Below are positions 1 through 64,000 of a stretch of 64,000 nt of DNA, piece by piece. The position numbers and the translations under genes were made by a program. Position 1 is the first letter of the stretch. Every line of letters begins with the position of its first letter. The DNA is from Cellvibrio sp. (GTDB lineage Bacteria; Pseudomonadota; Gammaproteobacteria; Pseudomonadales; Cellvibrionaceae), in the NCBI GenBank assembly GCA_035490715.1, contig DATJLF010000005.1:2208-66207 (forward strand), in the 5' to 3' direction. The notes under the pieces are model-generated. The model was given only the letters and a program-made list of their open reading frames with translations, was not told where the DNA came from and ran no database searches.

Positions 1-402
1 GCAGAAATAGGTTTAAAGGTTTTCCAAATTCCCTATGATCAACCTATTCGCGTCAGGGGTATTACAAAAAATAATTTCTTTACCCTTTACGATATCGGTA
101 TGCTGGGAATAATCTCGCATTCACAGGTGCCCTTGCGAGTGGCAACCATGGCTGGATTCCTTTTATCATTCGTTAGTATTTTTATTGCTGCTATCTATTT
201 CTTCCTGAAATTAATTTTTTGGAACTCATTTAGTTTGGGCATGGCTCCGATTGTTATCGGTATTTTCTTCTTCGCCTCCGTGCAGCTATTTTTTGTCGGT
301 ATTTTGGGTGAATACCTTGGTTCCATTCATTTATATAGCAAACGTCGCCCCTTGGTTATTGAACAAGAACGAATTAACTTTCCCTCTGAAAATAATAATT
401 AA
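1..402 (+). CDS. 3' part of a GtrB/ArnC-like GT2 polyprenol-phosphate glycosyltransferase (5' truncated by window edge)
   Basis: Frame is open from base 1 (AEIGLKVFQIPYDQPIRVRGITKNNFFTLYD...). S..PLR.A motif, two C-terminal TM helices and GILGEYLGSIH...RRP are typical of the GtrB/ArnC C-terminus. Confidence 0.8.
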   Translation, partial: AEIGLKVFQIPYDQPIRVRGITKNNFFTLYDIGMLGIISHSQVPLRVATMAGFLLSFVSIFIAAIYFFLKLIFWNSFSLGMAPIVIGIFFFASVQLFFVGILGEYLGSIHLYSKRRPLVIEQERINFPSENNN

Positions 403-417
403 TAGCAGGCTCTTCCT

Positions 418-1410
418 ATGTCAGTAGTAACGCTCGGCAATGCAAAACAATTTGTCTGCGCTGATGACATTAGCATTCTGGATGCAGCAAAAGCACAGGG
501 AATAATATTGGAACATAGCTGTAGAACAGGCCGGTGCGGAGTCTGTAAAGCAAAGGTTATACAAGGCACTACCCGTCTGACCCAGGAAGAAACTGGCATT
601 ACCCATGAAGAAACCAATGAAGGCTTTGTACTGACCTGCTGTCGAACAGCAAGTGAGGACACTGCACTGGATATTGAAGATTTGGGGGCATTGGCTGATA
701 TTAAAGTGCAGACGCTCCCTTGCAAAATAGATTCGATTACCTACCTCGCCGAAGATATTATACGAGTTATATTGCGTTTACCGCCGACAGGAAATTTTAA
801 TTTTTTACCAGGGCAATATATAAATATTATTGCTAAAAATTCCATTCGCCGAAGTTATTCAATTGCGTGCAACCATCAACAGAACGGAAAACTTGAGTTG
901 CATATCCGCAAGGTTCCACAGGGGATTATGAGTCAATATTGGTTTGAAGAGGCAAAGGAAAATGATCTCTTACGCTTTGAAGGGCCACATGGCACCTTTT
1001 GTTTTCGCGAAAAAACAGAAAAAAATATTATTTTCCTTGCCACAGGCACAGGCATAGCGCCTGTAAAAAGTATTCTGGAATTTTTGGATAGTGCACCGTC
1101 ACTGTTAAACGAACGCAAGGTGTCTGTTTATTGGGGGGGAAGGACACTGGCTGATATTTACTGGCAACCGGACTACAGCCACATAGCCATCTCATTTAAT
1201 CCCGTACTCAGTCGCTCCCAGGCATTCCAATGGGATGGACATCAAGGTTACGTGCAAGATGCAGTTACAGCAGACCAACTCAATTGGAGCGATTCAGTTG
1301 TTTATGCCTGCGGTTCACCCGATATGATTCGGGATGCAAAAAAATTATTAGTTCAGCAAGGCCTTAAGATTAACAATTTCTTTTCAGATGCGTTTGTAAG
1401 TTCACAATAA
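418..1410 (+). CDS. ascD: CDP-6-deoxy-delta3,4-glucoseen reductase (E3): 2Fe-2S ferredoxin plus FAD/NAD reductase
   Basis: CRTGRCGVC...LTCC 2Fe-2S motif, RSYSIA FAD motif, ATGTGIAP and YACGS NAD motifs; adjacent to rfbF/G/H. Confidence 0.85.
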   Translation: MSVVTLGNAKQFVCADDISILDAAKAQGIILEHSCRTGRCGVCKAKVIQGTTRLTQEETGITHEETNEGFVLTCCRTASEDTALDIEDLGALADIKVQTLPCKIDSITYLAEDIIRVILRLPPTGNFNFLPGQYINIIAKNSIRRSYSIACNHQQNGKLELHIRKVPQGIMSQYWFEEAKENDLLRFEGPHGTFCFREKTEKNIIFLATGTGIAPVKSILEFLDSAPSLLNERKVSVYWGGRTLADIYWQPDYSHIAISFNPVLSRSQAFQWDGHQGYVQDAVTADQLNWSDSVVYACGSPDMIRDAKKLLVQQGLKINNFFSDAFVSSQ

Positions 1411-1426
1411 TTAATCAGGAGCGATT

Positions 1427-2200
1427 ATGAAAGCCGTTATTCTTGCCGGTGGCCTGGGCACCCGGTTGAGCGAAGAAACTGTCACACGCCCCAAGCCCAT
1501 GGTAGAAATCGGTGGCAAACCCATTTTGTGGCATATCATGAAAATGTATTCGGCGCATGGAATTAATGAATTCATTATTTGCTGCGGCTACAAGGGCTAC
1601 ATCATCAAAGAATATTTTGCTAACTATTTTTTGCATATGTCTGATGTGACATTTGATATGAGCCAGAACAATATGCATGTGCATAACCAACGCGCTGAAC
1701 CCTGGAAAATTACCTTGGTTGACACTGGCGATAATTCGATGACTGGTGGTCGCTTGAAGCGTGTGTATGACTACATAAAAGATGATTCTGCGTTTTGTTT
1801 TACCTACGGAGATGGCGTCAGCGATATCAATATTGCGCGTACCATCGACTTTCATTTAACACATGGCAAGCTAGCCACTTTATCTGCCACCTACCCTCCA
1901 GGACGTTTTGGTGCACTGGACATTGATGGAATCTGCGTAAAAAGTTTTAAAGAAAAACCAAAAGGCGATGGAGCGATGATCAATGGCGGTTTCTTTGTGC
2001 TTTCTCCAACAGTCATCGATTTAATCGAAGATGACAGTACCGTTTGGGAACAGCATCCGCTGACACAACTCGCCAATGAGGGTGAACTGATGGCTTATAA
2101 GCATGAGGGATTTTGGCAACCCATGGATACATTGCGTGATAAAACGTATCTCGAAGAGCTGTGGGCCTCCGGTGCAGCGCCCTGGAAAATTTGGGAGTAG
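1427..2200 (+). CDS. rfbF: Glucose-1-phosphate cytidylyltransferase
   Basis: [32 protein letters not shown] and [11 protein letters not shown] motifs. Confidence 0.95.
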
Positions 2201-2202
2201 AT

Positions 2203-3282
2203 GTGAAAGCGCAAATCGACACAGTATTCTGGCAAGGCAAGCGGGTTTTCATAACCGGCCACAGTGGATTTAAAGGTGCCTGGTTATCACTTTGGCTCCA
2301 TCAATTGGGAGCGAAGGTCAAAGGCTTTTCATTGGAACCACCCACTTCACCTTCACTGTTCGATGCAATTAATATTTCCACGTTGATAGAATCAGAAACA
2401 GGAGATATTCGCAATTTACAAGCAATTACAAAAAGTTTGCGCGAGTTTAATCCGGATATTCTTATCCACATGGCCGCACAGCCACTTGTCCGATTTTCAT
2501 ATGAAGACCCGGTAGCCACCTATTCAACCAATGTCATGGGCACCATCCATGTATTGGAGGCTGCACGTCAATGCACGAATTTGCGTGCAATTGTGAATGT
2601 CACTACCGACAAATGTTATGAAAATCGTGAGTGGGAATGGGGTTATCGTGAAAATGAACCCATGGGTGGTCACGATCCTTATAGCAATAGCAAAGGCTGC
2701 GCAGAGCTAGTGACCTCGTCGTATCGCAATTCCTTTTTTAATACCGCTGAAAGCCCGGCACTGGCTTCAGCACGAGCCGGTAATGTTATTGGTGGCGGTG
2801 ATTGGGCGCAGGATCGTTTAGTGCCCGACGTACTGCGTGCATTCAGTGCGCACAATCCGGTTATTGTGCGCAACCCTAAAGCAACTCGCCCCTGGCAACA
2901 TGTGCTCGAACCCTTAAGTGGTTATTTAATTTTGGCCCAGGCTTTATTTAAATCCGGCCACACGTTTGCTGAAGGTTGGAATTTTGGCCCACGCGATCAG
3001 GATGCTCGGCCAGTAGAGTGGATACTGGATAATATGATTGCCCATTGGGGGCCTGAAGCACGGTGGCAGTTGGATAACAATCCACAACCACATGAAGCCA
3101 ATTTTTTAAAACTGGATATTTCCAAAGCAAAGGCGCGATTGAACTGGTCACCTACCTGGGACCTCGACTATACATTGGAAAAAATCGTGGGCTGGCATCG
3201 CGCATGGCTTGGGCACGAAGACATGTATACATATTCAATTGCAGAAATTAAACATTACATGGCAAGTATGCAAAGCCAGTAA
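2203..3282 (+). CDS. rfbG: CDP-glucose 4,6-dehydratase
   Basis: FWQGKRVFITGHSGFKG, TTDKCYEN, DPYSNSKG and RPWQHVLEPL motifs. GTG start at 2203 with GGGAG RBS preferred over the track start at 2161. Confidence 0.93.
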   Translation: MKAQIDTVFWQGKRVFITGHSGFKGAWLSLWLHQLGAKVKGFSLEPPTSPSLFDAINISTLIESETGDIRNLQAITKSLREFNPDILIHMAAQPLVRFSYEDPVATYSTNVMGTIHVLEAARQCTNLRAIVNVTTDKCYENREWEWGYRENEPMGGHDPYSNSKGCAELVTSSYRNSFFNTAESPALASARAGNVIGGGDWAQDRLVPDVLRAFSAHNPVIVRNPKATRPWQHVLEPLSGYLILAQALFKSGHTFAEGWNFGPRDQDARPVEWILDNMIAHWGPEARWQLDNNPQPHEANFLKLDISKAKARLNWSPTWDLDYTLEKIVGWHRAWLGHEDMYTYSIAEIKHYMASMQSQ

Positions 3283-3319
3283 TCATGAATTTTTTTTATA
3301 TAATTTGTAAGGCTGCATT

Positions 3320-4633
3320 ATGACTCCTGAATTCCTGCGTCAAGAAATAGCAAAACTGGTGCAACAATTTGCAGAACTCACCACCGCACCGAAACCATTT
3401 ACACCCGGTGAAAGTGTTATTCCTCCGTCCGGTAAAGTTGTTGGCGCGCGCGAGATGCAATTAATGGTCGAAGCATCCCTGGATTGCTGGCTCACCACCG
3501 GTCGATTCAACGCCGAGTTTGAAAAAAAATTGGCAGAGTTCCTTGGTGTTAAATATTTGCTCTCCGTGAACTCCGGTTCATCCGCCAACCTGGTTGCTTT
3601 CAGCGCACTGACTTCACCCAAATTAGGCGCTCGTGCTATTAAAAAAGGTGATGAAGTGATTGGCGTTGCAGCGGGCTTCCCCACTACGGTTAACCCCATC
3701 ATTCAATTTGGCGCAATCCCGGTTTTTGTTGACGTCGATGCAAACACACACAATATCAATGCCGATTTAATTGAGGCAGCAATTACACCGAAAACCAAAG
3801 CAATTATGTTGGCTCATACCCTGGGCAACCCGTTTAATCTCGCCAAAGTAAAAGCATTGTGTGAAAAATATAATTTATGGCTGGTGGAAGACTGTTGCGA
3901 TGCGTTAGGAGCAAAATACGACGGCAAATTGGTGGGGACATTTGGCGATATAGGAACCCTGAGCTTTTACCCTGCACATCACATCACTATGGGTGAAGGC
4001 GGTGCTGTGTTTACCAATAATCCCCAATTAAAAATGATCGCAGAATCTTTCCGTGATTGGGGCCGCGATTGCTATTGTGCCCCCGGCTGCGACAATACCT
4101 GTGGCAATCGTTTCGGCCAACAATTTGGTAGCCTGCCTGCTGGTTACGATCACAAATATGTGTATGCACATATTGGTTACAACCTGAAAATTACTGATAT
4201 GCAAGCCGCATGTGGGCTAGCACAACTGGAACGTGCACAGGAATTTATTGATACCCGTAAACGCAATTATGATTTACTGAAAACGCGTTTGAAAAACCTG
4301 AACGATTTTATTGATATCGCCCAGGCAACACCTAACAGTGAACCGTCCTGGTTCGGTTTCCCCGTCACATTAAAAGAAAGTGCCGGTGTAAACCGCGTTG
4401 ACCTAATCAAATTTCTTGATCAACACAAAATTGGTACCCGTTTGTTGTTCGCCGGTAACTTAACTCGCCAACCTTACTTCCAAGGCGTTGAGTATAGGGT
4501 TGCAGGAGATCTGACTAACACCGACAACACCATGAATAATACTTTCTGGTTGGGCATTTACCCGGGGTTAGGTGCAGAGCATTTCGATTTTGTGGCTGAA
4601 AAGTTTGAAGAATTTTTTGGTTTGAATTTTTAA
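3320..4633 (+). CDS. rfbH: CDP-4-keto-6-deoxyglucose 3-dehydrase (E1; PMP and 2Fe-2S dependent)
   Basis: SFYPAHHITMGEGG has His in place of the aminotransferase Lys; EDCCD and RDCYC...DNTC Fe-S cysteines are present. Confidence 0.93.
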   Translation: MTPEFLRQEIAKLVQQFAELTTAPKPFTPGESVIPPSGKVVGAREMQLMVEASLDCWLTTGRFNAEFEKKLAEFLGVKYLLSVNSGSSANLVAFSALTSPKLGARAIKKGDEVIGVAAGFPTTVNPIIQFGAIPVFVDVDANTHNINADLIEAAITPKTKAIMLAHTLGNPFNLAKVKALCEKYNLWLVEDCCDALGAKYDGKLVGTFGDIGTLSFYPAHHITMGEGGAVFTNNPQLKMIAESFRDWGRDCYCAPGCDNTCGNRFGQQFGSLPAGYDHKYVYAHIGYNLKITDMQAACGLAQLERAQEFIDTRKRNYDLLKTRLKNLNDFIDIAQATPNSEPSWFGFPVTLKESAGVNRVDLIKFLDQHKIGTRLLFAGNLTRQPYFQGVEYRVAGDLTNTDNTMNNTFWLGIYPGLGAEHFDFVAEKFEEFFGLNF

Positions 4634-4639
4634 CCTGCT

Positions 4640-5743
4640 ATGAATAGTTCACCCACCATTTCCGTGCAGACACACTACCAACCCGGCGTTGCGCTGGAGG
4701 ATCTGGAACTCATCGTAAACCAGCTTGCTACGGTATGGGACGCTCTGCGTAACCAGCATATTTTTATTACCGGCGGAACCGGCTTTGTGGGTTGTTGGTT
4801 ACTGGAGGCATTGTTGTGGGCAAATGAACAACTGGATTTGCAATTAACACTCAGCGTTTTAACTCGCAATCCCGCTGCATTTACCAGCAAAGCGCCGCAT
4901 CTGGCAACACATAAAATCATTAACCTGATTCAGGGCGATGTCACTAACTTACAATCCATTCATGGCCGATTTGATATTGTTATTCACGCGGCAACTGATG
5001 TAGCTGGAATTAATAGCAATCCCCTCATAACGTTTGAACAAATAGTGGCAGGCACCAAAGAAACGCTCGCACTTGCCCAACGCAGCCACACCCAACGTTA
5101 TTTATTAACCAGCTCCGGTGCAGTTTATGGCCGACAACCAGAACATATCACGCATCTGCCTGAAGATTTTGCAGGCGCACCAGCATTGCTTGATACAGCC
5201 ACAGCCTACGGCCAAGGCAAACGAGTCTCTGAATGGCTAACGGCTTGCCAAAGCAACCAACAATTGCATGTTGGAATCGCACGCTGTTTTGCGTTAATTG
5301 GTCCCTACTTGCCACTGGATGCACAATTCGCTGCCGGTAATTTTATTCGCGATGGATTGGATAACAAAACAATTGCAGTGAATGGTGATGGAACCAGTTG
5401 CCGTTCTTATCTATACGCAGCAGATATGGTAATTTGGTTGTTACGTATTTTATTCAGCAATAACGCCACTGCCTGTTACAACCTTGGTTCTCAAGAAAGC
5501 ATTTCCATTAAAGAGCTAGCCGAAACAATTTCACACATTATTTACCATGAGAATCGCACTGCGATAGCCAAACAACCCACCATAAATTCTCCCATTCAAC
5601 GTTACATTCCCGATACAAGCAAAGCACAGCGAGAGCTTGGTTTAAAGCAATATACCGATTTGCACAATGCCATCAGCAAAACAATTGCGTGGGAACAACA
5701 ACGAAGAAAACTTATTAACCTCTATACGGAGAGGCCGGCATGA
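4640..5743 (+). CDS. Extended SDR, NAD-dependent epimerase/dehydratase/reductase
   Basis: TGGTGFVG Rossmann motif, TSSGAVYG and YGQGK (YxxxK) catalytic motif. Confidence 0.85.
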   Translation: MNSSPTISVQTHYQPGVALEDLELIVNQLATVWDALRNQHIFITGGTGFVGCWLLEALLWANEQLDLQLTLSVLTRNPAAFTSKAPHLATHKIINLIQGDVTNLQSIHGRFDIVIHAATDVAGINSNPLITFEQIVAGTKETLALAQRSHTQRYLLTSSGAVYGRQPEHITHLPEDFAGAPALLDTATAYGQGKRVSEWLTACQSNQQLHVGIARCFALIGPYLPLDAQFAAGNFIRDGLDNKTIAVNGDGTSCRSYLYAADMVIWLLRILFSNNATACYNLGSQESISIKELAETISHIIYHENRTAIAKQPTINSPIQRYIPDTSKAQRELGLKQYTDLHNAISKTIAWEQQRRKLINLYTERPA

Positions 5744-6561
5744 CTGCATTTACTCCAAACCTACTGCGTCAAACCGTTTTAAAAATGGCTTATTCAGGGG
5801 CAACAGTACATATTGCGTGTGCATTTTCTATTATCGAAATTATGGCTGTGCTCTACCGCTATCATTTGCGGTATTCCAATAATAATCCAGCAGCACCTGA
5901 TAGGGATTATCTGGTTTTGAGCAAAGGCCACGGAGTAATGGCTCAATATGCGTGTCTTTATGAAAAAGGTTGGCTCAGCAAAGTCGACATGGAAAATTAT
6001 TTTAAAGATGGATCCAAATTAAAAGGGTTATCCGATGCACATATTTCCGGCTGTGAAGTGACTTCCGGTTCCCTTGGCCACGGTTTATCTGTTGGTGTAG
6101 GTATGGCACTGGCGGCAAAACTGCAACAAACAGATCAGTTCTGTTATGCGGTTGTCGGCGATGGGGAAATGAATGAAGGAACAATGTGGGAGGCACTTTT
6201 ATTTGCGCGGCAACACGCTCTGGATAATTTAATTATCATTGTTGACGAAAATGGATTCCAGGCGATGGGAACAACGAACGATGTATTGCAATTGGGAAAA
6301 TTAACCGAAAAATTTTCAGCATTTGGTTTTGATGCAATTGAAGTCGATGGCCACAACGAAACAGAATTGCACCAGGCATTGACCCAACTCAAAAATAAAA
6401 AAAATGGTGCACCAAAGGCAATTATTGCACGCACAGTGAAAGGCAAAGGTGTGAGTTTTATGGAGCACGATAATACCTGGCACTATACCCGTTTGAATGA
6501 CACCACTTTTGAACAGGCCATGATTGAGCTGGGCGCCTGCACTTTGGAGCCACAAGTATGA
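5740..6561 (+). CDS. Split transketolase, N-terminal ThDP-binding subunit
   Basis: LSKGH, GSLGHG and GDGEMNEG...VDEN ThDP motif; KGKGVSFME. ATGA overlap with the upstream gene. Confidence 0.9.
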   Translation: MTAFTPNLLRQTVLKMAYSGATVHIACAFSIIEIMAVLYRYHLRYSNNNPAAPDRDYLVLSKGHGVMAQYACLYEKGWLSKVDMENYFKDGSKLKGLSDAHISGCEVTSGSLGHGLSVGVGMALAAKLQQTDQFCYAVVGDGEMNEGTMWEALLFARQHALDNLIIIVDENGFQAMGTTNDVLQLGKLTEKFSAFGFDAIEVDGHNETELHQALTQLKNKKNGAPKAIIARTVKGKGVSFMEHDNTWHYTRLNDTTFEQAMIELGACTLEPQV

Positions 6562-7469
6562 GATCGATTTTTTCCCAAGCACTTCTCGCCGCTGCCGAGG
6601 CAGATCCGAAAGTCTTGTTGCTCACTGGCGATCACGGTTACGCTTTGTTTGATGAATTTCGTAAACACCGCCCACAACAATTCATCAATGCCGGAATTGC
6701 CGAGCAAAATATGGTAGGTGTCGCCGCAGGTTTAGCGAAAGCCGGATTCAAGCCCATCGTCTATGGACTCAGTGCATTCGTACCCATGCGAGTATTGGAA
6801 CAAATAAAAATTGATGTCTGTTATGAAAATTTGCCCGTCATATTTATTGGCGACGGCGCCGGCCTGGTGTATAGCAGTCTAGGTAGCAGCCATCAATCGA
6901 CTGAAGATATAGCGGCTTTGCGAGCTATCCCTAACATTTCCATCCTCTCACCCTGTGATCAACAAGAAATGCATTATGCCATGCAACAAGCACTGCAATT
7001 TACTGGCCCTACTTATGTACGCATGGGCAAATCAGACGTAGGACAAGTTCACTCGTCCCCCGTAAATGTAAATGCGGGTGACCTTATCCAGATTCGCACA
7101 TCCCGCAATCCACAGATTGCATTTATAGCCACCGGATCGATGGTTAAAACTGCACAGCAATTAGCAAATATTAAAGATGCTTCTGCCTGGAGTGTTCCCG
7201 TCATAAAACCAGTTAACGCACAACAGCTTCGCCATATCGCACAGGGAGTTAATACGATTGTAGTTTTGGAAGAGCATTCTATTTATGGCGGGTTAGGTAG
7301 TCTGGTCGCAGAAATTGTGAGCGAGCAAGGTCATACCAAAGTCATTCGGCTGGGCGTGCAAGATAGGTTCTCGCAAAAATGTGGCAGCTATGATTATCTT
7401 ATTAAAGAACATCAGTTGGACCTTGATTCACTGATACCTAAAATCACCGAACTTAACGCTGAATATTAA
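6558..7469 (+). CDS. Split transketolase, C-terminal (pyrimidine-binding plus C-domain) subunit
   Basis: NAGIAEQNMVG, G.SHQSTEDIA, YVRMGK and EEHS..GGLG motifs. ATGA overlap with the N subunit. Confidence 0.9.
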   Translation: MRSIFSQALLAAAEADPKVLLLTGDHGYALFDEFRKHRPQQFINAGIAEQNMVGVAAGLAKAGFKPIVYGLSAFVPMRVLEQIKIDVCYENLPVIFIGDGAGLVYSSLGSSHQSTEDIAALRAIPNISILSPCDQQEMHYAMQQALQFTGPTYVRMGKSDVGQVHSSPVNVNAGDLIQIRTSRNPQIAFIATGSMVKTAQQLANIKDASAWSVPVIKPVNAQQLRHIAQGVNTIVVLEEHSIYGGLGSLVAEIVSEQGHTKVIRLGVQDRFSQKCGSYDYLIKEHQLDLDSLIPKITELNAEY

Positions 7470-7501
7470 ATTAGCAATCGGTTGCAAGACGGGAGACCAG
7501 C

Positions 7502-9244
7502 TTGGATTTTCGCAATCATAAGGAAACGATACTGCTTGGCTTATTATTGCTTGGCTATATTATTCTGCGCAGTTTTTATCTGGATGCAGTACCACGCTGG
7601 GATGCAGCTACCTATTGGGGCGCCATAAAGAAAGCCGTGGAAGCCACCCAAGCGATCACTAGCGTTTCAGCTCTACCAAAAGTTGTTCTCGATACTTACA
7701 ACGTTTTTGGTCATTCGGCTATGGGGTATGTTGGGCTCATAGTAATAGCGCAGCTATTTGATTATCCGAATTTATTTTCACTCAATCTTGTTCACTTGAT
7801 CCTCGCCACTTTTTCGGTGTTTTGCAGTTATAAAATTTTCCGTTGGTTTTTACCAAAAACGGAGCAGCTCCCGGAAGTCTTATTAGCCACAGCTATATAC
7901 GCGCTTGATCCACTATTTTTTGCCAGTTCCATTTTTATCAATACTGATTTTCCCGTGTTGGTTTTTTACACCGCAGCATTGGCAGCACTGCTTTATGGGC
8001 GCTATGGCTGGTTCTCCCTCGCCTGCATCATGATGATTTTTTCCAAAGCAACAGGCACTTTATTTTGGGTCTCGCTGGTGGGTGGCATTGGGTTGTATGG
8101 ATTGATTATTTTAATTCAGGATATAACATCCAGACATTCACTTAGCCTCAGTCGTTTATTCCCCCCCAATCAACAGCGCCTTAATCCAGTCTTGACATAC
8201 CGAAGCATCGCTTATCGAATAACCTGCCTATTATTACCGGGAATAGCATACAAACTTTACTCAATTGCACAGCAAGGCAACAGTTGGGTGTTGAATAGCG
8301 GAATGAAGTTTGATTCCAAAGGCTGGAATTGTTTTGGCTTTAATCCGCGCGTGATGTCCAACCGTGCAGCAGAGATTTTTATTTTAAATTTTCACTGGAT
8401 ATTGTTGGCAGTAACCATTATCGCATTGTTAATTGGTTATGGTCGTCAATTGGAACGACGCAAGAATCATGCAGTCATTACATCATACACAGAAGATGAA
8501 TTATCAATCACTAAATCACAGATTAACCACTGGTGGGGACTACTGCCCGTATTGACGGGCTTCATCATCTTCCTTGCTTTTAACCTGAGTTATATCACTT
8601 ACATTATTCCGCGTTACGTTGTGGCCGGTGGATTTTTTTTGCTGGTTTTTACTCTGCTTGCGTTACAGTATTCAAGTGAATCAAGAAAATTACGGTGCGC
8701 ATTGTTAACCATCATATTTACTTTATTTGGCTGGCAAACATTCCGTACCGTTGACCCACTATCCATCGCATTTTTTGGCTCAACACCTTTTAGTGAGCAC
8801 CGCATATTGCAAATCGATAGTCCCGGTGAAGCACAAGGCAATGGTTTTGTATACAACGCCGAGTTTGCACTTGAGGACAAATTGCTTAATCGCATGCAAA
8901 AGGCAATTCCAATAGCCAAGGACACGATAATAATTACCTGGAATAAAGACAGCGGTTATTCATGGTTCACGCGCGGTGATACTTTCGTAGACGCCACTAC
9001 ATTGGAAAGAACTATTGATACCCGCAATAGTTTTCGCTACAACATCATTGAAGCCAGTAGCGTACATTCAGCTATCGCTCCGACTAAAGCGGTTTATATT
9101 TATATGCCGTGGCTCGCGCAATTTTCCAACGAGGAACAGGAGTTAAAACACTTGAGCCAGTTTTACGATATATCTGCTCCGGAAGATGTTGGTTTTCAGG
9201 GTTACAGTTTACGTTTGTATCGACTTAGCCGGAGAACACCATAA
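7502..9244 (+). CDS. Polytopic membrane protein, probable GT-C (ArnT/PMT-like) glycosyltransferase
   Basis: About 10-12 hydrophobic segments, acidic motif WDAATY in the first external loop, NTDFP motif, soluble C-terminal domain. TTG start with GGGAG RBS. Confidence 0.6.
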   Translation: MDFRNHKETILLGLLLLGYIILRSFYLDAVPRWDAATYWGAIKKAVEATQAITSVSALPKVVLDTYNVFGHSAMGYVGLIVIAQLFDYPNLFSLNLVHLILATFSVFCSYKIFRWFLPKTEQLPEVLLATAIYALDPLFFASSIFINTDFPVLVFYTAALAALLYGRYGWFSLACIMMIFSKATGTLFWVSLVGGIGLYGLIILIQDITSRHSLSLSRLFPPNQQRLNPVLTYRSIAYRITCLLLPGIAYKLYSIAQQGNSWVLNSGMKFDSKGWNCFGFNPRVMSNRAAEIFILNFHWILLAVTIIALLIGYGRQLERRKNHAVITSYTEDELSITKSQINHWWGLLPVLTGFIIFLAFNLSYITYIIPRYVVAGGFFLLVFTLLALQYSSESRKLRCALLTIIFTLFGWQTFRTVDPLSIAFFGSTPFSEHRILQIDSPGEAQGNGFVYNAEFALEDKLLNRMQKAIPIAKDTIIITWNKDSGYSWFTRGDTFVDATTLERTIDTRNSFRYNIIEASSVHSAIAPTKAVYIYMPWLAQFSNEEQELKHLSQFYDISAPEDVGFQGYSLRLYRLSRRTP

Positions 9245-9247
9245 AAG

Positions 9248-9266
9248 AAGGCCCCAACGGGCCTTT
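9248..9266. terminator. Probable bidirectional intrinsic terminator
   Basis: AAGGCCC-caac-GGGCCTT between convergent genes. Confidence 0.5.
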
Positions 9267-9267
9267 G

Positions 9268-10683
9268 TCAATTTTCGGCCATACGGGCTTCTCGCGCCGC
9301 TACACCGGTAAACTTCCACTTTCCTTGCTTCCAACGCCAGCGTTTAATGGAGGCACGAACCAATTCATCCATAATGGCAGCAATTAATAATCCATAGAGT
9401 CCCAAACCGCAGGGTATTGCCAACACAAAGGCCAAGGGTACAGAAAAAAGCCAAATCACCCCGATGCTGGAAATTGAAGTGAACGCCGCATCACCTGTAC
9501 AACGCAATGCAGATCCGATAGTGATATTCACTGTACGCCAGGGCTCTGCCAGGAAACTTAATACAAACGCCCACAAACCGATGGCAACAACTTCCGGATC
9601 ACTACTGAACAGTTTCAATATCGGTTGATTAAACACCAACCAACAGAACGCTAATATACTGGTGCCAATTAACGATATTTTTAAACTTTGTTTTAATTGC
9701 AAATTCACCAGCTCGAATTCACCACGCCCTACACGTTGCGCAATAATGGCTTCGGTCGCCATTCCGATAGCGATAGAAATCATCAAGCAAAATAAAAAGG
9801 TGTTATAGGCATACACTTTTACTTTGAGTGCCAGATCACCTACTTCGGCGGCAATCCAATTCAAGGCGATCATGTATGCCTGGAATGACATTGGCTCAAG
9901 AATCGATGGTGCTGCGATCATAATGACCGGGGTAATCAATACTACAAAATGTTTCAAGCCTTCACGCAGTGGAATATGGATGCGCAATTTGCAATGCACA
10001 ACCATCGCCACGAATAACAAACTGCATCCCGCCGCAATCGTACTTGCAATAGCAACCCCTTTGACACCTGAGGGAGGTATTCCCGCAAATCCGTAAACGG
10101 CAATAGAGCAACCAATAATATTGGTTACAAATAAAATAATGTTACTGAACGTATTCCATTTTGGCTCACCATAAATATTTAAAATGGTTTGGTAGATAAC
10201 CCTGCAACCCCAAAGCGCCACCATCCACCCAATAATTGAGAGATAAGTTCGCGCATGCATTTCCACATCAGGGCTTAATGACATCGCCGATGCAACCAAC
10301 GGCCCGCCAAAATTCACTGACAGCGCGGCGATGAGCGCAAGCACAACCACAAAGATTGCGTAAGCTGCAATAGTGGCATTCCCACGCGCATAGTCATTGG
10401 CACCGATTCGCTGGCTAGCGATACTTGCCCCTGCGAATGCACTGACAATTAAAAACGCATTGGCAACAAACACCAATGGTGTAATGGCACCAACAGCAGC
10501 GGCGGCACTGTCCGAAATACGGCTGAGAAAATACATATCCACCAAAGGAATTGTGTAAGTCACCGCTTGATCAATAAACATGGGGCCAGACATTCCCCAA
10601 ATACCTTTTTCCAATACCTTGCTTTGCGGAGGTTGTTTGCGGATATTTTCTTTGACTGATTTTTTGGCGGAGGAATTACTCAT
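9268..10683 (-). CDS. MATE-family (MOP superfamily) transporter
   Basis: Two six-TM halves, D.YFLSRISD.AAAAVG, SQRIGA/AQRVGRG repeats and LRCTGDA. ATG at 10683 preferred. Confidence 0.85.
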   Translation of the reverse strand: MSNSSAKKSVKENIRKQPPQSKVLEKGIWGMSGPMFIDQAVTYTIPLVDMYFLSRISDSAAAAVGAITPLVFVANAFLIVSAFAGASIASQRIGANDYARGNATIAAYAIFVVVLALIAALSVNFGGPLVASAMSLSPDVEMHARTYLSIIGWMVALWGCRVIYQTILNIYGEPKWNTFSNIILFVTNIIGCSIAVYGFAGIPPSGVKGVAIASTIAAGCSLLFVAMVVHCKLRIHIPLREGLKHFVVLITPVIMIAAPSILEPMSFQAYMIALNWIAAEVGDLALKVKVYAYNTFLFCLMISIAIGMATEAIIAQRVGRGEFELVNLQLKQSLKISLIGTSILAFCWLVFNQPILKLFSSDPEVVAIGLWAFVLSFLAEPWRTVNITIGSALRCTGDAAFTSISSIGVIWLFSVPLAFVLAIPCGLGLYGLLIAAIMDELVRASIKRWRWKQGKWKFTGVAAREARMAEN

Positions 10684-10819
10684 AAACAACTCAAAATTGG
10701 CACGACCAACGTACAAGACGCAAATCCGTTTACACGAATTTGCGTCTAAAAAGTTTGGAGGGAGGTTTTCTAACCTTTTTCTCGACTAGTTAAGTTACGT
10801 TAGTGTAGCGCGAAAGCGA

Positions 10820-13315
10820 TTATGTCGCCTCCCGCAAAACGATAGCAGGTGGCGTAGTGACTACCCGGCGACAACCAAGATAGCCCAGAAGGGTCACAAA
10901 CAGCGCACCGCTCACAGGAGATATCAACCAAAACAAATAATGTGGTTGGATAGGTGTTTCAAGGACGAAGGTTTGCAAACAGATCAATAGAATTTCGGTT
11001 CCCAGAATGGCGATAAATCCCGCCAAAAAACCGAGGATCGCGAACTCGGCGCAGATACTGCCCACTATCAATTGTCGCGGGCTACCCAACGCGCGCAATA
11101 AGCCTGCTTGTTGTTTGCGCGCTGCGATACTGCCCATCACTGCTGCGAACAATACCAAACATCCGCCAATCAATGTGAGCCATAACACTAACAAAACTCC
11201 ATCACTCACCTGGTTCACAATCGAACGAATTTGCTCGATGATGCGATCCAATTCCATCACCAGAATCGTTGGATGATCATGCAATAACGTATTAATAAAA
11301 GATTTTTGTTCAGCGGGTAAATAAATACTGGTGATGTAAGTTGGCGAATATCCATCGAGCGAACCTGGTTCAAAAATAAAAAAGAAATTTGGCCTCATGC
11401 TGCGCCAATCAAGGCTTCGAAAACTCGCCACCTGTGCATGCATTTCCAATCCACCAAATGAAAACTGTAATTTATCGCCAAGTTTCAAACCAATGTCGGT
11501 GGCGGTCTCAATTTCCACGGATACACCAGGCAAATCGGATTCATTTCGTTGCCATGTGTCCCACCACTGCCCTTTTAAAATTTTGTTATCAGCTGCCAGT
11601 TTATCGGACCAGGTGACATTCAATTCGCGACGTAATGCATTACTGGTAGAACGCTGTTCTTCCGTTGTTTCTACATTATTGATAAGGGTTAACCGTGCTC
11701 GCATCATCGGATAAATAGGCTCCGGACGAACCTGTGATTCTTTTAACAAAGCCTGCACATGAGGTAATTCATCCGGTGGAATATTGACCAGAAAATGATT
11801 AGGTGCATCATCCGGCACTTGCACCTTCCATTCTTCAATCAATGAAGTGCGAACAATAGTAAGAGTGAACAACAACATAATTGCAACAGCAAATACCAGA
11901 ATCTGGATCAAACTCTGGCCACGATTACGCTGCAAGTTAGCGAAGGCCAAACGCCAGAAACCACCAAGATTCACCACCCACTTTTTACTGAGCACCAACA
12001 ATCCAAACGCAATCACCAATGTCGCCACAATTACAGCCAATAAAGCACTGCTGATACTTAAAGCAAGCTCCAGATCCCGACTGAATAAAATGACCAATGT
12101 TAGAACAGCAAACAATGCGAGTGCTGCCTGCATCCATACTTGAGTAGTGTTTACCGTTAGCTCACGGCGCAGGATTTTTAGTGGTGGCACAGTTGGCAAA
12201 TGCCACAACGCAGGCAATGCAAAAAAAACCAGACACATTAATCCGCTCAAAAAACTGAGTGCGTAAGGATACACACTGGATGGGCCAAGGCGAATTTGAT
12301 AAGCCTCTTGCAAACTCACTGCAATAAGTTGTTGCAAGAAACTTCCCAATACCAATCCCAATAGTGATGAAATACCGCCCAACAAAAACATCTGGGAAAA
12401 ATATAAACTGCGAATGCGAGTTGCACTTGCACCCAGGCTTTTCATGAGCGCTACCTGATCCGTATGACGACCGGAAAACTGGCGCGCGGCAATCGCAATA
12501 GCAACACCGGCCAGTAATACCGCGATAACGGCCGAGAGCAGCAAAAATTGTTTGCTGGTTTGTAATGTGCGGCCAACTCGCTCCTGGGCAGAATTAATAT
12601 CGACTAAACGTTGGTGTTTATTGAGCTGTGGTTTTAATTGATCAATAAACTGTTTGAGTTGTTGTACTTCATCACTCGCGACTAACCATTGGTAATCAAC
12701 GCGACTACCAGGTTGCACAACGTGTGTCTTTGGTAAATCATCGATATTCATAATGAGGCGTGCACCCGTCATGCTAAACGGGCTTGCACTATCCGGCTCA
12801 CGAATAAGTACTTGGGTCACGGTCAATTCATACTCACCGACGGCAACCTTGTCCCCCAGGTTAATTTTCAGCAACGGTAACAAACGTGAATCAACCCAGG
12901 CTTCACTAGGCGCTGGAATCGCTTTCGCAATTTCAATATCGCTCGAGTTCATAGCAAAAGGCACGCGGCTGATTTCAAACTTCCCTCGCAAAGGATAACC
13001 CTCTGCCACAGCCTTAACAGAAGCCAGATGCATTTCATCGCCCGCAAATACCATGGACGAAAATAAAGCCGATTGCGTTTGGCGAATTCCTGCATCAGTG
13101 GCAGTTTTTTCCCATTCAACATTGTGCGGCTGAGAACTGCGAACAATATAATCAGCACCTAACACACTGTTACTTTCGCTGATTAACGTGGATTCCAGAC
13201 GATCAGTAAAAATCGCAATTCCGCTTAATACTGCCACAGCAAGGATCAAGGAAAAACCAAGCAGTTTTAACTCCCCACTGCGCCAATTTCGTTTTAGCAA
13301 CTGAATTGCCAGCAT
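10820..13315 (-). CDS. ybbP: YbbP-like ABC transporter permease (two FtsX domains)
   Basis: 831 aa; RNWRSGEL N-terminus, PNHFLVNI, RRELNVTW and W.SMRPNFF motifs; next to ybbA/tesA. Confidence 0.85.
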   Translation of the reverse strand: MLAIQLLKRNWRSGELKLLGFSLILAVAVLSGIAIFTDRLESTLISESNSVLGADYIVRSSQPHNVEWEKTATDAGIRQTQSALFSSMVFAGDEMHLASVKAVAEGYPLRGKFEISRVPFAMNSSDIEIAKAIPAPSEAWVDSRLLPLLKINLGDKVAVGEYELTVTQVLIREPDSASPFSMTGARLIMNIDDLPKTHVVQPGSRVDYQWLVASDEVQQLKQFIDQLKPQLNKHQRLVDINSAQERVGRTLQTSKQFLLLSAVIAVLLAGVAIAIAARQFSGRHTDQVALMKSLGASATRIRSLYFSQMFLLGGISSLLGLVLGSFLQQLIAVSLQEAYQIRLGPSSVYPYALSFLSGLMCLVFFALPALWHLPTVPPLKILRRELTVNTTQVWMQAALALFAVLTLVILFSRDLELALSISSALLAVIVATLVIAFGLLVLSKKWVVNLGGFWRLAFANLQRNRGQSLIQILVFAVAIMLLFTLTIVRTSLIEEWKVQVPDDAPNHFLVNIPPDELPHVQALLKESQVRPEPIYPMMRARLTLINNVETTEEQRSTSNALRRELNVTWSDKLAADNKILKGQWWDTWQRNESDLPGVSVEIETATDIGLKLGDKLQFSFGGLEMHAQVASFRSLDWRSMRPNFFFIFEPGSLDGYSPTYITSIYLPAEQKSFINTLLHDHPTILVMELDRIIEQIRSIVNQVSDGVLLVLWLTLIGGCLVLFAAVMGSIAARKQQAGLLRALGSPRQLIVGSICAEFAILGFLAGFIAILGTEILLICLQTFVLETPIQPHYLFWLISPVSGALFVTLLGYLGCRRVVTTPPAIVLREAT

Positions 13316-13318
13316 TTT

Positions 13319-14053
13319 TTACTCCCTACGCGATACAATCGCGCCCGCCGCAATTTCAATGCGCCGTTGGCATAATTGCGCCAGACGCTCTTCATGGGTA
13401 ATCAAAATCAGTGTTGTTCCTTGTGCACGATTCAACTCAAACAGTAATTCGATAATTCGCGCACCGGTGGTGGAATCCAGATTACCTGTTGGTTCATCTG
13501 CAAATAAAATTCGAGGTTCACTCGCAAAAGCGCGGGCAATAGCCACGCGTTGTTGTTCACCGCCGGACAATTGCTGTGGATAATGATGCAAGCGCGCGTC
13601 CAGCCCTACCCGGTTTAAAAATTCTTTTGCTTTGACTTGTGCTAATTTATCGCCGCGTAATTCCAAAGGCAGCATGACATTTTCCAGAGCTGTTAAACCC
13701 GGTAGCAATTGGAAAGATTGAAAAATAAATCCCACATTTTGGGCTCGCACTGCAGCACGCCCCTCCTCGTCCAATTGCGATAGATTTGTCCCGTGCAAAA
13801 TAACTTCGCCGCTAGAAGGAACATCCAGCCCCGCGAGAATTCCAAGCAGAGTAGATTTTCCCGAACCCGATGCGCCAGTAATTGCCAATGACTCACCTGC
13901 ATTAACCGACAACGAGATGGGGTGGAGGATTAACAACTCACCCTCCTGTGTGGGTACATGCTTAGTCACAGCATTTGCCTGAACCATTGATGCAAGTGAA
14001 GTGGTGTTATGCACCGTGTTTGAGAAAGGGACCTGACTGGAAAGCACAGACAT
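13319..14053 (-). CDS. ybbA: YbbA-like ABC ATP-binding protein
   Basis: GASGSGKST Walker A, LSGGEQQRV signature, FADEPTGNLD. Confidence 0.88.
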   Translation of the reverse strand: MSVLSSQVPFSNTVHNTTSLASMVQANAVTKHVPTQEGELLILHPISLSVNAGESLAITGASGSGKSTLLGILAGLDVPSSGEVILHGTNLSQLDEEGRAAVRAQNVGFIFQSFQLLPGLTALENVMLPLELRGDKLAQVKAKEFLNRVGLDARLHHYPQQLSGGEQQRVAIARAFASEPRILFADEPTGNLDSTTGARIIELLFELNRAQGTTLILITHEERLAQLCQRRIEIAAGAIVSRRE

Positions 14054-14105
14054 AATTGATTAACCTGTAACAAGTTGATTAAGCCCATTCTATTGGCAGA
14101 GGATT

Positions 14106-14735
14106 TTGTTCACCATGCAAAAATTGCACATTTACTTGTTTTTACTCCTGACTTTTGTCACCAATACTACCTTTGCAGAACAGCCCACCGACAAAATTTT
14201 GGTTATGGGTGACAGCTTGAGCGCCGGTTATGGAATAGATATTCAACAAGGATGGGTGAGTTTGTTAGAAAAAGAATTAAATAAAACCCGCAACATACAA
14301 GTCATAAATGCCAGCGTAAGCGGTGAAACTACCTCTGGCGGCAAAACCCGTTTACCAGCGTTATTGAGCGAGCATAAACCTAGTGTGGTTATTTTGGAGC
14401 TAGGTGGTAATGACGGCTTAAGGGGGCAACCATTGAAGCTACTGGAAAAAAATTTACAAATCATGATTGATGCAAGTAAAAATTCCGGTGCAAAAGTCAT
14501 TCTGGCAGGAATGCAAATTCCACCCAACTACGGCCCACGTTATAGCAATGAATTTAAAAAACTGTATTCGACGCTGGCAGAAAAAAATCAGTCCGGATTA
14601 ATTATATTTTTATTGGAAGGAATCGGCGGAAAAGCAGAATTGATGCAACGCGATGGCATACATCCAACGGCAGAGGCGCAGCCCATTATTATGAAAAATG
14701 TGTTACCGGAAATTAAAAAATACCTGCAGGAATAA
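14106..14735 (+). CDS. tesA: GDSL arylesterase / acyl-CoA thioesterase I
   Basis: GDSLSAG, ELGGNDG and DGIHP blocks, signal peptide; divergent from ybbA. Alternative ATG at 14115. Confidence 0.9.
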   Translation: MFTMQKLHIYLFLLLTFVTNTTFAEQPTDKILVMGDSLSAGYGIDIQQGWVSLLEKELNKTRNIQVINASVSGETTSGGKTRLPALLSEHKPSVVILELGGNDGLRGQPLKLLEKNLQIMIDASKNSGAKVILAGMQIPPNYGPRYSNEFKKLYSTLAEKNQSGLIIFLLEGIGGKAELMQRDGIHPTAEAQPIIMKNVLPEIKKYLQE

Positions 14736-14747
14736 ACGAAGCCGCCT

Positions 14748-16478
14748 TTAAAGCGGCTCCAGATAATCTACTAATAATTGCAAATTGATATTGCCCCGGA
14801 ATTCATTGATATCCAATCGGTACGCCATGCGCACCTTTTGTATTTGCGGATTTGGCCAACTATTGATATCGACATTAAAAGCAATTGCATCAACAGACTG
14901 CTGCCCATGTGCATCCAGGGCCAATGTCATTTTTAAATGCTTATCGCCGACTTTACGTTGCTGTAGTAAAAAGAATTCACCATCGAAAATGGGCTCTGGA
15001 AAATGTTGTCCCCAGGGACCGGCATCACGCAACTGAGCAGCCAGTTGCAAAGAAAAATCGGAGGCAAGTAACTCGCCATCGCTAATAACAACGGCCTGTA
15101 AATCAACTTCATTTAATTGCCGACGAACCTCATCATCAAATGCTTTTGCAAAAGCTGTGAAATTTTTACGTTCCAAACTCATTCCCGCCGCCATGGCATG
15201 GCCGCCAAATTTTTGCAGTAACCCGGGATACCGCGCAGCAATTGCATCCAATGCATCTCGAATATGTAAACCGGGGACTGACCGCGCTGAACCTTTTATT
15301 TCCGTATCGCTCACTTCGGCAAAGACAATGGTGGGGCGATGGTATTTATCTTTAATGCGGGACGCAAGAATACCGATAACACCTTGGTGCCAGGTTTCAT
15401 CAAAAAGACAAACTCCCCATGGCAAATCGTTTGCGTCAGCCTGTAAGGTTTTTTGCAGCATCCCCATAGCTTCCTGCTGCATTCCACTTTCTATGGCTTT
15501 GCGATCGCGATTTAATTCATCCATTTGCGTCGCCATTTCGCGAGCAAGATTTTCGCTTTCACATAACAGGCATTGGATACCAAGCGACATATCGTCCAGA
15601 CGCCCGGCTGCATTCAAACGTGGCCCTAATGCAAAACCAAAATCGCTTGCCACCAATTTATGGGCTTGCTTGCCGGCAACCTCCAGCATGGCTTTTATAC
15701 CGGGGCGACAGCGGCCGGCGCGAATTCGCTCCAAACCTTGCGCAACCAGAATGCGGTTGTTGTGATCCAGCGGCACTACGTCCGCCACAGTTCCCAATGC
15801 AACCAAATCGAGAAAGCTGGCCATATTGGGTTCGGGAATTCCGTTTTCTTCGAACCAGCCAATTTGACGCAGCTCACCGCGCAACGCATTCATCACATAA
15901 AAAATGACACCGACACCGGCGAGATTTTTACTGGGAAATTCGCAGCCGGGTTGATTCGGATTCACAATCGCATCGGCATCCGGTAATACCGCCCCGGGCA
16001 AATGGTGATCTGTGACTATGACAGCAATTCCCAATTCGCGCGCCGCGTTCACACCTTCAATACTGGAAATCCCGTTATCCACGGTGATGATAATATCCGG
16101 TTGTTGCGCAGCCGCAACGGCAACAATTTCCGGCGTTAGACCATAACCGTATTCAAAACGATTGGGCACAAGAAAGTCTACAGTAGTTAATCCCATTGCC
16201 CGCAATGCCAATACTGCCAGTGCACTACTGGTTGCACCGTCCGCATCAAAATCACCCACAATAACCACTTTTGCTTGCGCAACAACAGCATCTGCAAGCA
16301 AGCCAACGGCATCAGCCAACCCTTTAAAGTTGGGTTTAAGTAGATGTGCTAATTGATATTGCAATTCACGTCCATGCTGGACGCCCCGCGCAGAATAAAT
16401 GCGCTGCAATAATGGATGCAGCGGGTGATCAAATTGTGTGAGTTGCGTTAATTCACGACGACGGATGATTTTTTGCAT
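14748..16478 (-). CDS. recJ: Single-stranded DNA exonuclease RecJ
   Basis: GDFDADG, TVDNG, TDHH (DHH) and GGHAMAAG motifs. Confidence 0.97.
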   Translation of the reverse strand: MQKIIRRRELTQLTQFDHPLHPLLQRIYSARGVQHGRELQYQLAHLLKPNFKGLADAVGLLADAVVAQAKVVIVGDFDADGATSSALAVLALRAMGLTTVDFLVPNRFEYGYGLTPEIVAVAAAQQPDIIITVDNGISSIEGVNAARELGIAVIVTDHHLPGAVLPDADAIVNPNQPGCEFPSKNLAGVGVIFYVMNALRGELRQIGWFEENGIPEPNMASFLDLVALGTVADVVPLDHNNRILVAQGLERIRAGRCRPGIKAMLEVAGKQAHKLVASDFGFALGPRLNAAGRLDDMSLGIQCLLCESENLAREMATQMDELNRDRKAIESGMQQEAMGMLQKTLQADANDLPWGVCLFDETWHQGVIGILASRIKDKYHRPTIVFAEVSDTEIKGSARSVPGLHIRDALDAIAARYPGLLQKFGGHAMAAGMSLERKNFTAFAKAFDDEVRRQLNEVDLQAVVISDGELLASDFSLQLAAQLRDAGPWGQHFPEPIFDGEFFLLQQRKVGDKHLKMTLALDAHGQQSVDAIAFNVDINSWPNPQIQKVRMAYRLDINEFRGNINLQLLVDYLEPL

Positions 16479-16564
16479 AGTTAATTGCGATATTCATGTT
16501 GAATCTTTTTAAAAATAACATCATGGGGTTCTGACACCCCATAATATTTTAAAAAAATAAGAAT

Positions 16565-16600
16565 AAAAAAAGCCGCACTGGATCTACCAATGCGGCTTTT
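16565..16600 (-). terminator. Intrinsic terminator after thrC
   Basis: AAAAGCCGCA...TGCGGCTTTT stem with a 7-U tail on the minus strand. Confidence 0.75.
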
Positions 16601-16615
16601 AAACATCAAATAAAA

Positions 16616-18013
16616 TTACTCACGCACATTAGCAGCAACGAATTGCTGCACTTTAACCAATTCCTGTGGCAGCACTGTATAACGCTCTTCGCGCTCAAAC
16701 AAATCTTTCATATGATGCGGCAATACAGGGTCGGTATCCTGCCCTGCTTTTCTTACAGCTTCCGGGAATTTCGCTGGATGTGCAGTTGCCAGTACCACCA
16801 TCGGAATATCCTGACGACGACGAGTTTTACGCGCAGCGTCCACACCGATTGCAGTGTGTGGATCGAGCAAGTATTCAGTGCGATCAAATACTTCACGAAT
16901 CACATTGATAGTTACTTCGTCGCTAACACCGTGACTGGTGAATAATTCGCGCGCGCGCGCCAACGCAGATTCTTTCAATGTCATGCTGCCAGATTTGAAA
17001 TCTTCCATTAGCTGACGAATTGCACTGCCATCGCGGTCATACAAATCAAATAACATACGTTCAAAATTGCTAGACACCATAATGTCCATACTGGGAGACA
17101 ATGTGTGCTGCAATTGATTTTTGCTGTGATCGTTACTGCTGATGCAACGATGCAGAATGTCGTTGCTGTTAGTGGCAATCACTAATTGATCAACCGGCAA
17201 ACCCATTTTTTTGGCGAGGTAACCAGCAAAAATATCGCCGAAGTTTCCTGTAGGGACAGAAAATGCGATTGGACGATGCGGAGCACCCAATGCCAAACCA
17301 GCATAAAAGTAATAGACGATTTGGGCCATGATGCGCGCCCAGTTAATCGAGTTTACAGCTACCAGTTGACGACCTCCCGGCAAGAACGATTGATCACCGA
17401 AGCTGGCTTTCACCATGTTCTGGCAATCGTCGAAATTACCTTCGAGTGCAATATTAAATACGTTCGGTGCAAGCACAGTAGTCATTTGGCGACGCTGCAC
17501 ATTGGATACTCGATTGTTCGGGTGCATGATAAAAATATCGATGTTATCGCAACGACGACAACCTTCAATTGCCGCAGAACCGGTATCGCCCGAGGTTGCG
17601 CCCATCACCACCACTTTTTGATTACGCTTTTTCAACAAGTGATCAAGCAAGTGACCAAGGAATTGCAATGCGAAATCTTTAAATGCGAGGGTTGGTCCCT
17701 GGAATAATTCAAGAATCCATTCGTTGTGCGCAGTTTGTACTAAAGGTGCAATCGCATCATGACGGAAAGTTGCGTAAGCATCGGCGATAATTTTTTTGAA
17801 ATCTGCGTCGCTGATAGCCCCTGCGACAAAAGGCTTCATTACATTAAATGCGAGATCCTGGTAGGACAATCCCGCCCAGGAAGCAATTTCTTCTTTGGAG
17901 AATGTCGGCAGGGTTTCAGGTACATATAAACCACCGTCCGGAGCAAGACCGGTAAGGACCACTTCTTCAAAACTGAGTGCGGGCGCCTGTCCGCGAGTAC
18001 TGATGTATTTCAC
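16616..18013 (-). CDS. thrC: Threonine synthase
   Basis: MKYISTRG, LFQGPTLAFKD, ATSGDTG and NSINWARI motifs. Confidence 0.96.
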   Translation of the reverse strand: MKYISTRGQAPALSFEEVVLTGLAPDGGLYVPETLPTFSKEEIASWAGLSYQDLAFNVMKPFVAGAISDADFKKIIADAYATFRHDAIAPLVQTAHNEWILELFQGPTLAFKDFALQFLGHLLDHLLKKRNQKVVVMGATSGDTGSAAIEGCRRCDNIDIFIMHPNNRVSNVQRRQMTTVLAPNVFNIALEGNFDDCQNMVKASFGDQSFLPGGRQLVAVNSINWARIMAQIVYYFYAGLALGAPHRPIAFSVPTGNFGDIFAGYLAKKMGLPVDQLVIATNSNDILHRCISSNDHSKNQLQHTLSPSMDIMVSSNFERMLFDLYDRDGSAIRQLMEDFKSGSMTLKESALARARELFTSHGVSDEVTINVIREVFDRTEYLLDPHTAIGVDAARKTRRRQDIPMVVLATAHPAKFPEAVRKAGQDTDPVLPHHMKDLFEREERYTVLPQELVKVQQFVAANVRE

Positions 18014-18054
18014 AATAAATAACCTTTTAAAATTTACTGCTTGGAAGTCACTGA

Positions 18055-19359
18055 TTATTTCAATGCTTCAACGCGGATGCGTTGAACAGAACCACTAACA
18101 GAATCCAACGCTTCAATACTGCGAATAGCAGCAGACAGTTTTTTGTCTAGTACTTTATTAGTCAGCAAAATCAATGGAACAGTCGACTCACCTTCCTTTG
18201 CCTCCTTTTGAATCATGGCTTCAATACTGATACCAGAATCACTCAGAATTGTGGCAATTTTGGAGAGCACACCAGGCTTGTCTTGCGCAGCCATGCGTAG
18301 ATAATTTGCAGTTTCAACGTCCTCAATGGCAAGAATGGGTTGCTCGGAAACAAAATCAGCACCAAACCCCAAATAAGGAACACGATGCTGCGGTGAAGCC
18401 GTCAAAGTACGAGCTACATCAACAATATCACCCACAATCGATGAGCCTGTAGGTTCAGCGCCAGCGCCAGCGCCGTAATACAGCGTTGGACCTACAGCAT
18501 CACCTTTAACCAATACCGCGTTCATTACACCATCAACGTTGGCAATCAGACGCTTTTCGGGAATCAAGGTCGGATGCACACGTAACTCAATGCCTTTATC
18601 GGTACGACGGGCAATACCTAAATTTTTGATGCGATAACCCAGTTCTTCAGCATAAGTCACATCTTCAGTGGCGATCCTGGTAATACCCTCAGTAAACACT
18701 TTGTTAATTTCTAACGGAATTCCGAATGCCAATGAGGCGAGTATTACCAATTTGTGGGCAGCATCAATACCTTCCACATCAAATGTTGGATCCGCTTCGG
18801 CATATCCAAGAGCTTGAGCCTCTGCCAACACATCATCAAATGAACGACCTTTATCGCGCATCTCAGTGAGAATAAAGTTGCCAGTACCATTAATAATGCC
18901 GGCCAACCATTCAATATTATTGGCAGCAAGGCCTTCGCGAATAGCTTTAATAATAGGAATACCGCCAGCCACTGCCGCTTCAAATGCAACAGTTACGCCT
19001 TTTGCCTTGGCCGCCGCAAAAATCTCATTGCCATAATGGGCAATCAACGCCTTGTTAGCAGTGACTACGTGCTTACCATTTTCAATAGCCCTAAGCACCA
19101 GATCCTTAGCAATCGTAGTACCACCAATTACCTCAACCAGTACATCTACATCAGGGTTGTTAGCAACCTCAAAAATGTCACGAGTTACATTAAATTTTGA
19201 CGTGTCACAATTCGGGTTATCACGACGAGCACCGATTTGAACAATGGAAATGTTACAACCGGCACGGGCATCGATATGCGCTTTGTTGCGCGTGAGAATG
19301 TTAACTGTACCACTGCCCACGGTTCCCAGACCGCAGATGCCTATTCTTACCGGATTCAA
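18055..19359 (-). CDS. hom: Homoserine dehydrogenase (with ACT domain)
   Basis: GLGTVG, VTANKAL, EAAVAGGIP and NGTGNFIL motifs; C-terminal ACT DKPGVL. Confidence 0.96.
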   Translation of the reverse strand: MNPVRIGICGLGTVGSGTVNILTRNKAHIDARAGCNISIVQIGARRDNPNCDTSKFNVTRDIFEVANNPDVDVLVEVIGGTTIAKDLVLRAIENGKHVVTANKALIAHYGNEIFAAAKAKGVTVAFEAAVAGGIPIIKAIREGLAANNIEWLAGIINGTGNFILTEMRDKGRSFDDVLAEAQALGYAEADPTFDVEGIDAAHKLVILASLAFGIPLEINKVFTEGITRIATEDVTYAEELGYRIKNLGIARRTDKGIELRVHPTLIPEKRLIANVDGVMNAVLVKGDAVGPTLYYGAGAGAEPTGSSIVGDIVDVARTLTASPQHRVPYLGFGADFVSEQPILAIEDVETANYLRMAAQDKPGVLSKIATILSDSGISIEAMIQKEAKEGESTVPLILLTNKVLDKKLSAAIRSIEALDSVSGSVQRIRVEALK

Positions 19360-19403
19360 GGTGAATTCCTCGTCAAAAGAGAAGTGAAAATTACGCCAAT
19401 ACT

Positions 19404-19437
19404 AAAAAAGACGGCCACCATACTCATGGTGGCCGTC
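19404..19437 (-). terminator. Intrinsic terminator after dsbC
   Basis: Perfect 12-bp stem GACGGCCACCAT/ATGGTGGCCGTC followed by U6 on the minus strand. Confidence 0.8.
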
Positions 19438-19495
19438 AGTGTCAATTGCACAGGGAAAGACGGTCACAACAGTGAACATCAAGCCCAAAAAATTG

Positions 19496-20287
19496 TTATA
19501 TGCCCAAGGTACGAGCCAAATCTTCAGGCGGCAAATAGCCCGGCATCAACTTCCCATCGGGCAGGAAAAGTGCTGGTGTGCCATTCACCCCCAACTGTCC
19601 CCCCAGTTGAAATTGTTGCGCAACCGGATTATCACAAGTCGCATTAGGAACATTTTCGTCGGCTTTAAGCTTGGTCATCGCGGCTTGCTTATCTTTAGCG
19701 CACCAGGCTGAAATTAATTTATCTGCTGAAGGACTGGGAATACCAGCGCGAGGATATGCCAAATAGCGAATTTCTATCCCCAAATCGGTGTATCCCGGTT
19801 TTTGTTGGCCACCTTCATCGTAGGCATGCATCTGACTGTGCAGCTTACGGCAATATCCGCAATCAACATCTGTGAAAACATATACCACCGCCTTGCTTTT
19901 ACCCTTGGGCTTGAAATTAATACTGGATTTACCATCCAATGAGGCCAACGCTTTTTTACGTTCTTCAATCACAAAAGGATCTTCTAATTTGGAAAACCCG
20001 TTAGAGTCAATTCCAAAAATCTCACCCGCGATGAATTTATCTCCCTCAGGAGTAACGTAAATCACTGGACCACCAGGCACCTGAACCTGATAAAGTCCCT
20101 TGATCATTGATGGTCGAGGTTGACCAAAGTTAATATCAGGGCGCGCCTTGTGCAGATTTTCCAAAATAGTCTCTTCGACCAATTTACGCTTGATCAAATC
20201 ACCCTGAGCTAAAGCCAGAGGAGTAAATGCCGATATAGACAATCCCGCTAGCGCAACCAATCCTAAGTGTTTCAATGTTTTTATCAT
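19496..20287 (-). CDS. dsbC: Thiol:disulfide interchange protein DsbC
   Basis: FTDVDCGYCRKLH active site, YLAYPRAG, GTPA, signal peptide; follows xerD. Confidence 0.93.
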   Translation of the reverse strand: MIKTLKHLGLVALAGLSISAFTPLALAQGDLIKRKLVEETILENLHKARPDINFGQPRPSMIKGLYQVQVPGGPVIYVTPEGDKFIAGEIFGIDSNGFSKLEDPFVIEERKKALASLDGKSSINFKPKGKSKAVVYVFTDVDCGYCRKLHSQMHAYDEGGQQKPGYTDLGIEIRYLAYPRAGIPSPSADKLISAWCAKDKQAAMTKLKADENVPNATCDNPVAQQFQLGGQLGVNGTPALFLPDGKLMPGYLPPEDLARTLGI

Positions 20288-20320
20288 AATAGCTTCTCTT
20301 AAAAGTCAATAATCATGGTT

Positions 20321-21271
20321 CTATCCACGCGGATGATGCAACGCATGCTGTTGTTTCATCCGCAATTTTGCCACATGGGTATAGATTTGGGTTGTTGATA
20401 AATCGCTATGTCCGAGCAGCAACTGTACCACACGCAAATCTGCTCCGTGATTCAGTAAATGGGTTGCAAATGCATGCCTTAGGGTATGTGGCGATAGTTC
20501 TGCGTTTATTCCCGCAACCTCTGCCCAATATTTGATTCGATACCAAAATGTCTGACGAGTCATGGGTTGGGCCCGCGTACTGGGGAATACTATCTCATCC
20601 GGAATATTATTCAGCAATACAGGTCGCGCTTCACACAAATAACGCTCCAACCAGATCGCAGCCTCCTCACCCATGGGCACCAACCGCTCCTTACTACCCT
20701 TACCGATGATACGTACAACATTTTGGCGAAGGTTAATCTGCGACATATTTAAACCAACCAGTTCACTTACCCGTAGGCCACAGGCATAAAGAACTTCCAG
20801 CATGGTGCGATCACGCAGCCCTATTGGATTTTCCACATCTGGTGCAGCGAGCAGCGCTTCGACATCGGATTCTGTTAAAGATTTCGGTAACGGTTTACCT
20901 AATTTGGGATTCTCTATTAACGCTACCGGATTTTCCTTCAACAAATTTTCCCGCAGTAAATATCGATAAAAGCCTCTCAAACAGGACAAGAAGCGAGCCG
21001 AAGTTCTACTGGAAAGTTTTTGCTGGAACCGAAACTCAAGAAACCTTTGAATTGCCGCCGAATCAGCAGTCATAAGCCCATCAGCATGGTAATTCAGCCA
21101 GATAGCAAACTGTGTCAGATCGCGACGATAGGACTCTTGCGTATGGTTACTTAATCCCTTCTCCATCCAACTACTATCAAGAAATGCATTAATGAGAACC
21201 AAATCAGGCTCGCAGGGTGTTTTTATTTGCCCAGTGTTGTTCTCCGGCATAACTTCATTCATAGATATCAA
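20321..21271 (-). CDS. xerD: Site-specific tyrosine recombinase XerD
   Basis: LYACGLRVSEL, HTLRHAFATHLL and LGHSDLSTTQIYTH motifs; rplS-xerD-dsbC synteny. Exact start uncertain. Confidence 0.95.
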   Translation of the reverse strand: MISMNEVMPENNTGQIKTPCEPDLVLINAFLDSSWMEKGLSNHTQESYRRDLTQFAIWLNYHADGLMTADSAAIQRFLEFRFQQKLSSRTSARFLSCLRGFYRYLLRENLLKENPVALIENPKLGKPLPKSLTESDVEALLAAPDVENPIGLRDRTMLEVLYACGLRVSELVGLNMSQINLRQNVVRIIGKGSKERLVPMGEEAAIWLERYLCEARPVLLNNIPDEIVFPSTRAQPMTRQTFWYRIKYWAEVAGINAELSPHTLRHAFATHLLNHGADLRVVQLLLGHSDLSTTQIYTHVAKLRMKQQHALHHPRG

Positions 21272-21391
21272 TCACCCTGAATAAACATCGAAACTAACGA
21301 CTCGGGGCTAAACTTACCACCCACCAACCTCGAAAAGAAATCAAATTAACTATAAAAAACCTATAAATTTCCTATAAATAACCACACAAAC

Positions 21392-21428
21392 AAAAAAGCC
21401 GAAACAGCTTCCTGTTTCGGCTTTTTTT
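21392..21428 (-). terminator. Intrinsic terminator after rplS
   Basis: AAAAAAGCCGAAACAG-cttc-CTGTTTCGGCTTTTTT. Confidence 0.85.
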
Positions 21429-21450
21429 AATCGATAAAATCGATTTAATC

Positions 21451-21801
21451 TTATACCAGCTTCTCTTTAATACGAGCTGCCTTACCGGTAAGGTCACGCA
21501 GATAGTAAAGTTTAGCTTGACGTACATCACCACGACGCTTCAGCACAACGCTATCGATCAGCGGGCTGTGAGTCTGGAAGGTACGCTCAACACCAACACC
21601 GTGAGAAATTTTGCGCACAGTGAAAGCAGAGTTAAGGCCACGATTACGAATGGCAATTACAACACCTTCGTAAGCCTGAACACGCTCGCGGTCACCTTCT
21701 TTTACTTTTACGTTTACAACAACGGTATCACCAGGAGAAAACTCAGGCAGGTTTGACTTGAGCTGTTCTTTTTCCAGTGCATCGATAATCGGGTTACTCA
21801 T
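21451..21801 (-). CDS. rplS: 50S ribosomal protein L19
   Basis: [15 protein letters not shown] and [14 protein letters not shown] motifs. Confidence 0.98.
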
Positions 21802-21810
21802 GATAATCTC

Positions 21811-22584
21811 CTAAGAGTCTATAGCTTCACAGCTAGAGTTTGTCGTATCAAGGTCACGACGATACTCCGTCAACAGCGCCTGCTGTTCCTTGGTTAAGTT
21901 TATTGCTTGCAATAAATCTGGCCTTCTCAGCCACGTTCGCCCCAGCGATTGCTTTAATCGCCAGCGCCGAATCAGTTCGTGATTACCAGAGAGCAAAACC
22001 TCTGGAACACGCATTCCTTCAAAATCTTCTGGACGGGTATAGTGCGGACAATCCAGCAACCCATCCGTAAATGAATCCTGCTCTGCCGATAGTGCATGCC
22101 CCAAAGCACCGGGCACAAGGCGGATTACCGCATCAATCAGCACCATCGCAGGCAACTCGCCACCACTCAACACGTAATCGCCGATAGACCATTCTTCATC
22201 AATTACCGTTTGCAGCAAACGCTCATCAATACCTTCATAGCGCCCTGCCACCAACACCATATTGCGGTAAGCGGCCAACTCAGTAACACCGGATTGATCC
22301 AGTGTTCTACCCTGCGGAGACAAGTAGATGACTTTTGCGTCACCACCCGCCCAGCTTTTGGCTGCCGCTATAGCATCACGCAAGGGTTGCACCATCATCA
22401 CCATTCCAGGGCCGCCGCCATAGGGACGCTCATCCACAGTGGAGTGACGGTCATAAGCAAAATCTCTTGGAGTTAATACGTTCAGCTCCACTAGGCCTTG
22501 CTTGATTGCACGACCGGAAATTCCGAAGTCAGCAATCGCATTAAACATGTCAGGGAAAATGGAAATAACCGCAATCTTAAGCAA
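21811..22584 (-). CDS. trmD: tRNA (guanine-N1)-methyltransferase
   Basis: [21 protein letters not shown] and [11 protein letters not shown] motifs; TTG start. Confidence 0.97.
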
Positions 22585-22622
22585 TTGACGATCACTCCTC
22601 GCCCTTCAGCAACACTTTAATA

Positions 22623-23159
22623 TTAAAACTCGGGATCCCAGTCGACGAGTATTTCACTGGTATCCAGATCGATACCCAAGACAAATTGCTCAGGCACATA
22701 AGGAATGAGTCGCTCGCGTTGATCGATACTTTCTGCATCACCGACGACAACCAAAACATCATTGGCACCCGTTTCAAACAATTTTGAAACCTTACCCAAG
22801 CGTTGGCATTGACCACCAAATTGTGTAAATACCACCAAGCCTTCCAGCTGACTCCAGTAATATTCACCCTCATCAAGCTCCGGTAACATAGCACGCTCTA
22901 CAGCGATATCAGCAGCGGTATATTCGACAGCGAGATCACGGTCATCCACACCAACAATATGCGCTACAAACGCATCACCGTGCGGACGAGCTTCGTCGAT
23001 TTCGATTTGCTTGACACCATGCTTGGTTTTTAAAAACCAGGGATGGTACTCAAACAAATTTTCTTCCGGATCAGTATAGGAGTGAACCTTTACCCAACCT
23101 TTTACACCATAAACTGCAGTAATACGCCCAACATTGACCAGATTGGATTGGCTAGACAT
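22623..23159 (-). CDS. rimM: Ribosome maturation factor RimM
   Basis: VGRITAVYGVKGWVKV, EYYWSQL and ETGANDVLVV motifs. Confidence 0.96.
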   Translation of the reverse strand: MSSQSNLVNVGRITAVYGVKGWVKVHSYTDPEENLFEYHPWFLKTKHGVKQIEIDEARPHGDAFVAHIVGVDDRDLAVEYTAADIAVERAMLPELDEGEYYWSQLEGLVVFTQFGGQCQRLGKVSKLFETGANDVLVVVGDAESIDQRERLIPYVPEQFVLGIDLDTSEILVDWDPEF

Positions 23160-23187
23160 CAGGCGTCAACCGCTATTAAAACAGCAA

Positions 23188-23436
23188 TTAAGCTGCTTTT
23201 TTGCTTTCTTTAACCAACTGCTCAACGCGCTCAGACAGCTGTGCACCTTGACCAACCCAATGCTGCAAACGATCAGCATCAATACGCAGACGCTCTTCTT
23301 GACCACGAGCTACCGGATTGAAGAAACCAATACGCTCAAGGAAGCGGCCATTACGGGCGCTGCGGCTGTTGGTTACGGTCAGATGATAAAATGGACGCTT
23401 TTTAGAGCCACCACGTGACAGACGAATAGTTACCAT
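23188..23436 (-). CDS. rpsP: 30S ribosomal protein S16
   Basis: [17 protein letters not shown] motif. Confidence 0.98.
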
Positions 23437-23680
23437 TGAGGTCTTCTTCCTGTATTTACTTATGGGGAAAACTTGTGCTTTCCAGTTAAAAATCGACTTT
23501 CAAGTTAAAAAATCGTTAGTCGCACAATTAGCTGTGCGGAAGGCGCGGCATTCTAAGGGAAAGATTTGGCTTTGTATAGGTTAATCAATCACCTCATCAC
23601 AACGAGTGACCTATTTTCGCTATGTGGAAACGAGCTTTATTAATACCAAATGTTGTGACTCCGCAAAATCGCATCTCACA

Positions 23681-25585
23681 TCAATCACACATATCCGCAA
23701 AACGGTTGGTAAATGTCAAATCGACAGACTTGGCGAAACCAGGCAGATGCACACCTTCCTGATCAAGCTTGATTTGTGACTCATCAATCAAACCCTCGCC
23801 AAAATGATAAATCGTGGCGAAATCACCACGCTGAGCAGCTAGATCATAAGCCTGCGCCGACGCACGAACTTGCTCACGCTTATCATAATAACGTGCCATT
23901 GCCTTAGCGCCGTAACGACGCGTCAGCATACGCTCGGCAACATGCGGGGCAAAAATACTAGCCGTTGCATTATTCCCTCCAAACCCCTTGGAATTTAAAA
24001 ATGCAACATCTAACGGCTCTGCTGCTGTTACATCTTTTACAGAGATTTGTAACCTATCTGCAAACACATCATCCGCTACTTTATCAATGGTTTTGATACC
24101 CGGAATAATACCGTATTTAAACACTCCAAGACTTGCAATCAATTGCTCCCCGCTGGCAGCGGATAAAGAATGCCCTACATAAGCCTTCACAGCGGAAACT
24201 GGCCAGCTTTCAATGCCAAAAACCTGCGCAACCTGATCAAAAATTTGTGATTCAGTTACCCGATTTTGAGGCGTGCTAGATCCATGCGCCTGAACTAAGG
24301 AGCGCTGCTTAATTGATTCTTCCCCCAGGATCGCTCGAGCAGATGCCACAGCTTTTGCCATAGTAATGTAATTGCCTGGTCCAGGTGCCGAGATGGATTT
24401 TTTAAATCCATCTGCATTGATGAATACATCACCAACTGCACCATGGATATCAGCACCTAGCTCAATCGCCAAAGCATCATCCATTAGCACCACATATTGG
24501 CTTGCCTCAGCCATAGTGAATCCAGCATTTTCACCAAAAGGGCGACTAGTGCGGCGCGGATCAACTTCTTCAGTACCGTCCAGTTTTCTTAGCTTCTCCT
24601 CACTGGCCAATGCCCCCATAGTAGCGTAACCATCAATAAGCTCCGGAACAATTGGCGCCTCAGAACACCCAACAACTGCAACTCGGCATTTGCCAGATTC
24701 AATATCCTCTGCCGCAGCCTGAAGATTGTAAAGAAATGAGGCGCAAGCTCCTGTGATCGCTCCTGTTTGACCAACACTGCCAAGAATATAAGCGTTTACG
24801 AAATCTGCCGGCATAGTATTTAACCCCAATGGACATTGCTTGGCACTCACTCTCCCTCCTTTTAAGCGCGACTGTAAAAGGCCACCAAAGCCATTTTCAT
24901 CCATTTGGCTCATCACATTGCTAGCGTATACGGCAATCTGATCCGGGTTCACGACTGCTACAACACTTTTCCATTTCAATCCCATTGACTGTATGGCATC
25001 TGACGCCCCTATTACAGCCAATTGCAGCGCGCGCGGATGGTAGTGAGAGTTGTATAAAGCACCAGGATCAAAACCAAGCGGCAACTGCCCAGCCGATTTC
25101 ACAGGAATATCTCGATAACTATCGAATTTAACCTCAAGACCGTCTTTGGTCGTGATCCGCACACGATCACTGTCCAAATCCTCAACTTCCCACCCACCAG
25201 GTATTGGTTCAGGTAAATCGCGTTTACGCAATTCGAACGCTAAAGGGGATTGCCCACCAAGTGTCGCAGACTTCTGCCAATAAGCAGCATCTACGTCAAA
25301 AAACGACTTATCAATACGACGAATAAGGGTGCCATCCAACACCTGCTTACCAAAGCGAGTTTCAACAGCATCAAGATCCAACGGATGATCAGCGCTATCG
25401 CGATAACTGCCGTCTGCATACGTAACCAGCCCCATCATCACAGCTAAACCGGCGAGAGTTTCCTGCCGTTCTTGAACCGGCAGGCTTTCGATAACCATTC
25501 GACGATAAGCATGATGGCCAGAACTACGACCAGCCGCGTTAAATCCACCAAATCCCACAATTACCGGTAGACGCGCAACAGACAT
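23681..25585 (-). CDS. fabY: FabY-type beta-ketoacyl synthase (KAS I/II fold initiator)
   Basis: RLPVIVGFGGFNAAGRSS N-terminus, GACASFLYNL catalytic Cys, AHGSSTPQN, KAYVGHS and NSKGFGGNN. ATG at 25585 preferred. Confidence 0.85.
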   Translation of the reverse strand: MSVARLPVIVGFGGFNAAGRSSGHHAYRRMVIESLPVQERQETLAGLAVMMGLVTYADGSYRDSADHPLDLDAVETRFGKQVLDGTLIRRIDKSFFDVDAAYWQKSATLGGQSPLAFELRKRDLPEPIPGGWEVEDLDSDRVRITTKDGLEVKFDSYRDIPVKSAGQLPLGFDPGALYNSHYHPRALQLAVIGASDAIQSMGLKWKSVVAVVNPDQIAVYASNVMSQMDENGFGGLLQSRLKGGRVSAKQCPLGLNTMPADFVNAYILGSVGQTGAITGACASFLYNLQAAAEDIESGKCRVAVVGCSEAPIVPELIDGYATMGALASEEKLRKLDGTEEVDPRRTSRPFGENAGFTMAEASQYVVLMDDALAIELGADIHGAVGDVFINADGFKKSISAPGPGNYITMAKAVASARAILGEESIKQRSLVQAHGSSTPQNRVTESQIFDQVAQVFGIESWPVSAVKAYVGHSLSAASGEQLIASLGVFKYGIIPGIKTIDKVADDVFADRLQISVKDVTAAEPLDVAFLNSKGFGGNNATASIFAPHVAERMLTRRYGAKAMARYYDKREQVRASAQAYDLAAQRGDFATIYHFGEGLIDESQIKLDQEGVHLPGFAKSVDLTFTNRFADMCD

Positions 25586-25709
25586 AAAAACCTCATTAGT
25601 AAAAAAGAACTCCGATTGCTGCAGTTTATGGGCTAGGATTAAGATTGTCCCTGTTAATTCAGTCATTTAAGAGGCTAAATTAGCCATTCATTTATACACG
25701 AGCTGATAG

Positions 25710-26714
25710 ATGCCGCAAAACCCACCTATTCGTATTCATTTCATTCTGTGCGAGCAAATGTTAACCACCAGCAGCACATTACCAATGGAAATGCTTTTGG
25801 CAGCAGAGAGCGCCGTAAGAACTATGTTGCCTTCAACGCAACGACGGACACTGGAAATTAAAACACTGGCACAAACTAGTGATGCTGTAGTAACTCGCAC
25901 TGGTCTCCATTGGCAACCTGATTTAACCCTTAACGATTATCCAGTGAGTGATTTAATTTATATTCCCGGTCTATGGCGCAACCCCCGCCCGGTAATCAAG
26001 CAAAATACTGGATTGCTTGAGTGGCTGCGGCTGCAGTATCAGAATGGAGCAATTATCAGCGCTGTTGGTACTGGCTGCTGTTTTTTAGCGGAAGCCGGAT
26101 TATTGGATGGTAAAGTCGCCACCACGCACTGGCATTACTTCGATCAATTTCAAAAAGATTACCCACAAATCCAACTAAAGCGACAGTACTTTATTACTCA
26201 GGCGGGAAATCTTTTTTGTGCTGCGAGCGTTAATTCCCTTGCTGATTTGACAGTGTATTTTATTCAACGTTTTTTTGGTAAAACTATCGCGAGCCACGTA
26301 GAACGACACTTTTCACATGAGATACGCAAAGCGTATGAAAGTAGTGGTTTTTTTGAAGCATCTCAAAATCCACACCCAGATGAGGACATTACCCAAATTC
26401 AAATCTGGTTGCAGGATAATTATTATCGGGAGATTTTATTTCCCCAAATTGCCGAACGATTCGGCATGAGCGTACGCACGTTAAACCGCCGATTTAAAAA
26501 TGCGCTGGGGCAAACACCATTGGAATATTTACAGGAAATTCGGATTAATACAGCGAAAGATTTACTAAAAACCAGTAATTTATCGATTAGCGAAATAGCT
26601 TCTAAAGTAGGTTATGAAGATACTGGCTATTTTACTCGCTTATTTAAAAAACATTTATCGACGACGCCTAATGCGTATAGAGATACTGTCCGAGCAAAAC
26701 TGTTTCGCACTTAA
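25710..26714 (+). CDS. GlxA-family AraC regulator (DJ-1/PfpI domain plus AraC HTH)
   Basis: LAEAGLLDG..ATTHW, RTLNRRFK and SEIASKVGYED...F.RLFKK motifs. Confidence 0.9.
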   Translation: MPQNPPIRIHFILCEQMLTTSSTLPMEMLLAAESAVRTMLPSTQRRTLEIKTLAQTSDAVVTRTGLHWQPDLTLNDYPVSDLIYIPGLWRNPRPVIKQNTGLLEWLRLQYQNGAIISAVGTGCCFLAEAGLLDGKVATTHWHYFDQFQKDYPQIQLKRQYFITQAGNLFCAASVNSLADLTVYFIQRFFGKTIASHVERHFSHEIRKAYESSGFFEASQNPHPDEDITQIQIWLQDNYYREILFPQIAERFGMSVRTLNRRFKNALGQTPLEYLQEIRINTAKDLLKTSNLSISEIASKVGYEDTGYFTRLFKKHLSTTPNAYRDTVRAKLFRT

Positions 26715-26737
26715 AAAAACTTATATTCCAAGCTACA

Positions 26738-26774
26738 TCTTGCTCAGCTGGACAAGCTATCCAGTTGAGCAAGA
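26738..26774. repeat. 15-bp inverted repeat between convergent genes
   Basis: TCTTGCTCAGCTGGA-caagcta-TCCAGTTGAGCAAGA (one wobble); no U-tract on either side. Confidence 0.7.
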
Positions 26775-26816
26775 CAAGTTCACTTAACTAAAATTTTCTA
26801 ACCACTAACTAAATTA

Positions 26817-27287
26817 TCAAGCAGCATTTGTCGCCGCAGGAACAACAGTGAGCTTTTCAGTGGTATGCACACCAATAGGAACTGTGCGCGGCTTTAATGC
26901 TTCAGGAATAACACGCTGTAAATCAATATGCAGTAAACCACTTTCATAATTAGCTGAAAGCACCTGGACGTGATCAGCCAATTGGAAACGACGTTCGAAA
27001 CTGCGTGCAGCAATCCCCTGGTGTAAGTAAGTTCGCTTTTCAACCTCGGCTGCTTTATTAGCAGACACCGTCAGATTATTTTGATTAACTTCAATAGCTA
27101 ATTCAGATTGGTCAAAGCCAGCAACAGCCATCGTAATTCGGTATTTATCCTCACCTGTCAATTCAATATTGTATGGAGGATATGCAGGTTGATTTTGCTC
27201 TGCTCTGGACAAGTTATCCAGCAAGTTAGCCATACGATCAAAACCAATTGCAGAACGATATAAAGGGGAAAAATCAAAGGTACGCAT
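26817..27287 (-). CDS. ibpA: Small heat-shock protein (Hsp20)
   Basis: MRTFDFSPLYRSAIGFDR, YPPYNIE, YLHQGIAARSFERRF and GLLHIDL motifs. Confidence 0.95.
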   Translation of the reverse strand: MRTFDFSPLYRSAIGFDRMANLLDNLSRAEQNQPAYPPYNIELTGEDKYRITMAVAGFDQSELAIEVNQNNLTVSANKAAEVEKRTYLHQGIAARSFERRFQLADHVQVLSANYESGLLHIDLQRVIPEALKPRTVPIGVHTTEKLTVVPAATNAA

Positions 27288-27376
27288 AATAAAATATCCT
27301 CATGAAGAGCAATACATTGTTGGGCTTATCGAATGATCAAGCCATATTACATACGATGCTCATTGAGCCACCGCAT
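27288..27376 (-). ncRNA. ROSE-like RNA thermometer in the ibpA 5' UTR
   Basis: Three hairpins. The last is UAUU-G-CUC/GAG-GAUA with the conserved UUGCU motif and a bulged G pairing with the SD sequence. Confidence 0.75.
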
Positions 27377-27383
27377 GAATAAA

Positions 27384-27409
27384 ATATGGATGAGAAAATA
27401 CAATTCAAG
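27384..27409 (-). promoter_or_regulatory. Sigma32 (RpoH) promoter of ibpA
   Basis: CTTGAA-N13-TCCATAT on the minus strand (consensus CTTGAA-N13/14-CCCCATNT). Confidence 0.8.
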
Positions 27410-27707
27410 TCCATTTAATAAAAAATTTATTGTGCACCATTAATGTTGCTTACTTAAATCCTACGCCCTGACTTTAAACATGCTATTAAAGTTAATTTGA
27501 TCGATAATAGTTCACGACTACCCAAAAAGCCCCATATAAGGCCTAATGCCTTAAATCCATAACAAGAGATCGAAATGTTATTAAAAATTTTAGGAGAAAA
27601 ACTTGCTATTTATAACAGGATGATCAATATAGGAAGGGAGGGTCAAGAAAGTTCGCGACACTTAAAATCGGAACTTCAGCCCTCTAACATAAACGTTAAG
27701 GAGCTTT

Positions 27708-28022
27708 ATGATGAAACCTGCTGTCGACGTTGTATATCGTGATTTGGATTCTTCTGCCGCACTAAACGAAATTATCACCAAGAAACTTGAAAAGCTGAGC
27801 CGTTATACTGATCAAATAGTTCATAGCCGTGTTGTTCTTGATGTGCCTCATAACCACAAACATAAAGGTAAGCAATTTCGGGCCTCAATCGAGCTGGATA
27901 TTAAAGGCCACCCCGTCGCAATCACCCAGGACGACGAATCCATTCATGTAGCAGTGCGCGATGCATTTTCGAGTGCTGAACGTAAAGTTAAACAACTGGC
28001 AGCTCGCCAACGAAATCGGTAA
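27708..28022 (+). CDS. HPF/RaiA-family ribosome-associated protein
   Basis: KKLEKL.RY...RVVLDVPH.HKHKGKQF and D.SIHVAVRDAF..AERKVK motifs; AAGGAG RBS. Confidence 0.8.
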   Translation: MMKPAVDVVYRDLDSSAALNEIITKKLEKLSRYTDQIVHSRVVLDVPHNHKHKGKQFRASIELDIKGHPVAITQDDESIHVAVRDAFSSAERKVKQLAARQRNR

Positions 28023-28058
28023 CTGCAACAGACTCTTATATTTCATTTTTTAAAAATG

Positions 28059-28083
28059 AAAAAAGCCGGGAAATCCCGGCTTT
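28059..28083. terminator. Bidirectional intrinsic terminator
   Basis: AAAAAAGCCGGG-aaat-CCCGGCTTT between convergent genes. Confidence 0.75.
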
Positions 28084-28102
28084 CATCAACACTTAATTTC
28101 TT

Positions 28103-28852
28103 TTATTCAGCAATTTCAAATTGGGCTGATTTTTTAGCAATAAGATCATTGAGATTGGATAATGACTGAATGTGGCTATAGATCAATTCCAATCCATCTT
28201 TCTTGAAAAAGTCCACTACATCTGCATCACTCAGGGTTTTTAATTTTTCACGTTTAACTACATAAAAACCCATCAAATTCATATTCGCATCCTCACGACC
28301 TTTGAAAGTGATGTTGGCTTGCATGGGCTCGAGTAAATTTAACTCATGCAAGCGTTTGCAGAAAAGCTTTGTCATTTCAGCGCGGTACTGATAGTCCTTC
28401 AAAAACTCAACAACCTCTTTCAAATGTGACGACTGTTCTCCATTTTCCTCGAACAGACGACGACCTTTACTACCATCTTTGATAACTGTGCTACTGGCTT
28501 CATCAATACACAACGCCAAGGTGTCGGCGCCCTTATCTCCTCCCAATACAAAAGGATAACGACGTATAAATGCGGGAATGTATCGGGTGGCAAATTGTTT
28601 TTTATCATTCAGGAAAAGATTTTCACCATCCTTCAGGCCCATGATAGCTAAAGGAATATATTCGCCTTCTGTTGCAGTAGCAGAAAAAACAATAGGGAAC
28701 TCAGTTGCAGCAAAAGGAATTTCAGTAGCCAACACCGGAGCTGAAATCATATGCGATACAAATGAGTAATCATCCACTTGCACAGCCCAATTACGGTGGA
28801 TCTCAGATGACAGTGGTTGGATGTTGTCGTAAATCATTAATTGTTTGGCCAC
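28103..28852 (-). CDS. SapC-family protein
   Basis: EFPIVF, PLAIMGL..GENLF, YIPAFIRRYPF and LELIYSHIQSL motifs; GTG start. Confidence 0.8.
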   Translation of the reverse strand: MAKQLMIYDNIQPLSSEIHRNWAVQVDDYSFVSHMISAPVLATEIPFAATEFPIVFSATATEGEYIPLAIMGLKDGENLFLNDKKQFATRYIPAFIRRYPFVLGGDKGADTLALCIDEASSTVIKDGSKGRRLFEENGEQSSHLKEVVEFLKDYQYRAEMTKLFCKRLHELNLLEPMQANITFKGREDANMNLMGFYVVKREKLKTLSDADVVDFFKKDGLELIYSHIQSLSNLNDLIAKKSAQFEIAE

Positions 28853-29023
28853 GAGAATACCTCTATTTATTGTCTTGGCTTGGGGGGTCAGAAATCAGCT
28901 GGAATGAACAAGATCAAACGCAGAAGTGCATGGTAGCACTTTAACTGGTTGATGCCACCATGGACAAAAAATGCACAAAGCTTAGCAAGCATATGGAAAC
29001 AAGATGTAATTAAAAGGAGAGCC

Positions 29024-31603
29024 TTATTCCAGGCTTGGAGCTTTGACCCCGAGTTTTTTCCACATCGTTGCGGTGATGCGTTGCCGATGCTTGTAACCTT
29101 GCCATGGGTCTTGGGTCATTCCTTCCAAACGCTCCAAAAGATTCCCGATAGTCCATTGAGAGGCGCTTTTGAGCGTCAGCAGCTCGTCGCGGGTAATCGG
29201 GACGGATACGGATAAACCAGCTCTCGCCCGAACGGAATAAGCTGCAACCGTGCTCGCTCCCCGCTGGTTTCGGAGATAGTCAATGAAAATTTTGCCGATC
29301 CGATTTTGCGGCCCCATTTTGGCCACAAATCGGTCAGGAATTTGTTTTGCCATGAATTGCGATAATGCTTTGGAAAATTCCTTCACATATTCCCAGACAA
29401 ATTCCCTGGCTAGCGGCACAACGATATGGACCCCCTTGCCTCCGCTGGTTTTGAGATAGGAATCCAACCCAAGCTCATCAAGCACTGCCTGGGTTAGGCG
29501 GGTTGCTTCAATCACACTACGCCAAGGCAAGGCTGGATCGGGATCCAAATCCAAAATAATGCGGTCGGGTGATTCGATAGTGTTGCTCGTGGCTCCCCAG
29601 GTGTGAAGTTCGATAGTCCCCATTTGTGCAGCCCCAACCAATGCTTGATGCGAGTTGATTTCCATCAAGCGAGCGTGGCCTGGATCAAGCGACGGGTCCA
29701 AATGTTCAATATGCGGGATAGCCAGCCGCTCCGCATGTTTTTGGAAAAACATTTCCCCTGCAATGCCCTCTGGTGCGCGCAATAATGAAACAGGTCGCCC
29801 CTGGACATGAGGCAAAATCCATCGCGAAATTGCATTGTAGAATTCCGCAAGATCCAGCTTGGTATAGCCGCTTTGCGTATCAATAATCCGATCAGGGTGA
29901 GTAATACGAATATCCGCCACTTTGGAGATGTCGGTTTGCCCACTCTTTTTTGCCCGCATATTCTTTTTCTTTCTCAACGGGGTGCCAGCAGGTTTAACTG
30001 CAGTTTCTCTAATAATTTCTTTAGCAGGCTTATCCGTACGCATGGCAATAAATGCGGCCTGCCGCAATATTCCCTCACCAGTCCACTCGGCAAATTCAAC
30101 TTCACACACAAGGTTTGGCTCAACCCAATGGACATCGCGGGTAAGCACACCACGCAATGGTTTGGTTAATGGTGGACTCTTCACTTCCAGGGATTTTAGC
30201 TGCCGATGCAACTGTTTAAGGCTGAGTTCATTAAATCCCGTGCCTACGCGCCCCACGTAACTCAACTCGGACGATTTAGGGCCCGCATAAACCCCGAGTA
30301 ATAACGCTCCAAAACCACTGCGGCTTCCCTTCGGCTTGGTATAACCCACAATGACAAACTCTTGCCGCAACCGGCATTTAAGCTTGATCCAATCTTGACT
30401 ACGTCGAGACTGATATAGACTTCCGGCGCGCTTTCCGATTACCCCTTCCAATGACATCGCGCAAGCACATTCAATAATATTGCGATGATCAGCTATAAAG
30501 GCTGATGAAAAACGCAGCGGACTACTCGCTTTATTCGGAATAATTTTTTCTACCGCTGCGCGTCGCTGTTCCAGAGGCGCATCACGCAAGTCGATACCGT
30601 TGATAAAAGGCGCATCAAATAGATAGTAGAGAATTTCCTGGCTCCGGCCGATTTCGAACGCATTTTGCAACGCCTGGAAATCCGGGACACCCTTTTCGTT
30701 CAATACAACAATTTCACCATCAAGCCAGGAGCTTTCTAGCCTCAATGCCTGGATAGCCTTTGCTTGTTTCGGTAACCGAGCCGTCCAATCATTACCATTT
30801 CGAGTAAATAATTTTACCTCTCCGTCCTCTACCCTCGCCAATAATCGGTAACCATCAAATTTAATCTCATATAGCCACTCACCTGCGGGAGGCTCACTAA
30901 CTAACGTGGCTAATTCGGGGGTAATAAATTCTGGTAATGAAATTTTTTGCTTTTTTGATGGTGAAGAGGACGGTTTTTTCTCAGCGATTTTTTTTACATT
31001 CGATTTTTCCGTCACTGGCTTTGCCTTTTTCCCGGAGGGAAGCAAATTGCCGCTGATAACACTTTGAGGCTGGGCCTCAATCACATCATAATCGTCTTCA
31101 GACCTTGCGCTGGCATCACGCTCTTTTACTAATAACCACTGTTCTTTATCCCCGCGTGCACGCATACTTGTGCGAACAAGGCTCCAGTTACCCGAAAGCT
31201 TCTCCCCAATTAATTCAAATTTCAATTTTCCATCTTTGTAGGCTGTATGCGGATCTGTCAACGGTTTCCACACACCGTGATCCCACACGATTACATCCCC
31301 GCCGCCATACTGTCCTTCGGGAATGTGCCCTTCGAAACCCGAATAACCAAGTGGGTGATCTTCAACTTCAACTGCCAAGCGTTTTATTTTAGGGTCGAGG
31401 CTAGGCCCTTTGGGAATAGCCCAACTCTTTAACGTTCCCCCTATTTCCAGGCGGAAATCATAATGCAAACGTCGTGCATCGTGTTTTTGGATAACGAAAC
31501 GTAAAGCATGCGCCGGTGAACTCTTATTTTCCATTTCACCTTGAGGTTCGTTCGTAACATCAAAATTGCGTTTACGTCTGTATTCTGTCAGTGATTTAGC
31601 CAT
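29024..31603 (-). CDS. ligD: NHEJ DNA ligase D (phosphoesterase-ligase-polymerase order)
   Basis: QKHDARRLHYDFRLE (PE), YEIKFDGYR (ligase motif I) and PDRIILDLDP / KTSGGKGVH (Pol). ATG at 31603 preferred. Confidence 0.96.
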   Translation of the reverse strand: MAKSLTEYRRKRNFDVTNEPQGEMENKSSPAHALRFVIQKHDARRLHYDFRLEIGGTLKSWAIPKGPSLDPKIKRLAVEVEDHPLGYSGFEGHIPEGQYGGGDVIVWDHGVWKPLTDPHTAYKDGKLKFELIGEKLSGNWSLVRTSMRARGDKEQWLLVKERDASARSEDDYDVIEAQPQSVISGNLLPSGKKAKPVTEKSNVKKIAEKKPSSSPSKKQKISLPEFITPELATLVSEPPAGEWLYEIKFDGYRLLARVEDGEVKLFTRNGNDWTARLPKQAKAIQALRLESSWLDGEIVVLNEKGVPDFQALQNAFEIGRSQEILYYLFDAPFINGIDLRDAPLEQRRAAVEKIIPNKASSPLRFSSAFIADHRNIIECACAMSLEGVIGKRAGSLYQSRRSQDWIKLKCRLRQEFVIVGYTKPKGSRSGFGALLLGVYAGPKSSELSYVGRVGTGFNELSLKQLHRQLKSLEVKSPPLTKPLRGVLTRDVHWVEPNLVCEVEFAEWTGEGILRQAAFIAMRTDKPAKEIIRETAVKPAGTPLRKKKNMRAKKSGQTDISKVADIRITHPDRIIDTQSGYTKLDLAEFYNAISRWILPHVQGRPVSLLRAPEGIAGEMFFQKHAERLAIPHIEHLDPSLDPGHARLMEINSHQALVGAAQMGTIELHTWGATSNTIESPDRIILDLDPDPALPWRSVIEATRLTQAVLDELGLDSYLKTSGGKGVHIVVPLAREFVWEYVKEFSKALSQFMAKQIPDRFVAKMGPQNRIGKIFIDYLRNQRGASTVAAYSVRARAGLSVSVPITRDELLTLKSASQWTIGNLLERLEGMTQDPWQGYKHRQRITATMWKKLGVKAPSLE

Positions 31604-31691
31604 AGGATAAAATACCTTTGCGCTCACTTAATAAACGGTAATTTTAGGGCAATAAAATAATTTTAAATGAAGCACCTTTACGGCTGTTCGA

Positions 31692-32666
31692 TCAAGCCCC
31701 TTTTCTTTTTCGCGTTGTTTTAACGGCTTTTTTTTCTGGTGCTTTTTTCGAGGTCGACGCAGGTGTTTTATTTGTCTTACGGGCTTTTGATTGCGATGCG
31801 CGAGATTTGGTTTTTAGCTCATGGATGTTTGCACTTTTATCCTCCGTCGTCTTGGGTTTTCGAGTGGTGCGCACCTCACTTCCTTTTAAACTCCGTTTAA
31901 GTAGTTCGGTTAAATCAATAACATCAGCGGATTTTCTAAACTCAGATTCTTCAATATTTTCCACTGCTTCAATTTTTCCCTCTTTCACTTTTTTCTCTAC
32001 AAGCGCCATAATTTTTTCCTGAAAACTATCATTGTAATTTTCTGGTGACCATCTACCGGACATATCTTCAACCAGTCGCTTAGCCATTTCCTTTTCATTT
32101 TTATCTAATTTGGGGTGAGTAACGGCATCCCCTAACTCTAATATATCTAATTTACGTACCTCAGTAGGCCAACGGAGTAAAATTAAGACCAATGCCGAGT
32201 CTAACGGCATGAGAACAGCCAAATGCTGCCGTACGTGCAGGACCACATTAGCTACAGCGACTTTATTTGTTGCTTTCAGCGCTTCCCTTAACAACGCATA
32301 TACCTTTTCACCCCTCTTCTCAGGAGCAAGATAATAAGGAGTCTCTATATGAGTGATGGGAATTTCGCTACTATCAATAAAAGAAAAAATATCGATAGCC
32401 TGCGTGGAGCGAGGGTGTGCCGCCTTTATTTCTCCTTCTTCCAAAATCACGTACTGGCCCTTCTCATACTGATAACCTTTGACAATATTTTCCTTGGCCA
32501 CTTCCTTGCCCGATGTTTTATTTACCCGCTTATAACCCACAGGATCCATACTTCTTTTATCCAGCCAATCCAAATCAATCCCCTGACTAGAAGTCGCAGA
32601 GATAAGGCTTATAGGGATATGAACCAAACCAAAACTGATAGCGCCTTTCCAGATTGCTCTCGCCAT
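31692..32666 (-). CDS. ku: NHEJ Ku protein with Lys-rich C-terminal tail
   Basis: MARAIWKGAISFGLVHIP, KGYQYEKGQYV and ETPYYLAP motifs. ATG at 32666 preferred. Confidence 0.96.
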   Translation of the reverse strand: MARAIWKGAISFGLVHIPISLISATSSQGIDLDWLDKRSMDPVGYKRVNKTSGKEVAKENIVKGYQYEKGQYVILEEGEIKAAHPRSTQAIDIFSFIDSSEIPITHIETPYYLAPEKRGEKVYALLREALKATNKVAVANVVLHVRQHLAVLMPLDSALVLILLRWPTEVRKLDILELGDAVTHPKLDKNEKEMAKRLVEDMSGRWSPENYNDSFQEKIMALVEKKVKEGKIEAVENIEESEFRKSADVIDLTELLKRSLKGSEVRTTRKPKTTEDKSANIHELKTKSRASQSKARKTNKTPASTSKKAPEKKAVKTTRKRKGA

Positions 32667-33070
32667 AACCAATACTCTCACTTGTAACGATCTCACCATG
32701 ACCATGATTTGTTGACTCACATAATAAAAAAAAATTCAGACGATCCATCCAAACACTTTGCTATTCCGTTTACCTTCCATACCTTTATAGCTTTTTGAAA
32801 TTAACTATTTTGGCCTTAAAAGCTCTTGGGTTTACATGGAATAATTTTGTAAAAAATTCCATATTAAAAACCATTGATTTATATAAGCTTTTTAAGCTTT
32901 AACCTTTATTTTGAAAAATATTCAAAAACAATATCTTTTTTTTACGCATCCATTCGGTAAAAAATAAGTATTGAGGGATAAAAATTTATGTAAGTCGTGG
33001 AATTATTGAGGATTTTAGTGTGTCAATGATTTGTAAATAATCTGGTTTTGGTTTTCAGGAGGGAATAAAA

Positions 33071-33643
33071 ATGCAAGCAAAAGATATGTTACTTATTGGA
33101 GCCGCATTTGCCGCAGGTTTTGCATTAACAAAAATCGGCAAACAGGACAGGGTCAATATGAAGACATTTATTGAAGAAGCATTAGCGAAAAGCGCATCTG
33201 AAATAAATCACTCCAAACTGGCCTTGGAGAAATCACAGTCAACTAACATAAAAATTTTTGCGCAACGAATGATAGAAGACCACATATCATTAAATCAGCA
33301 ACTGACTGAGCTTGCCCAAAAATACGATCTCAGCATCCCTGATCTTGAAAAGCACGCTAACACAACCAGAATTTATCGTGTTGAATTTAAGAATGAAGAG
33401 TTATTTGATCAAGAATATGTTAATCACCAATTAAATTCCCATCGCGATATGATCAAGTTGTTCCGTCTTATTGGCCGGTCTGAAGACCCAGAAATCAGAA
33501 ATTTTTTATCCAGAGTGTTGGACCAATTGAGTCATCATTTGCGAATGGCTCAGGAACTCGCGGAAAGTTTTCACTCAAACAACATTCCGACTACACCAAT
33601 TTCACAAACCGATTTTGTAGAAGAGCCCGATTATAAAGTGTAA
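33071..33643 (+). CDS. DUF4142 (ferritin-like) domain protein
   Basis: EI..SKLALEKS...K.FAQRMIEDH, FDQEYVNHQLNSH and HLRMAQEL motifs; hydrophobic N-terminus. Confidence 0.75.
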   Translation: MQAKDMLLIGAAFAAGFALTKIGKQDRVNMKTFIEEALAKSASEINHSKLALEKSQSTNIKIFAQRMIEDHISLNQQLTELAQKYDLSIPDLEKHANTTRIYRVEFKNEELFDQEYVNHQLNSHRDMIKLFRLIGRSEDPEIRNFLSRVLDQLSHHLRMAQELAESFHSNNIPTTPISQTDFVEEPDYKV

Positions 33644-33690
33644 AAAAAATTAACGTCATTTCTCACATCACTTCTCATGAGGATTAAATA

Positions 33691-33870
33691 ATGGCAAACC
33701 CAAATCCGGAAATTCCGCCGCCAATGCCAGATCCCGTTGATCCGCCGCAGCCCTCTCCTGGACCAACTCCCATTCCGGATCCAAGTCCACCCGGCGTACC
33801 AGAACATCCTATCCAACCAACCGATCCGATTGAGCCAACTCATCCAGCGGCTAATTTAGCGGCTAATTAA
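33691..33870 (+). CDS. 59-aa proline-rich small protein (not in ORF track)
   Basis: GAGGA RBS 7 nt upstream of ATG; translation MANPNPEIPPPMPDPVDPPQPSPGPTPIPDPSPPGVPEHPIQPTDPIEPTHPAANLAAN (23 Pro); fills the gap between co-oriented genes. Confidence 0.7.
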   Translation: MANPNPEIPPPMPDPVDPPQPSPGPTPIPDPSPPGVPEHPIQPTDPIEPTHPAANLAAN

Positions 33871-33919
33871 TGGTCGAGGAGCAATCGGAATTTTGATTAA
33901 CCGTTAAAGGAGAAACATT

Positions 33920-34333
33920 ATGAAAATTCAAGACATAATGACTCGAAATGTTGAAACAATTTCCCCCAACCAAACCATTTGTGAAGCAGCATGTGCAATG
34001 GCACGCGTTGATAGCGGAGCAATTTTGGTAAATGAAGGAGACCGACTTGTAGGAATGATCACCGACAGAGACATTGCGATACGCGCAGTGGCTGAAGGCC
34101 TGAGTCACGAAACGCCAATAAGTAAAGTAATGACAGAAAAAATTCGATACTGTTTTGAAGATGAAGATGTCCAACATGTAGCTGAAAACATGGCTGATAT
34201 TCAGGTACGTCGCTTGCCGGTGTTGAATCGGGATAAACGTTTGGTTGGAGTCGTTTCGTTAGGAAATATTGCAAGTTGTCGCAGCCAGAAAGCCAGTGCA
34301 ACAGTGTTGCAAGGTGTAGCACGAGCACATTAA
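33920..34333 (+). CDS. Stand-alone CBS-pair protein
   Basis: IMTRNVETI, LVGMITDRDI and VRRLPVLN..LVGVVSLG motifs; AAGGAG RBS. Confidence 0.9.
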   Translation: MKIQDIMTRNVETISPNQTICEAACAMARVDSGAILVNEGDRLVGMITDRDIAIRAVAEGLSHETPISKVMTEKIRYCFEDEDVQHVAENMADIQVRRLPVLNRDKRLVGVVSLGNIASCRSQKASATVLQGVARAH

Positions 34334-34371
34334 AAATCATCAGGATTAGAGTAAAAAAGGGGAGCATTGTC

Positions 34372-35280
34372 ATGAGTGAATTCCGTATCGGCATTTCCGG
34401 ATGGCGCTACGCTCCCTGGCGGAACAATTTTTACCCTAAAGGATTAATACAAAGAAAAGAGCTTTTTTTTGCATCCCGCTCTGTTAACAGCATTGAAATA
34501 AACGGGTCATTTTATGCCTTACAAACCCCGGATAGATACTGCAATTGGTATTCTGAAACTCCGGCTAATTTTATTTTCAGTGTAAAAGCACCCAGATACA
34601 TAACACACATTAAACGTTTAAATGATGTAGAAGAGCCTATTGCGAATTTTTTTGCTTCCGGTGTGTTAATGCTACAAGAAAAGCTTGGCCCAATCCTATG
34701 GCAGTTTCCTCCCAGTTTCAAATTTGATAAAGAGCTATTTACCCAATTTTTAGAGCTGCTGCCTAAGAATATTAAAACTGCAGTAACACTGACTAAAAAA
34801 TTTCATCACAATTTTTCCACTCCAAAAGAGATAGCTCCCAACCAACGTATTCGTCATTCAGTGGAAATCCGTAATACATCGTTTGTCACTGAGGATTTTA
34901 TAGAATTACTACGTCATTTTAATGTTGCATTTGTTGTTGCCGATTCTGCAGGTAGATTTCCCTTTGGAGAAGATATTACCAGTGACTTCATTTACATGCG
35001 CCTACATGGGGACAAAGAACTTTATCGGAGCGGCTACTCAGATGCCGCGATTCACCATTGGTTTACCCGTATAAAATCCTGGAGTCAGGGAGTGCAACCG
35101 CGCGATGCAAAACTCATTGGAAAACGCGCAAAACACCCTCAACTTCTCGACGTGTATTGTTATTTTGATAATACCGACAAATTATGGGCTCCTAAAGATG
35201 CCCGTCACTTATTACGTTTATTAGGGCAGGACGCACAGTTGATGGATGAAGCAGAGTTATTGGAGCTATCAACATCATGA
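34372..35280 (+). CDS. DUF72 (YecE-like) family protein
   Basis: RIGISGWRY..W...FYP, SIEINGSFY, FSVKAPRYITH, LWQFPP, YMRLHG and YCYFDN motifs. ATG at 34372. Confidence 0.88.
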   Translation: MSEFRIGISGWRYAPWRNNFYPKGLIQRKELFFASRSVNSIEINGSFYALQTPDRYCNWYSETPANFIFSVKAPRYITHIKRLNDVEEPIANFFASGVLMLQEKLGPILWQFPPSFKFDKELFTQFLELLPKNIKTAVTLTKKFHHNFSTPKEIAPNQRIRHSVEIRNTSFVTEDFIELLRHFNVAFVVADSAGRFPFGEDITSDFIYMRLHGDKELYRSGYSDAAIHHWFTRIKSWSQGVQPRDAKLIGKRAKHPQLLDVYCYFDNTDKLWAPKDARHLLRLLGQDAQLMDEAELLELSTS

Positions 35281-36104
35281 ATAGCAGCAATCTATTCCCC
35301 ACTACTGAAACCGGACTCATTACGAATGAGGCCAATGCCATTCGACTTACCGATTTAAAACCACCCGTACATAAATTTCGAATACTTACCTTAAATATGC
35401 ATAAAGGATTCACCGTATTTAATCGCCAATTCATGTTGCCAGAGTTGCGTGATGCCGTGCAGACATTATCAACAGATGTGGTGTTTTTACAGGAAGTTCA
35501 TGGGAGTCATCTTCTTCACGCACAACGTCACAACCATTGGCCAAGTGTGCCACAGTATGAGTATCTTGCAGACAGTATGTGGCCCGAATTTTCTTATGGT
35601 CGTAATGCTGTCTATCCTCACGGTGATCATGGGAATGCCCTGCTCTCCAAGTTCCCGATCCTGCGTCATCAAAATCTGGATGTTTCTATAGGAAACATCG
35701 AACAGCGCGGCCTGCTCCACTCGGTGTTGAAAATCCCTGGTCATGATGAGGTTCATGCTATCTGCGTTCATTTAGGGTTACGCGAAAGCCATCGCCAACA
35801 ACAGTTAAATTTACTCTGTGAACTTGTTGAAACATTTCCTGCAACGGCACCAGTTATTGTTGCTGGAGATTTTAACGATTGGAGGAGAAAAGCAAACGCA
35901 ATATTGGCGCGATGCGATTTACAGGAAGTTTTCACCACAACTTTCGGTAAAGAAGCCAAAAGTTTTCCGGCTCGTTGGCCTTTGCTTAGTTTAGATCGTA
36001 TCTACATACGCAATGCTACTTGCTATAAACCAGAGATTCTTTTTAAAAAACCCTGGTCTCATCTTTCTGACCACATTCCATTGGCGGTAGAGGTACATTT
36101 ATGA
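35277..36104 (+). CDS. ybhP: YbhP-like endonuclease/exonuclease/phosphatase
   Basis: LNMHKG, FLQEV, GNALLS, AGDFNDW, LDRIY and LSDHIP motifs. Confidence 0.88.
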   Translation: MNSSNLFPTTETGLITNEANAIRLTDLKPPVHKFRILTLNMHKGFTVFNRQFMLPELRDAVQTLSTDVVFLQEVHGSHLLHAQRHNHWPSVPQYEYLADSMWPEFSYGRNAVYPHGDHGNALLSKFPILRHQNLDVSIGNIEQRGLLHSVLKIPGHDEVHAICVHLGLRESHRQQQLNLLCELVETFPATAPVIVAGDFNDWRRKANAILARCDLQEVFTTTFGKEAKSFPARWPLLSLDRIYIRNATCYKPEILFKKPWSHLSDHIPLAVEVHL

Positions 36105-37381
36105 AAAATACCTGGCATGAAGGAAACAAAACTGACTTACTTATAAATGGAGAGGAATTTTTTTCCAGAGTCTTTGAATGTATTAACGGCGCTAAGCAAG
36201 AGATTATTATTGAAACCTTTATCCTGTCCGAAGATAAGGTTGGGTTTGAATTGCAAAAAGCGCTTATCGGTGCCGCCAAGCGAGGAGTTAAGGTAGATTT
36301 AACAGTGGATGATTATGGCACGTGGGATTTAAGTACTGATTTTGTTAAAAACATGATTGATAGTGGAGTGAGATTGCATATTTTCGATCCACAACCAACA
36401 TTATGGGGAGTGCGGTTAAACCTCTTCCGACGTCTACATCGCAAAATTGTGGTTATTGATCGCGAGGTAGCTTTTATCGGAGGCATTAACTACTGTGCAG
36501 ATCACATGATGGATTTCGGTGAGAAAGCAAAACAGGATTACGCACTTGAGGTACGAGGCCCTGTGGTAGCAGATATTCATAAATCGAGTATGTTGCTGCT
36601 TCTCCGCGGCTCAAGTCGACATGACCGCCGAGCCTATTTAAAGGATGCAAAACGTTCTTCACCAGAGCCAGCAGGTGAATCTCCCGTTCTTTTTGCGGAA
36701 CGTGATAATAGATGGCATAAGAAAGATATAGAGAAACAGTATTTATTAGCAATTCGTTTGGCCAAAAAAAGAGTTGTAATAGCGAATGCTTATTTTTTTC
36801 CGCGTTATTTTTTCTTACTTGCTTTGCGCAGAGCTGCACGCAGAGGTGTGGATGTGACATTGATTATGCAAGGCCAACCGGATATGCCTTGGGTAACTAC
36901 GCTAACGCGCTTGCTCTACAATTACTTATTGCGGTCAGATGTAAAGATTTACGAATACTGCCAACGGAGTTTCCATGGCAAAGTGGCGTTAGTCGATGAT
37001 GAATGGGTAACTATTGGTTCAAGTAATCTTGATCCGCTGAGCTTGTCCTTGAATTTGGAAGCTAATGTTTTTGTTCAAAATAAACAGCTTAACCAAACTT
37101 TATCCGATCATCTTCAAGAACTGGTGGATAACCATTCCCAACGAGTAAATGTGGAGATCGCCAAGCGTGGATATTGGTGGCGCGTACCCCTGATATTCTT
37201 AAGCTTCCACTTTTTACGTCGTTTCCCTTCAATCATCGGCTGGTTACCCGCGCATGCGCCTGTGTTAAAACTCATAATGCCGCAAAAGCGTTTGTGGTGG
37301 GGAAATTCGCCCGCAAATGAGAAATTGGTAGAAAAACAAAAAGAGCCATCCCGCACTTATGACAAGGAAAGCATTTCATGA
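36101..37381 (+). CDS. clsB: Cardiolipin synthase ClsB
   Basis: Two PLD HKD motifs (LHRKIVVID, FHGKVALVD); no N-terminal TM; ybhP-clsB-ybhN order. Confidence 0.9.
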   Translation: MKNTWHEGNKTDLLINGEEFFSRVFECINGAKQEIIIETFILSEDKVGFELQKALIGAAKRGVKVDLTVDDYGTWDLSTDFVKNMIDSGVRLHIFDPQPTLWGVRLNLFRRLHRKIVVIDREVAFIGGINYCADHMMDFGEKAKQDYALEVRGPVVADIHKSSMLLLLRGSSRHDRRAYLKDAKRSSPEPAGESPVLFAERDNRWHKKDIEKQYLLAIRLAKKRVVIANAYFFPRYFFLLALRRAARRGVDVTLIMQGQPDMPWVTTLTRLLYNYLLRSDVKIYEYCQRSFHGKVALVDDEWVTIGSSNLDPLSLSLNLEANVFVQNKQLNQTLSDHLQELVDNHSQRVNVEIAKRGYWWRVPLIFLSFHFLRRFPSIIGWLPAHAPVLKLIMPQKRLWWGNSPANEKLVEKQKEPSRTYDKESIS

Positions 37382-38427
37382 CATCACACTATAACGCACT
37401 CGATGAGCAAAATCGCGAAAAGCCACAAAATAAGAAATTATTTTGGTTTAAAAGACTTATTACCATTTTTTTCTTCATATTGGTTCCAATACTCTTATAC
37501 ACATTGCTTAAAAAAATTGAATGGCAAGAAGTAAAAGAAACACTCTTATCATATGAAGTAAAAACATTGCTTATAGGGCTATTAATAGCGTTATGCAGTT
37601 ATATTGTGTTTGCGAGTTATGATCTTATTGGAAAAAAATACACCGCCCATTCAATCCCTGCCAAACAAATCATTCCACTTGGAGCGGTTTGTTATGCATT
37701 TAATTTAAATCTATCGAGCTGGGTAGGTGGTATTGCCCTGCGTTATCGGCTTTATTCCAGGCTAGGCCTGGAAGTTTCAACTATCACTAAAGTTCTTACG
37801 ATGAGTTGGATAACGAATTGGTTAGGGTACATGATCATTGCAGGAGTGATTTTTTCACTCGGTTTATTAGAGTTGCCTGATAGCTGGAAACTAGGAACAA
37901 CCGCCCTGCAATTTATCGGCGTGGCCCTTATAGGAGTCGCAACAACCTATCTTTTAGCTTGCAGGTTCGCAAAACGAAGATCGCTACATATCTATAACCA
38001 TGAAATAACGCTGCCTGATTTCCGCTTATCAATTGTGCAAGCAGGATTAGCAACTCTTAATTGGTCGTTAATGGGGTTGTTAATATTTATTTTGTTACCC
38101 GATGGAAAAATTGGCTATCCCACCATACTAGGTATTCTGCTCATAAGCAGCATTGCAGGATTAATAACTCACATACCAGCGGGTCTTGGAGTATTGGAGG
38201 CAATATTCATCACTATGCTCCAGCACCAATTATCCAAAGGAACAATTTTGGCTGCATTGATTGGCTATCGAATTTTGTACTTTCTTATCCCACTTGCTAT
38301 AGCAATTATTATTTATTTAATTTTGGAAAGCCGAGCCAAGAAAATGCGTACATCTAATAATAAAAATGTTGATGCGACGGTTGATAAATCCACCGGTCAA
38401 AAACACCACGCGAACTCAACTACTTAA
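37378..38427 (+). CDS. ybhN: YbhN/UPF0104 lysylphosphatidylglycerol-synthase-like membrane protein
   Basis: YAFNLNL, RYRLYSRLG and THIPAGLGVLE motifs; multiple TM helices. Confidence 0.85.
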   Translation: MTSHYNALDEQNREKPQNKKLFWFKRLITIFFFILVPILLYTLLKKIEWQEVKETLLSYEVKTLLIGLLIALCSYIVFASYDLIGKKYTAHSIPAKQIIPLGAVCYAFNLNLSSWVGGIALRYRLYSRLGLEVSTITKVLTMSWITNWLGYMIIAGVIFSLGLLELPDSWKLGTTALQFIGVALIGVATTYLLACRFAKRRSLHIYNHEITLPDFRLSIVQAGLATLNWSLMGLLIFILLPDGKIGYPTILGILLISSIAGLITHIPAGLGVLEAIFITMLQHQLSKGTILAALIGYRILYFLIPLAIAIIIYLILESRAKKMRTSNNKNVDATVDKSTGQKHHANSTT

Positions 38428-38449
38428 GAAATATCAGACCACCAAAAAC

Positions 38450-38480
38450 AAAAAAGCCCGCAGTTTTGCGGGCTCTTTTT
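38450..38480. terminator. Bidirectional terminator between ybhN and tRNA-Pro
   Basis: AAAAAAGCCCGCA-gttt-TGCGGGCTCTTTTT. Confidence 0.8.
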
Positions 38481-38483
38481 ATT

Positions 38484-38560
38484 TGGTCGGAACGGCGGGA
38501 TTTGAACCCACGACCCCCACACCCCCAGTATGGTGCGCTACCTGGCTGCGCTACGCTCCG
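38484..38560 (-). tRNA. tRNA-Pro (anticodon GGG)
   Basis: 77 nt CGGAGCGTAGCGCAGCCAGGTAGCGCACCATACTGGGGGTGTGGGGGTCGTGGGTTCAAATCCCGCCGTTCCGACCA; cloverleaf, T-loop and encoded CCA. Confidence 0.96.
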
Positions 38561-38682
38561 ATGATTCTGGATACCATATGGCATCGCGAAGGCTCGGCAT
38601 AATACCTTAATTTATTACTAATGCAATCAAAGATTTATCTGGCAAATGTAAATTGAAAACCGGATTAATAATGAAAAGACTT

Positions 38683-39039
38683 TTATTTTATTTTTAATAG
38701 ATCCAGTAAATGTTCAAGATCATCAATCATCCGCACTACTAACTGATTCAACTGATTGGACTCCGATTGCCCCTCATGAGACATTTGCAATCGAGCGCCA
38801 CCAATAGTAAAACCCTGATCGTACAAAAGACTACGAATCTGGCGGATGGTTAATACATCTTGACGCTGATAATAACGGCGATTACCACGACGCTTTACTG
38901 GATTTAATTGCGGAAATTCCTGCTCCCAGTAACGCAATACATGCGGTTTTACTGCGCAAAGCTCACTCACCTCACCAATTGTGAAATAGCGTTTTCCAGG
39001 AATTACGGGAAGTTCGTCGTTATGACTCGGTTCCAACAT
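38683..39039 (-). CDS. MerR-family regulator (conserved downstream of ihfA)
   Basis: [22 protein letters not shown] and KRRGNRRYY motifs. Confidence 0.92.
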
Positions 39040-39328
39040 AAGCTTCTACTCGTGCCTTAAGTTTTTGTCCTGGGCGGAAAGTAACCACGCGACGGGCGCT
39101 AATTGGAATCTCTTCGCCTGTTTTAGGGTTACGACCAGGACGCTGGCTTTTATCTCGTAACTCAAAGTTACCAAAGCCAGACAATTTGACCTGTTCATTA
39201 TTTTCCAAAGCATGGCGAATCTCTTCAAAGAAGAGTTCCACCAACTCTTTCGCTTCACGCTTATTGAGGCCAAGATCTTCATAAAGTTTCTCAGCCAAGT
39301 CTGCTTTGGTCAGAGCACCGTCCGACAT
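39020..39328 (-). CDS. ihfA: Integration host factor alpha
   Basis: [17 protein letters not shown] and [14 protein letters not shown] motifs. Confidence 0.97.
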
Positions 39329-39340
39329 AGTTATTATTCC

Positions 39341-41710
39341 CTATCTGAGGGTGGCAGAAAAATGCGCCCCCAGATACTGAACAATCAAGTCTATGGAGGC
39401 GTTGATCTCATCTTCATTAAGAGTGCGTGAAGGATGCTGAAAGGTCAACCCCATTGCAACACTTTTTCTATGTGGATCAATACCTTTGCCCATATACACG
39501 TCAAAGATCTTTAAGTCTGTGAGATGCTCCCCAGCCTGACTTTTAACCGCCGACAAGAGCTTGTCAGCAGACATATTTCGGTCTATCAGCACTGCCAGAT
39601 CGCGCCGAACCTCAGGATATTTTGACAATGACTTAAATGCTGGTATGCGCGCGTTCAGTAAAGCCGACAAACGAACTTCAAATACATATACACCTTGGGG
39701 GATATCCAGCTGTTGCAACAAACCCGGGTGCAGCGCTCCCACTACTCCTTGCCATTCGCCATTGCAATACACACCTGCCGTTTGACCCGGATGCAGCGCA
39801 GGATTTGATTCTGAAACGAAGGAAAATGCACTTTCATTACCTGAAAGCGCCAATAAAGACTCCAAATCGCCTTTTAAATCAAAAAAGTCCACAATTTCGG
39901 AAACATTCGCCCATAACTCTGGCCCACGGCTCCCGTAAATCAAACCGGCAAGCATTGGCTCTTGCTTAAGACCATCGGCGGAAGGCACAAAACGCAATCC
40001 CGATTCAAATAAACGCACACGGTTCTGCTGACGATTAAGGTTGTTGCGTAGAACACTGACCAAGCCAGGTATCAGGCTGGTACGCATCGCAGCCATATCG
40101 GCGCTAATTGGATTGCGTAGAATTACCGGCTTAACCTGAGGATCGAACAAAGCAGAAAGCTTTGGCTCGATAAAGCTGTATGTAATCGCCTCCTGATATC
40201 CACGAGCAATCAATTGCTTGCGAAGCGCAGGCAAACCCATTTTCGCTTCGGGGTGTGGCTCAATATCCAACGGGGCCGCCAAGCTACGTGTTGGCAAACG
40301 GTTATAGCCGTAAACGCGAGCTAGCTCTTCTAATAAATCGGCCTCAATAGAAATATCGAAACGATAACTTGGAACAGCGAAAGTCCAACCGGCAACTGAT
40401 TGGGATACCAGCTTCAGGCCAAGGCGGGAAAGAATATCCACCACCTCATCATCAGCCATCTCCAAACTCAAACCACTCACAATGCGTGCTTTACGCAATG
40501 TAACTTCGCGCTCTTGCGGCAAATGTTCATTAGTTGCATGAACTAATGGACCGGCTTCACCACCAACAATATCGAGTAGTAATTGCGTTGCACGCTCAAT
40601 GGCATCCACTTGCAGGTTGTAATCAACACCACGCTCAAAGCGATGCGACGAATCGGTATGCAAACCGTAGGAACGAGCACGACCGGCAATCGCTAACGGA
40701 TTGAAAAATGCGCTTTCGAGGAAAATATCACGTGTGCTTTCAGAAACAGCACTGGCTTTGCCACCCATTACACCGGCAATGGCCAACGCTGCTTTTTCAT
40801 CGGCGATAACCATAGTGTCAACATTCAGATTTATTTCCTGACCATCAAGCAAAACTAATTGTTCGCCCTGGCGCGCCAGGCGAACATGAATTGCATCATG
40901 CAGGGCAGACAGATCAAATGCATGCATCGGCTGCCCCAACTCGATCAGAACGTAATTGGTAACATCAACCACCGCATCAATACTGCGCAGGCCGGAACGA
41001 ACCAATTTATCCTGCAACCATGCAGGGCTCGGGCGAGTGATATCGATATTACGAATGACGCGGCCCACATAACGACTGCATGCATAGCCAGCTTCCAGAT
41101 GAACCGGGAAAGTATCCGCAATTGATGCAGGCACGGCAGAAATTTTAGGTGCGCTTACAGGAGCGCGATTCAATACACCCACTTCGCGTGCAATACCTTT
41201 CACACTCAAACAATCACTACGATTAGGCGTTAAATCCACTTCGATCAATTTATCATTCAAGTTGAGATAATCGCGTAGATTCGCACCCACTGGTGCATTT
41301 GCAGGTAATTCCCACACGCCGGAATCATCATCACCTGCTTTTAATTCAGTTTGGCCGCACAACATACCGAAGGATTCAACACCGCGCAGTTTTGCTTTCT
41401 TGATATCAAACTCGGGCAACTTTGCACCGATGGTCGCAAATGGAATTTTAATTCCGACACGCGCATTGGGCGCACCACAAACCACTTGTGATAAGCCTTC
41501 GAGGCCAGCGACTTGGCACACACGCAACTTGTCAGCATCTGGATGCTGCTCACAGCCAACAATCTCACCAACAATTACACCGCTAAAATCGCCAGCGACA
41601 GACTCAACAGCATCAACTTCCAAGCCGGCCATCGTTAATTGGGCAACCAATTCGTCGGTACCAACTGCCGGATTTACCCACTCACGCAACCAGGATTCAC
41701 TGATTTTCAT
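39341..41710 (-). CDS. pheT: Phenylalanyl-tRNA synthetase beta subunit
   Basis: MKISESWLREWVN, HPDADKL, TPNRSDCLS, RFERGVD and RRDLAV motifs. Confidence 0.98.
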   Translation of the reverse strand: MKISESWLREWVNPAVGTDELVAQLTMAGLEVDAVESVAGDFSGVIVGEIVGCEQHPDADKLRVCQVAGLEGLSQVVCGAPNARVGIKIPFATIGAKLPEFDIKKAKLRGVESFGMLCGQTELKAGDDDSGVWELPANAPVGANLRDYLNLNDKLIEVDLTPNRSDCLSVKGIAREVGVLNRAPVSAPKISAVPASIADTFPVHLEAGYACSRYVGRVIRNIDITRPSPAWLQDKLVRSGLRSIDAVVDVTNYVLIELGQPMHAFDLSALHDAIHVRLARQGEQLVLLDGQEINLNVDTMVIADEKAALAIAGVMGGKASAVSESTRDIFLESAFFNPLAIAGRARSYGLHTDSSHRFERGVDYNLQVDAIERATQLLLDIVGGEAGPLVHATNEHLPQEREVTLRKARIVSGLSLEMADDEVVDILSRLGLKLVSQSVAGWTFAVPSYRFDISIEADLLEELARVYGYNRLPTRSLAAPLDIEPHPEAKMGLPALRKQLIARGYQEAITYSFIEPKLSALFDPQVKPVILRNPISADMAAMRTSLIPGLVSVLRNNLNRQQNRVRLFESGLRFVPSADGLKQEPMLAGLIYGSRGPELWANVSEIVDFFDLKGDLESLLALSGNESAFSFVSESNPALHPGQTAGVYCNGEWQGVVGALHPGLLQQLDIPQGVYVFEVRLSALLNARIPAFKSLSKYPEVRRDLAVLIDRNMSADKLLSAVKSQAGEHLTDLKIFDVYMGKGIDPHRKSVAMGLTFQHPSRTLNEDEINASIDLIVQYLGAHFSATLR

Positions 41711-41722
41711 ATTCTTGTCTCT

Positions 41723-41808
41723 GTAGCCCGTATGGAGTGCAACGCAATACGGGACTTGATCCGCTTTAAACTTTTATCCCCATTTCGCTTCGCTACATGT
41801 GGGGCTAC
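41723..41808. repeat. REPIN/BIME-like pair of inverted GTAG-family REP elements
   Basis: GTAG-CCCGTAT...ATACGGG on plus (41723-41753) and GTAG-CCCCA...TGGGG on minus (41778-41808), separated by a short AT-rich spacer. Confidence 0.7.
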
Positions 41809-41822
41809 GCTCAAATCTGAAT

Positions 41823-42860
<1,038 letters not shown>

Positions 42861-42891
42861 TTAATCAGTAAATTCCCCGATAGTTATAACT

Positions 42892-43272
42892 CTATTTTAG
42901 GATAGTGACTGACACCAAACTGCATCGACCACCAAATGCCGTTAAAGCTGGGTCGTTAGTAATACCTAATCGGATTTGTTTCTGAGCAATTTGAGCCGCC
43001 ATTAACGCACTCAGCATTTCTTTAAAATTAGGTACGTTAGCTCGAGTAGCCATGTAGACCGCATCGCAACCAAAAATAGTTGCATTATCGAAACCAGCGC
43101 CGAATAGTTTTATTTCCATATTCCCAGCCTGATGTCCAAATGCACTTGAACCAACTACAGTAACCGCCTCTAGTAAGAAAGGACCAAATTCAGCGGTTTT
43201 AATTTGCGCATTTACCGTTGCCGTTCCAGCGATTGAAAAAATGCCGACTAACAATAAGAAAATCTTTTTCAC
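42892..43272 (-). CDS. Small secreted hypothetical protein (two Cys)
   Basis: GTG start, then KKIFLLLVGIFSIAGTATVNA signal peptide; mature region has a likely disulfide pair. No family recognised with certainty. Confidence 0.7.
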   Translation of the reverse strand: MKKIFLLLVGIFSIAGTATVNAQIKTAEFGPFLLEAVTVVGSSAFGHQAGNMEIKLFGAGFDNATIFGCDAVYMATRANVPNFKEMLSALMAAQIAQKQIRLGITNDPALTAFGGRCSLVSVTILK

Positions 43273-43309
43273 ACTTTTCTTTCCATTTAATAGCAAAGGG
43301 GACGAACAT

Positions 43310-43339
43310 AAAAAAAGGGAGGAACCAAAGCTCCTCCCC
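43310..43339 (-). terminator. Intrinsic terminator downstream of rplT
   Basis: GGGGAGGAGC-tttg-GTTCCTCCC-TTTTTTT on minus, preceded by hairpin AAAACCC-GCAA-GGGTTTT (43356-43373). Confidence 0.75.
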
Positions 43340-43387
43340 TTTCATCGCGTTCACAAAAACCCTTGCGGGTTTTCAGTTGTTGGACGA

Positions 43388-43747
43388 TTAAGCAGCCAGA
43401 GCTGATTTAGCCTTCGCAACAACAGCAGCAAAAGCTGCTTTGTCATATACAGCCAAATCGGCCAGTACACGACGATCGAGAACGATGCTCGCCTTTTTCA
43501 AGCCAGCAATCAACTGGCTGTAGGTCAAACCTTCAGCGCGCGATTGGGCATTGATACGAGTAATCCACAGAGCACGGAAATTACGCTTTTTAACACGACG
43601 ATCACGGTAAGCATATTGACCGGCTTTGATAACCGCTTGCTTGGCCACACGGAATGTACGCGAACGTGCACCGTAGTAACCTTTAGCAGCTTTTAAAACT
43701 TTCTTGTGACGACGACGCGCCTCTACACCACGCTTAACACGGGCCAT
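43388..43747 (-). CDS. rplT: 50S ribosomal protein L20
   Basis: MARVKRGV and [22 protein letters not shown] motifs. Confidence 0.98.
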
Positions 43748-43782
43748 AATTCAATCCTCTACAAAATTCTCAAAAAGCGCTA

Positions 43783-43980
43783 TTAGATAGCACGGAACAA
43801 ACGTTTTACGCGTGGTACGTCGGCTGCATCAACAATGCTGGTGCCGCGCAGTTGGCGCTTACGCTTGGTCGTCATTTTGGTCAGGATGTGGCTCTTGTTA
43901 GCGTGCTTGAACTTGAAGCCCGCGCCAGTCTTTTTGAAGCGCTTTGACGCGCCACTGTGTACTTTAGCTTTGGTTGCCAT
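43783..43980 (-). CDS. rpmI: 50S ribosomal protein L35
   Basis: [11 protein letters not shown] and HILTK motifs. ATG at 43980. Confidence 0.96.
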
Positions 43981-44041
43981 GTGATAAAACTCCACACATC
44001 TAAGTAAATAATATAAATAATCAAGGCAGCTAAAAGCCCGA

Positions 44042-44590
44042 CTATTTTCTCTTTTTGGGAGCGAGCACCATGGTGAGCTGCTTACCTTCCATTTTGGCAG
44101 CCTGCTCTACGGCGCCCATCTCAGCCAGGTCTTTCTCGATGCGTTGCATCATTTCCATCCCCAACTCTTGATGGGCTAGCTCGCGGCCGCGGAATTTTAA
44201 CGTTACCTTGGCCTTGTCCCCATGCTCCAGGAAGCGGACCAAGGCTTTCAATTTCACCTGATAGTCTGCTTCCTCCGTCCCTGGGCGAAATTTCATTTCT
44301 TTGATTAACTGCTGCTTTTGTTTCTTTTTAGCAGCAGCCTTGGTTTTCTTGATCTCAAACAGATGTTTGCCGTAATCCATAATCTTACAGACTATGGGAT
44401 CGCTATCAGCAACGATCTCCACCAAATCCAGTGTTGCCGCCTGGGCTTGAGCCAGTGCTTCACTCAGGGGAACAATACCTACCTGTTCACCTTCGGCATT
44501 GATTAAACGAACCTGTTTGGCTTCGATCTGATCGTTGATCCGCGCTTTTTTAGAATTGCCTTTGGCCGCGGGAGCGTTATCTCGTTTGAT
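44042..44590 (-). CDS. infC: Translation initiation factor IF-3 with non-canonical ATC start
   Basis: Frame extends upstream of the track ORF through IKRDNAP...[15 protein letters not shown]; GGAG SD 8 nt before ATC at 44590; KEMKFRP and [10 protein letters not shown] motifs. Confidence 0.92.
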
Positions 44591-44664
44591 AGTTGTATCT
44601 CCAAATAATTAATAGGAACGAATCTTTTTCACTTTTCGCATCGATCAGGTCCCAAAACCCGATT

Positions 44665-46608
44665 TTAAGCAGAAATATTTCTGCCTCGACGCGCTATATC
44701 GGCGGTCAAGTGCTCGATGAAAGCTTCCAGAGTCATTACACCCAAATCTTGTCCGTCCCTTGTGCGAACTGCAAGTGATTGATTTTCAACCTCTTTATCG
44801 CCAACGACGAGCAGGTAGGGTACCCGCTGAATTGTGTGCTCGCGGATTTTAAAGCCGATCTTCTCGTTTCTCAAGTCCGGAATTACACGGACGCCCTTAT
44901 CGCGGAGGGTTTTTTCCACCAGTTTGACGTAATCCGCCTGGTTATCGGTGATATTCATCACCGCAACCTGGGCCGGCGCAAGCCAAACCGGGAACGAACC
45001 TTCATAGTGTTCAATCAGGATTCCGAGGAAACGTTCGAACGAACCGAGGATTGCACGATGGAGCATTACGGGGCGCTTGCGTGCATTGTCTTCAGCCACA
45101 TATTCCGCATCCAGACGCTCAGGCAATACATAATCCAACTGTATAGTACCGCACTGCCAGGAGCGGCCGAGCGCGTCCTTGATCTGGTATTCAATTTTCG
45201 GGCCATAGAAAGCACCTTCACCGGGAAGTTCTTCCCACTCCAGTCCTGCCGCACGCAACGCTGCACGCAAGCCCTCTTCCGCCTTGTTCCAGGTTTCCAG
45301 CGTACCGGCATATTTTTCAGGGCGCAGGGAAAGTTTTACAGCGATGTCAGTAAAACCGAAATCGTCATATACGGATTTGAGCATCTGGTTAAACGAAGAA
45401 ACCTCTTCCACCACCATGTCATCAGTACAGAAAATATGGGCATCGTCCTGCACAAAACCGCGCACACGCATAATGCCGTGCAATGCACCAGAGGCTTCGT
45501 TGCGATGGCAGGAACCAAATTCCGCCAAACGCAGCGGTAAGTCTTTGTGCGAACGCAGGCCATGATTGAAAATCTGGATATGGCCCGGGCAGTTCATCGG
45601 CTTAACCGCGAAGTCGCGCTTTTCCGACTCAGTGGTGAACATGTTATCGCGATAATTTTCCCAGTGGCCGGATTTCTCCCACAGGGTGCGATCCATAATC
45701 AGCGGTGTTTTAACCTCCTGATAGCCCCACTCATTTTGCTTGGTACGCATGTACTGTTCGATTTGTTGCCACAGCGTCCAACCTTTGGGATGCCAGAACA
45801 CCATGCCCGGCGCTTCATCTTGCAGATGGAACAAATCGAATTTCTTCGCCAGTTTACGGTGATCGCGCTTTGCCGCTTCTTCCAACAAATTCAAATAGGC
45901 TTTTAATTGTTTGGCATCGGCGAACGCAGTGCCGTAGATGCGCTGCAACATTTTGTTGTTGGAGTCGCCGCGCCAGTAAGCGCCGGAGGTGCGCATCAAT
46001 TTAAAGTTCAGACAGAAACGCATGTTAGGCACGTGCGGACCACGGCACATGTCGACATATTCTTCATGGTGATACAGACCCGGCGTTGCATCTTTAGGCA
46101 CGTCGCGGTCCAGAATTTCCAACTTGTAAGTCTCGCCGCGCGCGGTGAAAACGTCATAGGCTTCTTGCCAGCTGACTTTCTTTTTCACTACGTCGTATTC
46201 GGTTTTGGCCAATTCCAACATGCGTGCTTCCAGACGGGCGATGTCCTCGTCAGTCAGCTTTTGCTCCAGGTCGATGTCGTAATAGAAACCGTTGTCGATG
46301 GTTGGGCCGATAGCCATTTTTACATCGGGAAACAGTTGTTTGATCGCATGACCGAGCAAGTGCGCACAGGAGTGGCGAATAATTTCCAAACCGTCTTCGT
46401 CTTTTGGAGTGAAAATCACCAGATCCGCATCTTCGGTAATCAGGTCGTGTGCATCGACACGTTGGCCCGTTTTATCGCCATTTAAAAAGACGCGACCGCC
46501 GAGGGTGGCTTTAGCCAAACCGGCGCCGATAGAGGCAGCAACTTCATAGACAGATACGGGATTTTCGAACGGACGTTTGGATCCGTCAGGGAGAGTAATT
46601 ACAGGCAT
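44665..46608 (-). CDS. thrS: Threonyl-tRNA synthetase
   Basis: [38 protein letters not shown] and LHRAILGS motifs. Confidence 0.98.
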
Positions 46609-46627
46609 GATAAACCCTTCGTCAGTG

Positions 46628-46700
46628 GTGACCCCTACGAAAGGTCACATGATTAATAAAACAAGAAAAAATTCAAATATCCGCACCTACGATTGTGCGG
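46628..46700 (-). promoter_or_regulatory. thrS translational operator: two tRNA-Thr anticodon-mimic hairpins
   Basis: Minus strand CCGCAC-aatCGTag-GTGCGG (46681-46700) and GTGACC-tttCGTagg-GGTCAC (46628-46648), both with CGU in the loop, as in E. coli operator domains 4 and 2. Confidence 0.8.
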
Positions 46701-46758
46701 GCTGGGGAGTATAGGGGAGCAGACAGAATTGAAGCAACAAAAGCCAGCCACTGCTGCT

Positions 46759-47160
46759 TCAAAAGGTAGCAATTACCCGATTACGAGTGTGCCATTTGAG
46801 GGCTAACACCAAAAGCGTAAAGATCAAACAGGCCGCTACACTGGTAATAACTTCGTAGCGCTGAGGTGAAATAATTATTGTAAATCCCTGCCCTTTTATA
46901 AGCGATGAAAAACTCGACACTGCAAAAGGCATCCAGAACAACCGGAATGTTTGCCAGGGATTCTCTAGCGGTGACTGGCCATTGCTGACACTTAACATCA
47001 GTGCAATTCCAATAACCACACTGATGCCCAGCGCATTGATCCATATTGTGAGCGCAGGATCAAAATGGAAATACACGGTGACCAGATACCAAATCAGGTA
47101 ATACCAGAGGATCATTTTTCCCACTTTGATATGAGAAAAATAAACGATAATTGCAGCCAT
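46759..47160 (-). CDS. Small uncharacterised membrane protein
   Basis: Four hydrophobic segments, W/Y-rich (ILWYYLIWYL, WQTFRLFWMPFAVSSFS). Confidence 0.65.
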   Translation of the reverse strand: MAAIIVYFSHIKVGKMILWYYLIWYLVTVYFHFDPALTIWINALGISVVIGIALMLSVSNGQSPLENPWQTFRLFWMPFAVSSFSSLIKGQGFTIIISPQRYEVITSVAACLIFTLLVLALKWHTRNRVIATF

Positions 47161-47277
47161 TTACCCTCAACTCCTACCACAAAAAATATTATGTTTCGTA
47201 GGAGCAGCATAAAAAATGCCACTTAGGATACAGCTTCACCCAACCAAGGTTTTTCCAAAATACAGGTATTACTCAAT

Positions 47278-48285
47278 CTAAATTTGCCATGCCAGCGTAA
47301 TTGCACCAAAGTTTTTACGGGCCGTCCTGCTCTGGCTGGGATCAGTATCAGATTGAAAAGAAAAACACACACTCACACGTTCCCACGCATAACTTATCCC
47401 ACCCATTAATGAATATTGATAGTGCTCCAATCCTTCCGAAGCGGTTTCTTCAAATGGATTACCATCCACCAGAATCTGGTTATGTACATAATTTGCTGTA
47501 CCGCCAAGATAGATATACCAACCATCGGACACCGCCACTGGTGAGCTTATACGGCTGGATAAAAATCCCATGGTGGAATAATTGCGCGCGAGGCCACTTC
47601 CGGCCCGCAAAAATAACCCGGCCCCAGCGCGCGATTCCAGATTACCACCAGCCAGATCTGCCAATAACACCGCATCAAACGGGCTCGAATCGCTAGTGGA
47701 AAAACGCCACACCGCCGTCCGTTGCAGCTGCCAAACAAATTTATCCTCCAACTGATATTCCCATCCCCTTGGCTTTTTCGATCCAACCAATTTATGAACA
47801 AACGTCTGGACTTCTTCTGCACGTGAAGAAGGTCCAACTATGCCAACCAAAGTCGCTACATGATCTGAAAAATCGTTTTTAACCACAACGTACGTTGATC
47901 GTAAATACAATAAACCTGCATAAGGCGCATCTGAAGGATCAGGAATTTCTTTCGTAATATCTTCAGGAGTGACCATCGCCTGCCCTAACGAATGAAGCTT
48001 GTACGCATAGGTAGGATCATCATCAACCATCCACGCCAGCGGCAGTGTGAGCAATGGTGATTTGGTGACTTCCTCACCGGGATCGTTACGCTGCCCGAGT
48101 GAAAAATAGATGCCGTTGGTATAACCACCGCCATCTTTTCCATCAACCAAATCATTTTCCCAACTTGTCGAAAACCAGTTACGTTCAGCAAATGCCACTT
48201 CACTCAGCATCATTGCAGAGCCGATTAACAAGCAACGAGACACCGAAGAAAACCGCACAAACAACGCCACAGCTTTAGTGTTCAT
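47278..48285 (-). CDS. LpxR-family (DUF2219) outer-membrane beta-barrel
   Basis: END...D..YTNG and PYAGLLY motifs, signal peptide, C-terminal aromatic strand. Confidence 0.8.
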   Translation of the reverse strand: MNTKAVALFVRFSSVSRCLLIGSAMMLSEVAFAERNWFSTSWENDLVDGKDGGGYTNGIYFSLGQRNDPGEEVTKSPLLTLPLAWMVDDDPTYAYKLHSLGQAMVTPEDITKEIPDPSDAPYAGLLYLRSTYVVVKNDFSDHVATLVGIVGPSSRAEEVQTFVHKLVGSKKPRGWEYQLEDKFVWQLQRTAVWRFSTSDSSPFDAVLLADLAGGNLESRAGAGLFLRAGSGLARNYSTMGFLSSRISSPVAVSDGWYIYLGGTANYVHNQILVDGNPFEETASEGLEHYQYSLMGGISYAWERVSVCFSFQSDTDPSQSRTARKNFGAITLAWQI

Positions 48286-48314
48286 AACATCTTCCCTATA
48301 ACAGTCGATAAGTT

Positions 48315-48342
48315 ATGGACAAAGATTTACTGGCACAAGTTC
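48315..48342 (-). promoter_or_regulatory. Possible sigmaE/AlgU promoter of the LpxR-family gene
   Basis: GAACTT-N17-TCCAT on the minus strand, about 30 nt upstream of ATG. Confidence 0.4.
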
Positions 48343-48364
48343 TATCGCACAGGAAATGGATAAT

Positions 48365-48388
48365 AAAAAAGCCCTCACATGGAGGGCT
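48365..48388 (-). terminator. Intrinsic terminator ending the iron-associated cluster
   Basis: AGCCCTC-catgt-GAGGGCT-TTTTT on minus. Confidence 0.75.
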
Positions 48389-48411
48389 GTTCACATTGAA
48401 ATTTTTACAAA

Positions 48412-50895
48412 TTAATAAATGTCGCGGCGATAACGATTGGTTTCTATCAATTGCTGCACATCGTTTTCACCCAGTATTGCCTCCAGTACCTGGTGAATAC
48501 CCGTGCCCATTGCTATACCACCGCACACATAAATAACAGCACCACGATCCAGCCAATCACATAATTGTTGCTGTTTGGTTGCCAATATATTTTGTACGTA
48601 ACCTTCACCATCACGCGAATAAACTTCATCGAGGTCAGTGAGGAAACCCGATTGCTGCCATGCATCGAGTTCGTGGGCAAACAGACGATCTTTGCTGCGC
48701 TGGCGCTCACCAAAAATTAGCCAGTTTTGTTGCTGGTCTTTTAAGTAACGATCATGTAAATGTGCGCGCAAACCAGCGATACCAGTACCCGCGCCAATTA
48801 AAATCATCGGACAATTGGTTTGCGGGGCATGGAAAGAAGGATTCGCACGAATGCGCGCCAACACATTACCGCCCGCTTCCGCTATCGTGGTTAACCAGCC
48901 GGAACCCAGACCCAACTCGCCTTTTTCATTGAAAGTCTGGCGTACTACCAAATCCAGTTGTCCATCTGTTGTTAAAGACGCGATGGAATATTCACGATGT
49001 GGTAATTCTAAATTATTGTGCGGCTTTATTTCGAGAATATCACCCGCCTGCCAATGCGTGTTACCCGGTGATGAGGGCTGCAAAGTCACTCGATAAATTG
49101 GCGTGCCTACACTACCTGCGTTTAACAATTCACGTTTTTGCAAACGCCAGTTTTCATATGCCGGCGCAGCCCAGGCAGTTACATTTTTCACGCCGCTAAT
49201 ATCTGCAATTTGTTGTTGCCATTGATGGATCGCGTGCTCGTTACCGTTGTCGACATCAATGCGCGCGAATAACGGATGCGCCCCGCTTGCTAACAACCAT
49301 TGTTCAACCTGTACAGCAAACGCGCAGTAATCCTCGTAACGTTTATCGCCAAGTGCCAACACGCCAAATTGCAATTGTTTTAATGACAGTGATGACTTCA
49401 ATAATTTACGTGCGAAACCGCGCGCAGAATCCGGTGCTTCACCTTCGCCAAAGGTGGATGCCAAAAACAATATTTTCTTTGCTGATTCCAATGTAGTTCT
49501 ATCCAGTGCCGCAATATTTTTTACGCTCGCTTTAATTCCGCCGGATTGCAAAATAGTCGCCGTGTTCCAGGCAAGTTGTTCGGCTGTGCCCGTTTGCGTT
49601 GCATATACGATCCAGAAATCGGCGTCTGTATGAGCATTAACACCGGCAGCAGCATTTTTGCTATTGCGTTTCTTTTTGCGGCGATCAAAATACAGAAGAA
49701 ATCCGGTAATCGTAAACAACGGCATCAATAACGAGGCGATCATATTAATAATCAAACCGGGCGTTCCGAACCATTCGCCCGTATGCAATTCATAAATGCC
49801 TTGCATGATGCGTTTACCCAATGGCTCAAGTGGCTTGTAAGGTTGATCACTGACTAACTCACCCGATTGCGCGCTAAAGCTGACCATACTGCGCTGGCGA
49901 TCATTGGTTGCATCCGGCGTGACGTAATTAATCATTACCGGATCTTTTTCTGAACGTGGAATAGTCACGCTCGCAAATTTAAAATTATTTTCAGCTTTGG
50001 TTGTAAAGCTAGCCCATGCAGCATCAACAGCAATCGGTGCAAAATGCTGGTGTTGCATATCGCCTTCGCGTGCCATGCGACGCCCTTCATCACCACGACG
50101 TTTTTCGCCACCCTCGCGGCCCTGGCCACGCGTTTCGCGTCCCATAGCGCCAGCGCCTTGTCCGCCACCGGGACCACCGGGTCCAAAACCGCGACGCTCC
50201 TGCACAGGTTCGCCAGTTAACACTATTGATGCACCACTTTTAAACCAACTGTAAGACCAGGTCAGCCCCGTTAATGCCATCAGCAAATACATGAGTATCA
50301 GCCAGGTTCCAATCACCGAGTGCAATGCCCAATAAAAATTACGCCCTTTTAAACTGAAATCAATCCGGAACCAGTTGCGCCAATTCAATGCGCGACGCGG
50401 CCAGCGCAAATATAAGCCGGATAACGCAAAAAATATTAACGCGAATGCACTGAAGCCAGTGATTTGGCGACCGATATTAATGCCATCGGGTTCTGATGGA
50501 ATTAATAACCAGCGGTGCAGTGAACGCACAGTACGAAAAAATTGTTCGCCATTTATTTTTCCTAATAATTCACCAGTATAGGGATTAATATAAATCGCAT
50601 CCCCACGACGCTGGCCTTCAGGTGGAGCAACGCGTACCAACGCACTGCGATCAGCTTCAGGCCATAGCGTAATCTGCTCAACACGCTCACCGGGACGCTG
50701 CTCACGGAAACGCTCTGCAATTGCGTCTGGTGTTAAGCGCTCACCGCTCACTTCAACACGCACAACCTCGGGGCTAATCGCCTCCATGATCGTGCGCTCA
50801 AAACTCATCAAACCACCGGTAACGCCCACAATAGCTAACACCACACCTGCTGTGATCCCCAAAAACCAGTGAATCTGGAATAAACCGTTTCTCAC
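48412..50895 (-). CDS. PepSY-associated TM domain fused to flavodoxin and FNR-like reductase (PiuB/CysJ-like)
   Basis: QIHWFLG, LHRWL, LHSVIG and LHTG TM histidines; YATQTGTAE flavodoxin loop; REYSIAS, IGAGTGIAG, VCG and RRDIY motifs. GTG at 50895 preferred. Confidence 0.85.
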   Translation of the reverse strand: MRNGLFQIHWFLGITAGVVLAIVGVTGGLMSFERTIMEAISPEVVRVEVSGERLTPDAIAERFREQRPGERVEQITLWPEADRSALVRVAPPEGQRRGDAIYINPYTGELLGKINGEQFFRTVRSLHRWLLIPSEPDGINIGRQITGFSAFALIFFALSGLYLRWPRRALNWRNWFRIDFSLKGRNFYWALHSVIGTWLILMYLLMALTGLTWSYSWFKSGASIVLTGEPVQERRGFGPGGPGGGQGAGAMGRETRGQGREGGEKRRGDEGRRMAREGDMQHQHFAPIAVDAAWASFTTKAENNFKFASVTIPRSEKDPVMINYVTPDATNDRQRSMVSFSAQSGELVSDQPYKPLEPLGKRIMQGIYELHTGEWFGTPGLIINMIASLLMPLFTITGFLLYFDRRKKKRNSKNAAAGVNAHTDADFWIVYATQTGTAEQLAWNTATILQSGGIKASVKNIAALDRTTLESAKKILFLASTFGEGEAPDSARGFARKLLKSSLSLKQLQFGVLALGDKRYEDYCAFAVQVEQWLLASGAHPLFARIDVDNGNEHAIHQWQQQIADISGVKNVTAWAAPAYENWRLQKRELLNAGSVGTPIYRVTLQPSSPGNTHWQAGDILEIKPHNNLELPHREYSIASLTTDGQLDLVVRQTFNEKGELGLGSGWLTTIAEAGGNVLARIRANPSFHAPQTNCPMILIGAGTGIAGLRAHLHDRYLKDQQQNWLIFGERQRSKDRLFAHELDAWQQSGFLTDLDEVYSRDGEGYVQNILATKQQQLCDWLDRGAVIYVCGGIAMGTGIHQVLEAILGENDVQQLIETNRYRRDIY

Positions 50896-50961
50896 TCTCG
50901 TTCCCCCAAGCCCCAAAAACCACACAAAACTGTGGGCATCGTTATTAAAAAAAATTACGTG

Positions 50962-52377
50962 TTAATCAGCAGCAAGCGTCCAGCCACCGCCGAGTGATTT
51001 ATACAAATCCACCGCTGCATCCAACCGCGACAAGCGCTGTTGTACCAATGAGTCCTGCGCTTGAAATAAACTGCGCTGCGCATCCAGCAGCGATAACAAA
51101 TCATCAGTGCCCGCGCGATAACGCGCTTCAGTTAAACGCAAACTGCGTTCAGCATTGGCAACAATTTCCTGTTGGCTGATTTCCTGACGTTGGCTTACAT
51201 CAGCTGCCACCAACGCGTTATCCACTTCCTGCAGCGCGGTTAAAATCGCTTTGTGATATTGCAACAGCATCTCACTGCGGCGTGTTTCGGTTAAACGTTT
51301 TTGATTGACCAACCGCCCGCCGTTAAACAAAGTTTGCGCAAGCGATAAAGTCCAACCTGAAGATTGGGTTGCAGGATTCAAGCTGAATAATTCACTTGCC
51401 GATTCCCCCACCTCTGCACTCAACTTGATGCCAGGTAAAAGCGCTGCACGCGCTGCATGTATATCGGCATTGGCACCCCGTAAATCAGCTTCACTTGCGG
51501 CTAAATCCGGGCGACGGGTTACTAAATCAGCAGGGGTTCCTGAAGCAATTTGCGGCACCTGTATATCCAGCAAATATTCAGGAACAAGCACAAACTCCTG
51601 CGGGGTTTTACCCAATAAAATTGCCAGTGCCGATTGCGTTTGCCGCGCTTGCAACTCCAACGGCAATAACGATGATCGTTGACTTAACAAGTTGGTTTTT
51701 TGTTGTGCTACATCGGCGGCCGTTGCAGCACCATTGTTATAACGCGCATCAACAATTTTTTGCACACGTTCGGCAATGGCAATATTTTTATTGGCCGTTG
51801 CGATACGCTCCTGTAACGCCAGCCATTGGAACCAGCCACTGGCGATAGCAGCTTTGATACTGAGGATTGCAGCATCCTGATCGTAACGTGTCGCTTCATA
51901 ACCAGCTTTTGCAGACGCACGTTCGGCAGCAATCCCGCCCCATAAATCCACTTCGTAACTTATATTCACTCCAGCACGAGTGGACTCACTGCGAGAATGG
52001 TTTCCACCATCAGGTTTACTACGCGATTCACCACTGGATGCACTCGCCGATAGCGAGGGGAATAAACTTGCGCTGGCAATCCGCATTTGCAATTCAGCTT
52101 GCTTTACACGTTCCGCCGAGATTAATAAATCCGGGCTTTGCTGCTGTGCAGCCTGCATCAAATTATTTAATGCTGGTGACTGAAATGATTGCCACCAGTT
52201 TGATTCTACAACGGCAGTTTCGATGGCGGATTGCGCGGGTGCCACGGAGTAATTATCCGCATAATTAATATCCGGTTTTTGCACGTGGGTAGATGAGCAT
52301 GCAGTAATGAACAACGATGCAATAACCAGCGGCAATCGTTTAAACGCTAATGTTTTTTTGTGTAATTGCATAATCAT
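50962..52377 (-). CDS. Outer-membrane efflux lipoprotein (TolC/OprM-like)
   Basis: Lipobox ITAC, WWQSFQSPALN, SYEVDLWG, RRPDL and ALQEVDNAL motifs. Confidence 0.9.
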   Translation of the reverse strand: MIMQLHKKTLAFKRLPLVIASLFITACSSTHVQKPDINYADNYSVAPAQSAIETAVVESNWWQSFQSPALNNLMQAAQQQSPDLLISAERVKQAELQMRIASASLFPSLSASASSGESRSKPDGGNHSRSESTRAGVNISYEVDLWGGIAAERASAKAGYEATRYDQDAAILSIKAAIASGWFQWLALQERIATANKNIAIAERVQKIVDARYNNGAATAADVAQQKTNLLSQRSSLLPLELQARQTQSALAILLGKTPQEFVLVPEYLLDIQVPQIASGTPADLVTRRPDLAASEADLRGANADIHAARAALLPGIKLSAEVGESASELFSLNPATQSSGWTLSLAQTLFNGGRLVNQKRLTETRRSEMLLQYHKAILTALQEVDNALVAADVSQRQEISQQEIVANAERSLRLTEARYRAGTDDLLSLLDAQRSLFQAQDSLVQQRLSRLDAAVDLYKSLGGGWTLAAD

Positions 52378-54320
52378 TACTCCGTCGCCAATGCAGCAAC
52401 CGGATCGAGACGAGCCGCTTTGCGTGCAGGCAAATATCCAAACAACAAACCTGTTAAAAACGCACAGCTGAACGCCATAATTACCGGCCCGAATGAATAA
52501 GCTACGGGTGTACCGAGATTGGCAATTAACATAGCAGTACTTAATCCGATTATCACTCCAATCACACCACCAAGCGCCGACACGACCAATGCCTCAATTA
52601 AAAACTGCTGCATGATGTTGCGGGTGCGTGCACCAGTTGCCATACGCACTCCAATCTCCCGCGTTCGTTCGGTGACACTTACCAGCATAATATTCATTAC
52701 ACCAATACCACCGACAAGTAGTGAAATCGCCGCGATAGACCCCAGTAAAAATGTCATGGTATTTTGTGTTTCGGACACCATATCAATCAGCGATGACATA
52801 CTGCGAATCTGGAAATCTTCTGTGCCATGCCGCTCCATCATCAAGGCATGCACGCGGGTTTGCACCTCTTCCATATTTTTTTCGTCGTCAACGGAAATCG
52901 TGATATTGCGCAAGAAACGTTGCCCAATAACACGCAGGCTGCCGGTATTAAAAGGAACAAATACTTTATCGTCCTGGTCCTGCCCACCAGGGTCAGCACC
53001 GCGTTCACTCATCACACCAATAACCTGGAAGAGCACGTTATTGATGATAATAAATTCGCCCAGTGGATTTTTATTGGCAAATAATTTGGTCGCGACGGTT
53101 TTACCCAACACAACAACCGTTGCATAATTTTTGTTGTCTTCATCGGTGAAGAAAGTGCCTTGGGCCACATCCCATTTACGAGCCATGGGAAATTGCGCGG
53201 CGGTCGCACTAATTTCTGTGGCATGATCCACGTTGCCATAACGCAGGGTAAAACTACCATTTAGCTCGGGTAATGCAGCAGCGACATGTGGCAACGTTGC
53301 AATCGCATCAACGTCCTCCGGTATCAACGTTACCGAATCCCACCGAAAACGCTGTGTTGGACCACCGGGCCGCACTAACAACAAATTGCTCCCCATTGCG
53401 CTAATACTATCTACAACCGATTTTTTCGCACCATCGCCAATGGCGAGCATACTAATGACGGAAGCTACACCAATCACAATTCCCAACAGCGTTAAAATTG
53501 TGCGAAAAATATTGCTGCGCAACGAGCGGAATGCGGTTTTGGTCGCTTCAAGAATTTCCGTTTTAATTTGAGGCGTACCATGCAGCGCATGCTCTTCTGC
53601 CGGTAATTGTTTCGGAATAGTGGGGCCAGGATCAGCAATAATTTTACCATCGCGAATTTCAATTAACCGTTGGGCGTGATGCGCAACTTCTGCGTCATGG
53701 GTAATCAAAATAATGGTATGTCCTTGCGCTGATAATTCTTTCAGCAAGCGCATGACTTCTTTACCGCTGTGGCTATCCAACGCGCCGGTGGGTTCATCCG
53801 CAAGAATTATCTGGCCACCATTCATGAGTGCGCGTGCAATTGAAACACGTTGCTGCTGACCGCCGGATAATTGATTGGGCCGATGATGCAAACGTTCTTG
53901 CAACCCCAATGCACTTAATAATGTTGAGGAACGTTCGCGGCGCGCCTCAGGTGTCATGCCGGAATAAGTTGCAGGCATTTCCACGTTTTCACATGCCGTA
54001 GAACCCGCTAGCAAGTTATAACTCTGGAATACGAAACCAAAGGCCTCCCGACGTAATTGTGCAAGACCATCGGTATCCAGTGTTGCAACGCTGGTGCCGT
54101 TAAATAAATATTCACCGGTGCTCGCGCGATCAAGGCAACCGAGAATATTCATCAAGGTGGATTTGCCTGAACCTGATTGCCCCATGATGGCAACAAATTC
54201 GCCGGGATAAATTTCCAGATCAACGCCGTGCAAAACCTGGGTAGCAATTTCGCCATTGCGAAACGTTTTGGTAACGCCGGATAATTTAATCAGCGGTTGA
54301 ATTGAATTAGCAGCAGTCAT
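52377..54320 (-). CDS. macB: MacB-type ABC transporter (NBD plus FtsX TMD)
   Basis: [31 protein letters not shown] and [20 protein letters not shown] motifs. Confidence 0.92.
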
Positions 54321-55759
54321 TAACGTCTACCCATTCCCGGGCCGCCACCGAAACCACCTGCCGGTGCAACTTTTACCTGATTGGGTTTAGTGCTGCCGCT
54401 GACAACTTTTTCACCTTCTTTCAAGCCTTCAATAATCTGTGCTTGCACCCGGTTGGTTACACCAACCAATACTTTGCGTTCTTCAATATCACCATCCTCA
54501 TTCATGATTTTTACAACGGCAGGACGCGGGCGATTTGTTGCTGTACCTTGAGTGTCACCTCTTTCGCGGCGACCTTTCCACTCACCATTGGGAGCAACTT
54601 CAGGACGGGCATTGGCAGATTCCGGTTTTGCTTGTCCGGTTGCAGGAGTCATATCGCTTTTATCGGTGAATGTTTTTTCTGTTTGCAGTTTTTCGGATTG
54701 GGTACGTTCTGCCGACGGCTTGTTATTCTGTGATGCGTCGCCTTGACCTTGTGGACGTGGTCCACGCGGTGAATCAAAACTGACCGCAGACATAGGCACT
54801 AACAACACCTCCCTGGCTTGCGATTCTATAAAAAATACCTGCGTGCTCATTTGGGTCATCAGCAAACGGTTTTCGTTAGGCACATCAAAAAGCGCGTTAT
54901 ACAAAACAACATTATTGAGAATTTCCGGCGTGGGCTGAATACGATCCAGCTTGCTATACCAGCGACGTCCCTGGCTGCCGAGGGTGGTGAAATACACATC
55001 CATATCCTTACGCAATTTACCGATATCCGCTTCAGACACCTGGGTTTGCACAGTCATAATAGAAAGGTCAGCCACACGCATAATGGTCGGTGCCATTTGG
55101 TTCGTGTTGAGTGTTTGCCCCTGGCGTGAAGTGATGGACACGACGGTGCCATCCATTGGGGCATAAATTTTGGCGTAATCCAGATTGGCGGCTTCTACAC
55201 GCAACGTAGATTCGATCTGTGCAATTTGTGCTTGCAATGATTTAAGTTGTGCACGCGCTGATTTCAAACCAGCATCGGCTGTCTCCAATGATTCACTGGT
55301 TGTTGCATCTTCAGCAAATAAATTTTTTTCACGTTTGAAATTAATCTCAGCCAATGTTAATTGTGCTTCGCGATCCAGCAATTGTGCTTTCTGGTTTTGC
55401 AATTGTGCGCGGGTAGCATCTACTTTTGCGGCATATACAGTCGCATCAATTTCAGCGAGCAAATCACCCGCTTTGACTTCGCTTCCCACTTCAACATGTA
55501 ATTTTTTCAGTTGACCGGACACCTGTGCGCCGACATCAACATAATCTTGCGGTTGCAATGTCCCTGTGGCAGTAACCAGATTTTCAATATTTCCGCGTGT
55601 CACAGCCTCCGTGGTATAGACGATTTCATTTTCATCATTCGCAAAAGCGAACTTCCATACTAATACAATTGCAATCACGCTTATGATTACAAAAAAGCCT
55701 ATACCTGACTTCCGACGATAAAACGGGCGTTGTTGAGAGGAAAAAGAAGGGGAAAGCAT
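54320..55759 (-). CDS. macA: MacA-type periplasmic adaptor
   Basis: [32 protein letters not shown] and VSEADIG motifs; N-terminal TM. Confidence 0.9.
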
Positions 55760-55869
55760 AGTTATTTCTCGTCCACAATAAATATGGCGCGAGTATACCT
55801 GATGACATTGATGTAGGCGTTGACGCTATAGGGTATCAACACTTGTTTCACAATGTTTAATTGTTGACA

Positions 55870-57363
55870 TCAGTAAACATCACGGCAATAGCGACGCCCA
55901 TCCGCCATTTGCTCCAATCGATCAACGCCAATAATTTGACCCAACAGTTCATCCACAGCCTGTGCCATACCTTGTAAATTGCCGCACACAAAAATGGCCG
56001 CACCCTGCTCCACCCAACGCTGCAATTCCAGTGCATTGGGCAATAACAAATCCTGGACATAACGCGGATCACCTGTTTGCGCGTCACGCGAAAACACGCG
56101 ATCAACACGCTCCAGCAAACCAGATTGCTGCCAATGCAAAATATCGTCGTAAAAAAAGTAATCAGCATCAGCCGTTCGTTCACCAAAAAATAACCAATTC
56201 CGGGTTCCGGCGCGCGCCGGATTTGCCAAATGGGAACGCAACCCCGCAATTCCCGTACCGTTGCCAATCAAAATAAGTGGACATTGACCGGGGGAATGAA
56301 AGTGGGGATTGCTACGAATACGCAATCGTATTGGTTCGAATAATTGAGCATGCACAGTCAACCAGCCTGAACCAAGGCCATATTGATGCGGGGCAAACTT
56401 CACTTGCCGCACCAGTAAATCGAGCGAATTCTCCGAGGGTACGGAAGCTATGGAATATTCGCGCTTGGGAAGATGAGCTAAAGCCTCAATCAACGCTATG
56501 TCATCCAATGCACGTAATTTTTCCCATGTTTCTTGCGTATCCACATGCAAATTTCGATATTGCAATAATTCGGGAGCAATGGAATTTCGTTTCAGCTGTT
56601 GCAAAAAATACTGGATCTTTTCTCTGCCATTTCCCGGCCCTATTTCCACAATGTCGCCCGCACGCCAGGTGTCTCCAATAATCCCACCGTTCACAGGCGA
56701 TAACTTTATATGGAAAGCTGGGGCTCCAGGGCTGCCGGAATTAATGCAGTGACGTGCTGTTATTTGCCACTCTTTATAATCCGGTTGGCTCCAGTCAGCA
56801 TAATGGGTGTTTCCGGAAATTTGCCCAAGATAATATTGCCAATGCCGCAACGCGCTTTGATCCAATTGGTCGACTTCAATAATATCTGTTAAAAAGTGCG
56901 CGCCCTGATGATGCAGAGCGGTATGCAACTGATGAGCAAACCCGCAAAAATATTGGTAATTTGAATCACCCAAGCCCAAGATCGCTACTTGTAAATGTTG
57001 AAGGGGATTTACACTGGATTTCATTAAGCGGGGAATAAAACGGTTGCCATTGTCGGGTGCCTCGCCTTCACCATACGTGCTGGCAATAATCAGGAGAGTT
57101 TTTGTTCCTGCCAATAAATCCGGAGTCAGTTGGTTAAGAGTGAGAACAGTGCTTTCTTTTCCTGCATCACGTAATTGCTGCGCCGTTTGATTTGCAATTA
57201 CATTCGCCGTGCCGGTTTGGCTGGCATACGCAACCAAAATATCAGCGTGCTGAAACTTTTTCGCCAAGCCCTGCTGACGCTGATATTTCCGCCAACAAAG
57301 CCAGCAAAGCCAGCAAAAAACAATGTAGATAAAAATTAATATTCCCGCCGCCAAATAACGCAC
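55870..57363 (-). CDS. Membrane-anchored flavodoxin plus FNR-like oxidoreductase (CysJ-like)
   Basis: N-terminal TM, YASQTGTA, STYGEGEAPDN, REYSIAS, IGNGTGIAG, FFGER and RYCRDVY motifs. Confidence 0.85.
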   Translation of the reverse strand: MRYLAAGILIFIYIVFCWLCWLCWRKYQRQQGLAKKFQHADILVAYASQTGTANVIANQTAQQLRDAGKESTVLTLNQLTPDLLAGTKTLLIIASTYGEGEAPDNGNRFIPRLMKSSVNPLQHLQVAILGLGDSNYQYFCGFAHQLHTALHHQGAHFLTDIIEVDQLDQSALRHWQYYLGQISGNTHYADWSQPDYKEWQITARHCINSGSPGAPAFHIKLSPVNGGIIGDTWRAGDIVEIGPGNGREKIQYFLQQLKRNSIAPELLQYRNLHVDTQETWEKLRALDDIALIEALAHLPKREYSIASVPSENSLDLLVRQVKFAPHQYGLGSGWLTVHAQLFEPIRLRIRSNPHFHSPGQCPLILIGNGTGIAGLRSHLANPARAGTRNWLFFGERTADADYFFYDDILHWQQSGLLERVDRVFSRDAQTGDPRYVQDLLLPNALELQRWVEQGAAIFVCGNLQGMAQAVDELLGQIIGVDRLEQMADGRRYCRDVY

Positions 57364-57521
57364 ACATAAACCTTTTATTGTTACCCGAATCGATGCTCGT
57401 TGGCCGATTGGGACGGATTAACGAATGATGCATCTTTGACAGTTTTATTTAAACTTTACTCCCTGGTTTTTCAATGGCGTATCCCTACGCTCACTGTTTC
57501 AAAAATTAAACCCGTTTGTTT

Positions 57522-58349
57522 TTATTCCGGTAATACCTCAACGGTTGCAGCATAACCACCAGTGCGGATAGTGGCAGGTTTTTTCGCTTTATTATCGCGA
57601 TAATCTGCACTCAACCAATACATGCCGGCATTTGGCCAAGTTATGGATACCTTGCCTTTTTTATCTGTTACCAATTCAATTGCCGCTTGATCATTGCGAT
57701 AACGCATGCCGCCAGGAATAACCATTATTTTCACACCTTCTGCGGGCTTACCGTCAATTAAAAATTGAAACTCGGCAGCTTCACCAGCAAACAAATCGTT
57801 CGGGTGAGTAATCGGCAACATTTCCAAACCTTGTTTGGTGATTTTTAATACGTTGTCATCGGGAGTACCTGAGGTAACGAAAGTTTCCAGACGACGGGAG
57901 AATTGGGAAATTTCTATATCTTTCGCATCCTTGGGGATATTTTTTTCTACGTCAGCAGGATTACCTTTTTCACCACGCCCTGGCCACATACGACGCTCAC
58001 CTGCCGGGGTTTTCCAGGTTGCCATAACACCAGTAGAAGCAATCGCAATTTTATAGGTGCCTTTTTGCGGCAACTGCACATCAAATACACTGCGGAATTT
58101 TCCGGTAACTGCATTTTGCGGAGTTAACGAACTACCATCCGGTGCAGTAATTTTCACACCATCAACTCGCATAGGTGCGTGATCTGCATGAAAAATATCG
58201 TTGGATACAGCGGCATCCACACCTACCCAGGCCTCATCACTGGAAAGGACGGTTGCACTCGGCAACAACCAGACGCGGTGGGCTTGTGCACTTAATGGCA
58301 AGCACATAACTAATGCAGTGCAGAGCGACGCTTTCAAAAATGTATTCAT
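57522..58349 (-). CDS. DUF4198 periplasmic protein
   Basis: Signal peptide then AHRVWLLPS; GLEMLPITHPND and G.RYR motifs. Confidence 0.8.
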   Translation of the reverse strand: MNTFLKASLCTALVMCLPLSAQAHRVWLLPSATVLSSDEAWVGVDAAVSNDIFHADHAPMRVDGVKITAPDGSSLTPQNAVTGKFRSVFDVQLPQKGTYKIAIASTGVMATWKTPAGERRMWPGRGEKGNPADVEKNIPKDAKDIEISQFSRRLETFVTSGTPDDNVLKITKQGLEMLPITHPNDLFAGEAAEFQFLIDGKPAEGVKIMVIPGGMRYRNDQAAIELVTDKKGKVSITWPNAGMYWLSADYRDNKAKKPATIRTGGYAATVEVLPE

Positions 58350-58383
58350 TTATTTTCTCCTAAAAATAATTTGTTTTTTGTTA

Positions 58384-58908
58384 TCAAGGTTTTACTACCA
58401 GCTTAACCTCACCCAATTCCTTGCTTCCTTTTGCACTTTGCTCGGCAGTAACCGGCCATACAAAAGGTACTTTCACTAACTCACGGCCACCCACTTCACG
58501 CACAGCTTCAACCATCAATACATATTTGCCTTTTGATAATTTACCTAATGGCGCTTTCCCTTCTGTAAACACCAGTGCATGTTTACCCGGTTTACGAGTT
58601 GCACCACTCACACCATCAAGCGGCATATCAGTTTCGCGGCCAATACGACGCCACCATTGACGCATGTCTTTCAACCACTCTTCACCTTTCTCACTTTTTT
58701 GGCCGCGCTCTTCCAGCTGGTACCAAACGGACAAATTAGTGCTCTCACCTTTTTCATTTTCCAACCACACCGCCACATAGGGTTCGTGGTATTCAGCCAC
58801 TTCAAGCCTTGGAACTTCAATGGAAACAGTTAAATCTGTCGCCTGGACTGATAAAGCTCCCATCATTAAACCAATCATCAATGAACATTTGGATAAGCGC
58901 GAACGCAT
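58384..58908 (-). CDS. DUF2271 periplasmic protein with a predicted flavinylation motif
   Basis: YHEPYVAVW, WLKDMRQWWR, DGVSGAT ([ST]GA[ST]) and EAVREVGGRE motifs. Confidence 0.8.
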   Translation of the reverse strand: MRSRLSKCSLMIGLMMGALSVQATDLTVSIEVPRLEVAEYHEPYVAVWLENEKGESTNLSVWYQLEERGQKSEKGEEWLKDMRQWWRRIGRETDMPLDGVSGATRKPGKHALVFTEGKAPLGKLSKGKYVLMVEAVREVGGRELVKVPFVWPVTAEQSAKGSKELGEVKLVVKP

Positions 58909-58932
58909 AACAACCTCGCTAATTATTTTTAA

Positions 58933-59550
58933 TTAATGGATAAACAATAAAATCAACACCCAGGGTAGTACCAAACCCAATCCCACCATGGGCCAGGTTG
59001 CAGGGCGACCACTTGCGTAGCGTTTTAATAGCAGTAAACCGGTTATACAAAAAACAATGCATGCGATTGCAAAAAAATCGAGGAACCAACTCCAGGCTGT
59101 GCCGGTGTTACGACCTTTATGTAAATCATTGAAATAGGAAATCCAGCCACGCTCTGTTAATTCGTACTCAAATGCACCTGAAGTCAAATCAATACTTAAC
59201 CAGGCATCACCACCAGGACGAGGCAAGGATAAATATATTTCCCCTTCACTCCACTCTGCATTTTTTCCATTGGCTCTGATGCCTTGTGTATCACGTAACC
59301 ACACCACCAACTCTTTTGGTAAGGGGGCATTTTCGACAACGGGAATTTTAACGGCTTGAATAATATCGAGTGGAACATCAGCAGATAGGCTGGTAATTTT
59401 TGGTGAAGCCGTTATTTGTGAAGCATGGTTCAAGGTGATGCCGGTAATAGCAAATAACAGCATTCCAATAAGGCAAATTGCAGAACTGATCCAATGCCAC
59501 TGGCGCAGGCTGCCGAGCCAGAAACCGGATGTTTTTTTATCGTTGGCCAT
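58933..59550 (-). CDS. PepSY-associated TM-helix protein
   Basis: LRQWHWISSA, TGITLNH and NDLHKGR motifs; TAATG overlap with the upstream stop. Confidence 0.82.
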   Translation of the reverse strand: MANDKKTSGFWLGSLRQWHWISSAICLIGMLLFAITGITLNHASQITASPKITSLSADVPLDIIQAVKIPVVENAPLPKELVVWLRDTQGIRANGKNAEWSEGEIYLSLPRPGGDAWLSIDLTSGAFEYELTERGWISYFNDLHKGRNTGTAWSWFLDFFAIACIVFCITGLLLLKRYASGRPATWPMVGLGLVLPWVLILLFIH

Positions 59551-60230
59551 TACACTTGTGCCCATTGGCGCAACAAATTATGGTAATGCCCGGTTAAGCC
59601 AACCAGCTCTTCAGTGTCACCCAACTTTTGTCGCAATGATTGAATATTACAATCCAACTCATGCAATAAACTGCGCTGCCAATCGTCACGCACCATACTT
59701 TGCGTCCAGAAAAAACTACACACGCGCTCGCCCGCTGTTACCGGAGCAACCTGATGCAAACTCGTTGATGGATAAAGGATTAAATCACCCGCAGGCAACT
59801 TCACTTCGTGACTGCCGTAAGTGTCCTGGACAATTAATTCACCGCCTTCATATTCTTCCGGTTCGGATAAAAATAATGTGGAAGAAACATCCGTACGTAA
59901 ACTTAAATTACTACCGGGTACGAGACGGATTGCTCCATCAACATGGAAACCATAGTGTTCGCCACCGGCATATGCATTGAACATTGGCGGCACAATGCGT
60001 AGCGGTAAAGCTGCGGACATGAAAAGCGGATTTGAATACAGCGCTTTTAAAATAATTTCACCCAACTCCCGGGCAACCAATCCATCTACCGGTAATTGGC
60101 GATTCTTTTTTACCTGGGCCCCTTGCATTCCCACGGTTGCTTTTCCATCAATCCAATCAGCTTGATCCAAGCGCGAACGAAATTCAGTGACTTGTTGTTT
60201 GCTGAGGATGTCTGGAATATGAATTAACAT
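59550..60230 (-). CDS. piuC: PKHD-type Fe(II)/2-oxoglutarate dioxygenase (PiuC/YbiX)
   Basis: PPMFN.Y...HYGFHVD, YEGGEL and YPSTSLHQV...GER motifs. Confidence 0.92.
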
Positions 60231-60299
60231 AAAGTTCTCACCGGATGAGATTTATCCCACATTAATTTTCTGATTTTATTTTTTGAATCTGCAATGCAT

Positions 60300-60323
60300 A
60301 GGGGCGCGATAAATCGCGCCCCT
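60300..60323. repeat. GC-rich palindrome, REP-like
   Basis: AGGGGCGCGAT-aa-ATCGCGCCCCT, a perfect 11-bp stem between the receptor gene and piuC; no U-tract. Confidence 0.55.
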
Positions 60324-60348
60324 GCAATTTCGCATTTAATCCCAGTGA

Positions 60349-62724
60349 TTAAAATGCGAAGTTAACGCCCAGGCGAGCTGAGCGCTCTGTGCCTAAGAAG
60401 TAACGCGAACCAGCATTGTTTACGCTAGCAGCATATTCTTCATCAGCGAGGTTAAAAATATTCAGCTGAATATTAATGTTTTTGTTGATCGGATATGAAG
60501 CCATAGCATCAAATACCCAGTAATCAGGTACCTCCAACACTGAGCGACGTGAGCGTGCATCCGGATCAGTCAAACTGGAGCTTGCTACTGAGTCCATGTA
60601 ACGCGCACCACCGCCAATCACTACACCATTTTCAAAGGTGTAGCTGTTCCACAATGTGAAAGTAGTTTCCGGTGACCATTGAATAACCCCACCATCTGTA
60701 CTCGCTGCGGTAGTTGCACGATTACCGTGAGTAATTTCTGGATCCATAAACGCCAAACCAGCACTGATTTGCCAGTTTTGGGTCAGGATACCGGCAACAC
60801 CAAATTCCACACCCTCAACCTGACGCTCACCCACAGCCGTAGTAGTGCCGTCTGGATTTGATGCAAATTCATTTTCGTTAGTGCTACGGAATATCGCAGC
60901 AGTTAACGACAACTTATTGTCGAAGACATTCCATTTAGTTCCAATTTCCTGGTTGGTACCTTTCTGTGGATCAACATTTGGCGTATTCGAGTTCGCAGCA
61001 CCACTGGTAGTCAATGAGAAGTTTGCACCACCCGGAGGCAATTGGGATGTTGCGTAAGAGACATAGATAGAGCCATTTTCTGACGGCTTATACACAGTGC
61101 CCAACTTCCAGCTCACCAATTCATCATCCAGTTTTGCCGAACTTCCCAATAAGGTTCCAACAGGAATCAATTGCGGTGCGGGAGCAGTGACTGCTGCCTG
61201 ACGGGTAATGACATCGGTTTTTGTATGGAAGCGTTCAGCACGAACACCGGCACTGACTTCCCAATGCTCATTCAGCGTAATTGTATCCAGTGCATAAAGT
61301 GCATAGGTGATAGTTTCACCATCCGTTTTTGCGCCAGTACGAATCACTGGCTGGAATGTATCGCTGGTGCTTGGGTTGTACAAACTTGCAGGCGCCTGGC
61401 CCGCCGCGGTTGACGAGGTTGGCGATACAAATGGCACTGCCATGGTATATGTCAGCTGGCTCTCGTATACAAATTCAACACCGGAGCTCAAATCATGCTT
61501 AAGACCACCGGTTTCAAAAGCAGCGGTCAAATTCGTTTGATTGGTAAGGATTTGATTGGTTTGGTCACGGCCCTGGCGCGAACGCGCTATGGTCCAGGTG
61601 TCAAGATTGTCTCTGGTTGCAAGCGGCACAGTAATTGCGTTGATACCGGTCAGTACTTGCTCTTGATTGGTGCGGCCGTAGCGAGAAGTATTACGCAGGG
61701 TTACGCCTTCAGCCAAATCGTGTTCAATTCGAACAGTCGCCATATTGGCATTCACGTCATTATGGTCACTGGTGGAACCATAAAAGTTTTCAGTGTCCAC
61801 GGCTTGGGGTTTTTGATTAGCCAAAGGGCCACCAGTTGGATAAGTGGTGCTAGGGCGTGCGTCGAATGCCGCGTTGTAATAACCCGGAAAACCGATTGTT
61901 GGAATACCGCCATCAGGAATACCGGATTGTTTTACCGACAGGATGTTTAAATAAGTGCGGGTTTCAGTTTGCAGCCCCAAGCCTAACGATGCTGCAAAAC
62001 CTTCAAGATTGTTTTCTACTTCGTCACGACCAACTACACCGGAATCCTGCTTCAGTAAATTCACACGAACAGCAGAACTCTCACCCAAGGTGCGGTTTAC
62101 ATCAATGGTGGCGCGCTTGAAATCACCGGAGCCAAAACCTACAGTGCCCGTGGTTGCATCTTCAAGGTTTGCCAATTTACTGCTCAGATTTACATAACCT
62201 GATGCAGCGCCACGGCCGTTGTCCACGCCAGCAGGACCTTTAGCAATTTCTACTTGTTCAGTATTAAACGTGTCGCGGCTAATACTGCCCAAATCGCGAA
62301 TACCATCGACAAAAATGCTGCCTTGGGTATCGAAACCACGCATAAAAATAGAGTCTCCGGTCGCCGTATTGCCATTTTCGCCCATCAACATCGTAATACC
62401 GGGAGTGTTACGCAGGGTTTCACTCAAGGTGGTTGCAGCTTGTTGTTGGAAAAGCTCTTTTTTAACAACTACGATTGTTTGAGGCGTATCAACTAGCGGC
62501 TGGGTAAATTTAGGGGAGCTTGCCTTATCCGCTTTATAGGTAGCTTCAACTGCATCTGTTTCGACTTTTACAGTATCCAACTTTTTAGCATCTTTGACTT
62601 CATCGGCGGCCATAGCGCCAGCAGAAGCCAGTAACATCGCCGAGGAAAGCGCCGTTGCAGTAAATTGCAACGAAGAAGATCGTTTTTTGGAAACGATGTG
62701 CTTTGAAGATTTTTGCATGGTCAT
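60349..62724 (-). CDS. fiu: Fiu/PiuA-type catecholate-siderophore TonB-dependent receptor
   Basis: TonB box DTVKVE; plug GENGNTATGDSIFMRGFD...DGIRDLGSISRDTFNTEQVE; C-terminal Phe. Confidence 0.88.
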   Translation of the reverse strand: MTMQKSSKHIVSKKRSSSLQFTATALSSAMLLASAGAMAADEVKDAKKLDTVKVETDAVEATYKADKASSPKFTQPLVDTPQTIVVVKKELFQQQAATTLSETLRNTPGITMLMGENGNTATGDSIFMRGFDTQGSIFVDGIRDLGSISRDTFNTEQVEIAKGPAGVDNGRGAASGYVNLSSKLANLEDATTGTVGFGSGDFKRATIDVNRTLGESSAVRVNLLKQDSGVVGRDEVENNLEGFAASLGLGLQTETRTYLNILSVKQSGIPDGGIPTIGFPGYYNAAFDARPSTTYPTGGPLANQKPQAVDTENFYGSTSDHNDVNANMATVRIEHDLAEGVTLRNTSRYGRTNQEQVLTGINAITVPLATRDNLDTWTIARSRQGRDQTNQILTNQTNLTAAFETGGLKHDLSSGVEFVYESQLTYTMAVPFVSPTSSTAAGQAPASLYNPSTSDTFQPVIRTGAKTDGETITYALYALDTITLNEHWEVSAGVRAERFHTKTDVITRQAAVTAPAPQLIPVGTLLGSSAKLDDELVSWKLGTVYKPSENGSIYVSYATSQLPPGGANFSLTTSGAANSNTPNVDPQKGTNQEIGTKWNVFDNKLSLTAAIFRSTNENEFASNPDGTTTAVGERQVEGVEFGVAGILTQNWQISAGLAFMDPEITHGNRATTAASTDGGVIQWSPETTFTLWNSYTFENGVVIGGGARYMDSVASSSLTDPDARSRRSVLEVPDYWVFDAMASYPINKNINIQLNIFNLADEEYAASVNNAGSRYFLGTERSARLGVNFAF

Positions 62725-62775
62725 GACTAGCCCTTTTTATTAATAATAGGAATATACAATTAACAATATTTTCAA

Positions 62776-62804
62776 ATTTTATCGATACGCATTACCAAAT
62801 GCAA
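62776..62804 (-). promoter_or_regulatory. Sigma70-type promoter of the receptor operon
   Basis: TTGCAT-N17-TAAAAT on the minus strand. Confidence 0.6.
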
Positions 62805-62821
62805 TGATAACAATTCTTATT
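62803..62821. promoter_or_regulatory. Fur box overlapping the -35 element
   Basis: Minus strand AATAAGAATTGTTATCATT matches AATGATAATCATTATCATT at 15/19. Confidence 0.72.
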
Positions 62822-62945
62822 TGACGCCTTGAACAACTTTTTACGCCTAAAATATGCACTTATGTTAAAAGCTACTGTTATTTGACTTATTGATCATATA
62901 ACTAAAAGCGATTAGTCTTGGCGTGATATATCACCACTTATTCGG

Positions 62946-63743
62946 ATGAGCATAGAACCGATGAGTAAATCCCTAGATTGCTGTACCTGGATTTGCACAT
63001 GGATGTTATTGGCCTACCCACTTTCTGCAAAAGCAGAAAGTGCCTTGAACCCGGCTTCTCCGGCGATAGATAACTCCATCCAAATCCGGATTGGAGCTGA
63101 GGATTCATGGCCACCTTACTCCGATGAGCATGGGCAAGGCATATCTGCTGAATTGGTGAAGGCGGCGTTTGCGAAATCCAACTTAACCCCAACCTTTCGT
63201 GTACTCCCTTATGCAAGGGTTTTGCACGACTTGGGATCTGGAAAGCTGGATGGGGGCTACAACATCACATTGCAGTCCACAACAAGAGATAAATATCTCT
63301 TCGGCAAAATACCGTTATTGAGCGTTGAGTCTTACTGGTATTTCAAGCCAGAAACATTTGCACACATCAAAACTATCGATGATATACCGGCGAAGTTTCG
63401 TGTAGGCATTATCCGCGACTATGAATATGGCGATATATATGAGACACATCGCCATCGCTTTACTGAAATCCAGCTTACCCAACAATCCCAAATCATCCGC
63501 ATGCTTAAACAAGGTCGCATTGATGCAGCAATTATGTTTGACCTTGAAGCAAAATATGCATTAAAGAAAATGGGGCATAATGAAGATGTTTTGGAAAAAA
63601 GATTTCTCAATCATCGCGGGGATGTTTATCTTGCTTTCTCACACAAAAGTCCGCGGGCACTATGGCTTTCGCAAGAATTGGACAAAGGGCTGTTAATGCT
63701 GAAAGAGTCAGGGGAGTATGATCGTATCACTGACACTGAGTGA
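62946..63743 (+). CDS. Stand-alone family-3 type periplasmic substrate-binding protein
   Basis: EDSWPPYS, LPYARV, RVGIIRDYEYG and ML..GRIDA motifs; no permease in the window. Start uncertain. Confidence 0.75.
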   Translation: MSIEPMSKSLDCCTWICTWMLLAYPLSAKAESALNPASPAIDNSIQIRIGAEDSWPPYSDEHGQGISAELVKAAFAKSNLTPTFRVLPYARVLHDLGSGKLDGGYNITLQSTTRDKYLFGKIPLLSVESYWYFKPETFAHIKTIDDIPAKFRVGIIRDYEYGDIYETHRHRFTEIQLTQQSQIIRMLKQGRIDAAIMFDLEAKYALKKMGHNEDVLEKRFLNHRGDVYLAFSHKSPRALWLSQELDKGLLMLKESGEYDRITDTE

Positions 63744-63891
63744 TGCTCAGAAATTTGAGGCAATATATTATCGCGACGGGGATATTTGAAAGACCCTACT
63801 CTGATATGGAATCTATGAGTTGACTCAGTCCATATAGAAACATTCACCACTCCATGACATGAAAAGCGCATTCTGAAAAATATAGAAACTT

Positions 63892-63922
63892 AAAAAAATA
63901 CCGCTTTTAAGCGGTATTTTTT
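63892..63922. terminator. Bidirectional intrinsic terminator
   Basis: AAAAAATACCGC-ttttaa-GCGGTATTTTTT. Confidence 0.8.
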
Positions 63923-63923
63923 A

Positions 63924-64000
63924 TCACATGTATGCATTGGATCGATCTGTATGATCAGTTACATCTCGTATGCCTTTTAATTCGGGCAACTTATCAATTA
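63924..64000 (-). CDS. nfuA: C-terminus of Fe/S biogenesis protein NfuA (truncated by window edge)
   Basis: Reads IDKLPELKGIRDVTDHTDRSNAYM-stop, resembling the NfuA C-terminal PELKGVRD.T.H...AYY; followed by a terminator. Confidence 0.65.
   Translation of the reverse strand, partial: IDKLPELKGIRDVTDHTDRSNAYM

Follow-up and report, generated by a model that had tools for sequence, protein, structure and literature searches.

A non-canonical split transketolase in a CDP-3,6-dideoxyhexose cassette of Cellvibrio, a candidate for two-carbon branching of the sugar

Branching of a 3,6-dideoxyhexose precursor by a ThDP enzyme is established for YerE-type enzymes only (YerE and the YerE-like ErwE, JanthE and MMAR_2332). 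In the yersiniose A pathway of Yersinia pseudotuberculosis O:6 (DdhA-D, YerE, YerF), CDP-4-keto-3,6-dideoxy-D-glucose receives a two-carbon branch at C-4, which is then reduced to an alcohol (PMC12247030, PMC9306805). YerE is a single chain of the decarboxylase (acetolactate-synthase-like) ThDP superfamily. The E1 alpha/beta-type ("alpha-KADH2") enzymes of actinomycete antibiotics (KbDH-alpha/beta; aldgarose, avilamycin) consist of two subunits, likewise depend on ThDP and set a C2 branch derived from pyruvate on an NDP-keto-deoxysugar. Transketolases have so far only been proposed for sugar branching, in a few antibiotic pathways. A review (PMC12247030, citing Krug et al. 2024) lists split-gene transketolases proposed for miharamycin and amipurimycin, along with 13 Streptomyces sequences, where C2 addition to a keto-sugar would likewise yield a tertiary alcohol, and it describes none of them as characterised in vitro. 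According to the same review no transketolase has been demonstrated in vitro to act on the ketone of a sugar nucleotide, and a full-text literature search returned, apart from this review, no transketolase tied to a CDP-dideoxyhexose pathway or to O-antigen clusters.

The stretch of DNA analysed here (the window, 64,000 nucleotides of a soil Cellvibrio) carries between positions 418 and 7,469 seven genes, all on the + strand, in which a dideoxyhexose supply pathway is followed by an extended short-chain dehydrogenase/reductase (SDR) and the two halves of a split transketolase, TK-N and TK-C (Table 1). The front end leading to CDP-4-keto-3,6-dideoxy-D-glucose is the same as in the yersiniose A pathway, a ThDP enzyme and a reductase likewise stand directly after ddhC, and the same outcome is predicted, a two-carbon branch at C-4 whose reduction leaves an alcohol. 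The Cellvibrio ThDP enzyme, however, is a two-subunit protein of transketolase fold, from which the YerE-type architecture (TPP_enzyme_N/M/C) is absent save for a marginal TPP_enzyme_C match of 24 bits. It likewise differs from the "alpha-KADH2" enzymes, which belong to the 2-oxoacid dehydrogenase E1 family and act on dTDP-sugars of secondary metabolites. In contrast to the miharamycin and amipurimycin transketolases of actinomycete nucleoside-antibiotic clusters, for which hydroxyacetyl transfer is proposed and which we compare by description only, the Cellvibrio pair belongs to a proteobacterial surface-glycan cassette, would act on a CDP-3,6-dideoxy sugar and has His100 replaced by Leu. Our best reading, drawn from sequence comparison, is that the transketolase pair and the SDR would stand in for YerE and YerF with an enzyme from a different ThDP superfamily.

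Table 1. Coordinates of the predicted operon within the window.
Feature	Position	Strand	Evidence
GtrB/ArnC-like GT2, C-terminal 133 aa	1..402	+	NCBIfam PgfS 60 bits, ArnC 26 bits (fragment)
DdhD/E3-type [2Fe-2S] flavin reductase (CDP-6-deoxy-delta3,4-glucoseen reductase type)	418..1410	+	Fer2 + FAD_binding_6 + NAD_binding_1, 330 aa
DdhA, glucose-1-phosphate cytidylyltransferase	1427..2200	+	TIGR02623, 478 bits vs cut-off 300
DdhB, CDP-glucose 4,6-dehydratase	2161..3282	+	TIGR02622, 511 bits vs cut-off 278
DdhC/RfbH (E1), PMP- and [2Fe-2S]-dependent 3-dehydratase	3320..4633	+	NF011936, 748 bits vs cut-off 423
Extended SDR, putative NADPH-dependent side-chain ketoreductase (YerF analogue)	4640..5743	+	PF01370/PF16363, no equivalog
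TK-N, ThDP (PP-domain) subunit, non-canonical split transketolase	5740..6561	+	PF00456, 131 bits
TK-C, Pyr-domain + C-terminal-domain subunit, split transketolase	6558..7469	+	PF02779 + PF02780
580-aa GT-C-fold membrane glycosyltransferase (predicted)	7502..9244	+	AlphaFold2 model, Foldseek
Bidirectional terminator-like hairpin, operon end	9247..9266	.	8-bp stem, 5 G-C pairs, T tracts both strands

An initial sequence-only reading of this locus had recognised a complete ddhD-A-B-C set, an E1 in which His replaces the PLP lysine and Fe-S cysteines are present, and an SDR followed by two overlapping transketolase half-genes, and all of this is borne out. DdhA, DdhB and DdhC score well above their equivalog cut-offs; DdhD, directly 5' of ddhA, is assigned as E3 by its domains and its place beside ddhABC, as no equivalog model exists for its orthology. 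E1 has His220 at the site of the PLP lysine of a neighbouring DegT aminotransferase, and its Fe-S motif C-X57-C-X1-C-X7-C (Cys193, Cys251, Cys253 and Cys261) is invariant in all 16 orthologues compared. The TIGR02622 match of DdhB begins at residue 23 of the open reading frame, whose real start is probably about 12 codons 3' of the GTG at 2161. On the basis of these equivalog-level matches and of established pathway knowledge, DdhA, DdhB and DdhC together with DdhD would turn glucose-1-phosphate into CDP-4-keto-3,6-dideoxy-D-glucose. Overlaps of 4 nt (ATGA) occur at both the SDR/TK-N and the TK-N/TK-C junctions, and the SDR is thus predicted to be translationally coupled to TK-N, and TK-N to TK-C.

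We regard it as probable, from the sequence comparisons, that the split transketolase puts a C2 branch on C-4 of this CDP-4-keto-3,6-dideoxyglucose and that the NADPH-type SDR reduces the branch. TK-N and TK-C would form a ThDP-bound two-carbon carbanion, most likely from pyruvate, and the resulting acetyl unit would add to the C-4 ketone, creating a tertiary alcohol that bears the 4-C-acyl branch; reduction of the side-chain ketone by the SDR would then lead to CDP-4-C-(1-hydroxyethyl)-3,6-dideoxyhexose, a yersiniose-type sugar, or with a hydroxylated donor to its 1,2-dihydroxyethyl analogue. The operon as a whole would thus make an activated branched 3,6-dideoxyhexose and pass it to a lipid-carrier glycosylation system. 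Two other courses were rejected on chemical grounds. Chain extension, which the sequence-only reading had offered beside branching, does not apply because a 6-deoxy sugar has no aldehyde acceptor. The keto-sugar is likewise unsuited as a transketolase donor with C-C cleavage, since its C-5 bears the ring oxygen and no free hydroxyl and CDP blocks its C-1.

Among solved structures, that of the genuine split transketolase of Carboxydothermus hydrogenoformans comes nearest to the pair (41% identity of TK-N to 6YAK, 33% of TK-C to 6YAJ), and the two have the split architecture in common; the fold and all the cofactor-binding and catalytic residues are common to both that enzyme and E. coli TktA. 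In E. coli numbering, TK-N retains H26, H66, D155, E160, N185 and H261, and TK-C retains R358, D381, E411 and H473. The ThDP/Mg motif (GDG...N) and the catalytic His26, His66, His261, His473 and Glu411 are all kept, in the window protein as in its orthologues. Compared with the C. hydrogenoformans and canonical enzymes, however, TK-N carries the changes H100L, I187F and I189A, and TK-C the changes S385A, H461G, D469L and R520K along with F434L and L466Y, and the pair is encoded in a glycan-biosynthesis setting, not a pentose-phosphate one. H100L, S385A, H461G, D469L and R520K are invariant in the clade, in which Arg358 is the sole residue retained at the substrate-recognition sites. What distinguishes a pentose-phosphate transketolase is therefore missing, namely the donor C1-OH ligand His100, the acceptor C2-OH ligand Asp469 and the phosphate site Ser385/His461/Arg520. 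Of 1449 representative proteins with E <= 1e-30, almost all of those with the best scores are without the canonical His461/Asp469.

These replacements bear on the simplest alternative, in which the SDR is a terminal C-4 ketoreductase of Abe/Prt type, the product is a plain 3,6-dideoxyhexose, and the transketolase is unrelated and serves, for example, auxiliary pentose-phosphate or other carbon metabolism. The classical pathways do all end in an SDR 4-reductase, the present cluster has a single SDR, and the relationship to a genuine split transketolase would agree with such a role. Nevertheless we consider this improbable. A separate canonical Tkt, whose halves share 73% and 67% identity with E. 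coli TktA, is encoded elsewhere in the genome, while the cassette pair reaches only 252 bits (TK-N) and 157 bits (TK-C) with the NCBIfam transketolase model NF004559, below its cut-off of 488, and has lost the residues that hold the phosphate and hydroxyl groups of the substrates. The pair is moreover repeatedly and tightly linked to ddhC, the SDR and GT2 genes across classes, is joined to the SDR gene by the ATGA overlap, and has a natural SDR-TKN fusion as a counterpart (in P0225). The sequence-only reading had named a transketolase restricted to pentose-phosphate substrates as the finding that would refute it, and the separate Tkt, the altered pocket, the synteny across classes and the fusion argue against that scenario. 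The same observations lend indirect support to its view that the split transketolase is a paralogue specialised for work with the dideoxy-sugar genes and that the SDR is its partner.

The part of that view which loses ground is the "candidate new sugar" with a "possibly hydroxylated" branch, as Leu replaces the donor C1-OH ligand His100 in all 120 cluster representatives. In engineered transketolase of G. stearothermophilus the equivalent H102L lets pyruvate-type donors bind better through their hydrophobic alkyl chain, and D470L variants accept propanal, a non-hydroxylated acceptor (PMC11997939; PMC7696235); the phosphate site of this enzyme is S385/H462/R521 (same sources). The natural H100L and D469L thus coincide independently with outcomes of directed evolution. 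In DXS, a natural user of pyruvate, position 100 is Phe or Tyr. Because Leu100 matches both the H102L variant and the Phe/Tyr of DXS, an acetyl branch and a yersiniose-type sugar appear at least as likely; given the preference of Leu100 for an acetyl donor, the sugar made may resemble yersiniose and not be new. The sister clade L065, which lacks E1, retains His100, so that H100L looks like a deliberate switch of specificity. On the other hand, His473 is unchanged in the split transketolase whereas the engineered pyruvate-using variants had H474 altered too, which counts against our explanation, and Leu100 could serve binding of the acceptor rather than of the donor.

If the donor were instead hydroxylated (hydroxypyruvate or a ketose phosphate), a glycolaldehyde unit would be transferred and a so far undescribed sugar, a 4-C-(1,2-dihydroxyethyl)-3,6-dideoxyhexose, would result. 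Transferring glycolaldehyde is what transketolases natively do, the retained His26, His261 and His473 also contact the dihydroxyethyl-ThDP intermediate, and the split transketolases of miharamycin and amipurimycin have been proposed to introduce a hydroxyacetyl branch. Against this, the His100 ligand is gone in every member of the group but kept in the E1-less sister clade, and the phosphate-site residues that a ketose-phosphate donor would require are lost. We therefore regard a hydroxylated donor as unlikely, if less so than the plain dideoxyhexose.

Acetyl transfer from pyruvate, which we favour, leaves a side-chain ketone as the predicted substrate of the SDR. Its Ser...YxxxK triad (Ser/Tyr/Lys) and the Arg after beta2 are invariant among the orthologues compared. 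No equivalog matched, and the nearest PDB relatives (97 bits) are UDP-GlcA decarboxylases (UXS), not side-chain reductases; the enzyme could instead work at a ring carbon.

The order DdhA-B-C-SDR-TKN-TKC is found in at least 15 loci of different classes (Gammaproteobacteria, Betaproteobacteria and Oligoflexia), a recurrence that puts the arrangement beyond chance. The order is kept in Cellvibrio, Janthinobacterium, Vogesella, Trinickia and Oxalobacteraceae, and shuffled in Oligoflexia. One locus (L019) has a ColD-like dehydratase (with the His, without Fe-S cysteines) in place of E1 and still retains the transketolase pair. DdhD is confined to Cellvibrio-type cassettes; its absence from the betaproteobacterial ones weighs against our explanation. 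A candidate E3 orthologue was sought in betaproteobacterial and Oligoflexia genomes and rejected, because these encode only distant FNR-type proteins (31-38% identical) away from the cassette; E3 is thus no fixed component of the cassette. The cassette makes a clean and small test of the transketolase fold on a ketone acceptor, because its supply pathway is fully defined and it contains no rival candidate enzymes. If branching by the pair is true, it would give biocatalysis a natural template for making tertiary alcohols, supply the correct name for thousands of genes annotated as "transketolase" and "NAD-dependent epimerase/dehydratase", and predict that many environmental bacteria display branched sugars on their surfaces.

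The Cellvibrio cassette is embedded in a module of a GtrA-like protein, a GtrB-like GT2 and a GT-C protein, a link that the sequence-only reading had not drawn. The full GT2 gene (315 aa; PF00535, 103 bits) begins just 5' of the window on the contig and encodes two C-terminal transmembrane helices of the PgfS/ArnC-like, polyprenyl-phosphate glycosyltransferase type; it is preceded by a 126-aa open reading frame, also 5' of the window, that matches GtrA (PF04138, 60 bits). The module resembles the Gtr (GtrA/GtrB/GtrC) O-antigen glucosylation and Arn (ArnC/ArnE-F/ArnT) lipid A modification systems, sharing with them the small GtrA-like membrane protein, the GT2 with C-terminal transmembrane helices, the GT-C transferase and the adjacent sugar-supply genes. 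It differs from them in its dedicated sugar, which would be a branched dideoxyhexose activated by CDP in place of UDP-Glc or UDP-Ara4FN, and from the yersiniose A pathway in that delivery would proceed via the lipid carrier instead of a cytoplasmic O-unit glycosyltransferase. Judging from domains, fold and gene order, the GtrB-like GT2 would load the sugar onto undecaprenyl phosphate, GtrA would help flipping, and one or more GT-C enzymes would hand it on to an acceptor glycan in the periplasm, probably LPS. We know of no GtrB-type enzyme with a CDP-sugar as its substrate, which counts against this explanation.

The constancy of the GT2 as a neighbour also raises the alternative that the transketolase-like enzyme acts on an undecaprenyl-phosphate-linked sugar or on a different keto-sugar and not on a CDP-sugar at all. 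A GtrB-like GT2 gene adjoins the pair in Cellvibrio, Trinickia and the loci L017, L019 and L022, the pair being next to such genes in six lineages beyond Cellvibrio, and two Planctomycetes loci (L021, L023) have the pair and a GT2 with no ddh genes within 10 kb. The ddh genes may, however, lie elsewhere in those genomes, Janthinobacterium, Vogesella and Oxalobacteraceae have ddhABC-SDR-TK cassettes without a GtrB-like GT2, and both TK-N and TK-C are soluble and lack membrane segments. A substrate other than the CDP-sugar is accordingly very improbable in our view, the least credible of the alternatives.

For the 580-aa protein that follows TK-C we found no Pfam match (nothing meaningful even at E <= 1), no sequence match to the ArnT or PMT families and, in a profile comparison with PDB sequences, only a chance match and none to solved GT-C proteins. 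A first AlphaFold2 model built from 8 sequences was unusable, with a pLDDT of 49.7; a rerun with 44 homologues gave a pLDDT of 87.5 and a pTM of 0.90. The top 23 Foldseek matches of this model in the PDB are all GT-C enzymes (TM-scores 0.31-0.47), among them ALG9, ArnT 5F15, ALG12, STT3, Pmt4, PglB and EmbC. The confidently modelled structure indicates that the protein has a GT-C fold, and we infer a lipid-linked sugar as its donor. After the first transmembrane helix it carries Asp28 (in at least 90% of sequences) and an invariant Trp33-Asp34. Taken together, the split transketolases with Leu100, Gly461 and Leu469 might be the first natural ketone acylators of transketolase fold on sugar nucleotides and a large C-branching family, whose Cellvibrio product would not simply be yersiniose (differing in stereochemistry or branch). 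A GtrB-type enzyme would then take this product off CDP and load it onto undecaprenyl phosphate, and a new GT-C family would carry out its periplasmic attachment; this combination we put forward tentatively, as more doubtful than the branching reaction itself. The hairpin behind the 580-aa gene is common to the operon and to a convergent MATE gene.

Positions 1-9244 of the window form a single, tightly packed operon on the + strand. The complete ddhD-A-B-C set, the SDR and the two overlapping transketolase half-genes described in the sequence-only reading are borne out by NCBIfam and Pfam matches and by ATGA overlaps at both the SDR/TK-N and TK-N/TK-C junctions. Likewise, the E1 signatures claimed for DdhC (His for Lys, Fe-S cysteines) hold, as His220 occupies the alignment position at which a DegT aminotransferase carries its PLP lysine and Cys193, 251, 253 and 261 are invariant among 16 orthologues. 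Strong homology indicates that the Ddh genes would provide CDP-4-keto-3,6-dideoxy-D-glucose.

Features of the operon and its convergent neighbour (window positions)
Feature	Position	Strand	Evidence or remark
DdhD/E3	418-1410	+	Fer2 + FAD + NAD domains (Pfam)
DdhA	1427-2200	+	TIGR02623, 478 bits vs cut-off 300
DdhB	2161-3282	+	TIGR02622, 511 bits vs cut-off 278
DdhC/RfbH	3320-4633	+	NF011936, 748 bits vs cut-off 423
Extended SDR	4640-5743	+	no equivalog (NCBIfam/Pfam)
Transketolase N-terminal half (TK-N)	5740-6561	+	PF00456
Transketolase C-terminal half (TK-C)	6558-7469	+	PF02779 + PF02780
Hairpin ending the operon	9247-9266		faces the convergent MATE gene
MATE efflux gene	9268-10716	-	converges on the operon; terminator hairpin common to both

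The split transketolase (TK) is not the housekeeping enzyme. A canonical full-length Tkt, divided over two contigs by the assembly, is encoded elsewhere in the genome and shares, over its two halves, 73% and 67% of its residues with E. coli TktA. Neither TK-N (252 bits) nor TK-C (157 bits) reaches the cut-off of 488 set for the best-matching NCBIfam transketolase model, and the closest solved structure is the genuine split transketolase of Carboxydothermus hydrogenoformans (6YAK/6YAJ; 41% and 33% identity). In TktA numbering, for which the TktA sequence was checked against the genome's own Tkt, the residues for cofactor binding and catalysis (H26, H66, D155, E160, N185, H261, R358, D381, E411 and H473) are retained throughout the clade, while the substrate site displays the clade-invariant changes H100L, I187F, I189A, H258N, S385A, F434L, H461G, L466Y, D469L and R520K. 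Leu100 and Ala189 are found in all 120 TK-N cluster representatives (67-99% identity). The roles of these positions are well established: His100 is a ligand of the donor C1 hydroxyl, Asp469 a ligand of the acceptor C2 hydroxyl, and Ser385, His461 and Arg520 form the substrate phosphate site. In DXS, a natural pyruvate-using relative of transketolase, position 100 is Phe or Tyr. Directed evolution of the Geobacillus stearothermophilus TK produced related changes at these sites, where D470L variants take non-hydroxylated aldehydes and S385/H462/R521 variants lose the recognition of phosphate (PMC11997939; PMC7696235). From the substitutions, these engineered parallels and the DXS residue, the split TK therefore looks like a natural enzyme adapted to a donor that is not hydroxylated and to a deoxy acceptor that carries no phosphate.

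Besides the Ser/Tyr/Lys triad, the SDR has an Arg following beta2 that is invariant and suggests the use of NADPH; among solved structures it is closest to UDP-glucuronate decarboxylases. We propose that the TK-like enzyme would decarboxylate a 2-oxoacid, of which pyruvate is favoured by Leu100, and attach the C2 unit carried by ThDP to the ketone at C-4, and that the SDR would reduce the side-chain carbonyl to give a yersiniose-type CDP-sugar. The earlier suggestion that split TK and SDR branch the dideoxy sugar is retained in that the split TK is non-housekeeping and ddh-linked; the hydroxylated branch it allowed is disfavoured by Leu100. A hydroxylated donor, leading to a new dihydroxyethyl-branched sugar, is nevertheless the main rival, to which we grant a minor chance, and action of the TK on another intermediate appears very improbable.

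The cassette is widespread, and the window is one more instance of it and not a unique case. A TK-N scan of 185,579 species genomes returned 58 loci (numbered with the prefix L). A 3-dehydratase gene lies directly upstream in every locus with TK-N of at least 62% identity and enough flank, and nearly all such loci include the SDR, in the order DdhA-DdhB-DdhC-SDR-TKN-TKC. Set beside this linkage, a plain 3,6-dideoxyhexose with an unrelated TK is a reading that we consider improbable. The ordered cassette occurs in Cellvibrio and related MAGs, Janthinobacterium, Vogesella, Trinickia and Oxalobacteraceae, and with shuffled gene order in an Oligoflexia MAG. DdhD is linked only in Cellvibrio-type cassettes. 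The betaproteobacterial loci L011 and L014-L017 and the Oligoflexia locus L022 have an Fe-S-type E1 with the four Cys conserved; a linked E3 (DdhD) was not found in these cassettes, and the best genome-wide E3-like protein, in the four genomes of L011, L014, L015 and L022, is unlinked and 31-38% identical. Within the window's own taxonomic family, one of 61 sampled genomes carries the split-TK gene, a rarity in keeping with a surface-glycan module that is accessory and moves horizontally. An exhaustive TK-C search recovered 1449 representative proteins at E <= 1e-30, and nearly all of the best-scoring ~125 full-length relatives combine Gly461 with a residue other than Asp at 469, most often Leu, which makes this family of non-canonical split TKs a large one.

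The stretch of the contig that precedes the window encodes a partial multi-pass membrane protein, a GtrA-family gene and a full GtrB/ArnC-like GT2, the C-terminus of which forms the window start. The 580-aa downstream protein has no Pfam match. The top 23 PDB fold matches of its confident AlphaFold2 model (44-sequence alignment; pLDDT 87.5, pTM 0.90) are all GT-C glycosyltransferases, including ALG9, ArnT, ALG12, STT3, Pmt4, PglB and EmbC. With GtrA and GT2 upstream and a GT-C fold downstream, the Cellvibrio version thus appears as a lipid-carrier decoration system of the Gtr/Arn type that makes its own sugar, in which GT2, GtrA and the GT-C protein would carry the sugar via undecaprenyl phosphate to a periplasmic acceptor. 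The overall scheme of Ddh supply, TK branching, SDR reduction and lipid-carrier transfer we regard as rather probable. In Trinickia and L017 the TK pair likewise has GtrA and GT2 beside it, and in L019, L021, L022 and L023 a GT2 alone. In Janthinobacterium and Vogesella the cassette lies within rmlBADC/EpsG-type O-antigen clusters, in which a GtrB-like gene was not found.

At its start, upstream of the window (L063:2-100), the contig opens within the membrane-protein gene, in a run of nine-base repeats encoding (TQE)n that are probably the reason that the assembly breaks there. C. fibrivorans has the same operon (L018), where the homologous membrane protein measures 666 aa and a further GT2 and a membrane protein of 130 aa are encoded before it; the operon therefore reaches further to the left. 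The C. fibrivorans cassette also has this MATE gene at its flank, with a gene for a membrane protein of 832 aa after it, so that the site of insertion is conserved in the genus.

YerE/YerF resemble the cassette in function, but the cassette TK lies outside the structural definition of YerE-like enzymes; EC 2.2.1.1 transketolase is alike in structure, but the cassette TK does not fit its substrate-site definition. According to a 2025 review, keto-sugar branching by TKs has only been proposed, for miharamycin, amipurimycin and 13 Streptomyces sequences, none of them characterised (PMC12247030), and we found no description of a TK in a CDP-dideoxyhexose pathway in the open-access literature. The interpretation given in the sequence-only reading is partly supported. 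The cassette would be a variant of ThDP-dependent branching of sugars in which another enzyme superfamily does the work, and the system is cleanly testable, widespread and uncharacterised.

Several loci deviate from the common cassette. In a Rhizobiaceae MAG (L019:5128-11709), DdhA, DdhB, a Lys-type DegT aminotransferase, a GNAT and a ColD-like dehydratase precede the TK pair, with a GT2, an EamA-like small membrane protein and a 556-aa membrane protein upstream. The ColD-like dehydratase, with His at the lysine position and no Fe-S cysteines, replaces E1, and the product could be a branched amino or acylamino sugar. At L065:2392-7034, only DdhA- and DdhB-like genes precede a natural SDR-TKN fusion of 619 aa (SDR homologue P0225), TK-C follows, and no E1 was found beside the fusion. 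This TK keeps His100 and has Leu469, Ala461 and Lys520; position 100 therefore varies with cassette type. These features point to a sister cassette whose substrate would be CDP-4-keto-6-deoxyglucose and whose donor may be hydroxylated. Two Planctomycetes MAGs (L021:10001-12686, L023:5361-8088) have a TK pair with Leu/Val100, Gly461 and Leu469 followed by a GtrB-like GT2, and ddh genes were not found within 10 kb. Finally, in many glycan loci of Clostridia and Selenomonadaceae two split-TK pairs adjoin (L027, L029, L032, L034, L039, L051-L054, L056). The first pair is canonical-like at the histidines; the second, which has Gly461 and Leu469, displays H26N, H66Q, H100Q and H261F. Most of the catalytic histidines are therefore missing from this second pair, and still it is conserved.

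Follow-up and report, generated by a model that had tools for sequence, protein, structure and literature searches.

The question raised by this locus is why the genes of an efflux pump lie among those for iron uptake in a soil-dwelling member of the Cellvibrio family. Ten co-oriented open reading frames occupy positions 48412-62821 of the 64-kb stretch of DNA that was analysed (the window). The original prediction read them as one Fur-controlled operon that captures, reduces and re-exports a xenosiderophore. Their coordinates and their Pfam and NCBIfam profiles bore out the assigned identities, which are as follows.

60349-62724, minus strand: gene 1, Fiu/PiuA-type TonB-dependent catecholate receptor (TBDT), 791 aa, with Plug and beta-barrel domains
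59550-60230, minus strand: gene 2, cytoplasmic PiuC/YbiX/CciO-type Fe(II)/2OG dioxygenase, 226 aa, with PKHD_C and 2OG-FeII_Oxy_3
58933-59565, minus strand: gene 3, PepSY_TM_like_2 three-helix membrane protein (PF16357, 279.6 bits; three hydrophobic segments)
58384-58908, minus strand: gene 4, secreted DUF2271 protein with the ApbE flavinylation motif DGVSGAT (Ser101-Thr104)
57522-58349, minus strand: gene 5, secreted DUF4198 protein, predicted mature N-terminus beginning with His (AQA followed by HRVW)
55870-57363, minus strand: gene 6, flavodoxin-FAD/NAD(P)H reductase (CysJ-like), 497 aa, with an N-terminal membrane anchor
54320-55759, minus strand: gene 7, MacA-like periplasmic adaptor, 479 aa (RND_mfp subfamily, 171.9 bits)
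52377-54320, minus strand: gene 8, MacB-type ABC pump with NBD, 4 TM and periplasmic core domain (MacB_PCD and FtsX)
50962-52377, minus strand: gene 9, NodT-family outer-membrane factor (OMF) lipoprotein (TIGR01845, 335.1 bits; cut-off 210)
48412-50925, minus strand: gene 10, PiuB-like fusion of PepSY_TM, flavodoxin and FNR, 837 aa, with a four-helix, FoxB-like PepSY_TM

The locus is a two-part composite of an iron-starvation unit (genes 1-6) and a lineage-specific pump (genes 7-9). Gene 1 scored 808.7 bits against the Fiu equivalog NF007349 (cut-off 686); gene 2, which carries the HVD...H motif, scored 356.6 bits against NF003975 (cut-off 180). A catechol-type TBDT likewise stands beside a PKHD-type 2OG dioxygenase in Fiu-YbiX (E. 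coli), PiuA-PiuC-PiuB (P. aeruginosa PA4513-4515), and CciT-CciO (Caulobacter), and a PiuB-type PepSY-oxidoreductase in the same locus and Fur-type sites are further points of likeness. Here, the TBDT, dioxygenase, and PiuB-type genes are co-oriented and split by a 10-kb reductase module and pump insert, whereas piuA-piuB and piuC-piuE of P. aeruginosa form two divergent operons (PMC9426570).

Genes 3-6 share their order with the PepSY-like flavinylated system (Meheust et al., 2021, PMC8238504; Caulobacter CC3059-CC3063). Common to both are a PepSY-like TM protein, a DUF2271 protein with the [ST]GA[ST] FMN site, a secreted DUF4198 protein, and an NAD(P)H flavoprotein, as well as an association with TBDT and Fur. 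Flavinylation of a DUF2271 homolog at [ST]GA[ST] was demonstrated experimentally in the study that defined the motif (PMC8238504). Gene 3, of the short three-helix type, had no PDB sequence match and is a putative haem-based transmembrane electron conduit. Gene 6, whose equivalent position in Caulobacter is held by the flavoprotein CC3063 (PMC3751524), would be the cytoplasmic electron donor. Gene 5 is a putative captor of periplasmic divalent metal (Fe2+), and members of its family are known to bind Zn2+ or Ni2+ (PMC12663993, PMC12537917). In Caulobacter, the homologs CC3059-63 and CC0027-28 are repressed by Fur and contribute to fitness under chelation stress (PMC3751524; bioRxiv 10.1101/2024.10.16.618771). 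Among the sampled Pseudomonadota genomes having both PiuC and DUF2271 (about 32), the two lay no more than 10 kb apart in 17. Genes 1-6 are thus of an already described and widespread kind, a CciT/CciO-type pair joined to a PepSY-like flavinylated reductase. Their match to these Fur-repressed systems supports the predicted capture and reduction, as does gene 10, whose N-terminal 230 residues match the PepSY-family siderophore reductase FoxB (residues 15-246 to PDB 7ABW, E 1.5e-13). Unlike FoxB, gene 10 includes its flavodoxin-FNR donor in the same polypeptide.

Two predicted features of the layout were not sustained. A self-contained loop does not fit a cluster without TonB-ExbBD, without an Fe2+ importer, and without apbE, which normally lies between the DUF4198 and flavoprotein genes of the PepSY-like unit; two apbE genes are found elsewhere in the genome (contigs C73 and C16). 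Nor is the placement of the pump between two reductase genes supported as a design feature, since gene 10 is a variable member that is missing from loci L002, L005, and L103.

The signals between the genes bear on the reading as a single operon. Three stop/start overlaps are present as predicted: PiuC and PepSY overlap at 59550-59565, base 54320 is common to MacA and MacB, and base 52377 to MacB and OMF. Four further elements were located.

62783-62819, minus strand: two degenerate tandem Fur-like 7-1-7 sites
60301-60322, minus strand: GC-rich, REP-like hairpin GGGGCGCGAtttaTCGCGCCCC in the Fiu-PiuC gap
55788-55853, minus strand: element upstream of macA, conserved in 8 loci
48362-48388, minus strand: intrinsic terminator, AGCCCTCcatgtGAGGGCT and a T-run, immediately 3' of the last stop codon

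The terminator after the last gene agrees with the original prediction; the Fur box at the 5' end held in part. The 19-mer first noted scored 12/19 against the consensus, which is no better than chance in a window that holds 20 matches of at least 13/19. The candidate promoter TTGCAT(62803-62798)-17-TAAAAT(62780-62775) is, however, overlapped in its -35 box and spacer by the tandem sites TAAGAATTGTTATCA (62819-62805, 11/14) and TGGTAATGCGTATCG (62797-62783, 10/14), whose positions are kept upstream in 8 orthologous loci, where the scores reach 13/14. Perfect 14/14 boxes precede iron genes elsewhere in the genome. Fur control would be consistent with these sites.

It is literally true that no internal U-tailed terminator is present, but two internal signals had been missed. 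The Fiu-PiuC gap folds strongly (MFE -40.3 kcal/mol, z = -4.41), and its hairpin, without a U-tail here, recurs at the same position in orthologs, with a U-tail in L103, L002, and L005. At least seven similar copies occur across the genome, and the hairpin is possibly an attenuator or transcript stabiliser. The element in the 110-nt gap upstream of macA comprises TTGTGAAACAAGTGTT (55853-55838) and GGTATACTCGCG (55799-55788, with a -10-like TATACT). It has one exact copy in the genome, its motif is limited to the genus and its nearest relatives, and it is probably an internal, non-Fur-like promoter or operator. No Fur match was found in this gap, nor upstream of macA in 58 of 62 homologous loci, and stand-alone orthologs of the pump have no Fur box of their own. 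Together, the hairpin, the Fur-less element, and the stand-alone pumps speak against a single Fur-controlled ten-gene operon.

In the pump itself, MacB has intact Walker A/B and signature motifs and matched 5NIK with 574 bits; it fell below the NCBIfam MacB equivalog cut-off (690.7 against 966 bits), as did gene 7 for MacA (282 against 342). In gene 7, a low-complexity insert accounts for about 85 aa, and the lipobox of gene 9 is ITAC. In the tree, MacB lies in the PvdT-containing clade (100% SH-aLRT), apart from E. coli MacB; it is 51-52% identical to PvdT and is not its sister. PvdRT-OpmQ with FpvGHJK/FpvCDEF, which serves periplasmic reduction and recycling of pyoverdine, likewise brings together a MacB-type pump of the same major clade, a dedicated OMF, and a periplasmic reductase of the PepSY type. 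Unlike it, the Cellvibrio locus is not a pyoverdine locus, has a catechol-type receptor, and keeps reductase and pump physically contiguous. MacAB-TolC (E. coli, Salmonella) and SbiAB (S. maltophilia) share the tripartite ABC architecture, but the present pump has a dedicated NodT OMF and sits inside an uptake locus. A tripartite efflux pump 3' of the flavoprotein gene sets the locus apart from the PepSY-like system and has no mention in the cited PepSY-like literature.

A capture and periplasmic reduction unit whose MacAB-type pump ejects the emptied ligand is, as a whole, a reading to which we assign an even chance. Ferric catechol complexes (mono-, bis-, or tris-) would enter the periplasm through the receptor. 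Cytoplasmic NAD(P)H electrons would pass through the membrane-anchored flavodoxin-FNR and PepSY_TM_like_2 to an FMN-bearing periplasmic DUF2271 protein, flavinylated in trans by one of the two distant apbE products, and would reduce chelated Fe(III). The released Fe(II) may be captured by DUF4198 and imported by a transporter encoded elsewhere, with PiuC presumably acting in the cytoplasm. To this unit the lineage would have added a pump of the MacB type together with an adaptor and an outer-membrane channel of its own and, often, the second, FoxB-like reductase with its own diflavin donor. Once reduction has released the iron, the pump may expel the redox-active catechol ligand, now free of iron, or metal-ligand complexes that are not wanted. 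Pumps of the MacB type take their substrates from the periplasm, and PvdRT-OpmQ does so in recycling pyoverdine (PMC8277102). Catecholate products are exported by Salmonella MacAB, which handles linearised enterobactin products (PMC7403778), and by SbiAB, which has a part in stenobactin secretion and also influences the iron level (PMC9241820). Because MacB pumps expel from the periplasm and not across the inner membrane, ejecting the ligand left by reduction is the likeliest role. Against this reading count the promoter-like element without a Fur site, the missing apbE, and orthologous pumps of about 70% identity in other genera that stand by themselves, one of them next to napABC. So does the lack of DUF2271-MacB adjacency in the phylum sample. 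Linked and unlinked pumps are, moreover, mixed in the tree, and part of the pattern could reflect one gain followed by losses.

A possible, if doubtful, alternative is that MacAB-OMF acts autonomously in envelope stress or detoxification under its own promoter and regulator, landed by the iron locus in one lineage, was inherited within it, and has no iron or siderophore role. The non-Fur motif and -10 box of macA and the rarity of Fur sites there favour this explanation. In G439, G442, G471, G494, G493, G414, and G486, orthologous pumps with 68-71% identity have unrelated neighbours or the genome has no DUF2271. Upstream of these are GTAAA-N5-GTAAA direct repeats, which are typical of OmpR/CpxR-type regulators. 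In the sample of the phylum, DUF2271-MacB adjacency stood at 0 of 13.

Against such autonomy stands the recurrence of the linkage, which is non-random. MacA-MacB-OMF lies 3' of the reductase gene in all eight close relatives examined (the genus and its nearest kin), and the order FldFNR-MacA-MacB-OMF is unchanged in L001-L005, L088, and L103. Three more genera of Cellvibrionaceae have the pump beside the PepSY module; the order FldFNR-MacA-MacB-OMF also occurs in G470 (L102) and G427 (L101), and in G504 (L096) a pump of a different MacB subclade is divergent from the TBDT-PepSY module. Adjacency extends over at least four Cellvibrionaceae genera and three architectures. In G492, the pump was retained beside Fiu-PiuC despite a recent deletion that destroyed the PepSY module. 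Farther afield, a Burkholderiales MAG has the order PepSY-DUF2271-DUF4198-ApbE-FldFNR-MacA-MacB-OMF-PiuC. In another class, two genomes have related pumps next to TBDT-PiuC, arranged as TBDT-PiuC-ExbB-(unannotated gap ORF)-TonB-MacAB-OMF and as MacAB-OMF-ECF sigma-TBDT-PiuC-PepSY_TM. PiuC-MacB adjacency in 2 of 26 genomes is far above the chance expectation of about 0.15.

It is improbable that the pump instead serves a siderophore of the strain itself. As predicted, the window holds no synthesis gene: matches to NRPS, IucA/IucC, and EntE were all on other contigs. Contig C91 carries the strain's own DHB-catecholate siderophore cluster, with EntC, EntE (767.9 bits; cut-off 723.6), EntB, EntA, NRPS, SIP, an MFS exporter, PepSY_TM, and two TBDTs. 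On this explanation, the pump would take the EntCEBA-NRPS product from periplasm to outside after inner-membrane export by the MFS protein, and the Fiu locus would handle the self-made ligand and its breakdown products rather than xenosiderophores. Fiu of E. coli takes up DHBS-type breakdown products. The C91 cluster has a perfect Fur box upstream and no outer-membrane pump, and PvdRT-OpmQ and SbiAB are precedents (PMC8277102, PMC9241820). The pump is, however, unlinked to the biosynthetic cluster, and of 19 genomes whose pump ortholog is at least 68% identical, only 4 have EntE. EntE is also absent from all four sampled congeners carrying the locus, which argues that the locus is independent of endogenous catechol synthesis; with C91 in this strain, the ligand may or may not be a xenosiderophore.

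Clearance of protoporphyrin IX or other haem-pathway intermediates accumulating under iron scarcity is highly improbable: E. coli MacAB-TolC exports protoporphyrin IX (PMC8277102) and the position in an iron-starvation locus would suit such timing, but this MacB falls outside the E. coli MacB clade and no haem-biosynthesis genes lie near any locus examined.

The linkage of pump and iron locus is non-random but not universal, and the novelty of the locus is its MacA-MacB-OMF block. For this lineage, the gene order makes it plausible that the pump re-exports the ligand emptied by the reduction unit.

Ten open reading frames on the minus strand occupy positions 48412-62724 of the window. The original prediction described them as a Fur-linked, self-contained loop for capture, reduction and re-export of a xenosiderophore. 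Its observations were confirmed, with coordinates exactly as given and every gene label upheld by profile searches, and its interpretation was partly supported. The first gene encodes Fiu, a Fiu/PiuA-type catecholate TonB-dependent receptor (TBDT; 22-strand barrel) with Plug and TonB_dep_Rec_b-barrel domains (NCBIfam equivalog NF007349, 808.7 bits vs. cut-off 686). PiuC is a PKHD-type Fe(II)/2OG hydroxylase of the PiuC/YbiX dioxygenase family (NF003975, 356.6 bits vs. cut-off 180), with PKHD_C and 2OG-FeII_Oxy_3 domains and an intact HxD...H iron triad (HVD at residues 96-98 and a downstream His). The third protein, PepSY_TM_like_2 (PF16357, 279.6 bits), belongs to one of the two membrane protein families (PF03929 or PF16357) of the PepSY-like flavinylated system; a sequence search against the PDB returned no match for it. 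DUF2271 has a hydrophobic N-terminus, read as a signal peptide, and carries the [S/T]GA[S/T] flavinylation motif as DGVSGAT (residues 98-104). In DUF4198, His is the first residue past the predicted signal-peptide cleavage site. FldFNR is a CysJ-like flavodoxin-FNR protein with a single N-terminal membrane helix.

Genes 7-9 encode a pump with a cognate adaptor and outer membrane factor (OMF), and one-base overlaps join the three genes. MacA is a MacA-like adaptor (RND_mfp, 171.9 bits vs. cut-off 94.9). MacB has the MacAB-TolC-type architecture, with an N-terminal NBD followed by MacB_PCD and FtsX; its Walker A, Walker B and signature motifs are intact, and it matches 5NIK, 5GKO and 5LIL over its full length. 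The OMF is a NodT-family lipoprotein with an intact lipobox (TIGR01845, 335.1 bits vs. 210). Gene 10 encodes an 837-aa PepSY_TM-flavodoxin-FNR fusion with a four-helix PepSY_TM (PF03929, 207.8 bits); its N-terminal 230 residues match FoxB (PDB 7ABW, E 1.5e-13), which places it with PiuB/FoxB-type proteins. Two of these proteins carry low-complexity inserts. In MacA, an insert of ~85 residues rich in Pro, Gln, Ser, Lys and Glu (residues ~330-415; window 54515-54772) lies in the membrane-proximal part and is absent from E. coli MacA, to whose model only residues 22-326 align. In gene 10, a Gly/Arg/Glu-rich insert (residues ~243-290; window 50056-50199) lies between PepSY_TM helices.

Genes 1-6 are a known, common unit. 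A PepSY-like protein with DUF2271, DUF4198, ApbE and an NAD(P)H flavoprotein constitutes the 'PepSY-like' flavinylation-associated electron-transfer system, and flavinylation of DUF2271 at [ST]GA[ST] has been shown (Meheust et al., PMC8238504). In Caulobacter, Fur strongly represses two homologous systems, the CC3059-63 operon and CC0028-27, a TBDT-PKHD hydroxylase pair (PMC3751524), and each of them promotes fitness under EDTA stress (bioRxiv 10.1101/2024.10.16.618771). Among 400 evenly sampled Pseudomonadota genomes, ~32 had both PiuC and DUF2271, and in 17 of these the two lay no more than 10 kb apart. A role of DUF4198 as an Fe(II) capture protein would fit, since the characterized members are periplasmic binders of divalent metals (Zn: PMC12663993; Ni: PMC12537917). 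The lack of apbE is an unusual feature of the Cellvibrio locus, whereas the PepSY-like flavinylated system has ApbE in its cluster. The gene was missing from all Cellvibrionaceae versions of the locus examined and present in a Burkholderiales version (L009). The only two apbE copies of the genome lie outside the cluster, on contigs C73 and C16. The C73 copy (11226-12206) is directly downstream of a row of type II secretion gsp genes, an unusual neighborhood for ApbE, and upstream of genes for three TPR or unknown secreted proteins; the C16 copy (90472-91530) encodes a lipoprotein and is a few kb from an FeoB gene. In three close relatives, a second TBDT of ~810-830 aa is encoded between PiuC and PepSY_TM_like_2 (L002:5126-7612, L003:5223-7712 and L088:4264-6690), and a TBDT similar to it heads the PepSY module in loci L096 and L101.

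The new element is the pump; the core of the locus is a typical representative of iron-uptake and reductase systems already known. The MacA and MacB of the pump do not qualify as orthologs of E. coli MacA and MacB: both scored below the NCBIfam equivalog cut-offs (MacB, 690.7 bits vs. 966; MacA, 282.1 vs. 342), and the two MacB proteins belong to different major clades. In a tree of 63 MacB sequences that included E. coli K-12 MacB, the latter fell in a 17-member clade and the window MacB in the other, 46-member clade (split with 100% SH-aLRT). The 46-member clade comprises a nine-member PvdT subclade, from Pseudomonas loci with PvdE, PvdO and PvdM neighbors and 51-52% identical to the window MacB, and a 37-member subclade with the window MacB and every iron-linked pump. 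The pump is not PvdRT-OpmQ proper either, as it does not lie in a pyoverdine locus and its subclade neighbors that of PvdT rather than being sister to PvdT; the MacB of PvdRT-OpmQ shares the major clade of the window MacB but not its subclade. Transporters of the MacB type work by mechanotransmission and take their substrates from the periplasm; PvdRT-OpmQ exports pyoverdine, whether newly made or recycled (PMC8277102). Linearized enterobactin products are exported by MacAB in Salmonella (PMC7403778), and in S. maltophilia SbiAB has a part in catecholate secretion and influences cellular iron levels (PMC9241820). The Fur-regulated genes CC0683-84 of Caulobacter were considered as possible MacAB relatives and set aside on account of their annotation as HlyD/HlyB-type (type I) secretion genes.

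In each of the close relatives recovered (L001-L005, L088 and L103), the MacA-MacB-OMF genes come immediately after the gene for the flavoprotein. In a sample of 120 genomes of the family, 18 had a MacB ortholog with 68% identity or more, and the pump adjoined a PepSY module in the genus of the window and in genomes G470 (L102) and G427 (L101). In G504 (L096), a pump of a different MacB subclade is divergent from a TBDT-PepSY-DUF2271-DUF4198-FldFNR unit; this arrangement is at least one independent event. A Burkholderiales MAG has the order imelysin-DHOR-imelysin-DUF1513-PepSY-DUF2271-DUF4198-ApbE-FldFNR-MacA-MacB-OMF-PiuC; the MacB of this MAG branches as the sister of the Cellvibrionaceae clade (94% SH-aLRT). 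In another class, two genomes show the orders TBDT-PiuC-ExbB-(unannotated gap ORF)-TonB-MacA-MacB-OMF and MacA-MacB-OMF-ECF sigma-TBDT-PiuC-PepSY_TM-ExbB. In the phylum sample, PiuC and MacB were adjacent in 2 of 26 genomes with both, vs. ~0.15 expected by chance, and DUF2271 and MacB in 0 of 13. Several genera have stand-alone pump orthologs (68-71% identity), one of them beside napABC, and the host genomes of several such pumps lack any DUF2271. In the MacB tree, pumps with and without the linkage are intermingled, so part of the pattern may reflect one gain and subsequent losses. In the literature searched, no description was found of a PvdT-clade MacAB-OMF recurrently attached to an iron-uptake and reductase core.

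The close relatives also include natural variants. Gene 10 is missing from L002, L005 and L103; the placement of the pump between two reductases, a point of the original prediction, is therefore not a conserved design. A recent natural knockout of the PepSY module is found in G492; its MacB and that of L003, a locus with the module intact, are nearly identical. The deletion scar (L088:6750-7586) is a 278-aa ORF in which the N-terminal ~55 residues of PepSY_TM_like_2 are fused to a C-terminal portion of FldFNR. DUF2271 and DUF4198 are deleted, and Fiu, PiuC, the second TBDT, the pump and gene 10 are retained.

The non-coding features and gene overlaps of the locus are as follows.

62875-62915: nearly invariant 40-nt block in six orthologous loci (GACTAATCGCwTTTAGTTATATGATCAATAAGTyAAATAAC), between the Fiu promoter and a divergent SBP_bac_3-like gene (62946-63743, plus strand), of which it may be the promoter or operator
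62805-62819 and 62783-62797: two tandem 7-1-7 Fur-like sites upstream of Fiu (11/14 and 10/14), overlapping a TTGCAT-17-TAAAAT promoter
60301-60322: strong GC hairpin directly 3' of Fiu (gap fold z = -4.4)
59550-59565, base 54320 and base 52377: three gene overlaps, as predicted
55838-55853: TTGTGAAACAAGTGTT, in the 110-nt gap before macA
55788-55799: GGTATACTCGCG, 38 nt downstream of the former, with a -10-like TATACT
48388-48362: intrinsic terminator after the last stop codon, also as predicted

With the E. coli 19-mer Fur consensus, the box at the Fiu promoter scored 12/19, which is indistinguishable from background in the window. A scan for 7-1-7 inverted repeats combined with phylogenetic footprinting was used instead. 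The position of the tandem sites is kept in eight orthologous loci, with scores up to 13/14, and perfect 14/14 boxes occur elsewhere in the genome, one shortly upstream of an entC-like gene on contig C91 and another shortly upstream of a DUF4198 paralog on contig C2. Canonical Fur boxes are clearly in use in this organism. Given these boxes and the conserved position of the tandem sites, Fur control of the Fiu promoter is probable. The C2 box (TGATAATAATTATCA, C2:106635) is ~125 nt upstream of the paralog (105771-106508), which is 29% identical to the cluster DUF4198. Essentially no Fur boxes were found in the internal gaps 55760-55869, 57364-57521 and 60231-60348, and 58 of 62 homologous loci had no Fur-like site within 300 nt upstream of macA.

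The original idea of a single operon is favored by tight spacing and the overlaps, and is qualified by two features it had omitted, the hairpin after Fiu and the promoter-like element before macA, which speak for sub-units. The hairpin is one of a family of REP-like palindromes (GGGCGCGATTTATCGCGCCC and variants) with at least seven genome copies (the window and contigs C15, C27, C31, C66, C80 and C81). Orthologous Fiu-PiuC gaps hold one to three such palindromes, with a U-tail in some. The element before macA is not Fur-like. Its 16-mer, TTGTGAAACAAGTGTT, is kept in 8/8 loci of the genus and nearest relatives, to which it is confined, and the -10 box in 6/8; the exact 16-mer has a single copy in the genome. 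A whole-genome search for a regulon yielded 79 matches with up to three mismatches, vs. ~40 expected, and no convincing regulon, and the motif was not found at stand-alone pump orthologs. Three of the latter (L089, L091 and L094) have GTAAA-N5-GTAAA direct repeats ~60-150 nt upstream of macA, which we take to resemble CpxR/OmpR-type response-regulator boxes; they hint at envelope-stress control of the pump family. The 158-nt DUF4198-FldFNR gap was not taken as a regulatory element because its predicted fold is not significant (z = -0.27) and it is reduced to 3-12 nt in L001, L004 and L005. An Rfam scan of 47000-64000 gave no match at the gathering score.

The window contains no siderophore synthesis gene, as had been predicted, and the genome has such genes elsewhere: an IucA/IucC gene on contig C59, many NRPS domains, and a complete catecholate siderophore cluster on contig C91 (1-19551). 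The last encodes EntC, EntE (767.9 bits vs. cut-off 723.6), EntB-ArCP, a 1513-aa NRPS, a SIP reductase, an EntA-like SDR, an aminotransferase, an amidohydrolase, an MFS exporter, a 575-aa PepSY_TM protein and two TBDTs, with the perfect Fur box TGATAATTATTATCA (C91:18678) ~20 nt upstream of entC. With this cluster, the strain could pass its own catechol products through Fiu, and the main role of the pump might be the secretion of endogenous catechols. That role is weakened by the phylogenetic profile of EntE, which is absent from all four sampled congeners carrying the locus and occurs in just 4 among the 19 genomes that have a pump ortholog. The profile indicates that the locus is independent of endogenous catechol synthesis, which favors exogenous catechols as the ligand. 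On this comparative evidence, a xenosiderophore is a live but unproven candidate. In two other Cellvibrionaceae, DUF2271 is 3-17 kb from EntE (G487 C1:1066712-1071329 and G408 C1:4781223-4798418); PepSY-like modules can thus adjoin catecholate biosynthesis clusters.

From the observed gene content, motifs, synteny and phylogeny, we infer the following as the most likely mechanism. Ferric-catechol complexes would be imported by Fiu. Electrons from NAD(P)H would pass from FldFNR through PepSY_TM_like_2 to FMN-DUF2271, flavinylated in trans, and reduce Fe(III) in the periplasm, with gene 10 as a second, self-contained electron route. The released Fe(II) would be bound by DUF4198 and imported via transporters encoded elsewhere, and the iron-free, redox-active ligand would be expelled by MacAB-OMF. 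The locus as a whole is not self-contained, since apbE, TonB-ExbBD and the Fe(II) importer are all encoded elsewhere. Its role in capture and reduction is likely. Whether the pump is functionally coupled to it is evenly balanced, and ligand recycling as the specific role, with export of apo-siderophore suggested by synteny, is a tentative reading. If the pump were unrelated to iron, there would be nothing out of the ordinary about the locus, which would simply belong to a known family of iron-uptake loci.

To our knowledge, PepSY-like/DUF2271/DUF4198 systems are very common and have barely been tested by experiment, and the fate of the ligand after reductive iron release in the periplasm is known only for pyoverdine. 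The physical coupling of a reductase to a PvdT-clade ejector offers a genetically testable model of the recycling or detoxification of catechol chelators, with natural variants at hand: loci without gene 10, one fresh deletion of the PepSY module, and relatives with the pump alone. Fiu/PiuA-type receptors are the entry route of siderophore-conjugated antibiotics, and the locus bears on how these receptors are wired to downstream processing. It is a speculative and somewhat unlikely proposal that periplasmic modules for reductive iron release are functionally paired with MacB-type ejectors well beyond pyoverdine, the Cellvibrio locus being a 'reduce-and-eject' circuit that acts on exogenous catechols, among them those of plant or lignin origin. 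If this is true, the pump would clear a redox-cycling ligand from the periplasm and make it reusable, and the circuit would be a general answer to the fate of xenosiderophores after periplasmic iron release.
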